DNA from: Epiperipatus broadwayi
Taxonomy: Eukaryota > Animalia > Onychophora
Assembly: GCA_028023455.1 (NCBI GenBank)
Contig: JAQFVV010000011.1
Coordinates: 1,116,001-1,180,000 of the forward strand
Reading direction: 5' to 3'
DNA length: 64,000 nucleotides
The translations under genes and the position numbers were made by a program. Positions 1 through 64,000 of this stretch are shown here, in pieces. The notes under the pieces are model-generated. The model did not search any database. It saw nothing but the letters and a program-made list of their open reading frames with translations, and was not told where the DNA came from. Position 1 is the stretch's first letter. Each line of letters opens with the position of its first letter.

Positions 1-1230
1 GGGGATCAGGGAAGAAGATAGAGAAGAAACAGGATGTGAGATATTGTTTGAGAAAAGGGATGTTATGGTACTTGGCAGATGTAAATGAAGACAAGTGGAG
101 AATGATAGTACCCAAGGAACTATAAAAAAGATTAATTAAATATACTCATTGTGTATACAGACACTATGGGATAAACAAGGTAGAATATTTGTTAAAGACA
201 TGGTTCTCTTGAGCAGGGATGAGACCACAGATGACACAGGTAATAAAAGGGTGTGAAACCTGTAAGAAGACAAAACTGCCAAACAGATCTTATGAAGGTT
301 CATGTCAAGCTATTATTTCTCAGAGACCAAATGACCTGGTGGCAGTAGATTTTTATGGTCCATTATAGCATATAAAAGCAATTTGCCCGCCTGATAAAAT
401 AAAATGGGCCGAGCGCTTTCGAGGTTTTCCTTCATATTCATGGCCAACATAAGTAATAAATCATTATCTAAGTGCTGAAGAATGTTATAATCCTGATAAC
501 TTATGATGTACTCTCCAAATGGGTAACTGCCTACCCAATAACCCAAGCCAATGTGAAAAGTGTTGTTAGAATATTAGAAACCCAATACTCTAATAAGGTA
601 GGAAAACCTAAAGCCATATTGTCTGATCATGGTACACCCTTTGTATCTGCAGAATGGCAAGGCTGGTTGAAGAATATTGTAGTACGGCATGTTTTATCAT
701 AAACCCTCAGTCTAACCCTATGAGCAAGTTATGAGAGAATTGGAAAGGCTTTTCCGGATTTATACTCCAACAAACCATAAGGGGTGGGCAAGACAACTGC
801 CATGAATTGTAAATTATATGAACTAGATGAACAGTGAATCGACGGGTTTTTCTCCAATTCAGCTCCATTTGGTCAACTTGTGCTTGTATTATACAAGTCG
901 AGATTACCAGTTGATCCAGAGCAAATTGATCATGAGACATACCGGAAAAGAGCACAAGAATGACTGGCCCATTGTACAGAGATAAGGGCACACAGACAGG
1001 GCATAGGGAAAACTATGTTTAGAGTAGAAGATCACGAATGGGTCAGAAGTAATCCAGTCAGTCATGCAGACAGACACATTTTCAAGAAATTTCAAAATAT
1101 ATATGAAGGCCCATATCACATCGTAAAGAGAATAAGCTGAATGCTTTTACACTGGCAGATGATAAAGGAGAAAGATGCACATATAATGCAAGGGCTTTAA
1201 AACCATAAAATCTAAAACAGTGAATCAAGA
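1..1230 (+). pseudogene. Decayed Ty3/gypsy pol 3' part (integrase zinc-binding HHCC, DDE core, GPY/F)
   Basis: Frameshifted/stopped translation gives H..YRHYGINK...CETCKK...PNDLVAVDFYGP (~140-365), ORF 472-702 DVLSKWVTAYP...KPKAILSDHGTPFVSAEW, and KKFQNIYEGPYHIVK (~1085-1130). These are typical gypsy integrase motifs. Confidence 0.9.
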
Positions 1231-1234
1231 TTGT

Positions 1235-2448
1235 GGGGGAGGGGGGGAGTAATTAACAAACAAGTAGACTATGAACATTAAATAAAACAAACTAGCCGAA
1301 ACACTTAATTTATTATCATCATTATTCACAGGGGGGTATTGCAACCATGCAAAATGTTTGGCAGTTAAATTCGAAGATTTTGCTGAAATGAATATATAAA
1401 AAATAAATAAAACTAAAAGTATGTTCGATGAAAATTTCTTTTCCTTGTAGCAATACACATTGTATTATTTTTCTTTTTGTTCAATTAAAAAAGAGCAAAT
1501 TTAAATAATAAAAGTGAATACTGATTGTAAATATTGATAGAAGTTCTACAAATGGAGAGATTGGTAATTAAATATGGTCATTGGTAACTACAAAAAAAAA
1601 AAGAACTTTGGAGACAAAAATTGAAAGAAAGATCTTTCTTTCGATTTTTGTGAGTGGTATTCAATGTTCACATGCGTAATGAGTTTTTCAGAAGGATATA
1701 GAAGGAATGGACATAGATAAAGAAGTGTCTTTTGTTCTATAGATTTTTCACTAGATGTTAAACTACCCCATGATAGCTGCTGATATTCAGATGGGTGGCT
1801 AGAATGCCTGTACTTCGCTGATTATTCCATTCCCTCAAAAATAATTATAATGATTTAGAAGAGTGAAGTCACCACCTGCTATAAAATAGAAGCCTCACAT
1901 CAAAGCTGGAACCTAAAATACAGATCATGAAGAAAATCTGAGGATTATATGCATTACCAAAGAATGATTCTACTAAACAATCTTACCGGTAAGAAATTAA
2001 ATTTTTGAACTTATATGCTTATTGAAATAACTTTATAGAATACTCATGTCTCACATAAACAAGAAGAAAAGAAAATATAATTTAATGGACCATAATGAAC
2101 TATTTATATGGTTAATGAATCCAAGAAATAATTTTGCTATGATAGTACAAATTATTTTGTTGTTTTGCTTTTATTGAAAATACTCGTAAATAAAAATAAA
2201 AAAAGAGAGAATTACAATATGTTATTTGTTTAAGCCTCGTAACTTTATGCTTTCAGTGATCTTCTTTGTAAAATTCAACTGTTGATGCCAATACAACTTT
2301 GTTATATTTTTGGATTTATTATTTATGAGGTCATGATATAAATATATAATAGACTTGCATTAATTTGTATAAAGATTATAGGAATAAAGTTAATGTATGG
2401 GCGATTTGTTCATTCATGTTAAAGAGAGGATTTTGGTGTGGCATGACA
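1235..2448 (+). mobile_element. Polypurine tract and putative 3' LTR of the gypsy element
   Basis: PPT GGGGGAGGGGGGGAG at 1235-1249 directly after integrase. TATA-like tataaaa at ~1881, AATAAA signals and a possible ...GGCATGACA end at 2448. No second LTR in the window to confirm the boundary. Confidence 0.35.
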
Positions 2449-3479
2449 AAAGGGGGGGGGGAACTTACCTTCATTGTCGATTTAATAGGGATATCTAAAT
2501 AGAATCCTGGTGCCTAATAAAAAACAAATTTAAACTGTTAAAAGCAACAATATAGAGAAAGTTAGTTATAATTAGGACCGTATTATCTGGGAAATATACT
2601 ATACTTATGCTAAAACTTAAAATAGTTAACTACAATAACCTAAATTAGGTGTAGGCATGGGAGGTAATGGGTATATCTTTAACAGATATATATATATATA
2701 TATATATATAAAACCAATCTTATAGCTGTTTATGTCTAATAAATGGCATTATATATATATATATAAAATTGCACAATATATATATTTATGTAGTGTACTT
2801 TAGCATTTTTGTTGAATTTCATAATTTGCATTGGAATTTGACAAGATAATTTGAGATATTTATATATGTAAATAAATAATTTATAAATACCACAATTATG
2901 TAATAAAAAATAATCAATATTTAAAAATTCACAAAAATGTGAATACTGGAAATGATAGCCAGAGCTGCAATATATAGATCTTGAGCTCCCTGTTATTGTA
3001 CTAAATTATCAGAATAACATGTGATTAAATGAAGCTAAGATTAAATTTTCATATACCATTTAGAGAATTTTCTAAATACATTTGAATTTTAGCATACTAA
3101 TAAAAAAATTGACTAATCTTGTCATGCATTTTTCAGGTTTCATCCTCATTTATTTATATAAGTACAATATTTTTTGTAAAAAAAAAAGATTTTTATATAG
3201 CCTTGTGCATTAATATTAAGCCATTAAAAATAAAGCAGTATTAAAGTTACCAATTTGAGTGTTCAATCGTTAATAACAAACTGCTCTGTGTGATTTGGTA
3301 CAGTGATAGAATAGAAAACTCCTGGAGTTCAATGTTCATGGCACATCTCTGGCACATCCAATGTTCGAACTTGTTTGAACTCTAGAGTAATACCGCATTA
3401 TTATTATTATTATTATCATCATCATCATCATCATCAAATATAGCATGTTAATAATAATTAAACAAGAATAACGTTAATC

Positions 3480-4850
3480 TATATTGTGAAAAAAGCTATT
3501 AAGTCTCTCAAACTAGACAAATTTATAATCAGTCCCTTTGTTGATAAAAGTATACAAAAAAGTGACAAAAATAAACTTACATCAATTACGAAGCAAAGTT
3601 ATAAGCATTACTCAGAAAACATTGTAAGTATTCCACTTAATCTAAAAAAATGTAAATTAACAACCTGAAATTCGACATCTTGTCAACCTAAAGCCCATAA
3701 AGATCATTTTCATTAAGCGTATTACTTGCTCTAGAAATTCATCATGTCAAAATTTGTCAAGATTTTTTAAGTACCTTAATATTTTCTCATGTTACAAGAA
3801 TATAAAAATAGAAAGAACTGGCATTTTAGAAAGCTTTAATGTAAAAAGTTTATTCACAAATATACTCAGGATGAAGCATTGCTTATATGTAAAAAAAAAA
3901 AAAGATTAAATGATCATGCTAGATTATAAACCAGAAAAAACTATTTCCATTGATGCTATAATAAACCTCTTTAATGGAACTTTTAACAGTCTTATGTAAC
4001 AAAAATATATTTTCAACTTAATACAGATTTTTTTTTCAAAAAAGTCAAAATGTCATTCTAGATTCACCACAGTTATCCTTGATTAGCAGTATTTATAAGG
4101 AAAAGCTACAGCCATAAATAATGCTCCACACTCTTCAAAAGTCCTGTTTCATTATATCAATGATATATTCATATTATGGTTATGAGATAAATTCAAACAT
4201 TCTAGACATAAACCTAAGTTCATAATAGAATCAGAACAAAACAAAAATTTGTATTTTTTTTTATGTTCTTGTGATAAGATTACATTGTGACTGAATCAAA
4301 GTAATTTTGTACAAAATTTCATATTATTAAAAAAAATGTTAACATATACATCCATTTTATAGGAACATAAAAAATAAAATTATACTACCATTATGAAAAA
4401 TGATCAAAGAAGCTTGTTTCAGTAATTACAAAATAAATAAATCAAAAGATAACATAATGTAGACACTGTATTGAATTCATATACATTAGGAATATCAGAT
4501 GAATTTTAAAAAATCTGTAATCAATAGCCTTTCTAAAAGTTGTAGCATACTGTCAGATATCCTAATCTTTATAAAATTTAAACTGTATCTATGAAATACC
4601 ATGAGAATGTGGCAAGACATATATCAATAAATATGAAACTAGATAAGTCATCAAAAAAATAATTAAAAGAACACAAAACTGTGAGTAGAGAGAGAAAAAT
4701 ATGTTTGAAGTTACAAATGAGTGTGTGATAATAAACATATATTTGACTGGGAAATCACAATAATATTAGTTAGAGATGAAAAAATAAAAAGAAGAAACCA
4801 CATCACAATGTCAAATAACTCCATAAATCAACTTAGTGTAACACTAACCT
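3480..4850 (+). pseudogene. Decayed Penelope-like element (Penelope/Poseidon type): RT plus GIY-YIG endonuclease
   Basis: In order along the + strand: AIKSLKLDKFIISPFVDKS (cf. ..IxPADKG), PKAHK (cf. GLPKIHK), SFNVKSLFTNI (cf. SFDVxSLFTNIP), YINDIF (cf. YVDDIF), KFIIESEQNKNLYF (cf. FTxExExxxxLPFLD), IP*ECGKTYI (GIY-YIG), LKEHK and HIFDW. Many stops and frameshifts. Confidence 0.75.
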
Positions 4851-6197
4851 TGATCTTTAAAGGAAAAAAATGGAAAAATCAGAAGAGAAGTATCTAAAAT
4901 TCCTACTTATGGTTATGTTTGGCAGAATATCCTCTTGGTTCAAGCATTACCTTAAACATTCATCAACCAAAATATCACCAGTCTAATTTCTATAGTAGAT
5001 TGTTAGGCATGAACATCTGAAATAAGAAAGGAGAATAATACAAGTCCAAATGTGTTCATGCTGTACTAAGCTGTATATTAGTATTAACAATAAAATGAAG
5101 AAGTATAAATAAAAATTTGAATTTTTCTAAAATTATTTAGTAATTCCACTAATAGGTGAAAATAATACAACATATAAATACAAGTAAAACGTCTTCACCA
5201 CAGATCTTCAAACAAACATTAAATGTATATCTAGTCTTCTTTATGAGTAATGGGTATTTAGAAAATGCACGCACAGTTAGGGAAGAGGATGCATGAATTT
5301 CAATGAAGATGGATAGTTATGATATAGTAGAGTTGGAATGAAGTACTCACTGATAAAAGGTATACAATTTTGAAAATATTTCTGCAATGTAATAATTTTA
5401 TCCTTCCATAAGTTACTAGAAAACGGATAAAAACCTGTTTCCATCCTGCAAAAAAATGATGTAATGATTAACAGTGAGCTGATAAAATGGGTGTAAAAAG
5501 TCAGATATTATTTATAATCCAACTTACAGGATAGTTGAATATTATTCTTGAAAAACATAGGTAATGAAAGGGGGTGGTTTGAATTTCTGCCCTTATGCAT
5601 GATTGTGATATAATACTGAGATAAAGGAGTACTGATAAAAAAAAATTAAAAAATTGAAAATTAGAAACATGCACTGCAATTTTAACAAATTCACTTTAGA
5701 TATATATGAATGATTATTACTAATCATTTATAAGACTAAAGATTATCATACCATTTCTAGTTATTTGTTTACATCAAGTTACTGTTCCATTTGAAATTAT
5801 AAAATGATATATCCTTTTAATTTAAAACTGGTAGATATATGTTTATACTTTGTATAAACAATTAAATTTATAGACTATTACAAATTAGTACCAATTTTGT
5901 CAAAAATGATTCAAGAACAAAAAAAAAAAAAATCGACTTGTCATCTGATTTTTAAAAATGAATTTTAAAAAATTATAGATAACATTTTAATATTACAGGT
6001 TAGCTCTTAAATTTGATAGTATAATTTTTTAAATATTTGAAATTTTTATTACCTGCAAGTAGTATTTAATTTTAATTGTATTTCCTTCTGAAAATGTAGT
6101 AAATGCCTACTGCTAAATCGGCTCCATGCTGGTCTACAGTTTATTATTATTATAAAGCCATTCTTCAAGATCATCTTTTTGTAATATATATATTTAC

Positions 6198-6302
6198 TAA
6201 GGCAGTAAACCTAAAGCATGTGCGGTTGAAAATGCGAAGGTAGGGATCTCTACAGGTCTTAACCACAAGCTTATACATTGGAAGAAAAGGTTTACTGCCT
6301 TA
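6198..6302. mobile_element. ~105 bp MITE with perfect 15-bp TIR
   Basis: TAAGGCAGTAAACCT (6198-6212) and AGGTTTACTGCCTTA (6288-6302) are exact reverse complements. TA or (T)TAA target is ambiguous. Confidence 0.75.
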
Positions 6303-6653
6303 ATTAATATTACTTACGTAATCAATGTGCGTTAAATAAATTTATAATATATATATATATATTGTAAATCAGGATTGAATTCTCAAGAAAAGTGTAGAGG
6401 GAAAAGGATAATGCAGAAAAAAGACTATTCCTACCCTAATCTAAATTTTAACCATCATTGCAAACTAACTAGATATCATTTCTGCTCTTTAATTTAAACT
6501 CCACTAATTTAAAAGTGTTAATAGTTGATTTTTTTAATAGTTAATGTGTATATTCGAATGTGAAATAAAAATTTTATGGTATTCATTACTGCTATCAATT
6601 TTCCAATTTATCTCTGAATATAGAACATATCTGACATATGTATTTTGATATTA

Positions 6654-6712
6654 AAACAGGCAAAACTCTCTACATGTATTGCCATTCAACATAAGAAATG
6701 GTGATCATGTGA
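6654..6712. mobile_element. Family B minimal fold-back insertion (59 bp, no ribozyme core)
   Basis: Antisense arm aaacaggcaaaactctc... joined to the sense tail cataagaaatggtgatcatgtga. 13-bp TSD TATTTTGATATTA at 6641-6653 and 6713-6725. Confidence 0.75.
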
Positions 6713-9644
6713 TATTTTGATATTATTAAACAAATTTCAAAATTATTGCTTACACCTGGAAAATTTTTAAATATTAATACTTACTGACATAAATAGCAGC
6801 ATTAGTATTATAAGTAAAACAATAATTGAATGGTGTTTAACTGTAGCTCATATGAAGTTTGAGAACCGGAACTGATGTCTGCGATCCAAGGACCATGGGT
6901 TTTGGCATATATTATTTCACCATTGTGCTAATTGATCCATGCAGCAACTTAAATTGTTTCAATTCTAAATAAATTTAAAATGATTACTTCGATTATACCA
7001 TTAAACTTTATTTTTTTATTGTAAAATGAATGTGCTTAGTTTAAAAATACATATTTATTGAAATAGTTTAACCTTTGTATTAAGTTAAAAAAGATTATTA
7101 AATAGCTTATTAAAAATGAAAAAAAGATTAAATCCTATTAAATTAAAAAATGATAATGATCGTGACTAATAATAATATGGTCTCTTAATTAAAATAGCAA
7201 GTGGGCTCAAGCACCATAGTGATAAAATAACCACAACGATTCAAACTAAAATTTTCTTCACTTATTCAAAGTAAGATTTTCTTCACTTTCCTCAGTTGGA
7301 AATCAGTCCAGAAACTTGTAACTGTTGAATTCAAACTCTGTGCTAACTTTGTGGACAATTAAAACTAAAGGTTTAAAAACTTACACAGTGGTAGGTTACT
7401 GGACTCTAGAACTCAAGGTTTGTGGGCTTTGGTCTGGCACTTCTAGCTTCTTCTGAATTTCTGACTAATAAAAACATTTGATTATTTTACTTAATAGTTA
7501 ATTAAAATGAAATATTAGTAGCTTACCAAAACACAAAAGCTATTAATTAAAATTGGGAAGGGGGAGCGAGATGTAATAATTAACAAAAATGGTATTAAAT
7601 TGATTCCTATCATCATTACAGGCAATCAAAAGCAACTTAATAATCAACATTGAAAACAGTGATGAAAGTTTTATGTATCATAAATATAGAGACTAATTTA
7701 GAGTTGATCAAAGAAGGTATACAACCAATATAGACATTAGCCAAAAAATCAAAAAATTCATTTCAGAGAATATTAATGAGGGGGAAAACGCAATATCAGT
7801 GAAGAAATCAGACAAGAAGCTAATAAGAAAAGAAAGTAACTCCAGGAAAAAAAAGATTAATCTAGAGAATAAATGTTAATATAATAGAATAAATCATGTA
7901 GATTGAGTAAAATATTTCCAAAATTAACATAACCAATCGTTTAAAAACACATGATGTATCTTGAATAATAATTTTTTTTTATAAACAGATGTATCTTGAA
8001 TAAGGGCTTGGATTCAATGCATTATTTACACGTTTTTTTGTGATTTACACCTTAGTTGTAAAAAAATAGTCTCAAACAATATTTGTTACTATCTTATATT
8101 ACCTTGTTTTGTCATGTCTTGTCAATTGTGGTAATCAAACCTATCTTAACTTGGTTACATTCTGGGACCTAATACCATCATAAAGTTGGCATTATAACAG
8201 TAGCCAAGACCATTTTTTAATCGATTATAATCCAGTAATCAATTATTTTTCAAATAAATTATATCACGTTAAGCAAAGCCACTGCATAGTTTGGTAACTC
8301 ATATCTCTTCAAGCACGTATTAATAATAAATTAATATTAATTGATCTACAGGTGTCAACTTCTTGCATCCATATCTTTGATATCATTCAGTTTAGAAAAT
8401 ATATTCATGATTACTATAAATCATTTATTAATGTAAAGATTAAAAGATTAATATATGTTTTTTTATTAAGCATGACAACATGGTATTATTAATCCAATTT
8501 TATACTAACATCGATTAGGGCTTGTTTTCACTTAACTATATCAATCACAAGCTTCTTACAACACTTGCTATTATTTTATAATAATGAAATTAAATGTAAC
8601 ATCTTGTTATTCGCATACACAATAAAAATATCATTATTTAGATAATACTATGATTAAAGCTGTTCATACACCTGGGAATTTAGCACAAAACTATTATTGT
8701 TTAATAAAATCAGTAATTTGCATTCTTTTTTAAAAAAAAAAAGAAATATTTTTTTAAAAAAAATGTATATATCAGATACAATAATTATTGTATACAGTTT
8801 ATTGCCGTAAATATTTATTTAAAAAAAAAGTTTTCCAAAATTATATATTACAATTCTCTAATAAAATTATTTTCTTTCCCTCTCTTTATTATTATTATTT
8901 TTTACTAGTAAAAGCATCATTCTTTAATTTGAACTTTAAAATTTTAAATTATATCATGTAGAACAGTGGACAATATAATTATTATTACGGAAATGAATCC
9001 CAACTTAACAAAAAGCCAAGGAGTATAAATATGCTGGTCCAATCGCCCGAGAGTAGTAGTAAAGGAAGTTGGGTAACGCTAATAAGGAAAAACATTTTTT
9101 TAAATATATAAAAGTTGTTTATGTTTTCAATTGTAGTATTTTATTAATAAGTATAATACATAAAGAAATAGGAAGTATGTGGTGCATTTTGATCTCGCGA
9201 TATAAATTTCTCCCAAATTGACTTTGCATGGAAAAATATATACCAGACATATATTATTATCGACAGCACCTCGTAAAAGAAAAGTTAATGGGAAAGAGAA
9301 AAATTGTTAAAAATAAGTATCTGTTGTCATTTCAGTCTTATATTATGTAAGAACTTTAGATTTTGATTTACAAGTGTCAAACTTATTCTACTCACAACTT
9401 TGTCAGGATTCACTCTAGATAAATACAATTATGATTATCAGTAATTATTTATTAAACTACAGATTAACTCTATAAACTTTAAACCTCAGTTAAAAATTAA
9501 TATATCTGATTTTTAAACTTAAACACTCACACTATGGAGTAATTCAACTTCATTTTTCTTTTCCCACATGTGATATCTTTTATAGAAGTACCGAATAATC
9601 TCCATACCACCACATATTTTTGAAAACATATGAATAAAGATAAA

Positions 9645-9700
9645 TGACCCCCAAGATGCATTTCATGCTGAACCAGTACTCATCAGTTGGCCCAAGCCAC
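9645..9700 (-). ncRNA. Type I hammerhead ribozyme (family A) within repeat ~9560-9800
   Basis: Minus strand reads GUGGCU UGG GCCAA CUGAUGA GUACUG GUU CAGCAU GAAA UGCA UC^UUGGG GGUCAU. Complete core, AUC triplet, palindromic helix III (UGCA), one A.C mismatch in helix II. Confidence 0.8.
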
Positions 9701-10211
9701 CATCTCCCATATGCATCCCTTATCAGTTATGTAATTAATTGACAACAGATGGCAGTGCAATAACATCTCCATTTAAGGAGAAGCCACAGTACATCACATC
9801 ACATCCTAAAACAATTTCTTTGTTTAATCAAATGAGGAAAAGCAGTAGTGATAAATTCACTTATCCAGTGAATTTTTTTTTCATGCTTGGAAAGCAACAA
9901 ATTCTAATTCTGAACACATGCCTATAGCATAATGCTGATAAAAAATAAGTTTAAGAGATGAATTATATTGTATTCAAAAATGAACACTCCTAACAATAAT
10001 GATATTGATTTATAATTATTAATTAATATACTGTATTTTCAAAATCAAAATTTGAAAAAAAAAAGACTTAAGATTGAATCCAGTAATAGAGTGGAATCAT
10101 CACTGACAGTAATAAGACATGTTTAGTTTCTTTTCTACATAATATTTTTGTGTTGCTTAACTTATTAAATAATAACTATTTATGTCTCCACACATACAAA
10201 CATAAATATAA

Positions 10212-10802
10212 GCTATAGTGAATATGATAAATTGGAGAATAATTTTGCATAATTACCAAACAAGCATGGTAGTTTGATAAATAATGACTATATCTGATCA
10301 ATTTATTATATCAGTAATGAAAAATCATTTCCATTTTGTTTTGGTAAATATGATAAATAATGATTATATCTGATCAATTTAGAAACAGATTTTTTTTTCT
10401 TCTAAAATTTCGTGATTTGGTTGTATATTATTACCATCTTGAATTTTGTCTTTATTTTAATATGTATTTTTTTTTTTTTAGTAATTATGTGTTTATTTCT
10501 TTTACCTATTTTACACTGTTATAAATAAAATAAAAAAAGTTCTTTCAAAAAAATTATCTAATATACACTTGAACTTATATTTTCATTTTTTTTTTAATAA
10601 TTTAAGTGTAAAAAATTTAATTTTAAATAGAAACATTATTTATCAAACTTACCAAAAAAAAAATGGAAATTATTCCAAATTACCAGTAAGTATAACAAAT
10701 TGAGCAGATATAATGATTTATCAAACTTAACATGTTTGTTAGTAAGTATGTATAATTTCCGGTAAGTATACATACTTTCCAATTTATCATATTTACAATA
10801 GC
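10212..10802. mobile_element. MITE-like element with long imperfect TIRs and internal sub-repeats
   Basis: gctatagtgaatatgataaattgg... is matched by ...ccaatttatcatatttacaatagc. The internal motif gataaataatgaYtatatctgatcaattt occurs twice direct (~10276, ~10352) and once inverted (~10700). Confidence 0.6.
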
Positions 10803-11327
10803 ATATATATATATATATATTAGAAATTTATAGCATAAAATATATATTTGGAATTTCAAACTCTTCTTATTATTATATATAAATTCATTTCTGTTTGCAT
10901 AGTACTTTAGACATTAACACTGTGCGATTTAGCATGTTTTTTGATTAAGTGATTAGAAGAGGTTATATATATATAATATTAAAAGTTTCCAGCATCAAAT
11001 ATTTATGTAATATATTCAGTGTTACAATCTTTCCTAATCACTATATATAAATTCATTTTTGTTTGATTAATGGTTTAGATGTCAATATTACAAATTTAGT
11101 ATGTTGTATTATATTATAAGGTGATTGGGAGAGATCACAGCTGTAATTATATTACAAACATATATATATAGCTTTAGAAATCATTATTACATCTACTGGA
11201 CTTCTAATACATAGTCATAGATAACAGAAAAAAATATATTAATAGCTTGTATAATGTGTTTTTACATAATCAGGTTTTTTTCAGTTGGCATAAACCACTT
11301 TTCATATTTTATTTAAATAAATTATAT

Positions 11328-11804
11328 GCGAGATTTGAACTCAGACTTTCACATGACCCACTACCCTCAGGCCATCTCATATTGCTGACCCACCTGATCA
11401 CACACATTTTGAAAAGATAAATAATCACCAATAAACGTATTTCAACCTTGGCACTAACAAGGGCTTTGAACGTTCCACCATCAGATTCTCAATGAAATGG
11501 AAGGATGAAGCATTATGAGTTGGAATAGTTTGAAGCCTGTCCATTAAAGTATGAAGATTGGCTATCTTAATATAAGGCTGAGCACTGATAATATATATGT
11601 GTGAGGATAGTAATCTAGACCAACTGATGACTGCTGGTTTAGCATGAAATACTATATTGGTGATTATTTATCTTTTCAAAATGTGTGTGATCAGGTGGGT
11701 CAGCAATATGAGATGGCACTGAGGGTAGTGGGTCATGTGAAAGTCTGAGTTCGAATCCCGCATATATTACATATATAAATGCAGGTTTAAGCCTGTACAA
11801 GATA
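11328..11804. mobile_element. Family A fold-back insertion with hammerhead in the sense arm
   Basis: 11328-11445 is the reverse complement of ~11646-11764. Hammerhead core CTGATGA 11624-11630, GAAA 11646-11649. B-box-like GTTCGAATCC 11749-11758. 15-bp TSD TTAAATAAATTATAT at 11313-11327 and 11805-11819. Confidence 0.85.
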
Positions 11805-12569
11805 TTAAATAAATTATATAAACTTAATTAACAAATGTAATTGCAATCAGCATTTAATGATAACAATTATAATTGTGTCTAAAATCTGATTAAAAGTACA
11901 GCATTTGTAAAATGTATTTATATATGTATGTATCAAACAATTCATCACGCAGAAGATCATATGATACTTGAGTACTGAAAGTGATAAAATTGAGCTTTAA
12001 TCTAGGTTTTTGAGTCTTGTCCCTCCGTCACTATACTAAACCATATAGAGCAAAAAACAAACAAACCACAAAACAGTGTGTGTGTATATATATATATAGT
12101 CACGCATGTCGAACACAATTAAAACTGTTGGCTTTCCTTAACAACAAACATTCAAATATTCCTGGAGTCAAATATCAGGCTCCAATTACTTTACAAATAT
12201 TGTGTCATGGAATATTTAAATTAAGACTGCTTAATTATGATTAAGAGTGGATAAATAATTTAAGCATTCTTATAAACATGCTTACATATGTGTGTGTGAG
12301 GAGGGTAATTACTGGATTGATAAACTTACAAGTACTAATTATATCAATGCGCACTACTCTTTCATCAGATTTGTATTTGTTTTAGGAATGTAAAATAAAT
12401 TAATTTATATTTGCTTTCCCAATTCTTATAAAGATATTCAACCAGACAAATAGCACCAGTCAATATGATTAATAATTTGACTTTACAATACAAATTAATT
12501 TCTGTATTATCAATTAAAAAACAGAGGATTGCTTCTACATAGTATATGTTAATTATTTTATATGTCATA

Positions 12570-12789
12570 TTGCTAGAAGAGATGATAATAGATGGACAAT
12601 TGAAATTTTAAACTGGATTCCAAGAGATTGTAAAAGACCCAGAAAGAGACCACATGTAAGATGGATGGATGAAATAAGAAAGGGTGCAGGGGTGATGTAG
12701 AGAAGAGAAGCTAAAGATCGGAGAAGATGGATTAAACTTGGAGAGACCTTCACCCTGCAGTGGATTGATAGTAGTTGATGATGATGATG
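12570..12789 (+). mobile_element. 5'-truncated RTE-type LINE 3' end with (GAT)n tail
   Basis: Translates as ...RWMDEIRKGAG...REAKDRRRWIKLGETFTLQWIDSS* followed by GATGATGAT. 8-bp TSD ATGTCATA at 12562-12569 and 12790-12797. Confidence 0.8.
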
Positions 12790-14749
12790 ATGTCATAAAA
12801 ATGTTAATTGGACAAAAAGAGCATATACATAAGTAAATTTACTTTATATAAAGGTAGTTACAGGTCTATATATATATAATTCTAGATTAAAACATTTATT
12901 CAGCTGTTCTGGGAATCAAACACCAGATTTCAATTATTATACAGATGTGCTGATCTGAATGATTTGCCTGTTGTGAAGTGAAATTCATATATGACAAATA
13001 ATAAGTAGGAAATTTTATTGCACTTTGAAATATATCTCTAATATAACTTTATATATTTATTTACTTGTGATTTGATTAAACATTATTTATTACCAATATT
13101 TATGTGGACTACTATTAATATTATATATATAACTGTAATTTATGTTAATGTAGAGCATATGTATCACATTACCTGATACAGCTGGTTTAATTAAAATATA
13201 TGTAATCTGTGAACCTGGATGGTTTATTTAATATTATGGTGAGTAATCATCATCATCATTCATAATTATGTTAATTTTTAAATTTAGTCTAAAGAGAATG
13301 GTACATATGCTTTTCATATTGACATAATATATAAATAAACTATATTATATGTTACATACGATAGAGAATATGTGATAAAATATATTATACCAGAGTATAA
13401 AAGAAAGTTAAACATATTATACAGAGTATGTAGACAATTATCAACTATTACAGTAATACACACACTTTGATTTATAAGTATCAATTTTTTTGCTCTCACA
13501 ACTTTCTGATCCCAACCACTTCAGATTAAAACATTAATTATTATTATTATTAATCATTTATTAAACTAAAGATTATCTTTAACCCAGATAACTCATCTAA
13601 TTTTTCCATCAATTTCAGCCATTTTTGTATTGAAATTTATCACTTGCAGGCTTCTTGGTGATTTTGCAGCATCACTTAGTGGCCACAGTATGCATAATCA
13701 AAAACTACCCTTTATTTATATGTTTCAAGAATGAATGGAGTGGAGTAGAAGTTTTAAGTTTTGAAAACTTGGTTTTTGTTGGCATATTATCAAATTCTAA
13801 ATTAACTATTTTATTTATAATTATTAAAGTTCTAACTGATAATTAATTCTATATAAACATTATTATACTCGAAACACTACAATATGGACAGCTAAAGTGA
13901 TATATTTTAAAGTTCAGTGAATTTTTCTCACATATTTTGTGAAATCTAATTCTGCCATAAGAAATGAAATATTGCTCAAAACTATCAAGAATATGATACT
14001 TTGAAAATTATAACCATTTCACATAACAACTGCAAAAACCCAATTATAAACTATGAAATGGTTAGCCATGTTTGAATAGATTATCATTGAATTTCCCCAT
14101 AAAATAATAAAATAAAAAAAGCAGAAATATTTTTCCACTATATACAGTCTATGGTTTATTAACCACAAGTGATTTTGTTATAAGAGATCTAGAATTTTTG
14201 ACTTTATCTAATTCATTAGTAACAAACTTATTAGTTCTTATACAAGATAGGAGGCTTAGATATCAGATGATAAACCATTAATGTTGAAACAAATTTGATT
14301 AGTATTGAAATGTTTATCTTAGTCTGACGATCTTCTATTAAACAGTCAGCCATATAATGATCTATATATATATAGAATTAAATTAAGTAGTGTTAAATAA
14401 TATGCAATAATAATAATTGAAATATTCCAAGTAATATATATGTATTATAATTCATGATAACTTTTGGAAAGAAGTATATAAAATATTGCTGATTTATATT
14501 TACCTGTAACTGATTAAAGGTGTTATCACATAGTCATTACAACAACTACATAATAATTTCTTTACCCTGTCAAAAGCAATTGTTATTTTAACAAAAAGTC
14601 ACTAATTATATATTTTAATTTTCTAAACAGCTGTTCCCAAAAGCTACTATGAATCGTAATACATCTTTTGCCTATGAAAACCTTTATTTCAACAAATAAG
14701 TATTTAAAACAATGAAGACTTTCAGCACTTAAACAAATTCAAACTCCTG

Positions 14750-15350
14750 GCTAATCTTCTTTTGAAATTGTAATTTAAAGACTGTTTAGAAAATTTGAAC
14801 ATTTGTTTATAAAAACTGTCAATCTTTTGTCAAATTTTGTGTTTTTGTTTAAATCTCTCATTCTATGTCTGTTTTTATTGGAATTACTACATTGCAGATT
14901 AAAATGTTTTATTATATTTCTTATTACTTCTCTGTGCAAAGGATTTATCCAGCTTAATCATTTTATTCTTCTTTATATTTTAATTTTTTCAAAAGATATT
15001 ACTGTGCTTTTTTTACATTTGGCACCAGAAATATATCTCTCAGTCTTTAAATAGTTAATATTTTATCTGAGTCATCATTTCTGGCCTACATAAACAAATG
15101 ATCTCTTATTATATAAATATTCAGCATTCATTTTTTAGTTTTGAATTGAATTACTTTCTTACTAATAGTTCTTATTTCCTATACCAACATTTTGGAATTT
15201 GCTTTTTACAAATTCATTTTTAAGTTATTATTTGTTCTAGATAATCAAAATGTTTCATTTTTTTCCTCCAGATTTCCATCCAATATTTACTTCTCTCTTA
15301 GGTTTCATTTTACATTATTGGTATGCTTATAAGATATTTTAAATAATCAA
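14750..15350 (-). mobile_element. Highly decayed LINE (RTE-like) C-terminal fragment
   Basis: Weak motif remnants on the minus strand (RPE, RM...LTK-like spacing) and strong A-skew typical of LINE sense strands. Family uncertain. Confidence 0.3.
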
Positions 15351-15507
15351 TGATTACTAAGTCATTACTATAAATAAATCTATCTAATATTAATGTCTTT
15401 CCCTCACATCTTTTTATATAAATTATTTTTAAGATGCAAATTATTTTAGATAAAATATCTTTTTATTATTATTATTTATACAATCAATACTAATAACATT
15501 TGACTTT

Positions 15508-15574
15508 AAACCACTAAGCATCATTCTGGCTTGCACTGAGTGGCACTATTGTATGGACAGTTTTTGCCTGTTTT
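15508..15574. mobile_element. Family B short fold-back fragment (mirror orientation)
   Basis: aaaccactaagcatca (reverse complement of the B tail) fused to the sense segment ttctggcttgcactgagtggcac...gcctgttttaa. Confidence 0.6.
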
Positions 15575-16204
15575 AATATTTGATGTATAGTGCATTAGTC
15601 CGAGCTTTTAGATGAGAAAGGCAAAAATTGTTTTGAAGATGGATATAGAGTATTTTATTATCTGGTGTTCAGTGATTATGCAACCTTACAGTAGATGGAT
15701 CTAAACTATAGTGAAAATAGCTGCACTTGGAATCATATGGATAAGCTGAGAAAGGCATGTAATAGTGTTATTAATATTAATCTATTTAGACAAAAAATTT
15801 AAAAAAATTACAATTGGCATTTATAAACTTACAAAGCAAGTGTATTAAATTGAATTCAAAAATTTTAGGATTTTTTTAAATTTTCAGTCTATTTAGTTCC
15901 CTGTTTTGAAATTTAAATTCTCACTGACCAAAGCAAAAGGGAAAAACTGGTTGGGAGATATGAATATTATAGCATGTGCCAAATAATGTCCTTTGATTTT
16001 TAAGCCTCTAATAGATGGCTCTAAAATAAGGTGAAACCATTCTTGAAAGCGTATAATTAAGCATATGATCAAGTTATGTTATATTATTGTTGGTACTAAA
16101 TTTTTTACACTAAAAGATAGAAAATGTCTATAGTTGGCACAAAATGGTGGTCTCTAAATATATAAAAACTGATCTGGTGTTATATATATATATATTATTT
16201 ATAC

Positions 16205-16860
16205 TAAATGTAGGGACTTGAACTCGAACTTTCAAGCTCTCTACATATATCCAGTCTATCTTATACAACTGATACACATGACCACATACATGTGAAAAAG
16301 ATAAATGATCTTCAATAAATGTATTTTGTGCTGAATCAGCACTCAACAGTCCCTTATAATTACATTAAGTTTAGTATAGATAATATACATATATTTAAAT
16401 ATTACATATTCTGCTGTATTCTGCCATTCCTCTTCTATATAATTAAATGGAAATTTAAGGTCCTGTGTATGAGGGATCAGATTGATTTAAGGTCACATGG
16501 GTATGATAATAATATTGGTATCAACAAGGGATTTAAGCATTCCATCCTTGGATTTTCAATGAAATGGATGGCTGAAGAGTTGGAGAATGGAGACGACTGA
16601 AGCTTGTCCATTAAAGTTTAAAGATTTGTTATCAATATAAACTGAGAACAGATTGTATATATGTGTGAGAGATGGTGATCTGGATCAACTGATAGTACTG
16701 GTTCAGCACAAAATATGTATATTGGAGATCATCTATCTTTTTCACATGTATGTGGTCATCTATATCAGTTACATGAGACAGATTGTATAGATGCATGGAG
16801 CTTGAAAGTTTGAGTTCAAATTCCTTATAAATGTATATATAATTATGCAAGTGGTTCAAA
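16205..16860. mobile_element. Family A (diverged subfamily) fold-back insertion with degenerate hammerheads
   Basis: 16205-16345 is the reverse complement of ~16690-16830. The sense arm has GTGATC TGG ATCAA CTGATAG TACTG GTT CAGCAC AAAA TATGTA TA TTGGA GATCAT (core mutated). Confidence 0.75.
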
Positions 16861-17499
16861 ACATTGTTTTTATGAATTTCAGGTTGTTTTTTTTGACTTG
16901 AATAGTATGAAAGAGTGAAAGATGGATGCTAAATGTATAATAAAACCATAAAAACCTACAACTCAGTCTAGGGATGGGAATATTATATCACTATCCCATT
17001 TGGAGTCCATTGATTACTCAATTTAACAATAGAAGACTTTAGAGTTGGCTGAAGATAATGGCTCTTGCATATTCATTCCTCTTTTTTTATTTTTATTTAA
17101 CCACAGTTTTTTTGTTAAGTAATATTTAATTTAATAACATGTCGTGGTAATTTTATTTTGTTTTTGATAAAAACAAACAAATTTGTTTCACTCAATAAAA
17201 CATAATATTTTGTTATTTCTTATTCCTTTAGTATTCCCAGTATGCCTAGAATACTTCTTTACTATTGAGAATTTTAAAAGAATCTTTTTGGAATCACAAT
17301 TATTAATCATCCATGCATTTTTTTTATTCATTAATAAAATGCTGTGGTCTTGTTTTAAAAGTTTCATTGGTATTTTGGTCTCAGGCATCCACCATCTTTC
17401 TTCTCATCCCATAGCTAAGCTTATCTAAAAATGATTTAGTAAATGCATACAGTGATTAATGGAAGAACAGATGTGAACTAAAAAAATAATATCAAGCTT

Positions 17500-18060
17500 T
17501 GCCATTCTATTATAGTCATACCTTTAATTGTATTCAATTTTTCAAAATTTATCATTCAGCAGTGACTCTATTAGATTTTATAAAGGCTTCCACATCATAA
17601 ATAGCAGAAAAAATTTGAATGTTTTATATGTATTTACTGAATACAGTAAGGATACGTTGACAAAATAAATTTTCTTGAAGAGATGAATGAAACCAGGTGC
17701 TGTTCTGGTATCTGAGAAGGGAATACCAAATTATAGCCTTATCCTGTCCTTAGTCATGATTTATTATTGACCTAAGTCTATCAATGATTGTGTTTGGATA
17801 TCTTGATTCTTAGTGATCATATATAAATTTAAATACTGTATCAAAGGGTGAAACTGTAAAAAAAAATTTAGCAAATAATGGTGAAATTGACTCAAAATCT
17901 AGTGAAAGAGAACCTGTATTCCATTCCAAGCTGTCAGCAAGGCAGGGTATTGAGTGTGTAGTTTATCATTTCATCTTCTCTATGGCACATCAAACATGTC
18001 ATTTCTACCCGTGCAAAAAAATCATCTATATTTTACAAAAGACAAGATTGTTCATCAGAA
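17500..18060 (-). mobile_element. Decayed RLE-type (R2/R4-like) non-LTR retrotransposon 3' fragment
   Basis: Minus strand gives CLMCHREDEMINYTLNT.P (cf. CRxCxxxxETxxHIxxxCP knuckle), then H*ILSQFHHYL (cf. RHDxVxxxIH) and a possible (N)RPD-like remnant. Confidence 0.4.
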
Positions 18061-18810
18061 TTTAAAGTAACATAGTAGTTTGTCTTAAGGGGTACTATAC
18101 AGTGGATGTAGAAGTTTAAACACTTTTCAGCATTGAGATTTTTTTACAGTAGGAGAACAAGAGAAATTTGATTTATATTTTTTTATTTTGATGAGAGATA
18201 TAATTAAAAAAAGGAGAGTAGAATGTGTGGGGGAGATATCATTTTATTCATAGACGGTTTAAGGAACATATATAAATTGGTTTTCAAGAATTATATTTGT
18301 ACGCTTTAAGTATACACATTACTTCAAAATTAGAATAGGCAAATTACTGATGAAATGTTCCGTAAAAAACTTTATATATGACAGTTCCCGCAATTATCTT
18401 CATTAGTAACAATTTTACTATGACTTACGGTATAAATACTTATTAGACTAAAAATTATTAAATTAATATTACACTTTTAAACTTAATTTACGATTAGTAT
18501 ATTATTATAAACTTCAATCATTCTTCGCATTATATCAACTTCCTGTTCGTTTTCATATCCTCACAATATTAAAGATAAGCGTCCCCGTCCCCCCACTTCT
18601 TTAAACAAGTGGATAAAGTCGTCAAAAAAATTCATGTGATAGCGCAAATGTGTTTCTACTGAATCAACGTCTTCAAGTGGGCGAGATTATTGAACCCCCT
18701 TAAATGTCTTCCATCACCATTTATTATTTACCCACTGTATTTTATTATGATTTAAATTATAAGTATATAGCACTTGCGCATAGTGAATGAATGATGATTA
18801 AAGACGTTTG

Positions 18811-18865
18811 ATAATCTGTACCAACTGATGATACTAGTTCAGAGAAATGTCATCTCGGAGATCAT
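18811..18865 (+). ncRNA. Degenerate family A hammerhead
   Basis: ATAATC TGT ACCAA CTGATGA TACTAGTTCAGA GAAA TGTCATC TCGGA GATCAT. Core motifs are kept but helix II is shortened by deletions. Confidence 0.55.
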
Positions 18866-19479
18866 GTGCCTTTTTCTGAAGCCTTTATTAATTTGTCTGA
18901 AAACTTGAAAGAGGATAATGTTGAGCAGTAAATATACAAATATATGTATTTAATAATTTTGTTTTGAAAGTATAAAATAGATAGATTTCAAATCCAGATC
19001 AAATTATTATGATAACTGGAAATGAGTCACCAGTTCATCATAGTAAAAAGTCCATTCATTATACAACAAGAATTTATAAAACCTTCCTAGTAATTAGAAG
19101 TATAAACTCAGATCCCAAATGGTGTAATAATAATGACTTATTTCTACAAAACAGATGAACTCTAAATATAGACATATTATAGCAATTGATAGTGAACCAG
19201 TAAACTACTATTTTTAATAGATATTAAACGACGACGTGGTTTTTACATAAAAGTATAGATGGAAGTCTTATTCAAAGGCAACATGCCAGAATTTTTTTTT
19301 TGATAGACTCTGAAGGTAATCCATAGTTCATTAAAATTTAAATTTATTTTATTGAATATTTCAAATATTTTGATGAAGACATAACTATGGATTAAAGAAC
19401 TGCTCTTATTTTCTTCTATTAATTAAATTAAATTTAAAAAGGATAGAAATATCTAATTGACATAATTATGATTTTAAAA

Positions 19480-20010
19480 AATATTCAATGGTTTATGGCA
19501 CAGGAGTTTATGAGATTGAATACTGGCAGTGACAAAGAAGGAATAGCAATCCACAGACTTTGAATTCCAGAATCTGCATTTTACAACTGCGTCCAACCAT
19601 ACAAGTTAAATTAAATGGTTTATTGATTGGGAGTTCATAAGAAGTTTGAACATTGGGAGTGAGAGAACTAGAACCATAATAAATGGACATTGAGCCCCAT
19701 TAATCTATCAATGCATTAAAGCATGCATGGAAAAATAACCAAATGATTTATTGTTCAGAGTTCATAAAAAGTTTGAAGCCTGAAAGTGAACTAGCCCCAT
19801 TCCACGAATCTTGAACTCAGAGGTATGTCATATTACCATTGTACCAAACCGCATAGGGACTTACTAATAGTGTGATGACTATTATTACCTGTGATGTTTA
19901 GTGAAGTAATAAAGGGATAGATTCTGGAGCTCAAGCTCTGTGAACTATGGCTTCACATCATCTCTTCCGATACTTGAACTTCCTATGGACTCCTGATCAA
20001 TAAGTTACTC
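19480..20010. mobile_element. Array of ~125-bp tRNA-derived SINE units: three tandem (minus) plus one inverted (plus)
   Basis: Repeated head (tggtacaatggt...ctctgagttcaag...gtgga) and tail (caaacttcttatgaactc...aataaa.catt). Related copies at ~2960 (-), ~3290 (+), ~6860 (-), ~7385 (+), ~28040 (-) and ~59340 (+). Confidence 0.55.
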
Positions 20011-20387
20011 ATTTATACATATATGAGAATCATATATAATAATACATTTTACTTCAAGAAACATGAAAACACAAATTTTTATTTATTTATTTTAGGATAG
20101 GGTATTAACACATCAAAAATCAACACCAACAGTTCTTAACCAATCAAGAGCCATCTCCTCTAAGTTATGTAAAGCAAAGAAGCCAACAGGGGCAAAACTC
20201 TCCATACAGTAGTGTCATGTTTTTTTGTTTAAGGCCAACAGAGGCCTGGTAAATTGGACACTCCTTGTAAGTAATAGGTTATTTATTACATATTTACATG
20301 GTTACTTTCCAAAATCAAACAATTTTTTTATTTGAAAATGAAATTTATTTCAGAAAATCCAAGTTTTTTTTTTTTTTTAGAATTTGA

Positions 20388-20530
20388 ATTATTTATCTTT
20401 TCAACATATGTGTGATCAGATGGGTCACAATATGAAATGGCATGAAGAGTTGAGGGTCGTGTGAAAGTAGAGTTCAAATCCCACATACATTACATATATA
20501 TATGCAGGTTTAAGCCTGTATAATGTATTA
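20388..20530 (+). mobile_element. 5'-truncated family A copy lacking the ribozyme core
   Basis: Starts at attatttatcttttcaa (about 6-10 nt 3' of the predicted cleavage site) and runs to the gcaggtttaagcctgta terminus. Confidence 0.75.
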
Positions 20531-21446
20531 ATTTACAATTTGAATTAATGAAATTAACGAAACCCCCCCCCCCATAAAGAATTAAATTGGAAAAGTCTTA
20601 TAACATTTACATGTTTATTTTGCAAAAACAAATATTTCCTTATCACAAAGTTTTAGTAACAGGAAATGACGTTTTTTAAAGAGCAGTGAATTTGTTTTCA
20701 ATTATCATTCGTGTTAACAATTTCTCAAAATGTTCGAAGATATGTTTTTCATTGGTGTTATTGTCTGGAACTTAAAATAATTAAATTAATAATATATATA
20801 TTCTAAATATAGGAAGCCATTACAAAAAATGGCCTCTCATGGCAAAACAAAAATGGTTAACAATTTTTTATTTTTATAGATAGAAATAAACTACGGAATA
20901 ACTTCTTGACTGACTTATATCTTTTAATTTAGCAGTAAAAATAATATTGCTTTCTCTTTGTCATGTTTTGATTTAAATCCTTCGATCATACATTAAATAT
21001 CTAAGTATATCCTAATAGTCTTCATATTTTCTTTCTGCTTGGTCTCGAGTAAAATTCTATTTTGTTTTCGACTGCATGTAAATTGTATTCCTCACTTTTT
21101 CGTCAGGGCAGGGACCGGCAATGCTAAAAGTCAAAAATCGATATAAATGCATAACTTTCATTTTACTTGAAAAATTATTTTGTCAGAAAATATCAAAAAT
21201 AACTACTGTCACACATTAAGCAAAAATAAAAAAATAATCTTATTTTGAAAATATATTTATTCTTATGTAAGAGGATCTATATTCATAATATATATATATT
21301 ATAATCATAAAAATAATTATATATACAGTAGTATTGTATTACATATAATTATCACAAGAAATAACTAATTTGTTTATTGTATAATCACAGGAATAAGGGA
21401 CTTTACTGTATTAAAAAATAATGGAAAAGTTTTTGCTTTAGAGAAC

Positions 21447-24400
21447 TGTTATGTCTTGACTTGCTATATATTTTATTAATAAAGTTATAGATATGCATGT
21501 GTGTGTATAAGCTGGCCAATACAGGCAATGCTGAATCACTCTAGAAACAATTATATGCAGAAAAAAAGAATTAGACTAACTGTAAGTAACAACATTCTAA
21601 TTTGCATGATAATAAAATCTAACAATATGCAAATTAAAAAAGTTAATAAATTGCCTGCAAAACTTTTTAAATAAAGAGAGAATGTAAAATGGAGTCATCA
21701 TTAACAAAGTTTCACTAGATATCAGAGATGTCCTATCAAACAAGGAACCTATGCCTCCATCAGACTGTCCATCTTCTTGACCTTCACTTTACGGCTAACC
21801 AGATGCAAATTAATATTTAGATATTTTAAAAAATACTCCACTTCAGATTTACATCAAGCTACTCACACAGGCTAAAGTCAGAGACTCAGCCCTTGCACCT
21901 CAGCTGTTACATAGAGACACTTGGGAAAAGATTGAGCTTCCAAATGAATAACCCACATGAATATCAAGACTGTGCAGAATGTGTTCCTTTTTTTTTAATC
22001 TGTATGTTTTAAATACAATGTAAACCTTTCAGTGTATAAGAACACTTCATATTTAAATAAAATTAAAAAAACAAACAAGTAAAGTGAAAAGCAGACTAAT
22101 GAAACTTGAAGTGCAGAATGAAAAACTGATAGTGCAGCTGTAGACCAATATGGAGTTAGATGAGCTCTAGCTAGAGAGATAATATTTATCTATCTACAGA
22201 TATATGAACTGTTCCATGATCAATATTGTTTATTGTTTTCAATTAGCCAGTTGCCAGTTTAACTACTAATTTTAATTACTAACATATATTACTCATAGTG
22301 TGTATGTAGGTGTCAGTTTGAGTTAATTTATGATTGTGGCTACTAGATCATAGACTGGTCCTGTATATATTAAGTGGTGCAGTCAACAGAAGATTACTGC
22401 TACAGTCAACAGTTTAAACCTGTAAATTATTAAGTGCTGCAGTCATCAGAAACCGTGAGAAGATTTGTCCATATACATCAAATAATTAGTATATATGAAG
22501 AGAAATGCAGAACAACATAATAACATTTGATGTGAAAAATCTGGGACAGTGGTAGATATATGTAAACCATGTAAAGAAATACATGTTAATCAAATGGGAT
22601 TATTGACAACAAGCTGAAAATCACCATCCTCTTATGGGTGCAAAGCTGAACGTCCTACAATTAGCAAACTGTTTATGTGATCAGAAGCCACTGGAAGAAA
22701 TCCTATATGAGAAACTATATCTAAAATTAAATGCCTACTTCAAGCCAATAGCATCAAAATTTGCAGTGCATCATTGTTTACATGAAAGAATGCAATCACT
22801 AGATGAAAATATATATGAATATGATTTAATATCATGTACTCTGGTGAAGGAGTGCAATTTTAAAGATTACACTGAAGAGATGTTATCAGATCAGGTATTA
22901 GGAGGACATGAAAGATATGAGAATTAAGATATTTCTAAGAACATCTATGCTAATTTACAATGCTACCATTAAATATGGGATAGCATATGAAGCTATCCTC
23001 CAGCACATGCAAGAATTTAAAAATATGAATGATAAAGCCAAACCAAACATATATATATATATATATATTGTACTGTGTGTGTTCTTAAGATGATCCAGCG
23101 TACTCTATTTGTAGGTTTATCTGAGTTCAAACCTTATTTATCATAAATTTATAATTTTATAATATAAATATTATGTGAATGGACCACACTTTGAGCAGAG
23201 GGGAGAATACCATCGATAAATGATATCCACAGTCAGACCAAACTATGCAATGCATAACACGATCACATTTCCAGACCGTGGCCCACCTCAACTGCTAGAT
23301 TCAAACCCCTACTATCCAAGCACTTTATTTGTTTTGAGGTAAACCTCAGGTGTCAGTCAATTACCAAAGCAATTAACATGCTTTGAACATTGGCAACTAA
23401 TTTGGTGCCTAAGATATCCCATGACTAACTCAATCAATTGTAATACAATAACAAATTGTTTTAATTAGTGGCAAAAAGAATTGATCGACAAAATTAAGCT
23501 TAAAGATAATTTATTTAACTAGATATTTATTATTGTAATTTTTTAAATTTATAACTTAATTAATTTACTCAATGATAATTAATTTACTCAATGATAATTA
23601 CATGTACTAACTACGCACACACTCTGAATTCATATAATAAACTAGAATAGAATACAGGCATTAAATAATACATGGCATTTAAATGAATACATGGAATCAA
23701 TAAAATATAACAAAGAGTATTTACATACACGACATTTCAAAACATGCACATCAATAGTTCTTTAAGCATGCGATAGAGTTCATTATTAATTGACTCTGGG
23801 AGGCTTCAAATTATTGCAATGGCTACTTTACTTAGACATGAAATAAGAAAATGTTATTTATTACCTAGGATTTTGGAACATGGATACTTTTTGCTGTTTG
23901 CAGCTTCAAATGAAACTTCCCAAGCGGTTGGGTTCAAAGCCCTGTGGAGATTTTTATGCTTATTATTTCCCTGGTACTATTCTTAGATACAGTTAGACAT
24001 CAGATGATTTCAGATTGTTATGCAGGCATCACTTTTACCGGACAAATTGCTGATCTTTCATTAGACTAAGGGCTGGAGCAAGATCGTATATTCCTAAAAG
24101 CTGCTCAACACTGCATGGTCTCTGATTGACTGATTGACTGAACTGCAATCTGAACTGATTAATTGACTGAACTGAACTGCAAACTGAACTCTTTAATTAA
24201 CTGAACTGAACTGATTGTCCGATGAAAAAACTGGATTATTTATTAGGATGACCTGTTGTCACTTTGGTGTCCTCTAGCTATATTTGTTGTTGAAATTCCT
24301 TAGATAAGCTTTTAAGCCTGTTGTTGGAGATCTTTTAATTAGTGGCCATTGCAAACTTGTTGTTTTGTGGATTTTGTTTAACTTAGTAGCCATTTCTGAG

Positions 24401-26662
24401 TGTTTATATATCTTATGATTATACAATAATTTTTAACTTTCATGTATTCCTTATTATTAAACACGCACATATATATTTTATCAATCCTTATGTTTACAAA
24501 CATTCACGATTAACACACATATATATTTCCACAATCAAGTTTTAATTTTTAAGATTTCCCTTTTTTTTTCTTTAAATAGTTTTAAACAAAGAGAGAGGGT
24601 ATTTTTAATTTTATGTAAAATATTCATTTAAACGGCTATAGTTTTAACCTTTTCTAAGCCAAATTCTCTCCCCCAAATTACTTTTAAATTAATTCGTAAA
24701 ACTTTATGAATGGAGCAGGGTTTAATTTTTCCCCAGGCTAACAGTATTTTCTTCTTTATTTTTAAAAACTCTAAACTTTTATATTAAACTTTCTTTATTA
24801 AACTTTTAACTATTTATTATCACATTGAAACGTTATGTTATTTTTATAAGAACTTTCTAATTTTAATAATTTTTAGACAAAATTATATATGTACAGATAA
24901 GATATCGGTATAATATATATATATATACGCAGAGAAAGCATAGATGACAAAAGGAAAAAGCCCAGTAATCACTATTGTTGTGAAAAGAAGAGACATATTA
25001 AAAAATGTTTAAATTTAACACTTATAAGTGTTTTAACTGTGGCCTGTCACACCATTTATCAAAGGTCTGCAAGAAAAAATGGCAAATGAAAAAAGAGAAT
25101 ATACCAATAAGGAGTGAAACAAAAAGAAGTGATAATGAATGTCATGAATGTAAATATTAGGTAAGTAAATATCTGAAATAAATTTCCATTGCTATATAAG
25201 TTGAAGTCCAAAGGAGTTAGTAAAAATTTATAGTGAAATGGACTAAAATGAATAAGAATTGTAACTTGTTAAAAAATTAGATAAAAAAATTGAATAGCCA
25301 AAGGAATGATCAAATTATGTAGCACTGGCAATATGGAACGCTCAGGAAAGTTTATAAACATACTAATTTCAGACTGGGTAATGATTCTAACTAAGGGGAA
25401 GAAAAATGTTATACAGTTATTACACAATGGACACCCCAGAATAATGTGAATAAAGGAATTAGTGTGGTCATATGTTTGGTGGCCAGAGTTAAACAATGAT
25501 ATTAGCAGATTGTTAAAAAATGTCAACTTTTCCAACAGTCGGTAAGTTCACCAGTTGAAGAATACAAGCACCTCAGGCCAAGTTCTGTTACAAGGAAAAG
25601 TGGAATTATTAATAAAGAGCCACATAGAATGCATTTATCTTTTTTAATGTTGAATAAAGTAAAAAGGAGAGATGTAAATGTAGAAAATGTCAAGTTTAAA
25701 ATAAAACAAACAGTTTGAATAAAAGAAACATCTAAGAAAAAATAGTTACCAGGAGAAATAGATAAAATAGTGTCTGCAAAAATATGAGAGATAAAATTAG
25801 AAGTGGAAAAAGTTTTGAGATGGCATATAAATCATATCAGAGAATGTCAAATTGAAATGCTAGAAGATACTACTACTACTCTGAGAGTGAATAAGAATAT
25901 TAAGATTGATGTTGCTACAAATATGGAGATGAAGGTAGAAGAAAAATCTTAAGAAAGAGAAAATTCTGGTTTAGATTTACAAGAGTTAACTACTTCCAAC
26001 AGTGAATTAACTATTCAAGAGAAGAGACCCATACCATCATCCAGAAGAGTTAGACTAGGAAGAAAACCAGTAAAGTTGCAAGATTTTATTTGCAATTAAA
26101 ACTCTGCTTATTTCTAGAATGAAGGGGAGATATCATTTTGTCTTGACTAGTTATATATATATGTGTGTGTGTGGATAAGCTGGTCAATGCAGATATTGTT
26201 GTGTCAATCTAGAAATGATTATATGCAACAAATCGAATTCAACTAACTGCAAATAATAACATTCTAATTTGAAAATTAGCAAAGTTAATAAGTTGCCTGC
26301 AAAACTTTCTAAATAAAGAGAGAATGTAAAATGGAGTGGAATCGACAAAGAAAAAAAGTAAAGTGAAAAGCAGATTAGTGAAATTCAATGTGCAGACTGC
26401 AGACATGTATTAACAGTAGAAAGAGCTCCAGTTAATTCTAATTAGACTGACTCAGAGATGTGGTGAGTAATAAGATGATTTCTAGGAATTGCTAGTGAAT
26501 GACTGTCTGAAATTACGGGAGTAAAAAAAATGAAGTTAGAGATAAGCTCTAACTTGAGAAAGATTGATTTATCTATCTACAGATGTATGAATTGTTCCAT
26601 GATCAATATTGTTTTCAATTAGCCAATTGCCAGTTTACTTACTACTCTTAATTACTAATACA
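21447..26662 (+). mobile_element. Internally deleted Ty3/gypsy LTR retrotransposon with two diverged LTRs and nested insertions
   Basis: LTRs ~21447-22284 (TG..CA) and ~26131-26662 align over their length. PPT GAATGAAGGGGAGA precedes the 3' LTR. Gag ORF 22634-22927 (YFKP...RMQSLDENIYEY...KECNF...EEML.DQ), CCHC knuckle CFNCGLSHHLSKVC (~25030-25070), integrase HHCC LHNGHP....SYVWWPELNNDI (~25420-25500) and the RRxR.RKP C-terminus. No RT domain recognised. Confidence 0.85.
23068..24895 (-). mobile_element. ~1.8 kb insertion interrupting gypsy gag, possibly a solo LTR
   Basis: Gag resumes after the insert. Ends are TGTAC...GTACA next to (TA)n tracts. Internal ACTGAACTG repeats at 24125-24215 resemble the antisense of LTR CAGTT repeats. 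No clear TSD. Confidence 0.35.
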
Positions 26663-28319
26663 CCTGGGTTTCATTTTATGCGGTAGATGGGTTTTGCAGA
26701 AAACCCGCATTAAAAAAAATCACACAAAAATAGACTTAATTTACCTTGAAAAATGAGGGATACCTGTAATTTTCAGAAATTGCATAAAAGCAAGGCAACA
26801 AAGAAAAATTACTTTAAAATTTGCATTAAAAAAAAAAGGAAATAAAGTATGACTAATAAAAAATTTCAAATATTTGAAAAAAATTGATACAAGACAAACT
26901 TTTTTTATTAACTACAGTATTTAATTTTACATTTTTTCATACATATTTTAATCATTATTGCTATTTGATAATATGCAGTTCATTTGTGAACTGGTGAGAA
27001 ATCAGATTTGTCACAAGAGTAAGTACAACTAGTGTCACCTTCAGTCTTGTGCTGTGTTAATGGTTTTCTGTCGATAATGAAATCAGTGATTAAACTTTGA
27101 GATGATGATTTTATTAATTGTTTATAAAGCTTGCGATATCCAGACATATAACTAATTTAGCTCTCATTGGAATTTAAGAGGTTGTTCATTGCAGCAAACT
27201 CTCTCAGATTTCAGCATTTTCTGATATTTTTCTTTGTCTCACACATCAACATAAAATCTATGATTTAATGATTATTACTTATCAAAAAATAATAAATTTG
27301 TCTTCATTTGATAGATATTTTTGTGTTTACTACTGAAATAAATTTTAAATGTTCACATTTTGTTTCTATATTAAAAAAATGAGATCGCAATCAAAACAAA
27401 AAGATTATACATTATCATTAGAAAGATTATTTTCAGTTTATAAAATCAACAAAATCTTCATTATGTCTAATTATTTTTAAAAATCTAAAAGAATATTTAT
27501 TTCTGTTATATCTAACAAAATGTTTTAAAAGTTTAAAATTTTTGAACATTTATTGTGATATTTTTATACTCGTAAGTATAAATCTATTATTATTATTTAC
27601 TCACAAATATAAGTAGGTTATTTACATAGAAGATAAGATTCTTAAATAGCTTTAGGCCATATTCACATTAGCTGCTAATATAACATTATATTTTTGAAAA
27701 AAAAAAAGTATTTCAAATAAAAATAAGTTATTAATAATTTAAATTTCTTGATATCTAATAAATATAGTGAAATATGAACTTCTTTATCGCATAAAAGAAA
27801 ACCTGTATAAAAAGATATTAAGAAGAAACATGAATCAAATAAATTCAAAATTGCATTTAAAAAATCCACATAAAAAAAACCCCAGGTGTATATATTATTC
27901 TGAACAAATAAACTCATTATTTATTAAAACTTGTGTGTATATGTCAATTTGAGTTATTTCATAATTGTATAGCTGCTAGATTATAGTCTGGCCCCATACA
28001 TATTAAAACCATAAAAAGTTCAAGTATTATAAGTAAATGTGGGTCTGCAATCCATGGACATTGAGTTCCAGAATCCATTACTCTATTATTACATTAAACA
28101 TTGTATTTATTGTTTTAATAAACACAAGTAAACAATTTAAAAATGCAGCATAAAATTTTTTACTTATCTGAATAAAAAAAAAGCACATTTCACATAAAAT
28201 AATAATCTCAAAAATTAATTAAAATTGGATCAAAAAAGAAAGCAAATGTTATTATTGAAATTAGTTGAAAGAGCAAAATATCATAAATCAAAGAATCCAA
28301 ATATGTCTTTTTATTTTAT

Positions 28320-29100
28320 GTCTAATAATAATATAACTTTAGAGGTTTTTTTTAATTCTTTATAGCACATTCCTCCATTTTTTTGCAGTCTTTATTCTTT
28401 ACTAATTAGTACTTGATTGTTTTCTTATTTTTTGTAATCAGTTTTTATTATGTTTTTATTATTTTGCAATTTATGATTTTTTTTATACATATATTTTGGC
28501 AATTTGTTTATTTATCTTGTTTTGTTGCCTAGAGTTTTTTTAAAACTTTTTTTAATTATATATATTTTCAGACTTTTATTACTATTTGTTGTAGCATTTC
28601 TATCCATAACTTTTTTTTTATACATCTAAATTTCTGGAAGTTTCTTTTCTCTAATTACTTAATGGATTTTTTTTTTCATGTGTCATAGCATCAGCCGGGA
28701 AGCAAACCTGCTAACCCGGGACAACTGCTTGTAAAGCAACTGTCACTGACCTCTCGATTACCGATGCTTGACTACTTAATGGATTTTTCAGGCACTTTAC
28801 TACACATTACCACATCAGTTCTTATAGGAATTAACATTTGTTTCAGATAATGAATCATCTGGAAAGCTCTCTAGCCAAAATAAATTCAATGTTCTTTACT
28901 GTTTTTGTGTAAAAGACTTCTCTAAAAAATATTACTGCTTTAAATCTTTAATAACTAACTTTTTTTTCATTATGTTATCAGTTACTTTTATTCCTTATTC
29001 AATTTATTTAAATATTTTAGAGATATTCTAAGACTAAGCAGTATGTATTTTCTTATGTTACATTCAATCTATATTTGGTAACAGCAATAATTTCTGAATC
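28320..29100 (-). mobile_element. Decayed LINE RT/3' fragment
   Basis: Minus strand SFPDD (cf. AFADD) near 28860 and a lysine-rich C-terminus. Interrupted by the SINE at 28672. Confidence 0.35.
28672..28772 (-). mobile_element. Short tRNA-derived SINE with poly(A) tail and TSD
   Basis: A-box-like and B-box-like motifs, A-tail, 16-bp TSD TACTTAATGGATTTTT at 28656-28671 and 28773-28788. Confidence 0.8.
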
Positions 29101-32100
29101 AATTTTTGAGCAATTAGCCTCGATTAGTAAAAAAAAAAAAGTACTGTCTTTCACTGAAGAAGATAATTTTGTTCAGACATCTGATATTAACTGATTACTT
29201 ATGCTTAGAAAGATGTTACTGGTATCACATGTCTTGAGAGAGTTAAATTAATGATAAGCTAACATTATATACTTAGTAGAAAAGGAAACTGGACATATCC
29301 TCTATACAATCAATCAATAGTATTCTGTCCTATGGACAGATCCAGAGAGCTGTTCTATCACAAATTCATCCATTTCACCACTCCATTCTCTTCATTGCTC
29401 AGTACTTCAATTCCATGTATGTATAGAGATACATATAGTTTAAAATATCTGACATAAATTTTTATAAGTTCTTACTGACAAAATTTTGGATAATATTCTC
29501 ATGGACATTTTTTACCATTAGTTCTACAAGATGAGTTCTAATGAGAAACATCTCAATGTTAAACGAATAATGTTATTTTATTTAGAAGATAATAAACCTT
29601 AAATAATGTTGTTGTATCCTCTTCATATCTGCAATCCAAATCAATTTTGAAACAATCTCTATTATTCCTATATAATATTCTTTCAAATCCATGTAGATGA
29701 CTACTTCATAAAAGATTCTACAGCCCAATAGATTAAGAATTAATAAAATAAACTGTTATATTGAAATTTAACTTTAAAGCAAATGCTTTTTTCATCTTAA
29801 GCTGTGAAAAAAAGAAGCGATGTTTCTCACTATTAAATATTGTTTGATGAAATGTTATTAAAGAAACCTTTCAGCATTTCTTGAAGAAAAAATTCATCAT
29901 ACATATTCATTTTACTTTGAAATGAATTATCTTAAAAATATTGCTTGAACATTGGTCACATTTAAAGTAATTTAATATAAAATGTTATACATAATGTATT
30001 ATAAATTTTTATAGATATGAATATGTTTAATGTTTTTTATTAACTCTGAAAAAGACTTGAACAGTTGAAACTGTCAGTTTAGATTTGGGTATGATAAACA
30101 AAGTAAATATAGAAAGTTTTTATTATTTATATTTACTATAATATAACACGTGTTAAAAAGACAGAAAAATGTGAATTATTTTATTACATAAAAATAATCA
30201 ATTACTCAAATAATTAATTATAGAAAAGACCTTACCTCTCGAATCCATCATTCAATTAATGCTTAAAGTGCACAGGACAAGATTTAATAAAAATATTATA
30301 CAGAATAGATTAATTTTTGTGTTTTTTTTTTTGAAAAATAAAATCAGTATTCCATATTAAAAATACTAAATATATTTGTGAATAAATGTATATGAAAGTA
30401 GTTATAAGATTGAGTTTAAACATATATAAATTTCTTCAGGCATACTTTTACATTAAGAAATTTGTTTGATAGTGTGGTGGGGATTAATACTAGGAAAACA
30501 ATTGATCAACAAAAGCTATAATTTGTATTACTTTTTATCTAATCTTTATTATATATTATTTACTATCATTTAACATTTTTATAAGCAACAATGATTTATG
30601 TATCCATACACACAAATATCTACACACATATATATTCAAATGTTTGATTTTTTATCAAATACTCACTTAACTCCACTATATTGGTGGAGAAATTCGGACA
30701 CCCTCTCTCATTATGAATGAATCCTACTATCAGCCTTTGCTCTTTAGGGGAACTAAGCTATCAACATGTTCTTCTCTATGACCATATTGATAACCCAATA
30801 TCTTTTATTATTTTATAGAATGATGAATAATCATTGTGATAGTATGAAATAGGGTGGAAGTAAGGATAGTGAAGAAATTCCATAAATGTGAATATGAACG
30901 CATTTGACTATATCACTTATACATAGACACATGCTTATGCACCATTTGTATTAGTATAAGTATAGAGACCATTAAATAATAATGAATAAAATTATATTAA
31001 TACTTACGACTAAATGTTAGACACATTATTAATGATGTAAATTATCAACATAAATCCTCATTTATGATGATGATAAAATCAAATATTTTTCAAATTTAAA
31101 TAAATTGTAATTAAATTTTACAATCTACTGGTTACATTTCCTGATTATCATTATCTCTCAAAAGAAATAAACCTAATATTAAGACAGGATCTATCCTACC
31201 ACGGATAGCTTATTTATTTACAATTATATTATTCCTCACTGATTTCTAATTGATGGAAGCAAATATCTTAAATATGATGTTGGGTAAACTTATTATATTA
31301 ATTTAATAACTATTTTAACATACCATCATGTAATATGAGGTCAAGAATTAAATATAATAGAAGAGCTATGTTTATACATAATATTAGCTGTACAAAACCA
31401 ACACTTAATAATAACAAATATATCAACTTTGACAATAGTCAAAATCAGAAAGAAATGAAAGTAGAAGCAGTATGTTGATCAGCATTAGCATTTTTAATAT
31501 ATTAAAAATATTATTTTCTATTCTCTACTTTCAAATTGGGATCATATATTATAGATATTCTTTTAGAATCATATATGATCAACAATTCTACTTTAATATT
31601 TAAACATTTCAAATAACCTATAAATCCTAATAATAGAATCTAGGTTCTTTACTTTTTAAATATATTTTAACACAGGAGAAGAATGACATTTATAAAATTT
31701 ATATATATTTAACCCACAACAGCTACAAACACTTTATCAGCCTGCACACAATTTTCATATGTTTTGATTTTCTAAAATTTTATGAATTGACTAAGTAACT
31801 ATTTCAGAAGCTGTGTATTTGTATTTTGCAAAAAAAGTAATTAGTATGTATTTTTCTAGCATAGTGTAAATATTTGTGCTTCTTGTTTCGTATCGACAGA
31901 GTTATGGGTTAGTTATACTCTAATGGTAAAGAATTTTTATTTTTTTTATTTTTTCGATCTGTGGTTATATTTTTTTACTTTTTTATACAAACCTTATATT
32001 GTTTTGGAAGTAATGCTTAAAATTATATTTAGCTGTTTTATTGATTTTAAATACTGATTTGAAACCTTAATTATGTCATAAAATAACACTCATAGACAAT

Positions 32101-32459
32101 ATCGGTTATCGGGTAGTCATTATGTTATTAAAAAACATTTAATCATTGAAAAATGCACAATAAACTTTAAGTCTGAAGTAAATCATTTTAAAATTATTTT
32201 TAATTGTTTTACTTATTTTATGCCCATTTAGAACCTGAGTTATATTATAAAATAATACTTTTCTCATGAGAAATATCAGATACCAATTGTAGCATTTACA
32301 TTATAAAAACACTTTAGTCTTTGCAAGTTAAATAAAAAATAATTTAAGAAAATGCACTCAGTATTTTTAGGCATAAAGAATAGGAATAATATTTATTTTC
32401 TTAAGGCTTTTTACACAATTTTATCAGATGCACCTGTTTTTTTTTTAATTAGTTGCTTT

Positions 32460-32566
32460 TTTTTTCATATGTCATAGCATCGGCCGGGATGCAAACCCAC
32501 AACCGTCTGCAACCAACTACTTGCTTGCATGGCAGCTGCGATACCTCTCGGCTAACAACGCAAGAC
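32460..32566 (-). mobile_element. Short tRNA-derived SINE (same family as 28672)
   Basis: TTAGCCGAGAGG A-box, GGGTTTGCATCCC B-box-like, A-tail, 14-bp TSD TAATTAGTTGCTTT at 32446-32459 and 32567-32580. Confidence 0.85.
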
Positions 32567-32700
32567 TAATTAGTTGCTTTAACACATTTTTTTAAAGATT
32601 CAATGTAAATTAAACAAAAGATTTTAACATTATATGAATAAATAACCAGAAATGTACCTGCCTGAAAGGCTATCATTCTTGTATCTGTTATATATATATA

Positions 32701-32810
32701 TTTTTTTCATATGTCATAGCATCGGCCGGGCGGCGATCCCACAGCTGTCTGCAACCAACTACTTGCTTGCAAGGCAGTTGCGATGACCTCTCGGCTAACA
32801 TGGCTTGACA
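32701..32810 (-). mobile_element. Short tRNA-derived SINE (same family)
   Basis: Same head, body and tail. 14-bp TSD TGTATCTGTTATAT at 32680-32693 and 32811-32824. Confidence 0.85.
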
Positions 32811-32951
32811 TGTATCTGTTATATTTGATATATGAATTTGGCAACATTACCAACAACTGCTTTGTAAAAAAAATATGATTTACTAATGGAGAAATTACTT
32901 CCTTGTATAAAATAGGCATTGTAATAAAAATTACTGATTGTTAAATATAAA

Positions 32952-33176
32952 AACCCATTTCAGTGCAAATAAGAGTAATCAATAGTTGCAAAAAGGTTTG
33001 TGCATAAAATCCCCATCTAGTGCCTAGTCATTCAATATCCCCAGACTAATTTCTAGCTTGTGGCCATCATCAGTGAGGAGCCTTGGATCTGAGAGCACTG
33101 CTGTATGGAGAGTTTTGCCTCTGTTGTTGCTTGATAAAGCATAAGAAATGATGATCATGTGATGTTTAGTGGTTTA
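32952..33176. mobile_element. Family B fold-back insertion with hammerhead on the minus strand
   Basis: Minus strand: CUCCUCA CUGAUGA UGGC CACAA GCUA GAAA UUAG UC^UGGGGA (core 33067-33073, cleavage at 33044). TSD ATTRTTAAATATAAA at 32937-32951 and 33177-33191. Confidence 0.85.
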
Positions 33177-34837
33177 ATTATTAAATATAAAGGATGGAAT
33201 TGCTTCCTTTGCATAAAATGCTGGTAATATAAATTATGATTTAGTTAGGTATAGTAATTTTTTTTTAAAAAAAAAAACAAATTAATTTTTTTTTTGTTTG
33301 TTTTTTCAATTATAAATTTGACAGCATTTCAGACAAATGTAAGTTTTTTTAATTGATTGTGAATTTGATATGCGGCAGCCTTAAGGACAAACATGTATAC
33401 ATTCATATTGATTATATATAGATTAATATTCAATTTTTTTTTCCATATGGGGTGGACAGTTTATGTAAGAATTTACAGATATAGTCTGGAGTTTACTTGA
33501 TTTATAGTATCAAATGTAATCAACAAATATTACTCTTCAATTTACTTGAAAGACGATTATGAATCTCTATTTTACAATAGCTTTTCATCCATACTGAATA
33601 AGGCAACATTCTGGAAGCTATGCAGATAATTTCTGAATTAGGTAAGCATATTTTTGATAAGGGCAGGCAATCCATGCTAGAACTGGAGAAAAAAACTCAT
33701 TACTTCTGGATGCTACACTGATGATGACAAAAAGGAAGATATACTTTAGGATGCCTTAGCCAGATATATAGATCAAGTTAAAATCACATGCTTGGCTAGT
33801 CATTGTTGCAATGTCGATATATTAGACTGAATTGATTAATATATTCACATAGTCAATAGACAATACAGAAATTGCACTTTTTGTCTAACAATTTAGAATA
33901 TTTTGAGGTTTATTTTTAATAATAAATTGCTATAATTTTTTCTACTTTGTTCCATTATTTTGATGCAAATTATATTTGTTTTTCTTTCCGCTTTCTTGTA
34001 TAGTTTTATTACATCCTGTCTAAAATGCTTTCCTAAAACATGTTTTCTTTAATTTATGTTATTCAGGCTACATGCGCAGAATGTTCATATTAAAAACTTT
34101 TATCCTATGGTTAGTTTTAATCATCTTTTGTTTATTTCAACAGCAATTTTAATTGCTTCTAGTTTATTTATTCCGAAAACAATTAAAGTCGACCTATCAA
34201 ATTATTACACAAACTTCAGAGTGTGATATTTATGTTCACATAATTTATGGGTTAATTAATAGTTACCAAATTAAATTTGATCTTTCAAAATATTACACGC
34301 GCGATAAACGCCCTTACATATATATTTGCATAATTTAGGATAAACTTGTTTAAATAGAAAATCTTTAAAAATTGTTATCATAAATTAGTATTAATTTAAA
34401 CAGTCTAAATCTTTAAATCTAGATATTTAACATTACAACGTATAATTAAAATTAAAACTACAAATTAAAGCTATTTGTATTTCCAAGCCCCCTTCCCTCG
34501 AATTTAATCAGAAAGTCAATTTTTCAATTTGCAAAGTACATTAATTGATTTTCCTAATTCATTATTTTCATTTATTTTACTGAAATAAATGGCTATTTCA
34601 ACTCTACCAGAATATATGTCTAAATATATATACTTTACATTATTTAATTAAACAATGATTTTTTTGGGTTTTTAATCATTTTATTTATTACTTTTTTTTC
34701 CTCATATGAAATAATATTGATATGATTATTCAAAGTTAGATTAATTTTCTAATTTATTATTATTTCTCAACATAAATTAACCTGCACATATCTATCTACC
34801 TCGTGATTGGATTCACGGTCATTACAATACATATGTA

Positions 34838-35508
34838 TAATCTATAATATTAATAAGCCAATAAGCTGATATACACATGCGCTTTGCAGATGTCACTATA
34901 TAAATGAATACTCCCACTTTTTCAAACCCAAGATAAAGTCTTTAAGAAAATATAGAATGAATCCACCTATATTTTCGACCCAACCGTATATGTATGGGCG
35001 AATCTGAAGTGTTTGAAATGAAGAGCGTGAAGTTATTAATTGATCACTTTAAATTACTTTTCTACATCGTAAATGAATGACGCCAATGAAATTTCTAGAA
35101 TTTATGATACGTCATTCTTATAATTAAACATATGTAAACAAGACATTTATTTTCTTATATAGCGCTTTGTTCTATAATCTATAATATTAATAAGCCAATA
35201 AGAATGACGTATCATAAATTCTAGAAATTTCATTGGCGTCATTCATTTACGATGTAGAAAAGTAATTTAAAGTGATCAATTAATAACTTCACGCTCTTCA
35301 TTTCAAACACTTCAGATTCGCCTATACATATACAGTTGGGTCAAAAATATAGGTGGATTCATTCTATATTTTCTTAAAGACTTTATCTTGGGTTTGAAAA
35401 AGTGGGAGTATTCATTTATATAGTGACATCTGCAAAGCGCATGTGTATATCAGCTTATTGGCTTATTAATATTATAGATTATAGAACAAAAACATCGCGC
35501 TATATAAG
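34838..35508. repeat. Near-perfect ~284-bp inverted repeat (fold-back) with flanking 12-bp direct repeat
   Basis: ~34836-35119 and ~35200-35483 are reverse complements with only a few mismatches. AATACATATGTA occurs at 34826-34837 and 35509-35520. Confidence 0.9.
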
Positions 35509-36260
35509 AATACATATGTATGTATGAGTGTATTATATTTTTGCCTATACTAAACTAAACTGGTGCATAAAATTCTTCTAAAACTTACAAAAATATAAAT
35601 TGAATTTATATAATTTTTATAATGCAGAACCTATATACATATTTATACTTGTAATAATAATAATGATATCTTATTCATATATATATACAATTACCTTTGA
35701 AAAGTCTTTTTGATACATAAACTTTACAAAATCTTCTCAAAAATAAATTCTGGTAACTCATATTATAAGTATCAAATGTGGTGTCTTGATTGGTTGTTAA
35801 CGTTGGAGATTTTCATAATCTATAATTCAAAAACTTTTATTAACTGAATCAAATTACAATATATTGCTTTGATCTATTGTTTTAATTATTACTGTATAAA
35901 GCTTTGTTCTCTTATAAATATAAGTATAATCTGTATCTTAAACTTTTATATTGGTATTTTAAAAAATAATCTTACATAACACATACTATGGATCACAAAA
36001 TTAATGTTTATCGAAATTTCAGCAGAGTTTGAGTTTAAAATAAGAGTGAAGGAAAATTTATTGAAATCTTTAAAAATTTACCCTCTCCCCCAAGGGTTTA
36101 CCTGCGGTGTATTACGTTTTTTATGTTTTATTTAAATTAGTGTTTTTTAATCTATCTGTCTAGATAAAATTTTGTAACTCAATTTTAATTACTTCTCAGT
36201 ATCATTGATTGCATTATTTTGAATGACAATACATTTTTTTAAGTGTCTACAAACAGTTTT

Positions 36261-36546
<286 letters not shown>

Positions 36547-37799
36547 GTTATACTGTAATGGTACAGAATCAGATGTGAATTTGAGATAAATATGGGGAAA
36601 TGGAAAACCTACTATCATCCATTTTTAACAAATATAAAATGTATGAAAAATGAATATAGAATAAATAAATATAGAATAAGTAGAGTCAGCAAAAACAAAC
36701 CATAAGTAGTTATAGCAACTATACTTAAAATAATAAACTCTCCAGTATTAAAGAGGAATAATAAATCATTCATCATCAGGACCAATAAACAAGAAAATCA
36801 ATCAATAATCAACTGTCAATCTTGTTATTGGATTTAAAAAGACCCACTATAGTTAGGCTAATTATCTAACCATTGCCAATCTATGGGAAAAATATAACAT
36901 AATTATTTGAATGCACATACTTAAGTGCTAATCTATTATAATAAAAAAACATACTGGGATACAGAAACATGCTGATCATCATCAATGCTCTAGCCACATA
37001 GTACCATCAATGTACTGGCCAACTATAAATTTAATTTCTAATAAAAAATATATAATATGTAGTGCATGGACATTAAAGATAATACTTTTGTGCCTTCTGG
37101 GATTATCATCTGGATGTCCAAATACCAACATAAACCCTCGCATACATATCAACCAATCATTATGCTTTCTTATATCTCAGGAAGCAAGAACTTTAGTAAT
37201 TGAGATTGTAAACAAGAGAAAATAATCAACATATAATATTTTAAAACTATTTTAATATGAAATAAAGTCTCTGGGATAATTTAAAACAATGATATATACA
37301 TTTATTAATTAGAAACAATAAAATCAAACAAAAGATCTGTTAAGTACACTATAAATATTCTGATTTTGATTAAAAATAATAAAAAATATGCTATAACATT
37401 GTAATTTACAGATATTTTAATGTTAACATGAAACACATCTATATAAGCACACAGAAGTGCCTGTATAATAATATAAAATTAATATTTTTGAATTGTCAAT
37501 AAATTAATAAAAAATTAATTCATTTTAATGAGATATACATGACTGACTTTAACATATATGGTTATTCATGCAATTGTGTGCACACACTGGAGTTTATATC
37601 CTAATGATATTTCATTCATCAATAATAAATTATTAAATCCATATTATTATGTTTACACAAGACATAATTAAATCAACATTGAAAATATATATAAAACAAA
37701 TGCACATGTGTGTGTATTCTAATGTAAAATAAAATAGATAGTATGAATTTTAAATATTCTTAAAAATCAAAATTAGTAATACATTATTTCTTAAAATTT

Positions 37800-38075
37800 A
37801 ATTAGAAAGGATTTGAACTCATATGTTCAAGCTTCCAACAGTTACCCACTCCATCTTATACAACTGATGCACATGACCACATACATGTGAAAAAGATCTG
37901 AACCAGCACTCATCAGTTGGTCCAGCACAAAATATGTATATTGGAAATCATTTATTTTTTCATATGTATGTGGTCATGTGTATTGGTTGTATAAGATGGA
38001 ATGGATGGATGTGGAAAGCTCGGAAATCTGGGTTTAAATCTTTTCTAATTACATGAATTTCAGTATAGACAATAT
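37800..38075. mobile_element. Family A fold-back copy with micro-inverted ribozyme core
   Basis: Arms 37805-37895 and 37945-38045 are inverted. The central 37898-37924 is the reverse complement of tggaccaaCTGATGAgtgctggttcag. Confidence 0.75.
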
Positions 38076-41000
38076 ACTTGTATTTAAAATTTTTTTTATT
38101 GTAAGTAAAAGTTTTTAATAAAAAGCATTATCTTTAACAATGCAGTCTGAAAGTTCTTTTAAAATTCTGGCTTTTGTTGCTTCATTTTCAATATTTAAGA
38201 AAGAGTTCCAAGTTTAATTTTTTAATTACAAGGTAAATCTTTTATAAATGCTAACTGGAATAAATCCTATGGAGACAAACTGGCCATTTATTGTTATTCT
38301 TTTTAGTTGGATAATTTAGTGAAAAGTTATTTATTTTAAAACTTATAAATTAAATATTTAACTGCAAAGTTAGGTGCTTGAAATAATGTCATTTTTAATA
38401 TATAATATATTCTACTCACTAGCTAATATTTGTCCATGAAGTAGATCTGCTTGCACAGCATATACATATATGGCTGCAGTAACTTCATTTGCGCTGCCTG
38501 AATATAATCATGTCTTACTGACTTACTGAAAATATATACTGACTTACTGATATTTTCAGAAAAGGTATATATCAGGCAAATTTTGGCAGTCAGTCAGCCC
38601 CATTCAGTCCCTATAGTTTGATAAACTTCAGGCAGGCAAACAATCTAGTATACAAATATGGGTTATGAACCACGAAAAATCCAACCCTTACTTCCATGTG
38701 AATACAAACTTGACCATCATGACAGTAGTAGCGGATGTTTTGCATTCTATATTTGCTTTTTCTTTATAACGTAATAATGTTCTCTTTTTTTCTATCAAAC
38801 CTGCTTTTTATAGTTTCTGGTGGAATTTGAAAACACAATAACTAAGGTTTTTTTCTTGATTTAAAAAAACAACTTGTTAATAGCTTTTCAATTCTCACTA
38901 ATCAAAATCAATTTCTCTATAAAATTTTGTTAAATACTATAAACAAAATCAGATTGTAGAATTTACAAAGTATATTATAATAGTTTTTATTTATCAAAAA
39001 TAGTTTTAATTAGAAAATATTTTTATTAGGCTTAATGCAATTAAAAATAGATAAAAAAAATTTATAATTACCGGTCTCATCTATTATAACATGAATACAA
39101 GCTTGTTTTAGATTTTTTTTAATTATCAAAATCAGAATTAAATAAACTATTAAATAGACTTTTTTAATGCTTGATTTATAATATAATAATTTATAATAGT
39201 TTTAAATTCTAAAATTATTATTTAATAATCTGTTATTCCCGTGTATATATTTTAAATAAATATCTACAAGAAATTTTGTTTGTGTTAATTTCTAGTTTTC
39301 CTTTCAACTTTATATATATATATACACACACACACTACTATGCTGTTGCATGACATGAACACTATCTTCTCCATATACATGTCTAGTAGTCCTTGCAATT
39401 CAAAACTTAATAATTCTCTGAAAATTTATGCAAATTTATTCAACATTTTAAAAGCATAATTTAAATAAATTAAAATGGTAATTTTCATTGATGAAATTGG
39501 CCTTTTAAATATTTTAAATTATGATTAATAAAGAAATTATTAAAATATAGTATGTTATGTGAAGCTATTCTCATATGAATAGAAAAAAGAATCATCAAAC
39601 TGGGTCTAGTGCAATAATCATACATAGAATTACAAAATAAAAATTTACATAAATACCTTTATATTCACATGCATGCATAAAAATGTAAAAAAAAAAAATT
39701 TAGTTGCTTTCATGATATTTTTGATATGTAACCAAAAATAAGAATGTGGAAGATAAAAAGTACATTTTTTTCAGTTCCCCTGTTTTGTTATTACGAGATA
39801 AAAATAAAAGTATGGGGCATTGAAAACCCATGTTTTTGTTTTTGGCTGTATTATATCAAGAATATGAAAGTTGAAGAAAATTTACTTTTTATTTTTTTCA
39901 TGCATTTATATGAATAGGATTTCTTTAATTTTTCATTTATTTTTTGAATTGGTTTTTGTAAATTCCACCTGATTAGATATTCTGTTTGTAATAACCTCAT
40001 CAGAAAAATTGTAAAACAATAAAATAAATATTAGAAAACAATCTTTTTTTTTAAATTACTGAAATTCTTATGGAATACATAATTTTTTCAAAAACAATTG
40101 TTTTAATAAAAATATTTTGTGATTGAGCATGTAAACATGCATGAAATGCAGCAATGGCTGATTTTTTAAAATTTGCTTTAGTTCTAATTATTTTACATAT
40201 GACTACCATTCAATTTGTCCTGCATAAACAAGATGCTACAAAAGTTAGTAACTCATTTGAAATAACATCTTTGGGTTATAAAAAGGCAGTCATTTATGCA
40301 ATACCATTTTCTATATTTAATGGCAAAAGGATTTTCAGCATTAAAACTTAGTTTACACTTTTTTTACCATGTGACATATCATCATCATCCATTGCAAGAA
40401 AGTTTCTTCAAGTTTAATCCAATTTTTTTAAAATCCATAACCTCTTTTCTCCACATCACACAAGCAAACTTCCCTATTTTATCTATCCAACCCATATGTT
40501 TTTAAATCTTTAAACATTTCTTGGAATCCAATTTAAAATTTTAGCTGTTTATCTATTATCATCTCTTCTAGCAATATGACCAGCCTAGCTATATTTTAGT
40601 TCCTTAATTATTTTAACAGTGTTAGTGATATTTATTTGTCTTCTCACTAATGTATTTCATTTTTGATCTCTTCTTGTTACTGCTAACATACAATATTCTA
40701 CTTTTTGTTGAGTATTTATGTGTCCAAATTTCATATCCAAAGTAAGAACTAGTAAAACACATTTATTAAAAATCTTCCTTTTCTAACACATGGGTACCTT
40801 TCCTTTCAATACTAAGGTATTTCTACTAAAAGCACCCCAATCAAGTTTAATTTTATGATTAATTTCATCCATTATGTTTCCATCTGTATCAATAATCTGA
40901 CAAAGGGTATTTGTAGTCTTGTTAATTTCTTCTAACTTATTATTATGAATCTTTATTTGCAATCTTGTGAGAAAATCCATTGAACACTACTTTAGTTTCT

Positions 41001-41795
41001 TTAGCACTTACTTTCAGTTCTATGTTCTTATTTTTATTTGATAACTCTTGTGGCTTTTCATCAAGATCTGAAGCTTTATTTGTAAAAGCATTTACATTAT
41101 CAGTAAAATCTAGATTAGTTAAATAATCTCCATTTGTTTTTACTCATTTAGCTTCTCATTTTAGTCCACAAAATACTCTTTGCAAAACTGCTGTAAAAAG
41201 TTTTGTAGATAGGAAGTCACCCTGTTGTATAACTTTCTCAATGTTAGTTTTCATAGTATTAGCATGTAATGCAATTACTGCTGTTGCATTTTTACAAATA
41301 TTGCTCACAATATGATAATATCTTGGATCTATATTTTGATGATCCAATGCTTCAGTCACTGTAAAAATGCTTATAGAATCAAATTTCATAATTTACAAAT
41401 CCAATGTATAATGACAACTCACATTCATTGGTCCTTTCTATAACTACTTTTAATATTTGGATATGATCCACCATGCTAAAACTTTTAAATGTAGTTTGTC
41501 CTTTTCATTGACTAAAATCTAAAGTTGATTATAAATGAATTGCAATTAATTTGGTGAAGACTTTGTCCTGAACGGATAAAAGACTGATAAGTCAGTAATT
41601 TCTAATATATTCTTTATCCTTTTTTTCTATATCAATATTAATACTGCATTCATCCAATCACCTGGTACATCTTTATGATTTAGACATTTGGTACATAGTT
41701 TTGCCAATAAATTTTGTAATTTTTTCACCTGCTTTTTTTTCAGATATTAATAATGAATTCATTTCCTGGAACTTTTTCCTTTGTCATAGATTTAA

Positions 41796-42004
41796 CAAAA
41801 CAGGAAAAACTCTCCATATGTATTGCCACTCTGTGCAAGCCAGAGTAATCAATGGATGCCAGAAGGTTTATGCATAAAATCCCTATCATATTCCCAGACT
41901 AGTTTCTGGCTTGTGGCACTGAGTAGCAATAAATATGGAGAATTTCGCCTGTTTTGTTAACAGTTATAAGCAAGCATAGGAAATGGTGATCATGTGATGT
42001 TTAT
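41796..42004. mobile_element. Family B fold-back insertion (ribozyme truncated at the junction)
   Basis: Antisense arm starts aaaacagg, sense arm ends gtgatcatgtgatgttt. Imperfect 14-bp TSD TGTCATAGATTTAA / TATCGTAGATTTAA at 41782-41795 and 42005-42018. Confidence 0.75.
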
Positions 42005-42444
42005 TATCGTAGATTTAATTATACGTTTAACTTCTTCAGCTAAAATGCTGGGTGATTCTGAAAATATAACAATTGTAATGAATAATTTGTTTGTTCTTTA
42101 TTATTACATAATTTTTCATAGAAATTTGTCACACATTTTATAATACCATTCCTCTTTTTAATAGGTTTTTATTCTCATTGCTGAAACACCTTCATTTCAA
42201 TAGCAAGATGTTGTTTTACACTTTTGAGAATGTTTATTATCTTTTAAAGCCTTTCTTGAAAATTCCCAATCATATTTTGAGGTCATTATTAACTCTTTTT
42301 TATACCATTTTACAAATCTCTGGATATTCAATTCTTCTTAATAGTTCAACTGTAAAAAAATTTATATTTCATTTCTATCACAGTAAAAAAATTATTGGTA
42401 AATTGCTATTTTTTTTGTATCAGCTATCTTTCTTGTCATTCTTA

Positions 42445-42728
42445 CACAGAGGCCAAACTCTCCATACAGTAGCACCACTCAGTGCAAGCAGATTAATCAA
42501 GGGTTGCAGGGGGGATGTGTGCATAAAATCCTTATCTAGTGCCTACTCATACAATATCCTCAGACTAGTTTTTAGCTTGTGGCTTTCATCAGTGATGAAC
42601 CTTGGACCTGAGAGCACTGCACCTAAATCTCTGGTTTGCACTGAATGGTGCTATTGCATGTAGAGTTTTGCCTCTGTGTAAACAGCTTGTGTAAGCATAA
42701 ATAATGATGATTGTGATGTTTAGTGATT
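42445..42728. mobile_element. Family B fold-back insertion with G12-mutated hammerhead (minus)
   Basis: Minus strand CUGAUGA AAGC CACAA GCUA AAAA CUAG UC UGAGGA (core 42586-42592). TSD TTTCTTGTCATTCTTA / TTTCTTGCGATTCTTA at 42429-42444 and 42729-42744. Confidence 0.8.
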
Positions 42729-44966
42729 TTTCTTGCGATTCTTAATAGAATAATACTTACCTCATTGATTTTAATTATGTCTTTAAAACAATTTGAAAGT
42801 TCTTATTTAAATTCCTCATGTTTCTGAAGGTTAGGAATATTAACTGTTAATAATTTCTTTCTTAATAGTTTTGTCTATCTAGTTTTGTTCTAGCATGTAT
42901 CTCATGTCTTATTAATTGGAGAATCATTTTCTGGATTAACTTATTAAAGACATTAAAACCTTTAAGTATATACTTTGTGTTAGTCAAAATATATTCCATT
43001 TCTAGTGGACCTTCAAGAATGCTTCTATGTCTATTTTTATTTAACTTTTTTTTTTAAAGAAAGAATTCATCATACATAGTTTTTATTTATTTTTGTTACC
43101 CACAGTACTTTCAACTTCCAATCATTTGCTAATTCAAGCATTTAAATTTTTCCATAATAATTTTAAAATGTTGTTTGGTCTGATCAAAAGCATTTTGTAG
43201 AACCACTAAAAAATCCTCTATTTCATCATCACAATAAGACTTTGTTGGCACATAAACCTGAATTATCTGCATTTGGTATCTTTTATTAATTAAAATAACT
43301 AATGTGACCACTCTGTCTGATATACTATCATAAATATTGTTCTTTCATTTACTTTTATAATGAATCCTAAGCTTGTGTTTTCATAGCAAAATACATTTAT
43401 TAAATCATCTCTTTAACTTTTCTTTTATCTTCACATAGCCTAACAATGTTCCATTTAAAATTAGACAATTGTTGGTACCTAACTAAAAGATTGTCATCAA
43501 ATGGCAGTCTGGAAACTGCAATTAGCAGTTTTTTAATGTTTTTTGGCACCGATAAGCAGCCAGTAACTTTGCATTTTCCTGGGATATTAACCATAATTTG
43601 TTTTTGTCTGTCATAATTGTAACTATCTATTTTGATCACACAAACATTTATTCTGTTTTCAAAAAAACTCAATTGAAACTCAAAATAAGAACTACTAGGT
43701 AATTTAGAAAAAAGATTATTATGTTTCTTAATCTTAAATTCAGAGATAAAAAGCTAATAAATTCCTTATGCTGGCTATTGAATATTAGCTATTCATGTTT
43801 ATTTACTATTTGAATAAACCAAAATAATAACAATTGCAAAGGACAATAATGTATAAAATGGATATTAAGAATTTGCACCGCTCACTTCCTTAAGATTCCT
43901 TTCTGCAAGCTGATATATAAAACTCCCAAATATATCAGGGATTCTTGCATCACCCTGGAAGATGAGCATTGATTCAAAAAAGTCATTGATGTATCATGCT
44001 ATAAAAATCCTATATTGCTTTCCATCTCCAGAACTTTCAGGTAACAAAAAATAATAATGCAAAATATTAAAATTTTAACTTTTTTTAAAATACCTTAGGA
44101 ACTTTTTGCAATACCTTGTACTTAACACTTTCATGGGCTTAGACGATTCATCAAAGATAAATAACTGTGACAGTAAAAATTGTGAGAGTTATATAATATT
44201 AGCCAATTTTAACAATAATTCATAACAGTTTATCTACATTTGACAAATTCAGATTGTCATGGTAATGAGATAATGATAATGGTTAAGGTAATGGTATTAT
44301 AATGATGATGATAATATTAATTACCAGCTAGCATGGAATTATAGGTAATCAAATCATCTTCCCAAACTTATTTATATTTTAGCCATGAGTAAATACAACT
44401 ATTTAATCTATACCTCTGCTTATTAAGTTACCAGGATATTGCTCTTACATCCCCTATTCCAAACCAATAATTATTTTCAGTAAGTGTCCTGCACAATTCA
44501 GTGATGGTGGTAGAGTGGCAGGTTTGACAACTAAAGGTCTCTATGGATAGCAGCTCAGTATTGGCATTTTCAGTATTAGAAAATCATGTGACTTTCTGTA
44601 AGATAAACAATTCGATTTCTAATATTGCTTGCAGTAAAACTAATTCATATATAAAGCACTCACCAGCTGATAGAATAAAGTACATTTCAGTTATTGAAAT
44701 TGATAGTAATTTACTTAAAGATCCATACGCAAGCAGATTTAAAAGCTTTTAAATTTGCTTACGTAATAAATCATATACATAAATCACAAAACTTATCACA
44801 AAAAGGAAAGAATTAAGTGACAAACTACAATTTTTCAAAGCATAATAAATTAAATGACAGATTAGTAAAAACTTCTTTTAAAATTGCTTTATTAATTGTT
44901 AAAAAAAATAAAACCTTAGATAAATAATGAAGATTTCATTTTATCAACAGCAATAAATATTTGAGA

Positions 44967-45565
44967 AAGTTGACAATGGTAAAAATGAATATGTAACAAT
45001 TTACTCTAGATAAATACTTTTCATATAATAAAGATATATATGAGGGATAGTGACCTGGGACAACTGATGAGTGCTGGTTCAGCACGAAATGTATCTTGGG
45101 GGGCATTTGTCTTTTATTTAAGTGAATTTAAAAAGAATGGGGAAGTATGGAGGTGTTTATTATATCTATAAGACATTACGCACGGGAAAGAGAAAGGTTA
45201 ATAACTCAGTGTGTATAAAATATATAGAAAATCAGATATATTAATCTTTAACTGGGTTTAAAGTTTATATCTGTGCTAGAGATAATATCTGGTTTCGATA
45301 ATGATTAGTAATAATCACTGTATTTATCTGAAATGGATGGCATCAAAGTTGTGAGTGGAGGAAGTTGGACAAAGGTAAATGAATATGTAATAATTTACTC
45401 TAGATAAGTATTTTTCATATAATAAAGACATATATGAGGAATAGTGGCCTGGGCCAATTGATGACTGCTGGTTTAGCACAAAATGCAGTTTAGGAGTCAT
45501 TTGTCTTTTATTATGTCTTTATTTAAGTGAAATGGTGAAGTATGGAGGTGTTTATTATATCTGCC
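44967..45565 (+). repeat. Family A head-to-tail repeat (394-nt unit, two hammerheads) inserted in the hAT remnant
   Basis: 44967-45160 is repeated at ~45367-45560. Hammerhead 1 has core 45064-45070 and cleavage site 45095. Hammerhead 2 (degenerate) has core 45458-45464 and equivalent site 45489. Confidence 0.85.
45051..45106 (+). ncRNA. Type I hammerhead ribozyme, best family A copy
   Basis: ACAA CUGAUGA GUGCUG GUU CAGCAC GAAA UGUA UC^UUGG. All core nucleotides present, perfect 6-bp helix II with G10.1-C11.1, AUC triplet. Upper helix I has a mismatch. Confidence 0.85.
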
Positions 45566-47354
45566 GAAATTTCAAAACCTTTTTAAAAATTCCTGTGTCC
45601 ATTGATATAATTAAAAGAAGAATGGATAACATTGCTGACAATTTGAAGAGTCAACTGATAATAGGGAAGATGCTATTTTAATGATTTTTATCAGATACCT
45701 GTACAATGTGCAAATTCATGAAGTCTTGCACTTTGCTAGAAATTTCTTCAGCAGAACGAAAGGAAAGAATATATTTGAAAAGTTGAATAACTTTTTATAT
45801 ATAAAAAATGAGTTTGAATGGCAAAAGTGCATTGGGGTTTGCATAAATGGAATTGCAGTTATAACTGGCAGAATTTCTGGACTTATTAAAATTGAAAAAT
45901 CTTTGCCCAAATTAATACATGTTCATGGCATTATCCACAAAAAAATCTAATATTTCTGCATGTGAAAGAATCGTTTAGTAAAGACTTATCAGAAGTTTCC
46001 ACAATAGTTAATTACATAAAAGATAATGCCATCAATAGTGGTCACTTGTAATGCCACTAATAGTGGTCCTTTTCAAATTTTGTGCTAAGAAATGGACTCC
46101 AACATCGAATCTTTTTTACATCACACAGAAATAAAAGACTATTTTGCAGAAAAGTTCTAAAAAGAAATTTAATATTAAAAGATGAATTACAAATGCTTCT
46201 TTTTGGTAAAAATTCCACATTAACATTTCATTTTTTTGATCAAAACTGGATATGTTTGCATTTTTACCTTTTTTTTCGAAAAAGTAAATGAATTGAATCT
46301 TTCTCTTAAAGGAAAAAGTGTAACAAAAAATTGCAAACATCTTAAAGTAAATGTTCTGTGTGGTTAAAAACTAATGGTAATGCAGAGATATTTGTTTCTT
46401 TCCATGAATTATCAAATTCGGTGATTTTAAAAAAAATATTTTTCTTAATTAAAAATAAAAAAAATATGATTGGATAAAAGTTTCATTACAATTTAGCAAC
46501 CTCTTGTCGTTATCTCAAGAAGTATATTAACTTAAGAGCAAATTCAACTCTTGAATCATAAGAATTTATCAGAATTTTGAAGTCGGTGATAAAACATTGC
46601 CTTAAATATTCTGGTTTGGTTTATATCAACATATCTTTGTGAAACTGCATTTCCATTGCTATAACTAATTAGAAATATGCATGGATCTTGCTTTTCAATG
46701 GAAATATTGGAGGAAAATCCAAATATTGCTGCAGCATATATTTCATGTGATATTGGTTATTTGTGTAGTAATATCCAAACACACCCATGACATTAAATTG
46801 CTATTAAAATATTTTTTGTTGTATTATTCAATTTTTGTTATAATTATTATCGAGTTTTGTTTTTCATATTTCATAATCCTTGTAATATTTGTAATCTTTT
46901 AAGTATTTTGCATTATAATGTGAATATAAATAATAAAATTGTTTAAATAAACTAAATATATTTACTATAAAATTATATAACAACAATGTATGCCTTTATT
47001 AGGAATTTTTTCTTTTGGGACTAGGAGGGTTTCTAGATATTCCAAGGAAGTCTTTATATCCCTGAGTTTGAAAAGGAATGCTGGAATATATATAGTTTTT
47101 ATCAGTACATCTTATTCTGACCATTTACTTACTAGTCCAGAAAATGTGAGCCATTCTCTTTCACCAGGGATACCTTTCATGAACAATATTTACTCTTTAG
47201 ATGATCTAGATGTATAAAATACCTGAATCTCAATATCAACACATATTTTACTATACCCCTCTCATTCAAGATAGAGACTGGTGTTTATTCATTTTCAAAA
47301 ACTCATGCAAAGATGAAAAATCAGAGCACTGCGGCCATATATTTCTGGGCTTTT

Positions 47355-47625
47355 TTGGCTTTATAGCTCAGTTGTCTAGAACCTTATCTTAGATTCAATA
47401 TTCTTAGATTCAATATTCAGAATCTAAAGGTGCAAGTTTGATTCGCATACTAGTACTATTACTGATCAGGCTAGCAACATCTGAAAAAGAGAGATGAATA
47501 TCTCGAAAACATTATGTTATATACTAACCTGTGTACTATTATTAACAGTTGAAGGTATTTGGAAAGGTTAAATGAAGTTAGAATTTCTCTAAAGACGTTC
47601 GATGTTTAATATTAAATAATGGAAA
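47355..47625 (+). mobile_element. tRNA-headed SINE with hammerhead-like tail (family C)
   Basis: A-box TAGCTCAGTTG, B-box-like GTTTGATTC, then AACAT CTGAAAA A GAGA GA TGAATA TCTC GAAA ACATTA TGTT. The downstream tail matches 51060-51160. Confidence 0.55.
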
Positions 47626-48240
47626 TAGTTCAATATATAATTAATATGACTAACACTCGTATATAAATTTTCAAAATAAGAGACTATGAAGAGACAAAAT
47701 AAATTATATAAACCCTATTTTGTGTAATTATTAAGGTATTAAGAAATGAAATATATTTATATTATAAAAATAGTCATATATTACATTATAAACAAGCAGC
47801 TATATTAAAAATAGATGTATAAGATTTATAATTGACAAACTTTATTTTCACAGTGAATATATTATCAAAGCAATCAGTGAATTTTTATATATTACTGTAT
47901 TTTAGAACCATCAATGTAAGCATAAATAATTAATTGATCCCATATATGGCAAAGTTATGGGTAATGGCCTTCATCAATTAAAAAAACATTGGATTGCATA
48001 TTACTATCAAGTAGCCAAATTCACTTTATTTTGTAGCATCATGAAAGTTTTTATATTCTATGATATTGTATCCAAACTAATTTATTCATCTAACAATATA
48101 GATATAACATGAGATCAGTGTTAAAAAAGGATAAAAGAAAATTGTTAAATGAATATGTGAAATCCAGTGATTGGCATCCATCTGGTATTACTTTTGATAT
48201 CCATTGACTACTTATGTTTCTAGATATTAAAAATATTCTA

Positions 48241-48600
48241 GATCATCATCATCATTTTCAATCATTATCAATCCACTGCAAGATGGTCTATCCAAGTTAA
48301 ATTCTTCTTCTATGATCTCTAGTATCTACACATTATTCCACACACTTCCTTATTTCAACCCTTCATCTCACATGTGCTCTCTTTTTAAATCTTTTACAAT
48401 CTCTTGAAATCCATTCAATATTTCAATTGCCCATCTATTATCATCTCTTTTAGCAATATGTCCAGCCTAATTCCTCTTTGGTCTTTTAACACTTTCAACA
48501 ATATCAGTAACACCTGTTGTTCTCATACCTATGTATTTCATTTTCAATCTGTTCTTGTTATTCCTAACATGCATCTCTCCATACTTCTTTGAGTGATCTG
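48241..48600 (-). mobile_element. 5'-truncated RTE LINE 3' fragment
   Basis: Same family as 12570 and the 3' end at 40378: GHIAKRDDNRWAIEI... with a (GAT)n tail at ~48241-48255. Confidence 0.75.
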
Positions 48601-48859
48601 AAGTCTCTGTATCACTCTTCTGTTAAGGGTACAAGTCTCAGATCCATAAGGTAATATTTGCATTACTCAAAATGAAGAGTGAATTATTATTACTGATAGT
48701 ACAATGCTAAATTTAAGGTACGAAAGTCATGCGATGGTGTAATTTTAGTGCACACCATTCTTTTGGATAAAAGATTTACAAATGCAATAATAGTATCACA
48801 TGATTTTTCCAGATGCTCACATATGTTTCCAAGAGTATATGAATAAACATATGAGAAAG

Positions 48860-49656
48860 TTAAAATAGGCAAAACTCTCCATACAGTAGTGCCACTCAGT
48901 GCAAGCCAGAATAATCAATGGATGCAAAAAGCTTTGTGCATAAAATACCTATCTAATGCTTATTCATTCAATATTCCCATACTAGTTTCAAGCTTGTGGC
49001 TTTCATCAGTGAAAAGCATTGGATCTGATAACACTGCACTTAGATCTTAGAATCTAATGCAACCCTCCAGCAGCCACCTTTTATCTCTACTTAACTACAA
49101 AACTATTAGTCTAAAATTGAAAACAATATTTTTAATCCAAGCTCATTAGCTTATATAGTCATATAAGTCTGAACTCAGTTCAATGCCCATACATTTTGGT
49201 GCCTTTTGTTCTTTAATAACCACAGCCACCATTATCTTATTAGGCAGGATTAGTGTTAAACCACTAAGCATTACATGATCACCATTTCTTATGCTCGCTC
49301 AAGTTGTTAAAACAGGCAAAATTCTCCATACACCCAGTGCAACAGAATAATCAATGAAATGCAAGAGGTTTGTGCATAAAATTACTATCTAGTGCTTACT
49401 TATCCAGTATCTCCAGACTTGTTTCTAGCTTGTGGCTTTCATCAGCGCAGAGCATCAGTGAGGAGCACAGATGAAAACCACATGCTAGGAACTAGTCTGA
49501 GGATATTGGATGAGTAGGCACTAGATAAGGATTTTATGCATGAGATTTTATGCACAATCTTCTTGCATCTATTAATTATTCTGGCTTGCACTGAGTGTAT
49601 GGAGAGTTTTGCCTGTTGTAACAGCTTGAGTGAGCATAAGAAATGGTGATCATGTG
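48860..49656. mobile_element. Family B composite: minus-strand tandem with two hammerheads (436-nt spacing) plus inverted sense arm
   Basis: Cores at 49003-49009 and 49439-49445, predicted cleavage at 48980 (GUA) and 49416 (GUC). Inverted arm 49460-49656. 13-bp TSD ACATATGAGAAAG at 48847-48859 and 49657-49669. Confidence 0.85.
48965..49026 (-). ncRNA. Type I hammerhead ribozyme, best-paired family B copy
   Basis: UUUUCA CUGAUGA AAGC CACAA GCUU GAAA CUAG UA^UGGGAA. Intact core, fully paired 4-bp helix II, palindromic CUAG helix III. Confidence 0.8.
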
Positions 49657-50934
49657 ACATATGAGAAAGGAATGTGATATTATCATTTGTAAAGTCATAT
49701 GACATTATTGTTTGTAATAATCTTCCTAAAGATAAAAGGAATTTACAGTTAGCATGAAATTAAAGTTTCTGCAATATCTATAATCTGACATGGTCTCAGG
49801 TTTATAAAACAATGAAAATAAGTTACATTGAATTCAAAACTGTGAATAATGTATAAAAATTTTCTCCTATATGCATAAGTATATTAGTTCCAGCTTTGAA
49901 TCCTAGTATTCATTGTTCCAAACAAAAACCAGAAAACAATCTGGGGGTAGGAATAGAGTAAAGAGAATGCTGATACTATCATGCAAACACAATTGTTACA
50001 ATATATAAGTATTCTACCTAATATCAGACCTCCATATGTAATATGCAAGTTGGCTTGAATACAAAAAGTTGAAAGTGATGAACTTTTAAACTATTATTAA
50101 AAAAAATTAAAAAATGGCAGTTGAATGAGTGTATGCAATATTATGAGACTCACTGATAAAGAAAAAGAGCCAAAATCTAGTCTGGGTTTCTCGCTAGTAG
50201 TACTATCAGGTGCTTCGGCTATTTATATTTATATAAAAGGCGTTAGAATAATGATATAGAGTTAAATTAAAAATAGGAAAATCATTTGAAATTTTTATTT
50301 TTGGTATTAAAAGAATTGTGAATAATAATTGAAAAATAGAATCTATTGAAATATTCCAGTCCTGGTAGGTTTACTACATTATGAATCTTCAATCTCCATT
50401 TCTCAAGGACTAGAAAAAATAAACACTATATATATATAAAGATGGAACCCATTAAAAATTATGGATTAAAACAATTTAATGCTAATTCAATAAAATAGAA
50501 ATAAAATACAATTCAGGTTTCATAATTCAAAGCATTCACATCTATTGTTTGTATAAAATACAGGCATATATGTATAATTTTAATATCATAGTAATTACTT
50601 TATGTATTAAATCTTTAATTAAAATTTTGCTCCTATTCAAAGAATGTAGTTTATTCTACTTATAGATGATTCAATCTAAAAGCATTATTTGGAAAAAAAA
50701 AGAATGACTGTGGGGGAAAACATTTTAAATAAGATCTTTAAAAGAAACTTGAAAAAGATTATTTTACATATTTTTAATTTATTTATAATTAAAATTTATA
50801 AAAACGTAATTATTGGAATATTATTCAATTTTGAGCTAAGTAATTATATATGTGTGTAAGCGTATATAATCACTATTATTTAATAAAGAATGAATTAAAA
50901 ATAATGTGTCTGTAGTAATTATATTTTGGATTCC

Positions 50935-51149
50935 TGCCATCATCTAGTCTAATTGGTTAAAGTGTCACCTTAAATTCAACAATCACAAATCTAAAAGTCC
51001 AGGTTCGATTTCCATGCTAAAGGCCAACAACACCTGAAGAAGAAAGACGAACACACTCGAAACGTTGTTATATATTAATCCATGTTCTATTATTAACAGT
51101 TGAATGTATTTGTAATTTTAAATAAAGGCTCAATTTTTCTAAAGACATT
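50935..51149 (+). mobile_element. tRNA-headed SINE with hammerhead-like tail (family C)
   Basis: A-box TAGTCTAATTGG, B-box GGTTCGATTTCC (~51002), then CAACAC CTGAAGA AG...CTC GAAAC GTTGTT. Cleavage triplet apparently deleted. Confidence 0.6.
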
Positions 51150-51163
51150 AACATTTAATATTA

Positions 51164-51828
51164 AGCCAATAAACATCCTATGACCACCACCTCTTATGCT
51201 TGTGTATTAGATCCTAAGATCTAGGCGCAGTGCTCTCAGATCCAAGGCACCTCACTGATGAAGGCCACAAGCCAGAAACTAGTCTGGGGATATTGGATGA
51301 GTAGGCACTAGATGGGGATTTTATGCACAAGCCTTCTGGCATCCATTGATTACTCTAGCTTGCTGTGTGTGGCAATACGTATAGTGAGTTTTGCCTGTTT
51401 TAACAACAGTTATACACAAACATAAGAGGTGGTGGTCATTTTATGTTTATTGGCTTAAAACCAATACTGCCTAATAGGATAGTGATGGCTATGGACACCA
51501 AAATATATGGGTACTGAACTGGGTTCAGATCCATATGACTATATAAGCTAATGGGCTTGGATTGAAAATATTAAGGTGTTTTCAGTTTAAGACTCTTAAA
51601 TGGAGATAAAAGTGTTGCTGGAGGGTTGCATTAGATCCTAAGATCTAGGTGCAGTGCTCTCAGATCCAAGGCTCCTCACTGACGAAGGCCACAAGCCAGA
51701 AACTAGTCTGAGGATAATGGATGAGTAAGCACTAGATGGGGATTTTATGCACAAGCCTTCTGGCATCCATTGATTACTCTAGCTTGCTGTGTGTGGCAAT
51801 ACGTATAGTGAGTTTTGCCTGTTTTAAC
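51164..51828 (+). mobile_element. Family B head-to-tail dimer (424-nt unit) with two intact-core hammerheads
   Basis: Cores CTGATGA 51255-51261 and CTGACGA 51679-51685. GUC cleavage at 51284 and 51708. Short inverted tail 51164-51206. 14-bp TSD AACATTTAATATTA at 51150-51163 and 51829-51842. Confidence 0.9.
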
Positions 51829-53309
51829 AACATTTAATATTATTAGATGATGGAAATATCCAGCATATAATTGCTACTAAAACACCATCATCAAAAATCT
51901 TCAGACATACAATGTGTGTGTGTGTGTGTGTGTGTATACTGTAATAATATTTATATGTCCTTTCAAACTGAAAAAAAAACTATCCATGCTGAAAAATATT
52001 ATACCAGAATTGTGATTTATCAATTACAGATTGGAAAAAAGACAATTCAAAAAATGAAGGATTGTCTATAATATATATTTCAATGGTAATGAATTTGGGA
52101 TCAATGAAAGTAGATAGATGGTGATCACAAAAATGGCGCATGAGTAAACAATCGATCAGTTTTAACTTTCGTTATATAAATAAGAGAACAACAAAAATTG
52201 AATGACTGAAATTTTTATTTCAAAGCCTTGTATGAGTTTTTAATGTAAAATTTGAAATTCATCAGGGTAATGAGTCCTCAGTCATGGTCGTAAGAAAAAA
52301 GCACAGATAAATCAAACTTTTCAGAAAGTAACGTCATATTGATTTTTAAATTCTTTTCTTCTTTTGAAAAAAAAACCATAAGATGAGTAATACATGCATC
52401 TCTCAGAAATAAACTGCTAATAGGCTGGTTGTGTTTTAATTTTAAAATAGAAAAGCATCAACTACTGAAGAATAACTATAAATATAGATTGTCAAACCTT
52501 AAAAAATACTTATTCGCATTTTAAGGTGAAGTCGAAAAATTGATTCACAGCTTTTAAAAACTTAATAACTCTAAGAATTTAAATTACTTGAGTAATGAGT
52601 TGAGTCATTCATTGTGAAAACTGTAAATTTAATTATCTGGAACATTTTTTCTAAAAAGTTTTTTTTATTTAAAAACAACAACATTATACTATACTAAAGT
52701 TAGAATGAAAAGCGTTAAATGACAAATAAGTTAATTTTCAAAGTAATTTCTGTACTTAATTAAACAAAATGATTCATAAGTAATTAAAACTAAGTACCAA
52801 TTTTTTAAAATGCGACTTATTTCTAAAAATCTTTAAAAAGTAAAGTTTATAAAAATAGATAAATTAATATAACAAAACATTAACTTTATTAATTGTATAA
52901 TTAATTACATGACCCTATAGCAAATTGGATATTAGAGTTCCACTCATTAGACTAGACAAGAAAAATTTTGCTAGTTTAACATGAGAATCAACTAAACTAT
53001 CCAGGTTTATTGACTTTTAAAAAATTAGATGATTATAAACAAAGTTTAAATTTTTTTTTTGTATAGGGATCATATATATATATAACCATTAGAAATCAGT
53101 CAACACTTAGACAATCCTAATATAGATAACAATCAAGAATTTCAAACTGTTGTCAAGGCAACCTCCTTTTAGCCATAAAGGTGGACTATATATATATTAA
53201 TTTGGTAAAGTATGTTCAAATTGAAGATCAAAGACGTTTATAAATTAGCGCGCATATAAAAAATCAGAGGTATACATATGTGAATATAGTACAGACTATT
53301 TAAGGTTGT

Positions 53310-53680
53310 GGCATAAACACAGAGGAAACAAGAAAAGACAAGGATTGATGCTTATGGAATGAAATGTTATTGGAGAATGCTTATGTTAGCTTGGAGGGCT
53401 AAGAGAACTAATGAATGAGTTTTGCTGAAAGTAGAACTGTTGGCAATGGTAAAGTGAAGAAAATTAGATTCTTTTAAACATGAGACAATCTGATATACTG
53501 GAAAGGATGTCATGATTGGAATTACAAATGGGTCAAGAAAAAAGAGGCTGACCAAAACTGTCATGGGTGAGTAACATCTCAAATAGTTCAGAATTAGATG
53601 TATTGGTGGAAAAGAATCCTGAGAATATTTCATGGATAATGATGGAATAATGAAGAGAGTATAAATGTATACTTTACCAG
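53310..53680 (+). mobile_element. RTE/BovB-like LINE 3' fragment
   Basis: RIDAYGMKCYWRMLMLAWRAKRTNE*VL (cf. RIDAFEMWCWRRML.ISW...TNEEVL). Confidence 0.7.
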
Positions 53681-53966
53681 TTTGTTGCATTATTTATTAA
53701 TTACTATGAATGATGGTATTTAAGTACTTTATATCAGTTCATTTGTCATCAAAAATATAAAATGTAGGTCAAATTCTGAATATGAATTACATATAAGGTG
53801 CACAGGATTTATTTCAAAGGACTAAGCTTGAATTTAAATTATTGCTGCTCAGTTTGAGACAACTAATAAAGGGAATTCTCATAAAAATAACTTTGTGAAT
53901 CTTATATTGATATAATTCACAATTCAAAATTAGTTTGTTATGATAGATTGGCTATCTTAATATAAA

Positions 53967-54694
53967 ACAGGCAAAACTCACTATATATATATATATTGCC
54001 ACACGCAGCAAGCTATATATATATAAATGCCTGCAAAACTCACTATATATATATATATTGCCACACGCAGCAAGCTAGAGTAATAATCAATGGATTCCAG
54101 AAGGCTTGTGCATAAAATCCCCGTCTAGTGCCTACTCATCCAATATCCACAGACTAGTTTCTGGCTTATGGCCTTTGTCAGTGAGGAGCTTTCGATCTGA
54201 GAGCACTGCACCTAGGTCTTAGGATCTAATGCAACCCTTCAGCAACCACCTTTTATCTCCATTTAACTACAAAACTATGAGTCTTAAAGTGAAAACCCCT
54301 TAATGTTTTTAATCCAAGCCCATCAGCTTATATAGTCATATGGGTCTGAACCCAGTTTCAGTACCCATACATTTTTGTGTCTTTGGTTAAAAACCATAGC
54401 CACCACTATCCTATTAGGCAGGATTGGTTTTAAGCCAATAAACATCACATGACAAACACCTCTTATGCTTGTGTATAACTGTTGTTAGAACAGGCAAAAC
54501 TCACTATATATATTGCCACACACAGCAAGCTAGAGTAATCAATAGATGCCAGAAGGTTGTGATTTCTGGCATCCATTGATTACTCTAGCTTGCTGTGTGT
54601 GGCAATATATATATATATATAGTGAGTTTTGCCTGTTTTTAACAACAGTTATACACAAGCATAAGAGGTGGTGGTCATGTGATATTTATTGGCT
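53967..54694. mobile_element. Family B fold-back composite nested inside a family A copy
   Basis: More than one unit on the minus strand (core CTGACAA, 54175-54181) plus an inverted sense arm 54560-54694. 14-bp TSD TATCTTAATATAAA at 53953-53966 and 54695-54708, itself family A sequence. Confidence 0.85.
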
Positions 54695-54950
54695 TATCTT
54701 AATATAAAGCTGAGCACTGATTGTATATATGTGTGGAGATAGTAATCTGGACCAACTGATGATTGCTGTTTTAGCATGAAATATGTATATTGGTGATTAT
54801 TTATTTTTTCAACATGTGTATGATCAGGTGGGTCAGCAATATGAGATGGCCTGGAGATTTGAGAGTCATGTGAAAGTCTGAGTTCGAATCCCTTATATAT
54901 TGCATTATATATGTACAGGTGTGTGTGTAAGCCTGTACAGTGTATTAAAT
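54695..54950 (+). mobile_element. Family A copy with hammerhead
   Basis: GTAATC TGG ACCAA CTGATGA (54756-54762) TTGCTG TTT TAGCAT GAAA TATGTA TA TTGGT GATTAT. B-box GTTCGAATCC 54882-54891. Confidence 0.85.
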
Positions 54951-56501
54951 TTAAAGAATAAGATAATAGAGAGTGCTTAAATGCTTTCATTCATAATATT
55001 ATAAGATATAACTTTGTAATATATTAATTGAATAATTATTTATTGAATATTATTTATTAGGAATATTATATTTATTTTATTGCAAGTGTAATGAAATGAA
55101 ATTAATGGAATATATAAAATTTTAGGTAGGAAAAAATAAAAATTCAGTAGAAAAAGGTGATATAATAAATGGAATGATTAAAGATAGTAGTTGAGATGGT
55201 AAAGGTATCACTTTTCTTAAGAATTTTATATAGAAAATTTTTAAAAAAGCTGGACTTCACCGTTCTAAAAAGTCAGATGAGTTTTAATAATGGATTATCA
55301 TTGAATCATTTATAATCACAAAAAGATATAAGGAGTACTGAACTTTTTCAAAATGTCAATGTCTCATAAACTCAACTTATATATATGTAAAAATCAATTA
55401 TATGCATAAGGTATAAATAAACAAAATAATTCTGAACCATACAATAGGTATAACATTTTAAATAAGTAATACAACAAATTTACTCATCAATTTTTCAAAA
55501 TTCCCAGAGAAGTGATTCATAAATAATAATAATAATGTTTATTAAAATATATTTATTTTATTATTTATTTATTTACATACAACTAAGGTCCCAAACTTAT
55601 ACCATTTGGTTCCTAACTGTCTATAAAGTGATAATTTTAAATCTATATAACATGTATTTCAATACATTTATATAGAACAGGTGTTTTTAACATATAAATT
55701 TATAGATATTAAAACATTAACAAAAATATAAAATAGAATAATGCAATTATAAAAAAAAAAACAATCTTGAAATGGAATAATAAAGATAGAGAGGGCAAAT
55801 ATACTTATGTAAAAATAAATTTAAATGTATTTTTTAAGTAGTACATTCATTTGAACCCACACTCTTTTTCTGACTCAAAAAAGTTACTATCCTTTTTTTA
55901 ATTCTTTTTATGATATAAATTGATAATGGTATGCAAAATACACAATGCCTAAGTGACTTTAATTTTTTTTAAAAATTTCAATTAATACTTGCCTATAGAT
56001 TGCAGCAATAATATTGTACTGTGATTCATAAGATCAAAATTTCAATTAAAATAGTTTCAACTATCCCTTATATGCAGGAAATAATTGGTATCACTACTTT
56101 TGGCATACATTTGCTAAAATGTTTATATAGTCTCAAATGCTTTTAATATAATATAAAACTGCCTACTTTAAGCTTTCTTTTAAATTTGGAAGAATTGCTA
56201 TTATCAATAACTTTTTTTTCTTGAATTCTATATTCCAAACAAACAAACATAATTCAGTGCCTTAATGAAAATTTTAAAATGTGATTGAATGAGCACACGA
56301 AATTTAAAGAGAAAGTTGCAACCAAAAATAATACAAACATGTAACATTTACAAATTTCTAATGTATTTATGAATTTCTTTTTTTTCTTTTTTTTACTAAA
56401 GAGTAGAAAAAAATTGTTAAAATTTTTCTTATTAAATATTTTTTACAATTATTTATGGTGAATCAGTGGGGTTTGAGAGAAGATACAACAATATTGAAAA
56501 G

Positions 56502-56665
56502 TTAGTAATACAGGCAAAACTCTATACATATTGCCACTCAATGCAAGCCATAATAATGGCATCCATTGATTACTCTGGCTTGCACCGAGTGGCAATATGT
56601 ATAGAGAGTTTTGCCTGTATTAATAACAGTTAAGAGCAAGCATAAGAAATAGTGATCATGTGATG
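56502..56665. mobile_element. Family B short fold-back insertion
   Basis: acaggcaaaactct...gcaagcca is inverted against tggcttgcac...gttttgcctgt. 12-bp TSD AATATTGAAAAG at 56490-56501 and 56666-56677. Confidence 0.8.
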
Positions 56666-57341
56666 AATATTGAAAAGATGTTGAAATTATCATTTGCATA
56701 AAATTGTCAACAAATTCAAAGTCAAGAAAAGATATATACCATACCAAATCAATTTTTCTTAAGTTAGTTTAATCAAGATATCAGGTCTCAAAATAAATTA
56801 GTAATTAGCTAAACAATCTAAGATTTTATTATTTTATAACAACAGCTAATGATTTGTAATTTAGACAATAGATTAATTTAAAAATTTAATAATAAATTAT
56901 GAAAAGAAAATCGAGGAAGAGATAATTTTTATTTGAAATCAAGTTTTTTTAATTAAAAGAAGCAAAATGAATTAAATAAGTAAAAGGATTACAGGAAATG
57001 TCCTTATTTTTTAAAGAAATTATTTTAATCAATAAATGTTGCTGTTTGATTTATAATTGTGAGAACTGAATTAAGACAAGTATAATAAGTGGTTATGAAT
57101 ACGACACTTTTCAGCTTTAATTCTTTGCAAGCAGGTTGTGCATATTTGGTTTCATCATTATCTTGTTTTATTACATTTTATTCCTATATTGCTTTTATTC
57201 TGTTATGGTATGATATTTATTTTATTAAATAAAAGAAAAAAAGAATTTGCAATTGGAAACATTTTAGAGGCCTTGAAAGGTTATATTTTGACTTGACCCC
57301 AAGATTTGAACAAAACAAAAATAAATAATTGCTTTTTTCTC

Positions 57342-57735
57342 AAATAATCTTTTAAAATTTTGTCGAGATTATAAAATCTTGATTTATTATTATTCCATAT
57401 CAATAATACATGCAATACATATACTAAGAAAAGCTTGTTTAATACTTTAAAATAAAAATGTTTAACATAGTATGCTGAGCATGCTTTCGATTAACTAGTA
57501 GTCATACTCATTGCTATGAGTGTGACTACTAATTAGTTGAAAGCTATGAGTATGTGGATTAGTTAGTTGAAAGCTATGAGTATGACTACTAGTTAGTTGA
57601 AAGTATGCTTGGCTTATTGTGTTGATGTATTTAACATTTTTATTTTAAAGTATTAAACAAGCTTTTCTTAGTATACATATTGTATGTATTATTTATATTG
57701 AATTACAATTTTTCGAGAAAAGTTTAAAATTACTG
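57342..57735. mobile_element. MITE-like hairpin element with internal ~31-bp tandem repeats
   Basis: About 140-bp inverted arms (tatactaagaaaagcttgtttaatactttaaaataaaaatgt and its complement) around repeats of gaaagctatgagtatgactactagttagtt. Confidence 0.7.
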
Positions 57736-58174
57736 GAATTAAATTATTATTATTATACATATTTTTTTAATGTTTTATATTGCTATAACAAAAAAAAGAT
57801 ATTGCAAAAGATTTAATCTTGCACATATCTAATCACTATGCTTAATATTGACTCATTTCTTTTTTTAAAAAAAACATTATATGCATTAATTGTGATATTA
57901 AATTGTGAATACATATGTAAATGTAAACATTAAGTTAACATTAATGTAAACAATATGTTAAGAGTAAAGAGTTAAGATCTATAATTAAACCTGATAGCTA
58001 TCAATCTGTATCTTACAAAGTAGCTGCTTAAAAAAATTATTATTAAATAATTCTAGTGCAGTAACTTTGTTTCAAAAAGGTCACTTTTATAAAGATTATT
58101 TGAGTGTTGGCTACTCTGATAAATTTGTTAAAAGTATTTTATTTAATAGTAATAATATTTGTAATGATATAAAG

Positions 58175-58572
58175 CAGGGGTCCCCAACCTTTTTGCACTT
58201 AAGAGCACATTCTATAATATCGGCTAGGTAGCAGGCACCATTTATTTTTTCAACAAGATGGTGGTCACCATTTATTTTTTTAATGTAAATTTATAGTTGG
58301 ATATTGTTAATAATACACAAAATGTACAAAAAAATATTTATTTCAAAAATAAAATTTTAACATATAATTAACGTTTATATTTTTACGCTGTAAAAATCTA
58401 GTATGTCCTACAATTTGATTACAATATAATACAATAATTTATAAGAAATTTTAAAAATTAAATTTATTTGTATCAGATAAATAATTTCTAATCTTGTTCG
58501 GATAGCGGCGGGCACACGTAAAATGGTCTGCGGGCGCCATGGTGCCCACAGGCATAGGGTTGAGGACCCCTG
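58175..58572. mobile_element. hAT (Buster/Charlie-type) MITE
   Basis: TIR CAGGGGTCCCCAACC / GGTTGAGGACCCCTG. 8-bp TSD ATATAAAG (58167-58174) and ATGTAAAG (58573-58580) with the central TA typical of Buster elements. Confidence 0.9.
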
Positions 58573-58689
58573 ATGTAAAGAGTAAAAAAAATATGATTTT
58601 ATTTCTTTGCCATTTAAATTGTCTTTTTATAAAACTGTATGTAAAAATAGTAATTTGTTTGGAAATAAGAAATAATAATTTATTAAATA

Positions 58690-59110
58690 ATACAAAGGAA
58701 ATTTTTGATATAAAGACTATTCCTGAAGTAGTGTGTGTTATCCCTTGTTTTTCTAAGAAGGTATATATAGGCCAAAGTAGTTTGAGCTTAAATGAAAGAA
58801 CAAAGGTAGATAAGAGTAGGGTTAGAAAGAATATCTTAGTTCTGCTTTATATATTCATGAAAAAATATAGGTCACATTACTAATTTCGATGAAGCTAAGA
58901 TTGTTCTTCTTTGAGAGAAATGAAATAAAAAGAATTAAAGAGTCTTTATTATTAAAAATTTATGATTCTGAAGCAATTAACTTATTTAAAAGTTCTTTTA
59001 ATATTAAGAATATATGGGAGGTAAGTGTAATTGTGGGTAATGTTTAGCTTAAGTGTTATTTTGTAGTTCTTTACACTTGAGAAGTCTGCTTGCAGCAGTG
59101 AAACAATTGG
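58690..59110 (+). pseudogene. Penelope-like GIY-YIG endonuclease 3' remnant with degenerate pLTR hammerhead
   Basis: VCVIPCFSKKVYIGQSSLSLNER....H..NFDEAKIV...ESL. About 100 bp downstream is CACTTGAGAAGTCTGC TTGCA GCAGT GAAACAATTGG (59075-59110). Confidence 0.7.
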
Positions 59111-60414
59111 CATTCTTGGTAGTCTGGTTCCAATTGTGAATTTGAGATAATTTTGAATATGTAAATGTGTGTACATGCATTATAAGAAATTTATCATTTT
59201 TCAAATGATACATAAAGAATGATTTGAATTATAAAATCTAATTTCACTTAAGGATAACAGTTATATTTTATATGTATTTTAATGAATAACAATCATTAAA
59301 TTCTTATTTATAATTTTTTTACATTCTTGTATGATTTGTTGCAGTGATAAAGTGGCAAACTTCAGGGTTCAAGTTTCGTAGATCACAACAAGTTCTGTAA
59401 CTTCTGTTCCAAGATTTCTTATAAACTCCTGAGCAATAAATCATTAAGACTAAAATATCATAAGTAAAAAGAAATCTTAATGTTTTTAAGCACATTATTT
59501 TTTTTATAAAGTTAACTTTATTAATACCAAATTTTATATAAGTATTAACAAATGTACAAGAGAATGCATTTAATTACATAACATATTATGCACTATGTAT
59601 AAAAATACAGGCAATTGAAGAAATAATATCTTATGTAGGTGGTTGTGCACTTTATTTACAAATTACACACTATTTTTTTTAATTACATTCTTTCATATTA
59701 TTATATTCATCTTCAGACTAGCGTATGTAATGAAAATTGCAACTATGATTATGCTTAGCTATCACAATCAATCGAATTAAATCCAAAAATAAGAGTGTGC
59801 ACCTGGATTGCCACAAATGTTAAATTATCCAAGAACAAATACTATTTAAACTATCTCCATATCTGCTATCCATTGTAAGCTTGAAGTACCAATAGATCTT
59901 AAATGGCAGTGTTTATTAAATTCCTATCTAATATCATGCCCACTCTAGTTTTGTAAGTAAAAAGTTTGAACCTGGATCTAGTACATTTGGATGTTTTAGG
60001 ATCTGATATATTTTTCAGCTGGAAATTAAATTGGTTTGAATCCATCAATCATCTTTGAACTCCCATTTCATCTGAAAAGCTAAAACTCGAATTCAAATCA
60101 GCCTAAGATTTTGAATCCAAGTCAACCTACTCACCTTCAGTTCTTCATTGACTGTAGTTATTTTATTCCCTTTGTTAAGAAAGCTAATAATAACAAATCA
60201 ACAAACTATGAACTTAAAAACAATAAAGTAATACATGAGCAGATCTTGACTTTAGAGCCATTTAGCATTACCAAACTAATTCCAGATCTGGATAGCAATT
60301 TATGCCAGTTGGCTTGAGTTCAAAACCTTAGATTTGAATTTTAAGTTTTATCTTAAGAGATGAAATACAGTTAGTTCATTATTGGGAGTTTATCTGCATT
60401 TCTTTCAACTTTGA

Positions 60415-60530
60415 ATCCTAGCTCTCACTGATAAAGGCAAAAGACAGAAACTCATCTGCAGAAGATAAGGATTGTATCTGTTAATTATTGATTACTAAAG
60501 CTTTTACTAGATGGCACTAGAGCAGAGAAC
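60415..60530 (+). mobile_element. Old degenerate family B core
   Basis: ctctcaCTGATAAaggcaaaagacaGAAActcatctg aligns to the B hammerhead. G8 is mutated and helix III is broken. Confidence 0.5.
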
Positions 60531-62503
60531 TGTTAAGTATGAACTTTTGCATTCTGATAACTAATTATAACAAAGTCTAATAATTGCCTTACACATGCTG
60601 TGTATTCAAGTTTTTTATAATGGATTTTTCTTCTTGGACAAAGTATTTGTGATTATTAATTCTTTAATCATTCACAGATTCAATGTAAGCAAACAATTTA
60701 AAAGATTTACAGCATCAATATTATTATTTCAATTAACTTTGTGCCAAAGTTTAATGCCTCCAAGAAGAATAATTTAGTTTTTAATAGTTTTAATAATACT
60801 ATAATGGCAAGGGAATGAAAGCTTTCTTTCTCTGGTATTTCAGAATCAAATATTTGAGTATATACTATTGTTCAAAGTTTTCATACCGTTAATCTTTCAT
60901 TGAAACATCTAGAAATTCCGAGAATAGAAACTACTAAATTAGACCTCATAATAAATCCAATATCATGCAGATTCCTTTTACTTGATAATATGTTCTTCCA
61001 AAAAATAAAAAAAACATACAGGCATCTATATTTCAAATAAATTTACTTTTCCTCAAGGATAAATTTCAGTGAAGCAGTTATATCAACCCTAAAACTTGGC
61101 AGCTTCTTAGCTGCGTTTTAGATAAAGTTTGCATTTTTCATATACCCATGTTAAAAAAAAAATTAAAGTAATGATCCATGTTACTAACCTATCTCCCACT
61201 TTATCAACATTATTTGCGTTGCTTTAATGAGTAATTGGCTAGGCATGATAATCTAACTGGACTGTGAAAAAGAAGATCTTTTTAAGCCAGGCTTATTAGT
61301 TCTCTTCTACTTTCATGATAGAGAGAGGATTCCCTAAATCAAGCTGCCTAAATATACAATACTTTCAAAGTAAAAACTTGATATGGGAGAGATTTCCTAA
61401 TGAGCCATTATTGATTGTACTACGTGATTCTAAGGTTTATAATTAAGGACTGCCAATGCCCTAAACTTGTCTTCATCACTGCTTTTATCAGTGTTAAGGT
61501 TATGATGCACACACACACACAAATTACGGGAAAAAGAATGAAATCAGAAATGCTATGTATGTAGCTAAAGAATGGAAATGCTGTATATAACTAAGACATG
61601 AAAATATAGTAAAAAGAATCATAAAGAAAGAATCAAAATCCTTTATATATCAGATGTGCTAAATGACTTTCATAGAGCGTCTATATATATATATAGCATC
61701 GATTTTTCTATTAACATTTCAAAAAATGTAATTCCTTGGCTTTTGTGTTTTTTTATCAAAGCAAAGGATTCAATAGTCAATGGTATAATGCCAAATATCT
61801 GCCATTGAAATTGAAAAGACGGCCTTGAGTTTTTTTTAAATCAATACTTTTCATTTTGAAAACTTGAGCTTTATTTTGATACCTTTATTATATATTGATT
61901 CTATTTCACTCATTAAAATGAAGTCATTCTTAATGTAAATATATAAACATACATTAATACAATAAATTCAAATGAGTAAATTTTTTGAAATATTTCTTGT
62001 CGCTGAGTACGGTAGAAACATTAACTGCCAATTTCGAATTAAGATATTTTTTTTAGTGATTGCTGAAATTATGTTTATTTTTACAAACTGCTACTCTTTG
62101 AAAGAAAAGATCCATCTTGAAAATTAATAAGTAAAATGTATAAAATTTAAGTATGTATGAGCGTCTACATATATAAGTACGCGCAAGATGCGTATCCTAT
62201 CCATTAACAAATTGCAGAAAAGTGTTTTCTGTTAACTTAACGGAGATACTTTTATTCAACTTTGAGACCTTTAAAGGAAATAAGGAGGACAAACTTCCTA
62301 AAATCCTTTTTATACGATTTTGTTATTGCATCTGTTATTACTAAGCGATTGTTCAAACGGTTAATGAATGTAAATGATTGCACCCCTATATGCATCAACC
62401 AATGTGTTATTTGGGTTTAAGATTAAAAAAAATACCATGATTTCTTTTCAGTTAACTGATACAACAACTGAAATATCAAATGAGTTTTCTTCCCGGTAAG
62501 AAG

Positions 62504-63002
62504 AGTGGGTCCTGATTTAGTTTGCGCTCGTGGCTATTTTGAAATCTTAAAAACCACCGCTGACACATCCAACGGATAAATGACATAAACATCGAATAAA
62601 AGTACTTTTAAATTCATATTTTAGAAATTATAAGATAGTAAAAATAATATTCTTTATTTTATTAATGATTTTTTTTTTTTAATTTACCTTAATAAAACAT
62701 TTGAAATACGACGGCAGGAATATGCAGGAAAAGGGATGGATCATTTGGCCGATACAAAGTATCATCTAAAAGATGTAGAAGTATGATCAAACCAAGCTTA
62801 TAATTTCGAAATACTAAAAGATTACACTATATACCCTTATAAAATAAAGCATATTATTTTTGCTAACTTACAATTTCTAAAATATGAATTTAAAGTACTT
62901 TTATTCAATATTTGTGTCATTTATCGCTTGGATGTGTCAGCAGTGGTTTTGGCTGGACTTTAAATTTCAAAATGGCCGTGAACGCAAAATAAATTGGCAC
63001 TG
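62504..63002. mobile_element. MITE with ~170-bp imperfect TIRs
   Basis: ctgacacatccaacggataaatgaca...aataaaagtactttaaattcatattttagaaatt is mirrored at ~62860-62945, and the outer arms also match. Confidence 0.75.
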
Positions 63003-63059
63003 AAGAATGTGTGTAAATAATTTTATTAGATATTTACAATCATGTCAAACAAAACTAAG

Positions 63060-64000
63060 TTATGGTTTTTACTCTAGGTAGTTGATCACTAAAAGTAAAG
63101 GTTACTAAGAATCTTTTGATTGTGGACTCAGGCTAACATTTGATGATGACTTTTTATAAATACAGATCACTTTCAAATAAAAAAAGATTACTTAAATTGA
63201 AAGAACTGTCTAATATTAAATGAGATGTTGTTGGAGATTGTGAAGTTAGAAAAAAAAGAAGAAGAAATAATTGATGTGAAAAGTGGACGTGTATATAGGA
63301 TTCAAATAGTGGAAGCATATTAAAAGTAAAAAATAGAAGAACACTGTTGTAGATATTGATAATATATCAAACAGAGTAGCAAGATTAGTTATTCAAATTA
63401 ATTAAAAATGCTAAATACAGATAACTCAGGTTTATGCTTCAAGTTATCATTGTGATGGAGAAGTAAATGATTTTTATATGGATAGGAAAAATGCTTTTGG
63501 TCAGACTAAGCAGATTTTAAAATTGTTTTGAGATACTTTAATGGTATATTTAGAAAATGATTGAAAGATAAAAGTATAATGAGTAAATTTGGCTTTGGCA
63601 ATAGAAATGATGAAGAGTCATTGGGAAGTTTTACAAAAAAGAAAAACTGTATATTATGAATTATTTTTTTGAGAAAAATGCTAAATGGAAATAGATATAG
63701 AAGCATTGAACTGAAGATACAATAGGAATATATTTTGACTAATAGAAATATGTATTTGAAGATTGTAATGTTTTTAATAGATTCAACACAGAAATTGATC
63801 ATCATTGATGTAAGATATATGATAATGCAAAATTAGAAAGATAAAAATTACTGAAAAAGATATCGACAAATGATATTTCTAATCTTCAGAAGTATGACAA
63901 TGAATTTAAATTAGGACTTGCCAAACATTTTAAAATATTAATAGTCTTTGAAGATGATTCATATTTAACTGACATCAAAAAAATAGCTGTAGTCTACTAA
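63060..64000 (+). pseudogene. Decayed RTE-type LINE 5' part (APE endonuclease), runs off the window
   Basis: ELSNIK*DVVGDCEVRKK, QVYASSYHCDGEVNDFY and E.D.ILTN-like remnants. Homologous to 43100-43620. Confidence 0.75.

Follow-up and report, generated by a model that had tools for sequence, protein, structure and literature searches.

Family B of Epiperipatus broadwayi: a non-coding 424-nt repeat with a hammerhead motif and the insertion footprint of Penelope-like elements

How can an insertion consist of little more than two unlike ends in inverted orientation, and which enzymes would place it in the genome? The question is raised by a repeat copy of only 59 bp (6654-6712) in the onychophoran Epiperipatus broadwayi, located in a contig stretch of 64,000 nucleotides here referred to as the window. 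A sequence-only reading had assigned this copy to a repeat family (family B) and proposed that its members arise from two priming events at two fixed internal sites of an RNA, with the enzymes of Penelope-like elements (PLEs) acting in trans.

Family B has a repeat unit of 424 nt (reference copy at 51208-51631) and occupies ten loci in this one 64-kb window, the sample to which all our counts refer. The nine loci listed earlier all proved to be two-armed members of family B, and the list lacked a tenth, degenerate minimal copy at ~20180-20241. The arms are paired head to head at 10/10 loci, and no single-armed copy was found within the window. They measure between 18 and 621 nt, truncation affects the inner side, and the smallest copies (~50-70 bp) hold little beyond both termini. 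At three loci (48860, 51164 and 53967) an arm exceeds one unit and forms a head-to-tail tandem of 1.35-1.47 units. Both arms of each insertion are the product of a single event. They have private variants in common, are mostly mutual best matches, and a single pair of target site duplications (TSDs) encloses them. The two tandem units at 48860 were checked for a heterogeneous template, which would speak against rolling-circle copying from a single RNA circle; all three pairwise identities are 86-88%, compatible with a single homogeneous template, and weigh neither for nor against this mode of copying.

Outer ends of the arms concentrate in two short intervals of the unit, T1 (GCCTGTTTT, unit 191-201) and T2 (unit 234-252, in sub-clusters), which together cover 30 of 424 unit positions and receive 19 of the 20 ends. 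T1 is the outer end at nine loci, and the T2 end is located at unit 235-238 in three loci, at 244 in one and at 247-252 in six, so that the two ends are offset by 36-57 nt. A single aberrant end near unit ~165 belongs to the insertion at 32952. One T1 end is combined with one T2 end in 9/10 insertions, and neither T1/T1 nor T2/T2 pairs occur. If each end were chosen independently, at most half of the insertions should be mixed, and by our own arithmetic nine unlike pairs out of nine correspond to P<=0.002. Unlike ends are likewise found in all three clear fold-backs of other families in the window. The claim of fixed, unlike termini, neither scattered nor symmetric in the window, is therefore confirmed. 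The more specific claim that the antisense arm ends at T1 and the sense arm at T2 holds in that the two ends differ, but the labels are uninformative: whichever strand is read, a head-to-head insertion has its antisense arm on the left and its sense arm on the right, and the labelling is a mere choice of strand. Arms longer than one unit continue past T1 and T2 sites in their interior, which places both sites within a multimeric template. At nine of the ten loci (the exception is 56502) the 5' reach of the T1 arm exceeds that of the T2 arm; we dropped this as a general rule, since the opposite holds for a family A fold-back (11323-11804).

In four of the ten insertions the T2 arm consists of tail sequence only, without complementarity to the T1 arm. 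The 59-bp copy is one of these and is, as had been suggested, a genuine termini-only insertion, in which both arms and the flanking TSDs can be read: within 6641-6725, a 13-bp TSD pair (TATTTTGATATTA, 6641-6653 and 6713-6725) encloses an antisense T1 arm of 31 nt (6654-6684, unit 194->163, ending ...GCCTGTTT(T)), the filler TT, and a sense T2 arm of 26 nt (6687-6712, unit ~211->236, ending ...CATGTGA). A second minimal insertion (15494-15583) has the opposite orientation, with a T2 arm at 15504-15525 (unit ~252->234), a T1 arm at 15526-15573 (unit ~147->193/196) and a TSD of ~10 bp with one mismatch. The probable tenth insertion (20180-20241) comprises a T1 arm at ~20185-20214 and a decayed T2 arm at ~20215-20232 between TSDs of approximately AAG(G)CCAACAG, with an ambiguity of 5 nt. 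The fourth is the insertion that contains the reference copy (51150-51842, perfect 14-bp TSD), in which a T2 arm antisense on the forward strand (51164-51207) is followed by a T1 arm in sense orientation of 1.47 tandem units (51208-51828).

The remaining insertions have longer T2 arms. At 32937-33191 (TSD 15 bp, one mismatch) the antisense arm (32952-33101) starts at the aberrant position, not at T1, and extends to unit 20, and the T2 arm (33102-33176) covers unit 172->250/251. The insertion at 41784-42018 joins a T1 arm (41796-41917, unit 194-199->57) to a T2 arm (41918-42006, unit ~158->244) within a TSD of 12 bp with one mismatch (best flanking repeat 12-15 bp, 1-2 mismatches). The one at 42429-42744 (TSD 16 bp, two mismatches; best flanking repeat 16-19 bp, 2-3 mismatches) has arms at 42445-42630 (T1, unit ~197->8) and 42631-42728 (T2, unit ~152->248-250), which have the private variant GCCTCTGTG in common.

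Three junctions are near-palindromic, with inner ends only 2-11 nt apart. They belong to the insertions at 48847-49669 (perfect 13-bp TSD; T1 arm 48860-~49455, 1.35 units, unit 197->48; T2 arm ~49456-49656, unit 46->236), at 53953-54708, inside a family A element (TSD 11-14 bp; T1 arm 53967-54561, longer than one unit and with a local TA-rich duplication at 53986-54032; T2 arm 54562-54694, unit 127->247-250), and at 56490-56677 (perfect 12-bp TSD AATATTGAAAAG, best flanking repeat 11-12 bp; T1 arm 56502-56557, unit 200->142; T2 arm 56558-56665, unit 131->238; private variant GCCTGTATTA in both arms). The earlier statement that the inversion junction is variable has to be qualified for these three near-palindromes and for the four T2 arms that are tail only.

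TSD lengths in family B vary between 10 and 16 bp, a somewhat wider range than the 12-16 bp given before; that the TSDs are recognisable was substantiated. When the best flanking direct repeats of nine loci were compared with 3000 random position pairs, eight exceeded chance (P<=0.005 each), and locus 15508 reached P=0.05. Uninterrupted paralogous targets, each with a single copy of the target sequence, are present in the window for two insertions: the repeat in which the 51164 insertion is nested is continuous at 47468-47680, and the family A target of the 53967 insertion is continuous at 11545-11600. Further empty paralogues of the 51164 insertion were recovered as joints 51149->51841 in DNA contigs (assembled from DNA runs, all of one sample). 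Family B therefore inserted into previously continuous DNA.

A hammerhead motif is located in the reference unit at 51241-51300 on the forward strand and was checked by hand. It consists of, in order, the 5' strand of helix I, CTGATGA (51255-51261), a 4-bp helix II, GAAA, a minimal palindromic helix III (C-TA-G), TC, and the 3' strand of helix I, and the predicted cut follows position 51284 (unit 77). T1 is situated ~117 nt downstream of this predicted cut, just 5' of an A/C-rich stretch. The CUGAUGA / GAAA / UC core and helices I and II are kept in six copies, three of which show core changes (CTGACGA, CTGACAA, and in the third AAAA for GAAA). Across the helices 87.8% of cells are paired, compared to 17-42% when the partners are slid, and helix II has changes on both sides. 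The motif is found in each 424-nt period of the tandem 51208-51828. Rfam yielded no hammerhead match, neither at gathering scores nor at E<=10 over 48700-54900; its only matches at E<=10 were sub-threshold miRNA models on fold-back junctions. Family B words also occur in RNA-type runs under several organism labels (assembled contigs), where they may reflect DNA carry-over or read-through.

This anatomy resembles the animal non-LTR retrozymes (Cervera & de la Pena 2020, PMC7229834; Li et al. 2026, 10.64898/2026.07.22.740005), which are non-coding, AT-rich tandem units of a few hundred nt, attain very high copy numbers, and carry type I hammerheads with a 4-bp helix II and a minimal palindromic helix III expected to act as a dimer. 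Retrozymes are recognised as tandems of ~150-450 bp with one type I hammerhead each, and the 424-nt period of family B, with its motif in every period, falls within this definition. The host genome itself is AT-rich (~73% A+T). The retrozyme papers describe tandem arrays and circular RNAs, whereas family B is known here from its genomic anatomy. On insertion sites, both papers mention only TSDs that, when present, exceed 4 bp; a search by terms returned no description of an inverted arm from either paper, and none of a tail from the preprint. PLEs have been proposed to mobilise animal retrozymes.

The geometry of family B agrees point by point with the published footprint of endonuclease-positive PLEs (Penelope/Poseidon, Neptune and Naiad; Arkhipova et al. 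2013, PMC3846280; Craig et al. 2021, PMC8557442), as the sequence-only reading had suspected. In these elements, too, inverted 5'-truncated copies are joined head to head, partial tandems occur, only one end carries a tail, the TSDs vary in length, some of the inverted junctions are palindromic, and the repeated part includes a hammerhead motif. They also mobilise non-PLE cargo in trans via repeat sequences, and a 3' region is reported to be common to the non-autonomous Chlamys and an autonomous PLE of the same genome. Differences are the tail length (36-57 nt in family B vs usually 30-40 bp), the TSD length (10-16 bp vs 8-10 bp in PLEs of Adineta vaga), the restriction to two-armed copies among those seen, the shrinkage to ~50-70 bp, and the lack of any ORF in the 424-nt unit, which thus encodes neither the reverse transcriptase (RT) nor the GIY-YIG ORF of an autonomous PLE. 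The anatomy of family B is a clean example of the known PLE footprint, not a new mechanism.

Consequently, we regard family B as probably a non-coding, tandem-capable 424-nt type I hammerhead retroelement of the non-LTR retrozyme type, inserted in trans by the RT and GIY-YIG endonuclease of a PLE. No PLE ORF or remnant was found in the window, where the longest ORF has 161 aa (183 aa from stop to stop), and the 10 of 53 stop-free segments >=75 aa scanned with Pfam gave no RT or GIY-YIG match. As no such enzyme gene is present in the window, we infer the link between family B and the PLE enzyme from the geometry. The sole Pfam match is an rve integrase fragment at 472-699. Under the preferred explanation, the PLE enzyme would nick both target strands with a stagger of 10-16 bp, and both 3' ends would prime reverse transcription on family B RNA at the fixed internal sites T1 and T2, the latter 36-57 nt further 3'. 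Each event would pair T1 on one strand with T2 on the other. After halting at variable points, both cDNAs would be joined head to head, to yield TSD, antisense arm to T1, junction, sense arm to T2, and TSD.

Biochemical data on the purified Poseidon protein of Anolis carolinensis (PAc; Frangieh et al. 2024, PMC11167929) are in line with this scheme. In vitro, PAc cuts and extends both target strands, prefers an ATT motif at the target site, and initiates cDNA synthesis at two neighbouring sites inside the RNA, the interval between which equals the genomic tail. As in family B, an A/C-rich start region follows the hammerhead cut on its downstream side (at ~85-92 nt, compared to ~117 nt), and no homology to the target is needed. 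In contrast to PAc, T2 of family B splits into 2-3 sub-sites, and a search for conserved RNA structure around T1 and T2, modelled on the A/C-rich stem-loop of PAc, found none (consensus fold -0.18 kcal/mol, no covariation). The tail-only T2 arms together with these in vitro data support the proposal of two priming events at two fixed internal sites. Besides the sub-sites and the lack of a conserved fold, the aberrant end at 32952 and the use of the PAc sites without strand preference also speak against the preferred explanation.

The near-palindromic junctions deserve particular attention, as two cDNAs truncated independently of each other give no reason to expect them. They would be expected if a single primed cDNA folded back and copied itself, so that the inverted arm were a hairpin copy and not the result of a second priming on RNA. 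Each such junction has a chance probability of ~6% per locus (our estimate for a 424-nt unit), and palindromes are abundant at inverted PLE junctions, for which self-priming by snap-back was raised as an origin (PMC3846280). Two priming events are nevertheless favoured, since the four tail-only T2 arms, which lack any complementary overlap, cannot arise by fold-back copying of a single cDNA. Moreover, the inner ends of three more insertions differ by ~100-150 nt, and nothing in hairpin copying would make the product end precisely at T1 or T2 beside the TSD. We therefore consider self-copying improbable as the general route, while it may contribute to a subset of events in combination with fixed start sites.

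Twin priming by a LINE enzyme of the L1 type acting on a SINE is less probable still. L1 twin priming produces inverted and direct segments between TSDs of similar length, as two target-strand 3' ends prime on the RNA, the first at the poly(A) tail and the second at an arbitrary site, which leaves the outer end of the inverted arm variable. Metazoan retrozymes have been likened to SINEs. In family B, however, both sites are fixed and internal, the inverted arm ends at T1, neither end of the copies bears a poly(A) or simple-repeat 3' tail, and two-armed copies are the rule instead of a minority; a one-sided tail has been described as unique to PLEs (PMC11167929).

An origin as MITE or fold-back DNA transposon, with the arms as terminal inverted repeats, can practically be dismissed, as the sequence-only reading had concluded: most copies are indeed inverted repeats flanked by direct repeats, but their TSDs vary in length, an offset separates their ends, terminal inverted repeats are missing from the minimal copies, and the arms are truncated on the inner side and contain the head-to-tail tandems and the hammerhead motif. 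Assembly artefacts, nested independent insertions or later rearrangements are equally implausible, for although palindromes are a known failure mode of assembly and PLE structures are hard to assemble, the arms have diverged by 3-14%, have private variants in common and lie within one TSD pair, and short-read contigs of run X1 (possibly the assembly's own sample) cross the flank/arm junctions of 53967 and 56502 without differences.

Returning to insertion of family B by a PLE enzyme, the unlike ends suggest one start site per target strand, which differs from the behaviour of PAc in vitro. As a tentative extension, on which we would not yet rely, the PLE start sites may be coupled, such that each event assigns one of them to each target strand; a dimeric enzyme complex bound to one RNA would probably be the agent. 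Coupled use would explain the unlike ends in family B and in the three other fold-backs, the frequency of tail-only T2 arms, and the products of ~50-70 bp.

No class of retrotransposons is less well understood than the PLEs, whose role as helpers of animal retrozymes has been deduced from their co-occurrence, from the ribozyme type and from similarity of the repeats. Family B contributes evidence of a different kind, namely a non-coding ribozyme repeat that bears a PLE-specific insertion scar, down to copies reduced to their termini. Annotation can easily mistake fold-back fragments of 50-800 bp such as these for MITEs or microRNA hairpins. Both the rule that the two ends differ and the tail-only arms provide simple, countable predictions for the use of two RT start sites in vivo. 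If coupled use is true, retrozyme-type repeats would constitute a natural, high-copy read-out of a twin priming by PLEs that is unseen in vitro.

The short, non-coding, hammerhead-bearing repeats of family B occupy ten loci of the window, named here by position (6654, 15508, 20185, 32952, 41796, 42445, 48860, 51164, 53967 and 56502). The degenerate copy at 20185 was absent from the list of the sequence-only reading, and BLAST and pattern searches of the window recovered neither further loci nor a single-armed copy: all ten consist of two arms joined head-to-head. The natural copy at 51208-51631 (424 nt) served as reference unit and is directly followed by a second unit matching it at 96.6-97% identity. 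The window is AT-rich (23-35% G+C) and nearly lacks long ORFs. Its longest spurious ORFs stem from a long A/T-rich simple repeat at 36190-36625, and its G+C-richer first 2 kb hold an rve integrase-core fragment (472-699, forward strand; Pfam E=1.8e-10) of a decayed LTR-type retroelement.

Each B unit carries a putative hammerhead ribozyme motif (CUGAUGA, a 4-bp helix II, GAAA, C-UA-G and UC), with a two-part helix I of 5 + 6 bp around the core. Across six copies 87.8% of the cells are paired, whereas shifting the partners by 1-3 columns leaves 17-42%; at two pairs of helix II both partners have changed. The predicted helix III of B has 1 bp and a palindromic loop, the arrangement of the metazoan type I hammerheads that are active as dimers (PMC4209133). 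Rfam did not detect the motif. The ATG within the CTGATGA box starts a 17-codon frame (51255-51308, unit 48-101), which may be a relic of the N-terminus of a Penelope-like element (PLE, encoding RT/GIY-YIG) and is too short for a search.

For 19 of 20 outer ends the position is confined to 30 of the 424 unit positions. The first site, T1 (...GAGTTTTGCCTGTTTT), lies at unit 191-201 after allowing for overlap with target-site duplications (TSDs), and the second, T2, forms sub-clusters at unit 235-238 (...CATGTGA(TG), three loci), 244 (one locus) and 247-252 (...ATTGGCTTAA, six loci); the sole exception is the antisense arm of 32952, which starts near unit 165. One T1 and one T2 end are combined at nine of the ten loci, offset by 36-57 nt, and none of the ten is T1/T1 or T2/T2. 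Since an independent choice at each end would give mixed pairs in half of the cases at most, nine mixed out of nine corresponds, by our own arithmetic, to P<=0.002. This unlikeness is the real content of the earlier claim that antisense arms end at T1 and sense arms at T2. The arm labels themselves merely follow the chosen strand, because any two arms joined head-to-head are antisense on the left and sense on the right, whichever strand is read. Locus 51164 demonstrates this directly: on the forward strand, T2 closes the short left arm and T1 the long right one.

Taking the best match per locus, the flanking direct repeats measure 13 bp at 6654, 10 bp (1 mismatch) at 15508, 15 bp (1 mismatch) at 32952, 12-15 bp at 41796, 16-19 bp (2-3 mismatches) at 42445, 13 bp at 48860, 14 bp at 51164, 11-14 bp at 53967 and 11-12 bp at 56502. 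Compared with 3000 random position pairs under identical scoring, eight of these nine loci exceed chance at P<=0.005, with P=0.05 for the remaining one, 15508. Within the window, two insertions have an uninterrupted paralogue of their host repeat. For 51164, the host (51050-51149 plus 51843-51990) is a repeat with a ~76%-identical second copy at 47468-47680, with which it is collinear after removal of B and one TSD copy, and with many additional copies in DNA contigs; contigs of the DNA run X1 add more "empty" paralogues, with joints 51149->51841 and 7-9 letters between. Insertion 53967 is nested in an element of family A, another fold-back family, whose target is continuous at 11545-11600. 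At 53967 and 56502, contigs of X1, possibly the assembly's own sample, also span the junctions between flank and arm with no differences.

The inversion junction had been described as variable; inner ends indeed differ among loci, but they are not random and fall into three classes. At 6654, 15508, 20185 and 51164 the T2 arm starts at unit 205-234, that is, 3' of T1, and consists only of the tail (the T1-to-T2 interval), the two arms being without complementary sequence. At 32952, 41796 and 42445 the T2 arm extends 22-45 nt beyond T1 and the inner ends lie ~100-150 nt apart, while 48860, 53967 and 56502 are near-palindromes with 2-11 nt between inner ends. At 48860, 51164 and 53967, arms exceeding one unit in length pass through internal T1 and T2 sites, so both sites are internal to a multimeric template. 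In the T1 arm of 53967, a ~45-nt piece (CAAAACTCAC(TA)nTTGCCACACGCAGCAAGCTA) is directly duplicated beside an expanded (TA)n run (53986-54032); local slippage, or a template jump in reverse transcription, could account for this. Being hairpins by construction, the junctions at 49412-49501 and 54516-54602 give sub-threshold Rfam matches to the miRNA precursors mir-609, mir-3126 and MIR444, and could be mis-annotated automatically as miRNA genes.

This anatomy is the published PLE footprint. PLEs have a tail on one inverted repeat and palindromic junctions, and mobilise foreign cargo in trans (PMC3846280). The purified protein cleaves and extends both target strands and begins reverse transcription, with no need of target homology, at two adjacent internal RNA sites, the interval between which is the tail; the A/C-rich start region follows the hammerhead cut at a distance of ~85-92 nt (PMC11167929). 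T1 of B likewise adjoins an A/C-rich stretch (unit 195-219, 76% A+C by our own count) and is ~117 nt to the 3' side of the predicted cut (after unit 77). Given the published footprint, the position of T1 and its A/C-rich border, the best-supported reading remains that of the sequence-only reading, which matches this footprint: a putative PLE enzyme acting in trans would prime twice on B RNA at fixed internal sites, once per target strand. No RT/GIY-YIG remnant was found among the segments scanned within the window. Summed word depth over B in X1, which is not a copy number, reaches 1.7x10^7 against ~30 in single-copy flanks, and is ~10x greater upstream of T1/T2 than over the remainder of the unit, as expected of copies with 5'-side truncation from fixed start sites. 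B words occur in RNA-type runs under at least eight organism labels, which is word presence and not transcription as such.

Self-priming, or two polymerases colliding on one RNA, is retained as a possible contributor to B insertions, for which the three palindromic junctions speak; the tail-only T2 arms argue against pure snap-back and specifically support two primings. Two independent nested insertions at one locus, and likewise a recent assembly artefact, are ruled out by private T1 variants common to both arms (GCCTCTGTG at 42445, GCCTGTATTA at 56502, CCTGTTTTGTTAA at 41796), by arms that are mostly each other's best match, and by about equal divergence in three-way comparisons (86-88% at 48860; 92-96% at 53967).

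Three fold-backs of unrelated families in the window carry a scar like that of B. The first (34826-35521 with TSDs, insertion 34839-35508) has 286-nt arms that are 99% complementary, a perfect 13-bp TSD (AATACATATGTAT) and a 28-nt tail confined to the right side, and is a young insertion. Its antisense arm crosses a unit boundary containing the tail; it holds the palindromic GAAATTTC, and the canonical CTGATGA box is absent from it. A family A fold-back (11313-11814 with TSDs, insertion 11323-11804) has a 10-bp TSD, a one-sided tail of ~30-38 nt, a tRNA-like B box (GAGTTCGAATCCC) and a hammerhead core CTGATGA...GAAA; its diverged relative (37791-38092 with TSDs, insertion 37800-38083) has a 9-bp TSD and a ~30-nt tail. 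In both, the longer arm is the tail-bearing one, opposite to most B copies.

The retrozyme papers searched propose PLEs as helpers from ribozyme type, co-occurrence and pseudo-LTR similarity (PMC7229834; preprint 10.64898/2026.07.22.740005). Searched by term, neither the 2020 paper nor the 2026 preprint yielded a description of inverted arms, and the preprint yielded no mention of a tail. The architecture and mechanism of B are otherwise already known. Since the helper case rested on other grounds, the footprint in B is a modest addition to it; another is the per-event pairing of unlike ends in these genomic products, which was not observed in vitro.

Follow-up and report, generated by a model that had tools for sequence, protein, structure and literature searches.

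A non-autonomous, hammerhead-bearing retroelement family with a Penelope-like insertion footprint in Epiperipatus broadwayi

The 665-bp block at positions 51164-51828 of the 64,000-nucleotide stretch of Epiperipatus broadwayi DNA analysed here (the window) is very probably the product of one retrotransposition of a non-autonomous retrozyme-type element, for which a Penelope-like element (PLE) supplied the integrating reverse transcriptase-endonuclease. The PLE machinery is strongly indicated as the mobiliser by an insertion geometry that dispersed copies of the family share with published PLEs. An earlier sequence-only reading had proposed a non-coding, self-processing retroelement family in which every unit bears a minimal type I hammerhead. 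Our analysis partly supports that proposal, in that the element is non-coding, abundant and equipped with the motif in every unit, and it revises the layout of the block and the way in which the motif may act.

Layout of the insertion

The block comprises a 202-nt partial unit, a full 424-nt unit and a 44-nt inverted piece (Table 1). The sequence-only reading had described it as two head-to-tail copies enclosed by a 14-bp target-site duplication; the duplication stands as an exact repeat and the repeat finder confirmed the 424-nt spacing (direct repeat between 51203-51412 and 51627-51836), but the block holds 1.48 units, not two, and its first 44 nt, which had been missed, are the inverted start of a unit. 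This inversion was also recovered as a 47-nt inverted repeat in which 51161-51207 pairs with 51412-51458 at 91% complementarity. Tandem Repeats Finder reported no repeat at the block because so few units are present. The two copies differ at 6 of the 199 nt that they truly share, with four of the differences being transitions and two of those lying at CpG. Because AACA also forms unit positions 1-4, the true length of the duplication may be anywhere from 10 to 14 bp. The 424-nt unit has a GC content of 42%, compared with 27% for the window, and the region contains no open reading frame that reaches 130 aa. Neither LTRs nor a primer binding site nor a polypurine tract is present, the repeated ends being the partial tandem copy.

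Table 1. Features of the insertion and of its relatives in the window, in window coordinates.
Feature	Position	Strand	Basis
Left target-site duplication copy	51150..51163	.	AACATTTAATATTA, exact 14-nt direct repeat
Inverted arm, tail only; reverse complement of unit ~8-54	51164..51207	-	Inverted repeat and BLAST mapping
5'-truncated upstream unit (unit 223-424), pseudo-LTR-like partial tandem copy with hammerhead copy 1	51203..51404	+	Direct repeat; BLAST mapping, 96.5%
Hammerhead core copy 1: CUGAUGA, helix II A-GGC-CACAA-GCC-A, GAAA, palindromic CUAG, UC	51255..51284	+	Direct reading and regex scan
Full 424-nt unit (unit 1-424; reference unit)	51405..51828	+	BLAST mapping
A-box-like motif TAGGATAGTGG (consensus; unit 71-81)	51475-51485	+	Motif match
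B-box-like motif GGTTCAGACCC (unit 118-128)	51522-51532	+	Motif match
Long imperfect hairpin (unit ~216-364); strands extend helix I, tip is the hammerhead	51620..51768	+	Consensus fold
Hammerhead core copy 2: CUGACGA ... GAAA CUAG UC	51679..51708	+	Direct reading and regex scan
Right target-site duplication copy	51829..51842	.	AACATTTAATATTA, exact 14-nt direct repeat
Same-family duplication-flanked insertions, two-armed with one tail	6654-6712, 32952-33181, 48860-49656, 53967-54694, 56502-56665		

The surroundings of the block are themselves repetitive. The flanks 50960-51163 and 51829-51905 returned 1,644 and 369 first-look candidates in the genome, and the left flank carries a tRNA-type B box (GGTTCGATTTCC, 51002-51013), which together indicate that the element landed within an older SINE-like copy. 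A (GT)n microsatellite occupies 51915-51936, 75 nt downstream of the insertion. Our contig comparison covered 16 runs from ten organisms, in which 11-44% of the sampled words occur, and four were mapped onto the block. Contigs of two runs join 51149 directly to 51841 without the block, and these joints hint at an empty site, though both flanks are repeats. When paralogous empty sites were sought through both flanks, the top-40 match lists of the two flanks shared no locus.

A shared insertion geometry and Penelope-like mobilisation

Mapping 30 loci from the genome search onto the unit revealed that nearly all consist of two arrays facing apart, a minus-strand arm on the left and a plus-strand arm on the right. 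An arm opens with a 5'-truncated unit and continues with 0-5 full units, and arms reach lengths of up to 5.7 units. Ends were mapped in 18 insertions, anchored on exact target duplications of at least 10 bp, and five of these are other copies in the window. PLE insertions leave a recognisable footprint, in which a partial tandem is accompanied by a 5'-truncated copy in inverted orientation and one end bears a 30-40-bp tail (PMC8557442). This footprint was found in 16 of the 18 duplication-flanked insertions, whose outer ends fall at unit 396-426 on one side and at unit 37-58 on the opposite side, leaving a single tail; the copy described here reads -8-54, +223-424, +1-424. The duplications are 10-17 bp long and AT-rich, with a mean of 13 bp at 17% GC against the 27% GC of the window, and duplications resembling that at 51150-51163 flank 16 other insertions. 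Where two arms meet, they overlap by 0-7 nt or are separated by short fillers, and these meeting points are scattered along the unit. Only 1 of 62 arm 5' ends coincides with the predicted hammerhead cut site, with no clustering there, and the insertions thus give no genomic sign that cleaved monomers served as templates.

Units are ~92% identical within one insertion and ~89% identical between insertions, and opposite arms are as alike as units of the same arm. The identity within insertions implies that most copies are old, and the two units of the 51164-51828 copy, being 97% alike, place it as younger than most, yet not recent.

Two further regularities were observed among the sampled loci. 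The 5' truncation points recur at unit 90, 192 and 284-288 above the expectation of a flat spread (loci L003, L004, L006, L007, L010, L013, L014, L020, L021, L024, L025 and L028, and also L026 and L030), and may reflect pause sites of the reverse transcriptase or shared locus ancestry. Three of these loci on different contigs, L020, L024 and L026, have the same plus arm at identical locus positions 1468-1702 and may be instances of a larger composite repeat with an insertion of this family, family B, inside it.

Autonomous PLEs are abundant in this genome, as a query with the C-terminal endonuclease domain returned 143,269 first-look candidates. The abundant PLE family that we sampled (L031:8012-8520, L033-L062) has frames open up to 780 aa and a tandem period of ~2.48 kb, and carries RVT_1 in a 606-aa open stretch, plus a GIY-YIG-like domain at the C terminus. 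Its arm ends form two clusters 25-35 nt apart (L031 8476-8490 and 8512), lying ~70-105 nt downstream of its own hammerhead. This hammerhead has an A3-U8 core, and it shares its build with that of the 424-nt unit in that helix III is A-GCGC-U and helix II has a non-Watson-Crick base. The insertion geometry of the 424-nt family also matches the anole PLE, whose protein cuts and extends both DNA strands in vitro and uses two adjacent internal RNA start sites ~90 nt downstream of the hammerhead cut, with the tail spanning the interval from one site to the other (PMC11167929). A dependence of animal retrozymes on PLEs has been proposed before (PMC7229834; bioRxiv 10.64898/2026.07.22.740005). A comparison of the unit with the 3' region of the sampled PLE family (blastn, word size 7, 30 loci) recovered nested unit copies only and no similarity between the two, and folds around both reverse-transcription start sites, in the unit and in the PLE, were no better than those of shuffled sequences.

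Published PLE biochemistry suggests how the block could have formed. A PLE enzyme would nick both strands of the target and prime cDNA synthesis on each, with either cDNA starting at one of two fixed internal RNA sites and the sequence between those sites becoming the tail. The plus arm would have begun at site 1 (unit 424, the outer end) and copied 1.48 units, while the minus arm would have begun at site 2 (the outer end of 51164-51207) and extended for only ~44 nt by the time the two cDNAs became joined. The template for an arm that exceeds one unit must be a multimeric transcript or a circular RNA, and the predicted hammerhead cutting would free 424-nt monomers, which could be circularised.

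A stricter retrozyme cycle, in which self-cleaved monomers become 424-nt circular RNAs and rolling-circle reverse transcription of these circles produces the multi-unit arms, is possible but in our judgement rather unlikely. Arms of up to 5.7 units inside a single duplication-flanked insertion would follow from such a cycle, but multimeric linear transcripts of existing arrays would explain them equally. The monomer is strongly self-paired, folding at -142.6 kcal/mol against -112 for shuffled sequences (z = -5.7), and in this it resembles published retrozyme circles (PMC7229834). Units within an insertion are somewhat more alike than those between insertions, as a circular template would predict, but at 92% versus 89% this difference is too weak to separate circular from multimeric templates, and the equal likeness of opposite arms and same-arm units does not discriminate between the models.

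The hammerhead motif and its helix II lineages

Each of the two copies carries a complete type I hammerhead core at 51255-51284 and 51679-51708, as the sequence-only reading had held, and both read CTGA(T/C)GA-AGGCCACAAGCCA-GAAA-CTAG-TC, with predicted cuts after the C at 51284 in copy 1 and after the C at 51708 in copy 2. All invariant hammerhead positions (C3-A9, G12-A14, A15.1-U16.1 and C17) are kept in both copies and in the family consensus. In helix I, CCUCA pairs with UG(G/A)GG over 5 bp, and the helix continues through internal loops into AUCCAA/UUGGAU and AGUGCU/AGCACU, so that the long, internally looped helix I described earlier is reproduced in the fold; the topology is type I because this helix is open-ended. 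The minimum-free-energy fold of 51649-51739 forms helices I and II. Within one molecule, helix III amounts to 1-2 pairs (A-U) and a palindromic CUAG loop, whose positions are 94-98% conserved in family copies. Since ACUAGU is its own reverse complement, a 6-bp helix III could arise between two copies, which is the classical double-hammerhead arrangement known for newt, viroid and PLE motifs (PMC4209133).

Helix II consists of three pairs flanked by an A on each side, and its base can be written in two registers, either with A.A at 10.1/11.1 or with G10.1-C11.1 and one extra A on each side. An extra nucleotide after A9 is a known trait of minimal PLE hammerheads, whereas the extra A on the 3' side is not, and the minimal PLE hammerheads described so far retain G10.1-C11.1 and show poor cleavage in vitro (PMC4209133). 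The A.A had previously been noted as a feature of these two copies that might lower activity; it is present in the first register, but it belongs to the family consensus and is not a defect of the two copies. The anole PLE ribozyme needs protein (PMC11167929). For the motif described here, whose helix III is minimal, cleavage is predicted to require either protein help or a second copy, the two copies pairing through the ACUAGU of each. Cofolding of the dimer was uninformative, as the representation used puts the trans helix III in a knot with helix I. A search with Rfam hammerhead covariance models, which had been proposed as a check, gave no match to the motif at the gathering score or at E <= 10, on either 1 kb or 101 nt, probably because these models expect a real helix III.

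Contigs of other organisms show a variant within this motif. At 51704, in the CUAG of copy 2, C in place of T is frequent in runs X1, X3 and X9 and accounts for most of the depth in X9, a change that would break the CUAG palindrome unless a second change accompanies it.

Counted on both strands of the 5.6-Gb genome (18,588 contigs), the exact pattern CTGANGA-N13-GAAACTAGTH occurs in at least 105,178 copies, compared with 7 for the reversed control, and the motif is therefore not a product of chance. If each of these copies sits in a 424-nt unit, the family and its relatives would make up ~0.8% of the genome. With the rest of the motif held fixed, helix II reads GGC/GCC in 38,401 copies and AGC/GCU, changed on both sides, in 6,669 copies, compared with 1,350 copies for the intermediate AGC/GCC (A.C) and 969 for GGC/GCU (G.U). 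The double change is thus 5-7 times commoner than either intermediate, with an odds ratio of ~200, and on these counts it represents one or a few compensated changes in lineages that were later amplified. A further 7,130 copies carry U for the A that follows A9, replacing A.A at the helix II base with U-A; this replacement needs a transversion and 7,130 copies are far too many for random decay, so that a third lineage must have been amplified with U-A. The full core is kept in all three lineages (G-C, A-U and U-A). Within the window, the copy at 48860-49656 belongs to the compensated A-U (AGC/GCU) lineage.

A conserved hairpin module

The hammerhead forms the tip of a long imperfect hairpin whose consensus fold contains 48 pairs, with 94% of cells paired across 71 copies, and this hairpin is the best-conserved part of the unit. 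The sequence-only reading had named as a refuting outcome that core positions be no better conserved than their flanks. Across 144 local alignments, agreement with the consensus is ~96% at non-CpG core positions and ~90% elsewhere in the unit, so that the core does exceed its flanks, but the whole unit 200-375 stretch is elevated as well, and the comparison is a weak test that says little because inserted copies decay neutrally. For the same reason, and because the copies are too similar, covariation in the local alignment of 71 copies did not rise above that of shuffles (94.3% of cells paired versus 94.1%). Thousands of short contigs from four organisms map 10-100 times deeper on unit ~212-383 than on unit 1-200, and loose contig ends at 51616 and 51363 coincide with the borders of the hairpin module.

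The element and its mobilisation could be as proposed above while the hammerhead no longer cuts, the hairpin being kept for recognition by the PLE protein near the start sites and no monomeric or circular RNA being formed; we regard this as unlikely. A hammerhead with A.A at the base of a 3-bp helix II, a minimal helix III and no match to the Rfam models may be inactive, but axolotl retrozyme hammerheads with U.U at the helix II base have been described (PMC7229834), the helix II change is compensated, and the helix III loop has kept the palindrome required by ribozymes of the dimer type (PMC4209133). Conservation spans the whole ~150-nt hairpin and not the core alone, in keeping with a structure recognised by the PLE protein, but no invariant core nucleotide has been lost in any of the three lineages that amplified separately. 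The arm 5' ends do ignore the cut site, in keeping with the anole PLE, whose hammerhead mutants insert normally in vitro and yield no reads that end at the cut site (PMC11167929).

We hold it doubtful that the hairpin serves two purposes at once, as a handle by which the PLE protein engages a non-homologous RNA and as a protein-assisted, dimer-only ribozyme with an A.A helix II, in a unit that may have an internal Pol III promoter. The A-box-like and B-box-like motifs of the unit lie 36 nt apart, and such a pair occurred in 15 of 3000 shuffles, making them a weak lead for a putative internal Pol III promoter. ARAGORN and Rfam found no tRNA in the unit region, and a long Pol III transcript is made less likely by the TTTT runs within the unit. 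With such a promoter, the unit would be a self-transcribing Pol III retrozyme.

An ordinary satellite or local DNA duplication with a chance hammerhead-like string would suit the mere 1.5 units here and the shortness of the motif, but is scarcely credible given dispersed copies on many contigs with their own target duplications and the same arm geometry, the 105,178 motif copies against 7 in the control, and the contigs in two runs that join 51149 to 51841 without the block.

Discussion

The preferred reading, a retrozyme-type unit integrated by PLE enzymes, places the family among known systems. The 424-nt family fits the definition of animal non-LTR retrozymes (PMC7229834) and is also a non-autonomous PLE dependant, and we consider it a real new member of this class of animal 'non-LTR retrozymes' and non-autonomous PLEs. 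The closest described kind, as our comparison supports, are the animal non-LTR retrozymes of Cervera & de la Pena 2020 (PMC7229834), which include axolotl HHR_Amex1 and HHR_Amex2, newt satellite 2, and mussel and coral repeats. Shared with these are short, non-coding, low-GC head-to-tail units with a type I hammerhead in each, duplications longer than 4 bp and a copy number of the order of 10^5. Helix III is very weak (one pair and a palindromic tetraloop), a trait of Amex1 and newt too, and as in Amex2 there is a mismatch at the helix II base, which is U.U in Amex2 and A.A here. The family differs in its 424-nt unit, slightly above the published 170-400 nt, and in consisting mostly of dispersed two-armed insertions of 1-6 units rather than long arrays.

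With PLEs and their derivatives (Craig et al. 2021, PMC8557442; Frangieh et al. 2024, PMC11167929; Li, Clavereau & Pollet 2026, preprint) the family shares the pseudo-LTR partial tandem, the inverted 5'-truncated arm, the single tail, the AT-rich target and the two fixed 3' ends, as well as a hammerhead ~70-120 nt upstream of the reverse-transcription start sites. Unlike PLEs, its 424-nt unit has no open reading frame, and its tail measures 37-58 nt rather than 30-40 nt. Xenopus retrozymes match pseudo-LTRs, whereas the unit described here has no detectable homology to the 3' region of the sampled PLE. The motif resembles the minimal PLE hammerheads of Cervera & de la Pena 2014 (PMC4209133) in its type I topology, its palindromic 15.2-16.2/loop 3, its predicted dimer action and the extra or unpaired nucleotide after A9; in those hammerheads helix II has 6-8 bp and helix I 4-5 bp, whereas the motif here combines a helix II of 3 bp with a long, bulged helix I and an extra A on the 3' side of helix II too. 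Features particular to this family are a 3-bp helix II with an A.A or doubly bulged base, together with its natural U-A and A-U variants, the conserved helix I hairpin module, the 37-58-nt tail and the lack of homology to the sampled PLE.

Plant LTR retrozymes (PMC4918200) are likewise non-autonomous and hammerhead-bearing with repeated ends. Assignment to that class was rejected, as none of its traits applies (type III hammerhead, ~350-bp true LTRs, primer binding site and polypurine tract, 4-bp duplication, Gypsy mobilisation); the present block has a type I topology, a 14-bp duplication and repeated ends formed by a partial tandem copy.

The link between animal retrozymes and PLEs has so far come mainly from co-occurrence and pseudo-LTR homology. 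In the present case a retrozyme-type family with at least 10^5 motif copies itself shows the PLE integration footprint, including priming on both strands, two fixed start sites and a single tail, and does so despite sharing no detectable sequence with the sampled PLE family. Ribozyme scans based on Rfam miss the hammerheads of this 424-nt family. The family is a good natural substrate for defining which RNA features are recognised by PLE enzymes and whether a hammerhead is required, and its three natural helix II variants, A.A with G-C, A.A with A-U, and U-A, offer a ready comparison of cleavage.
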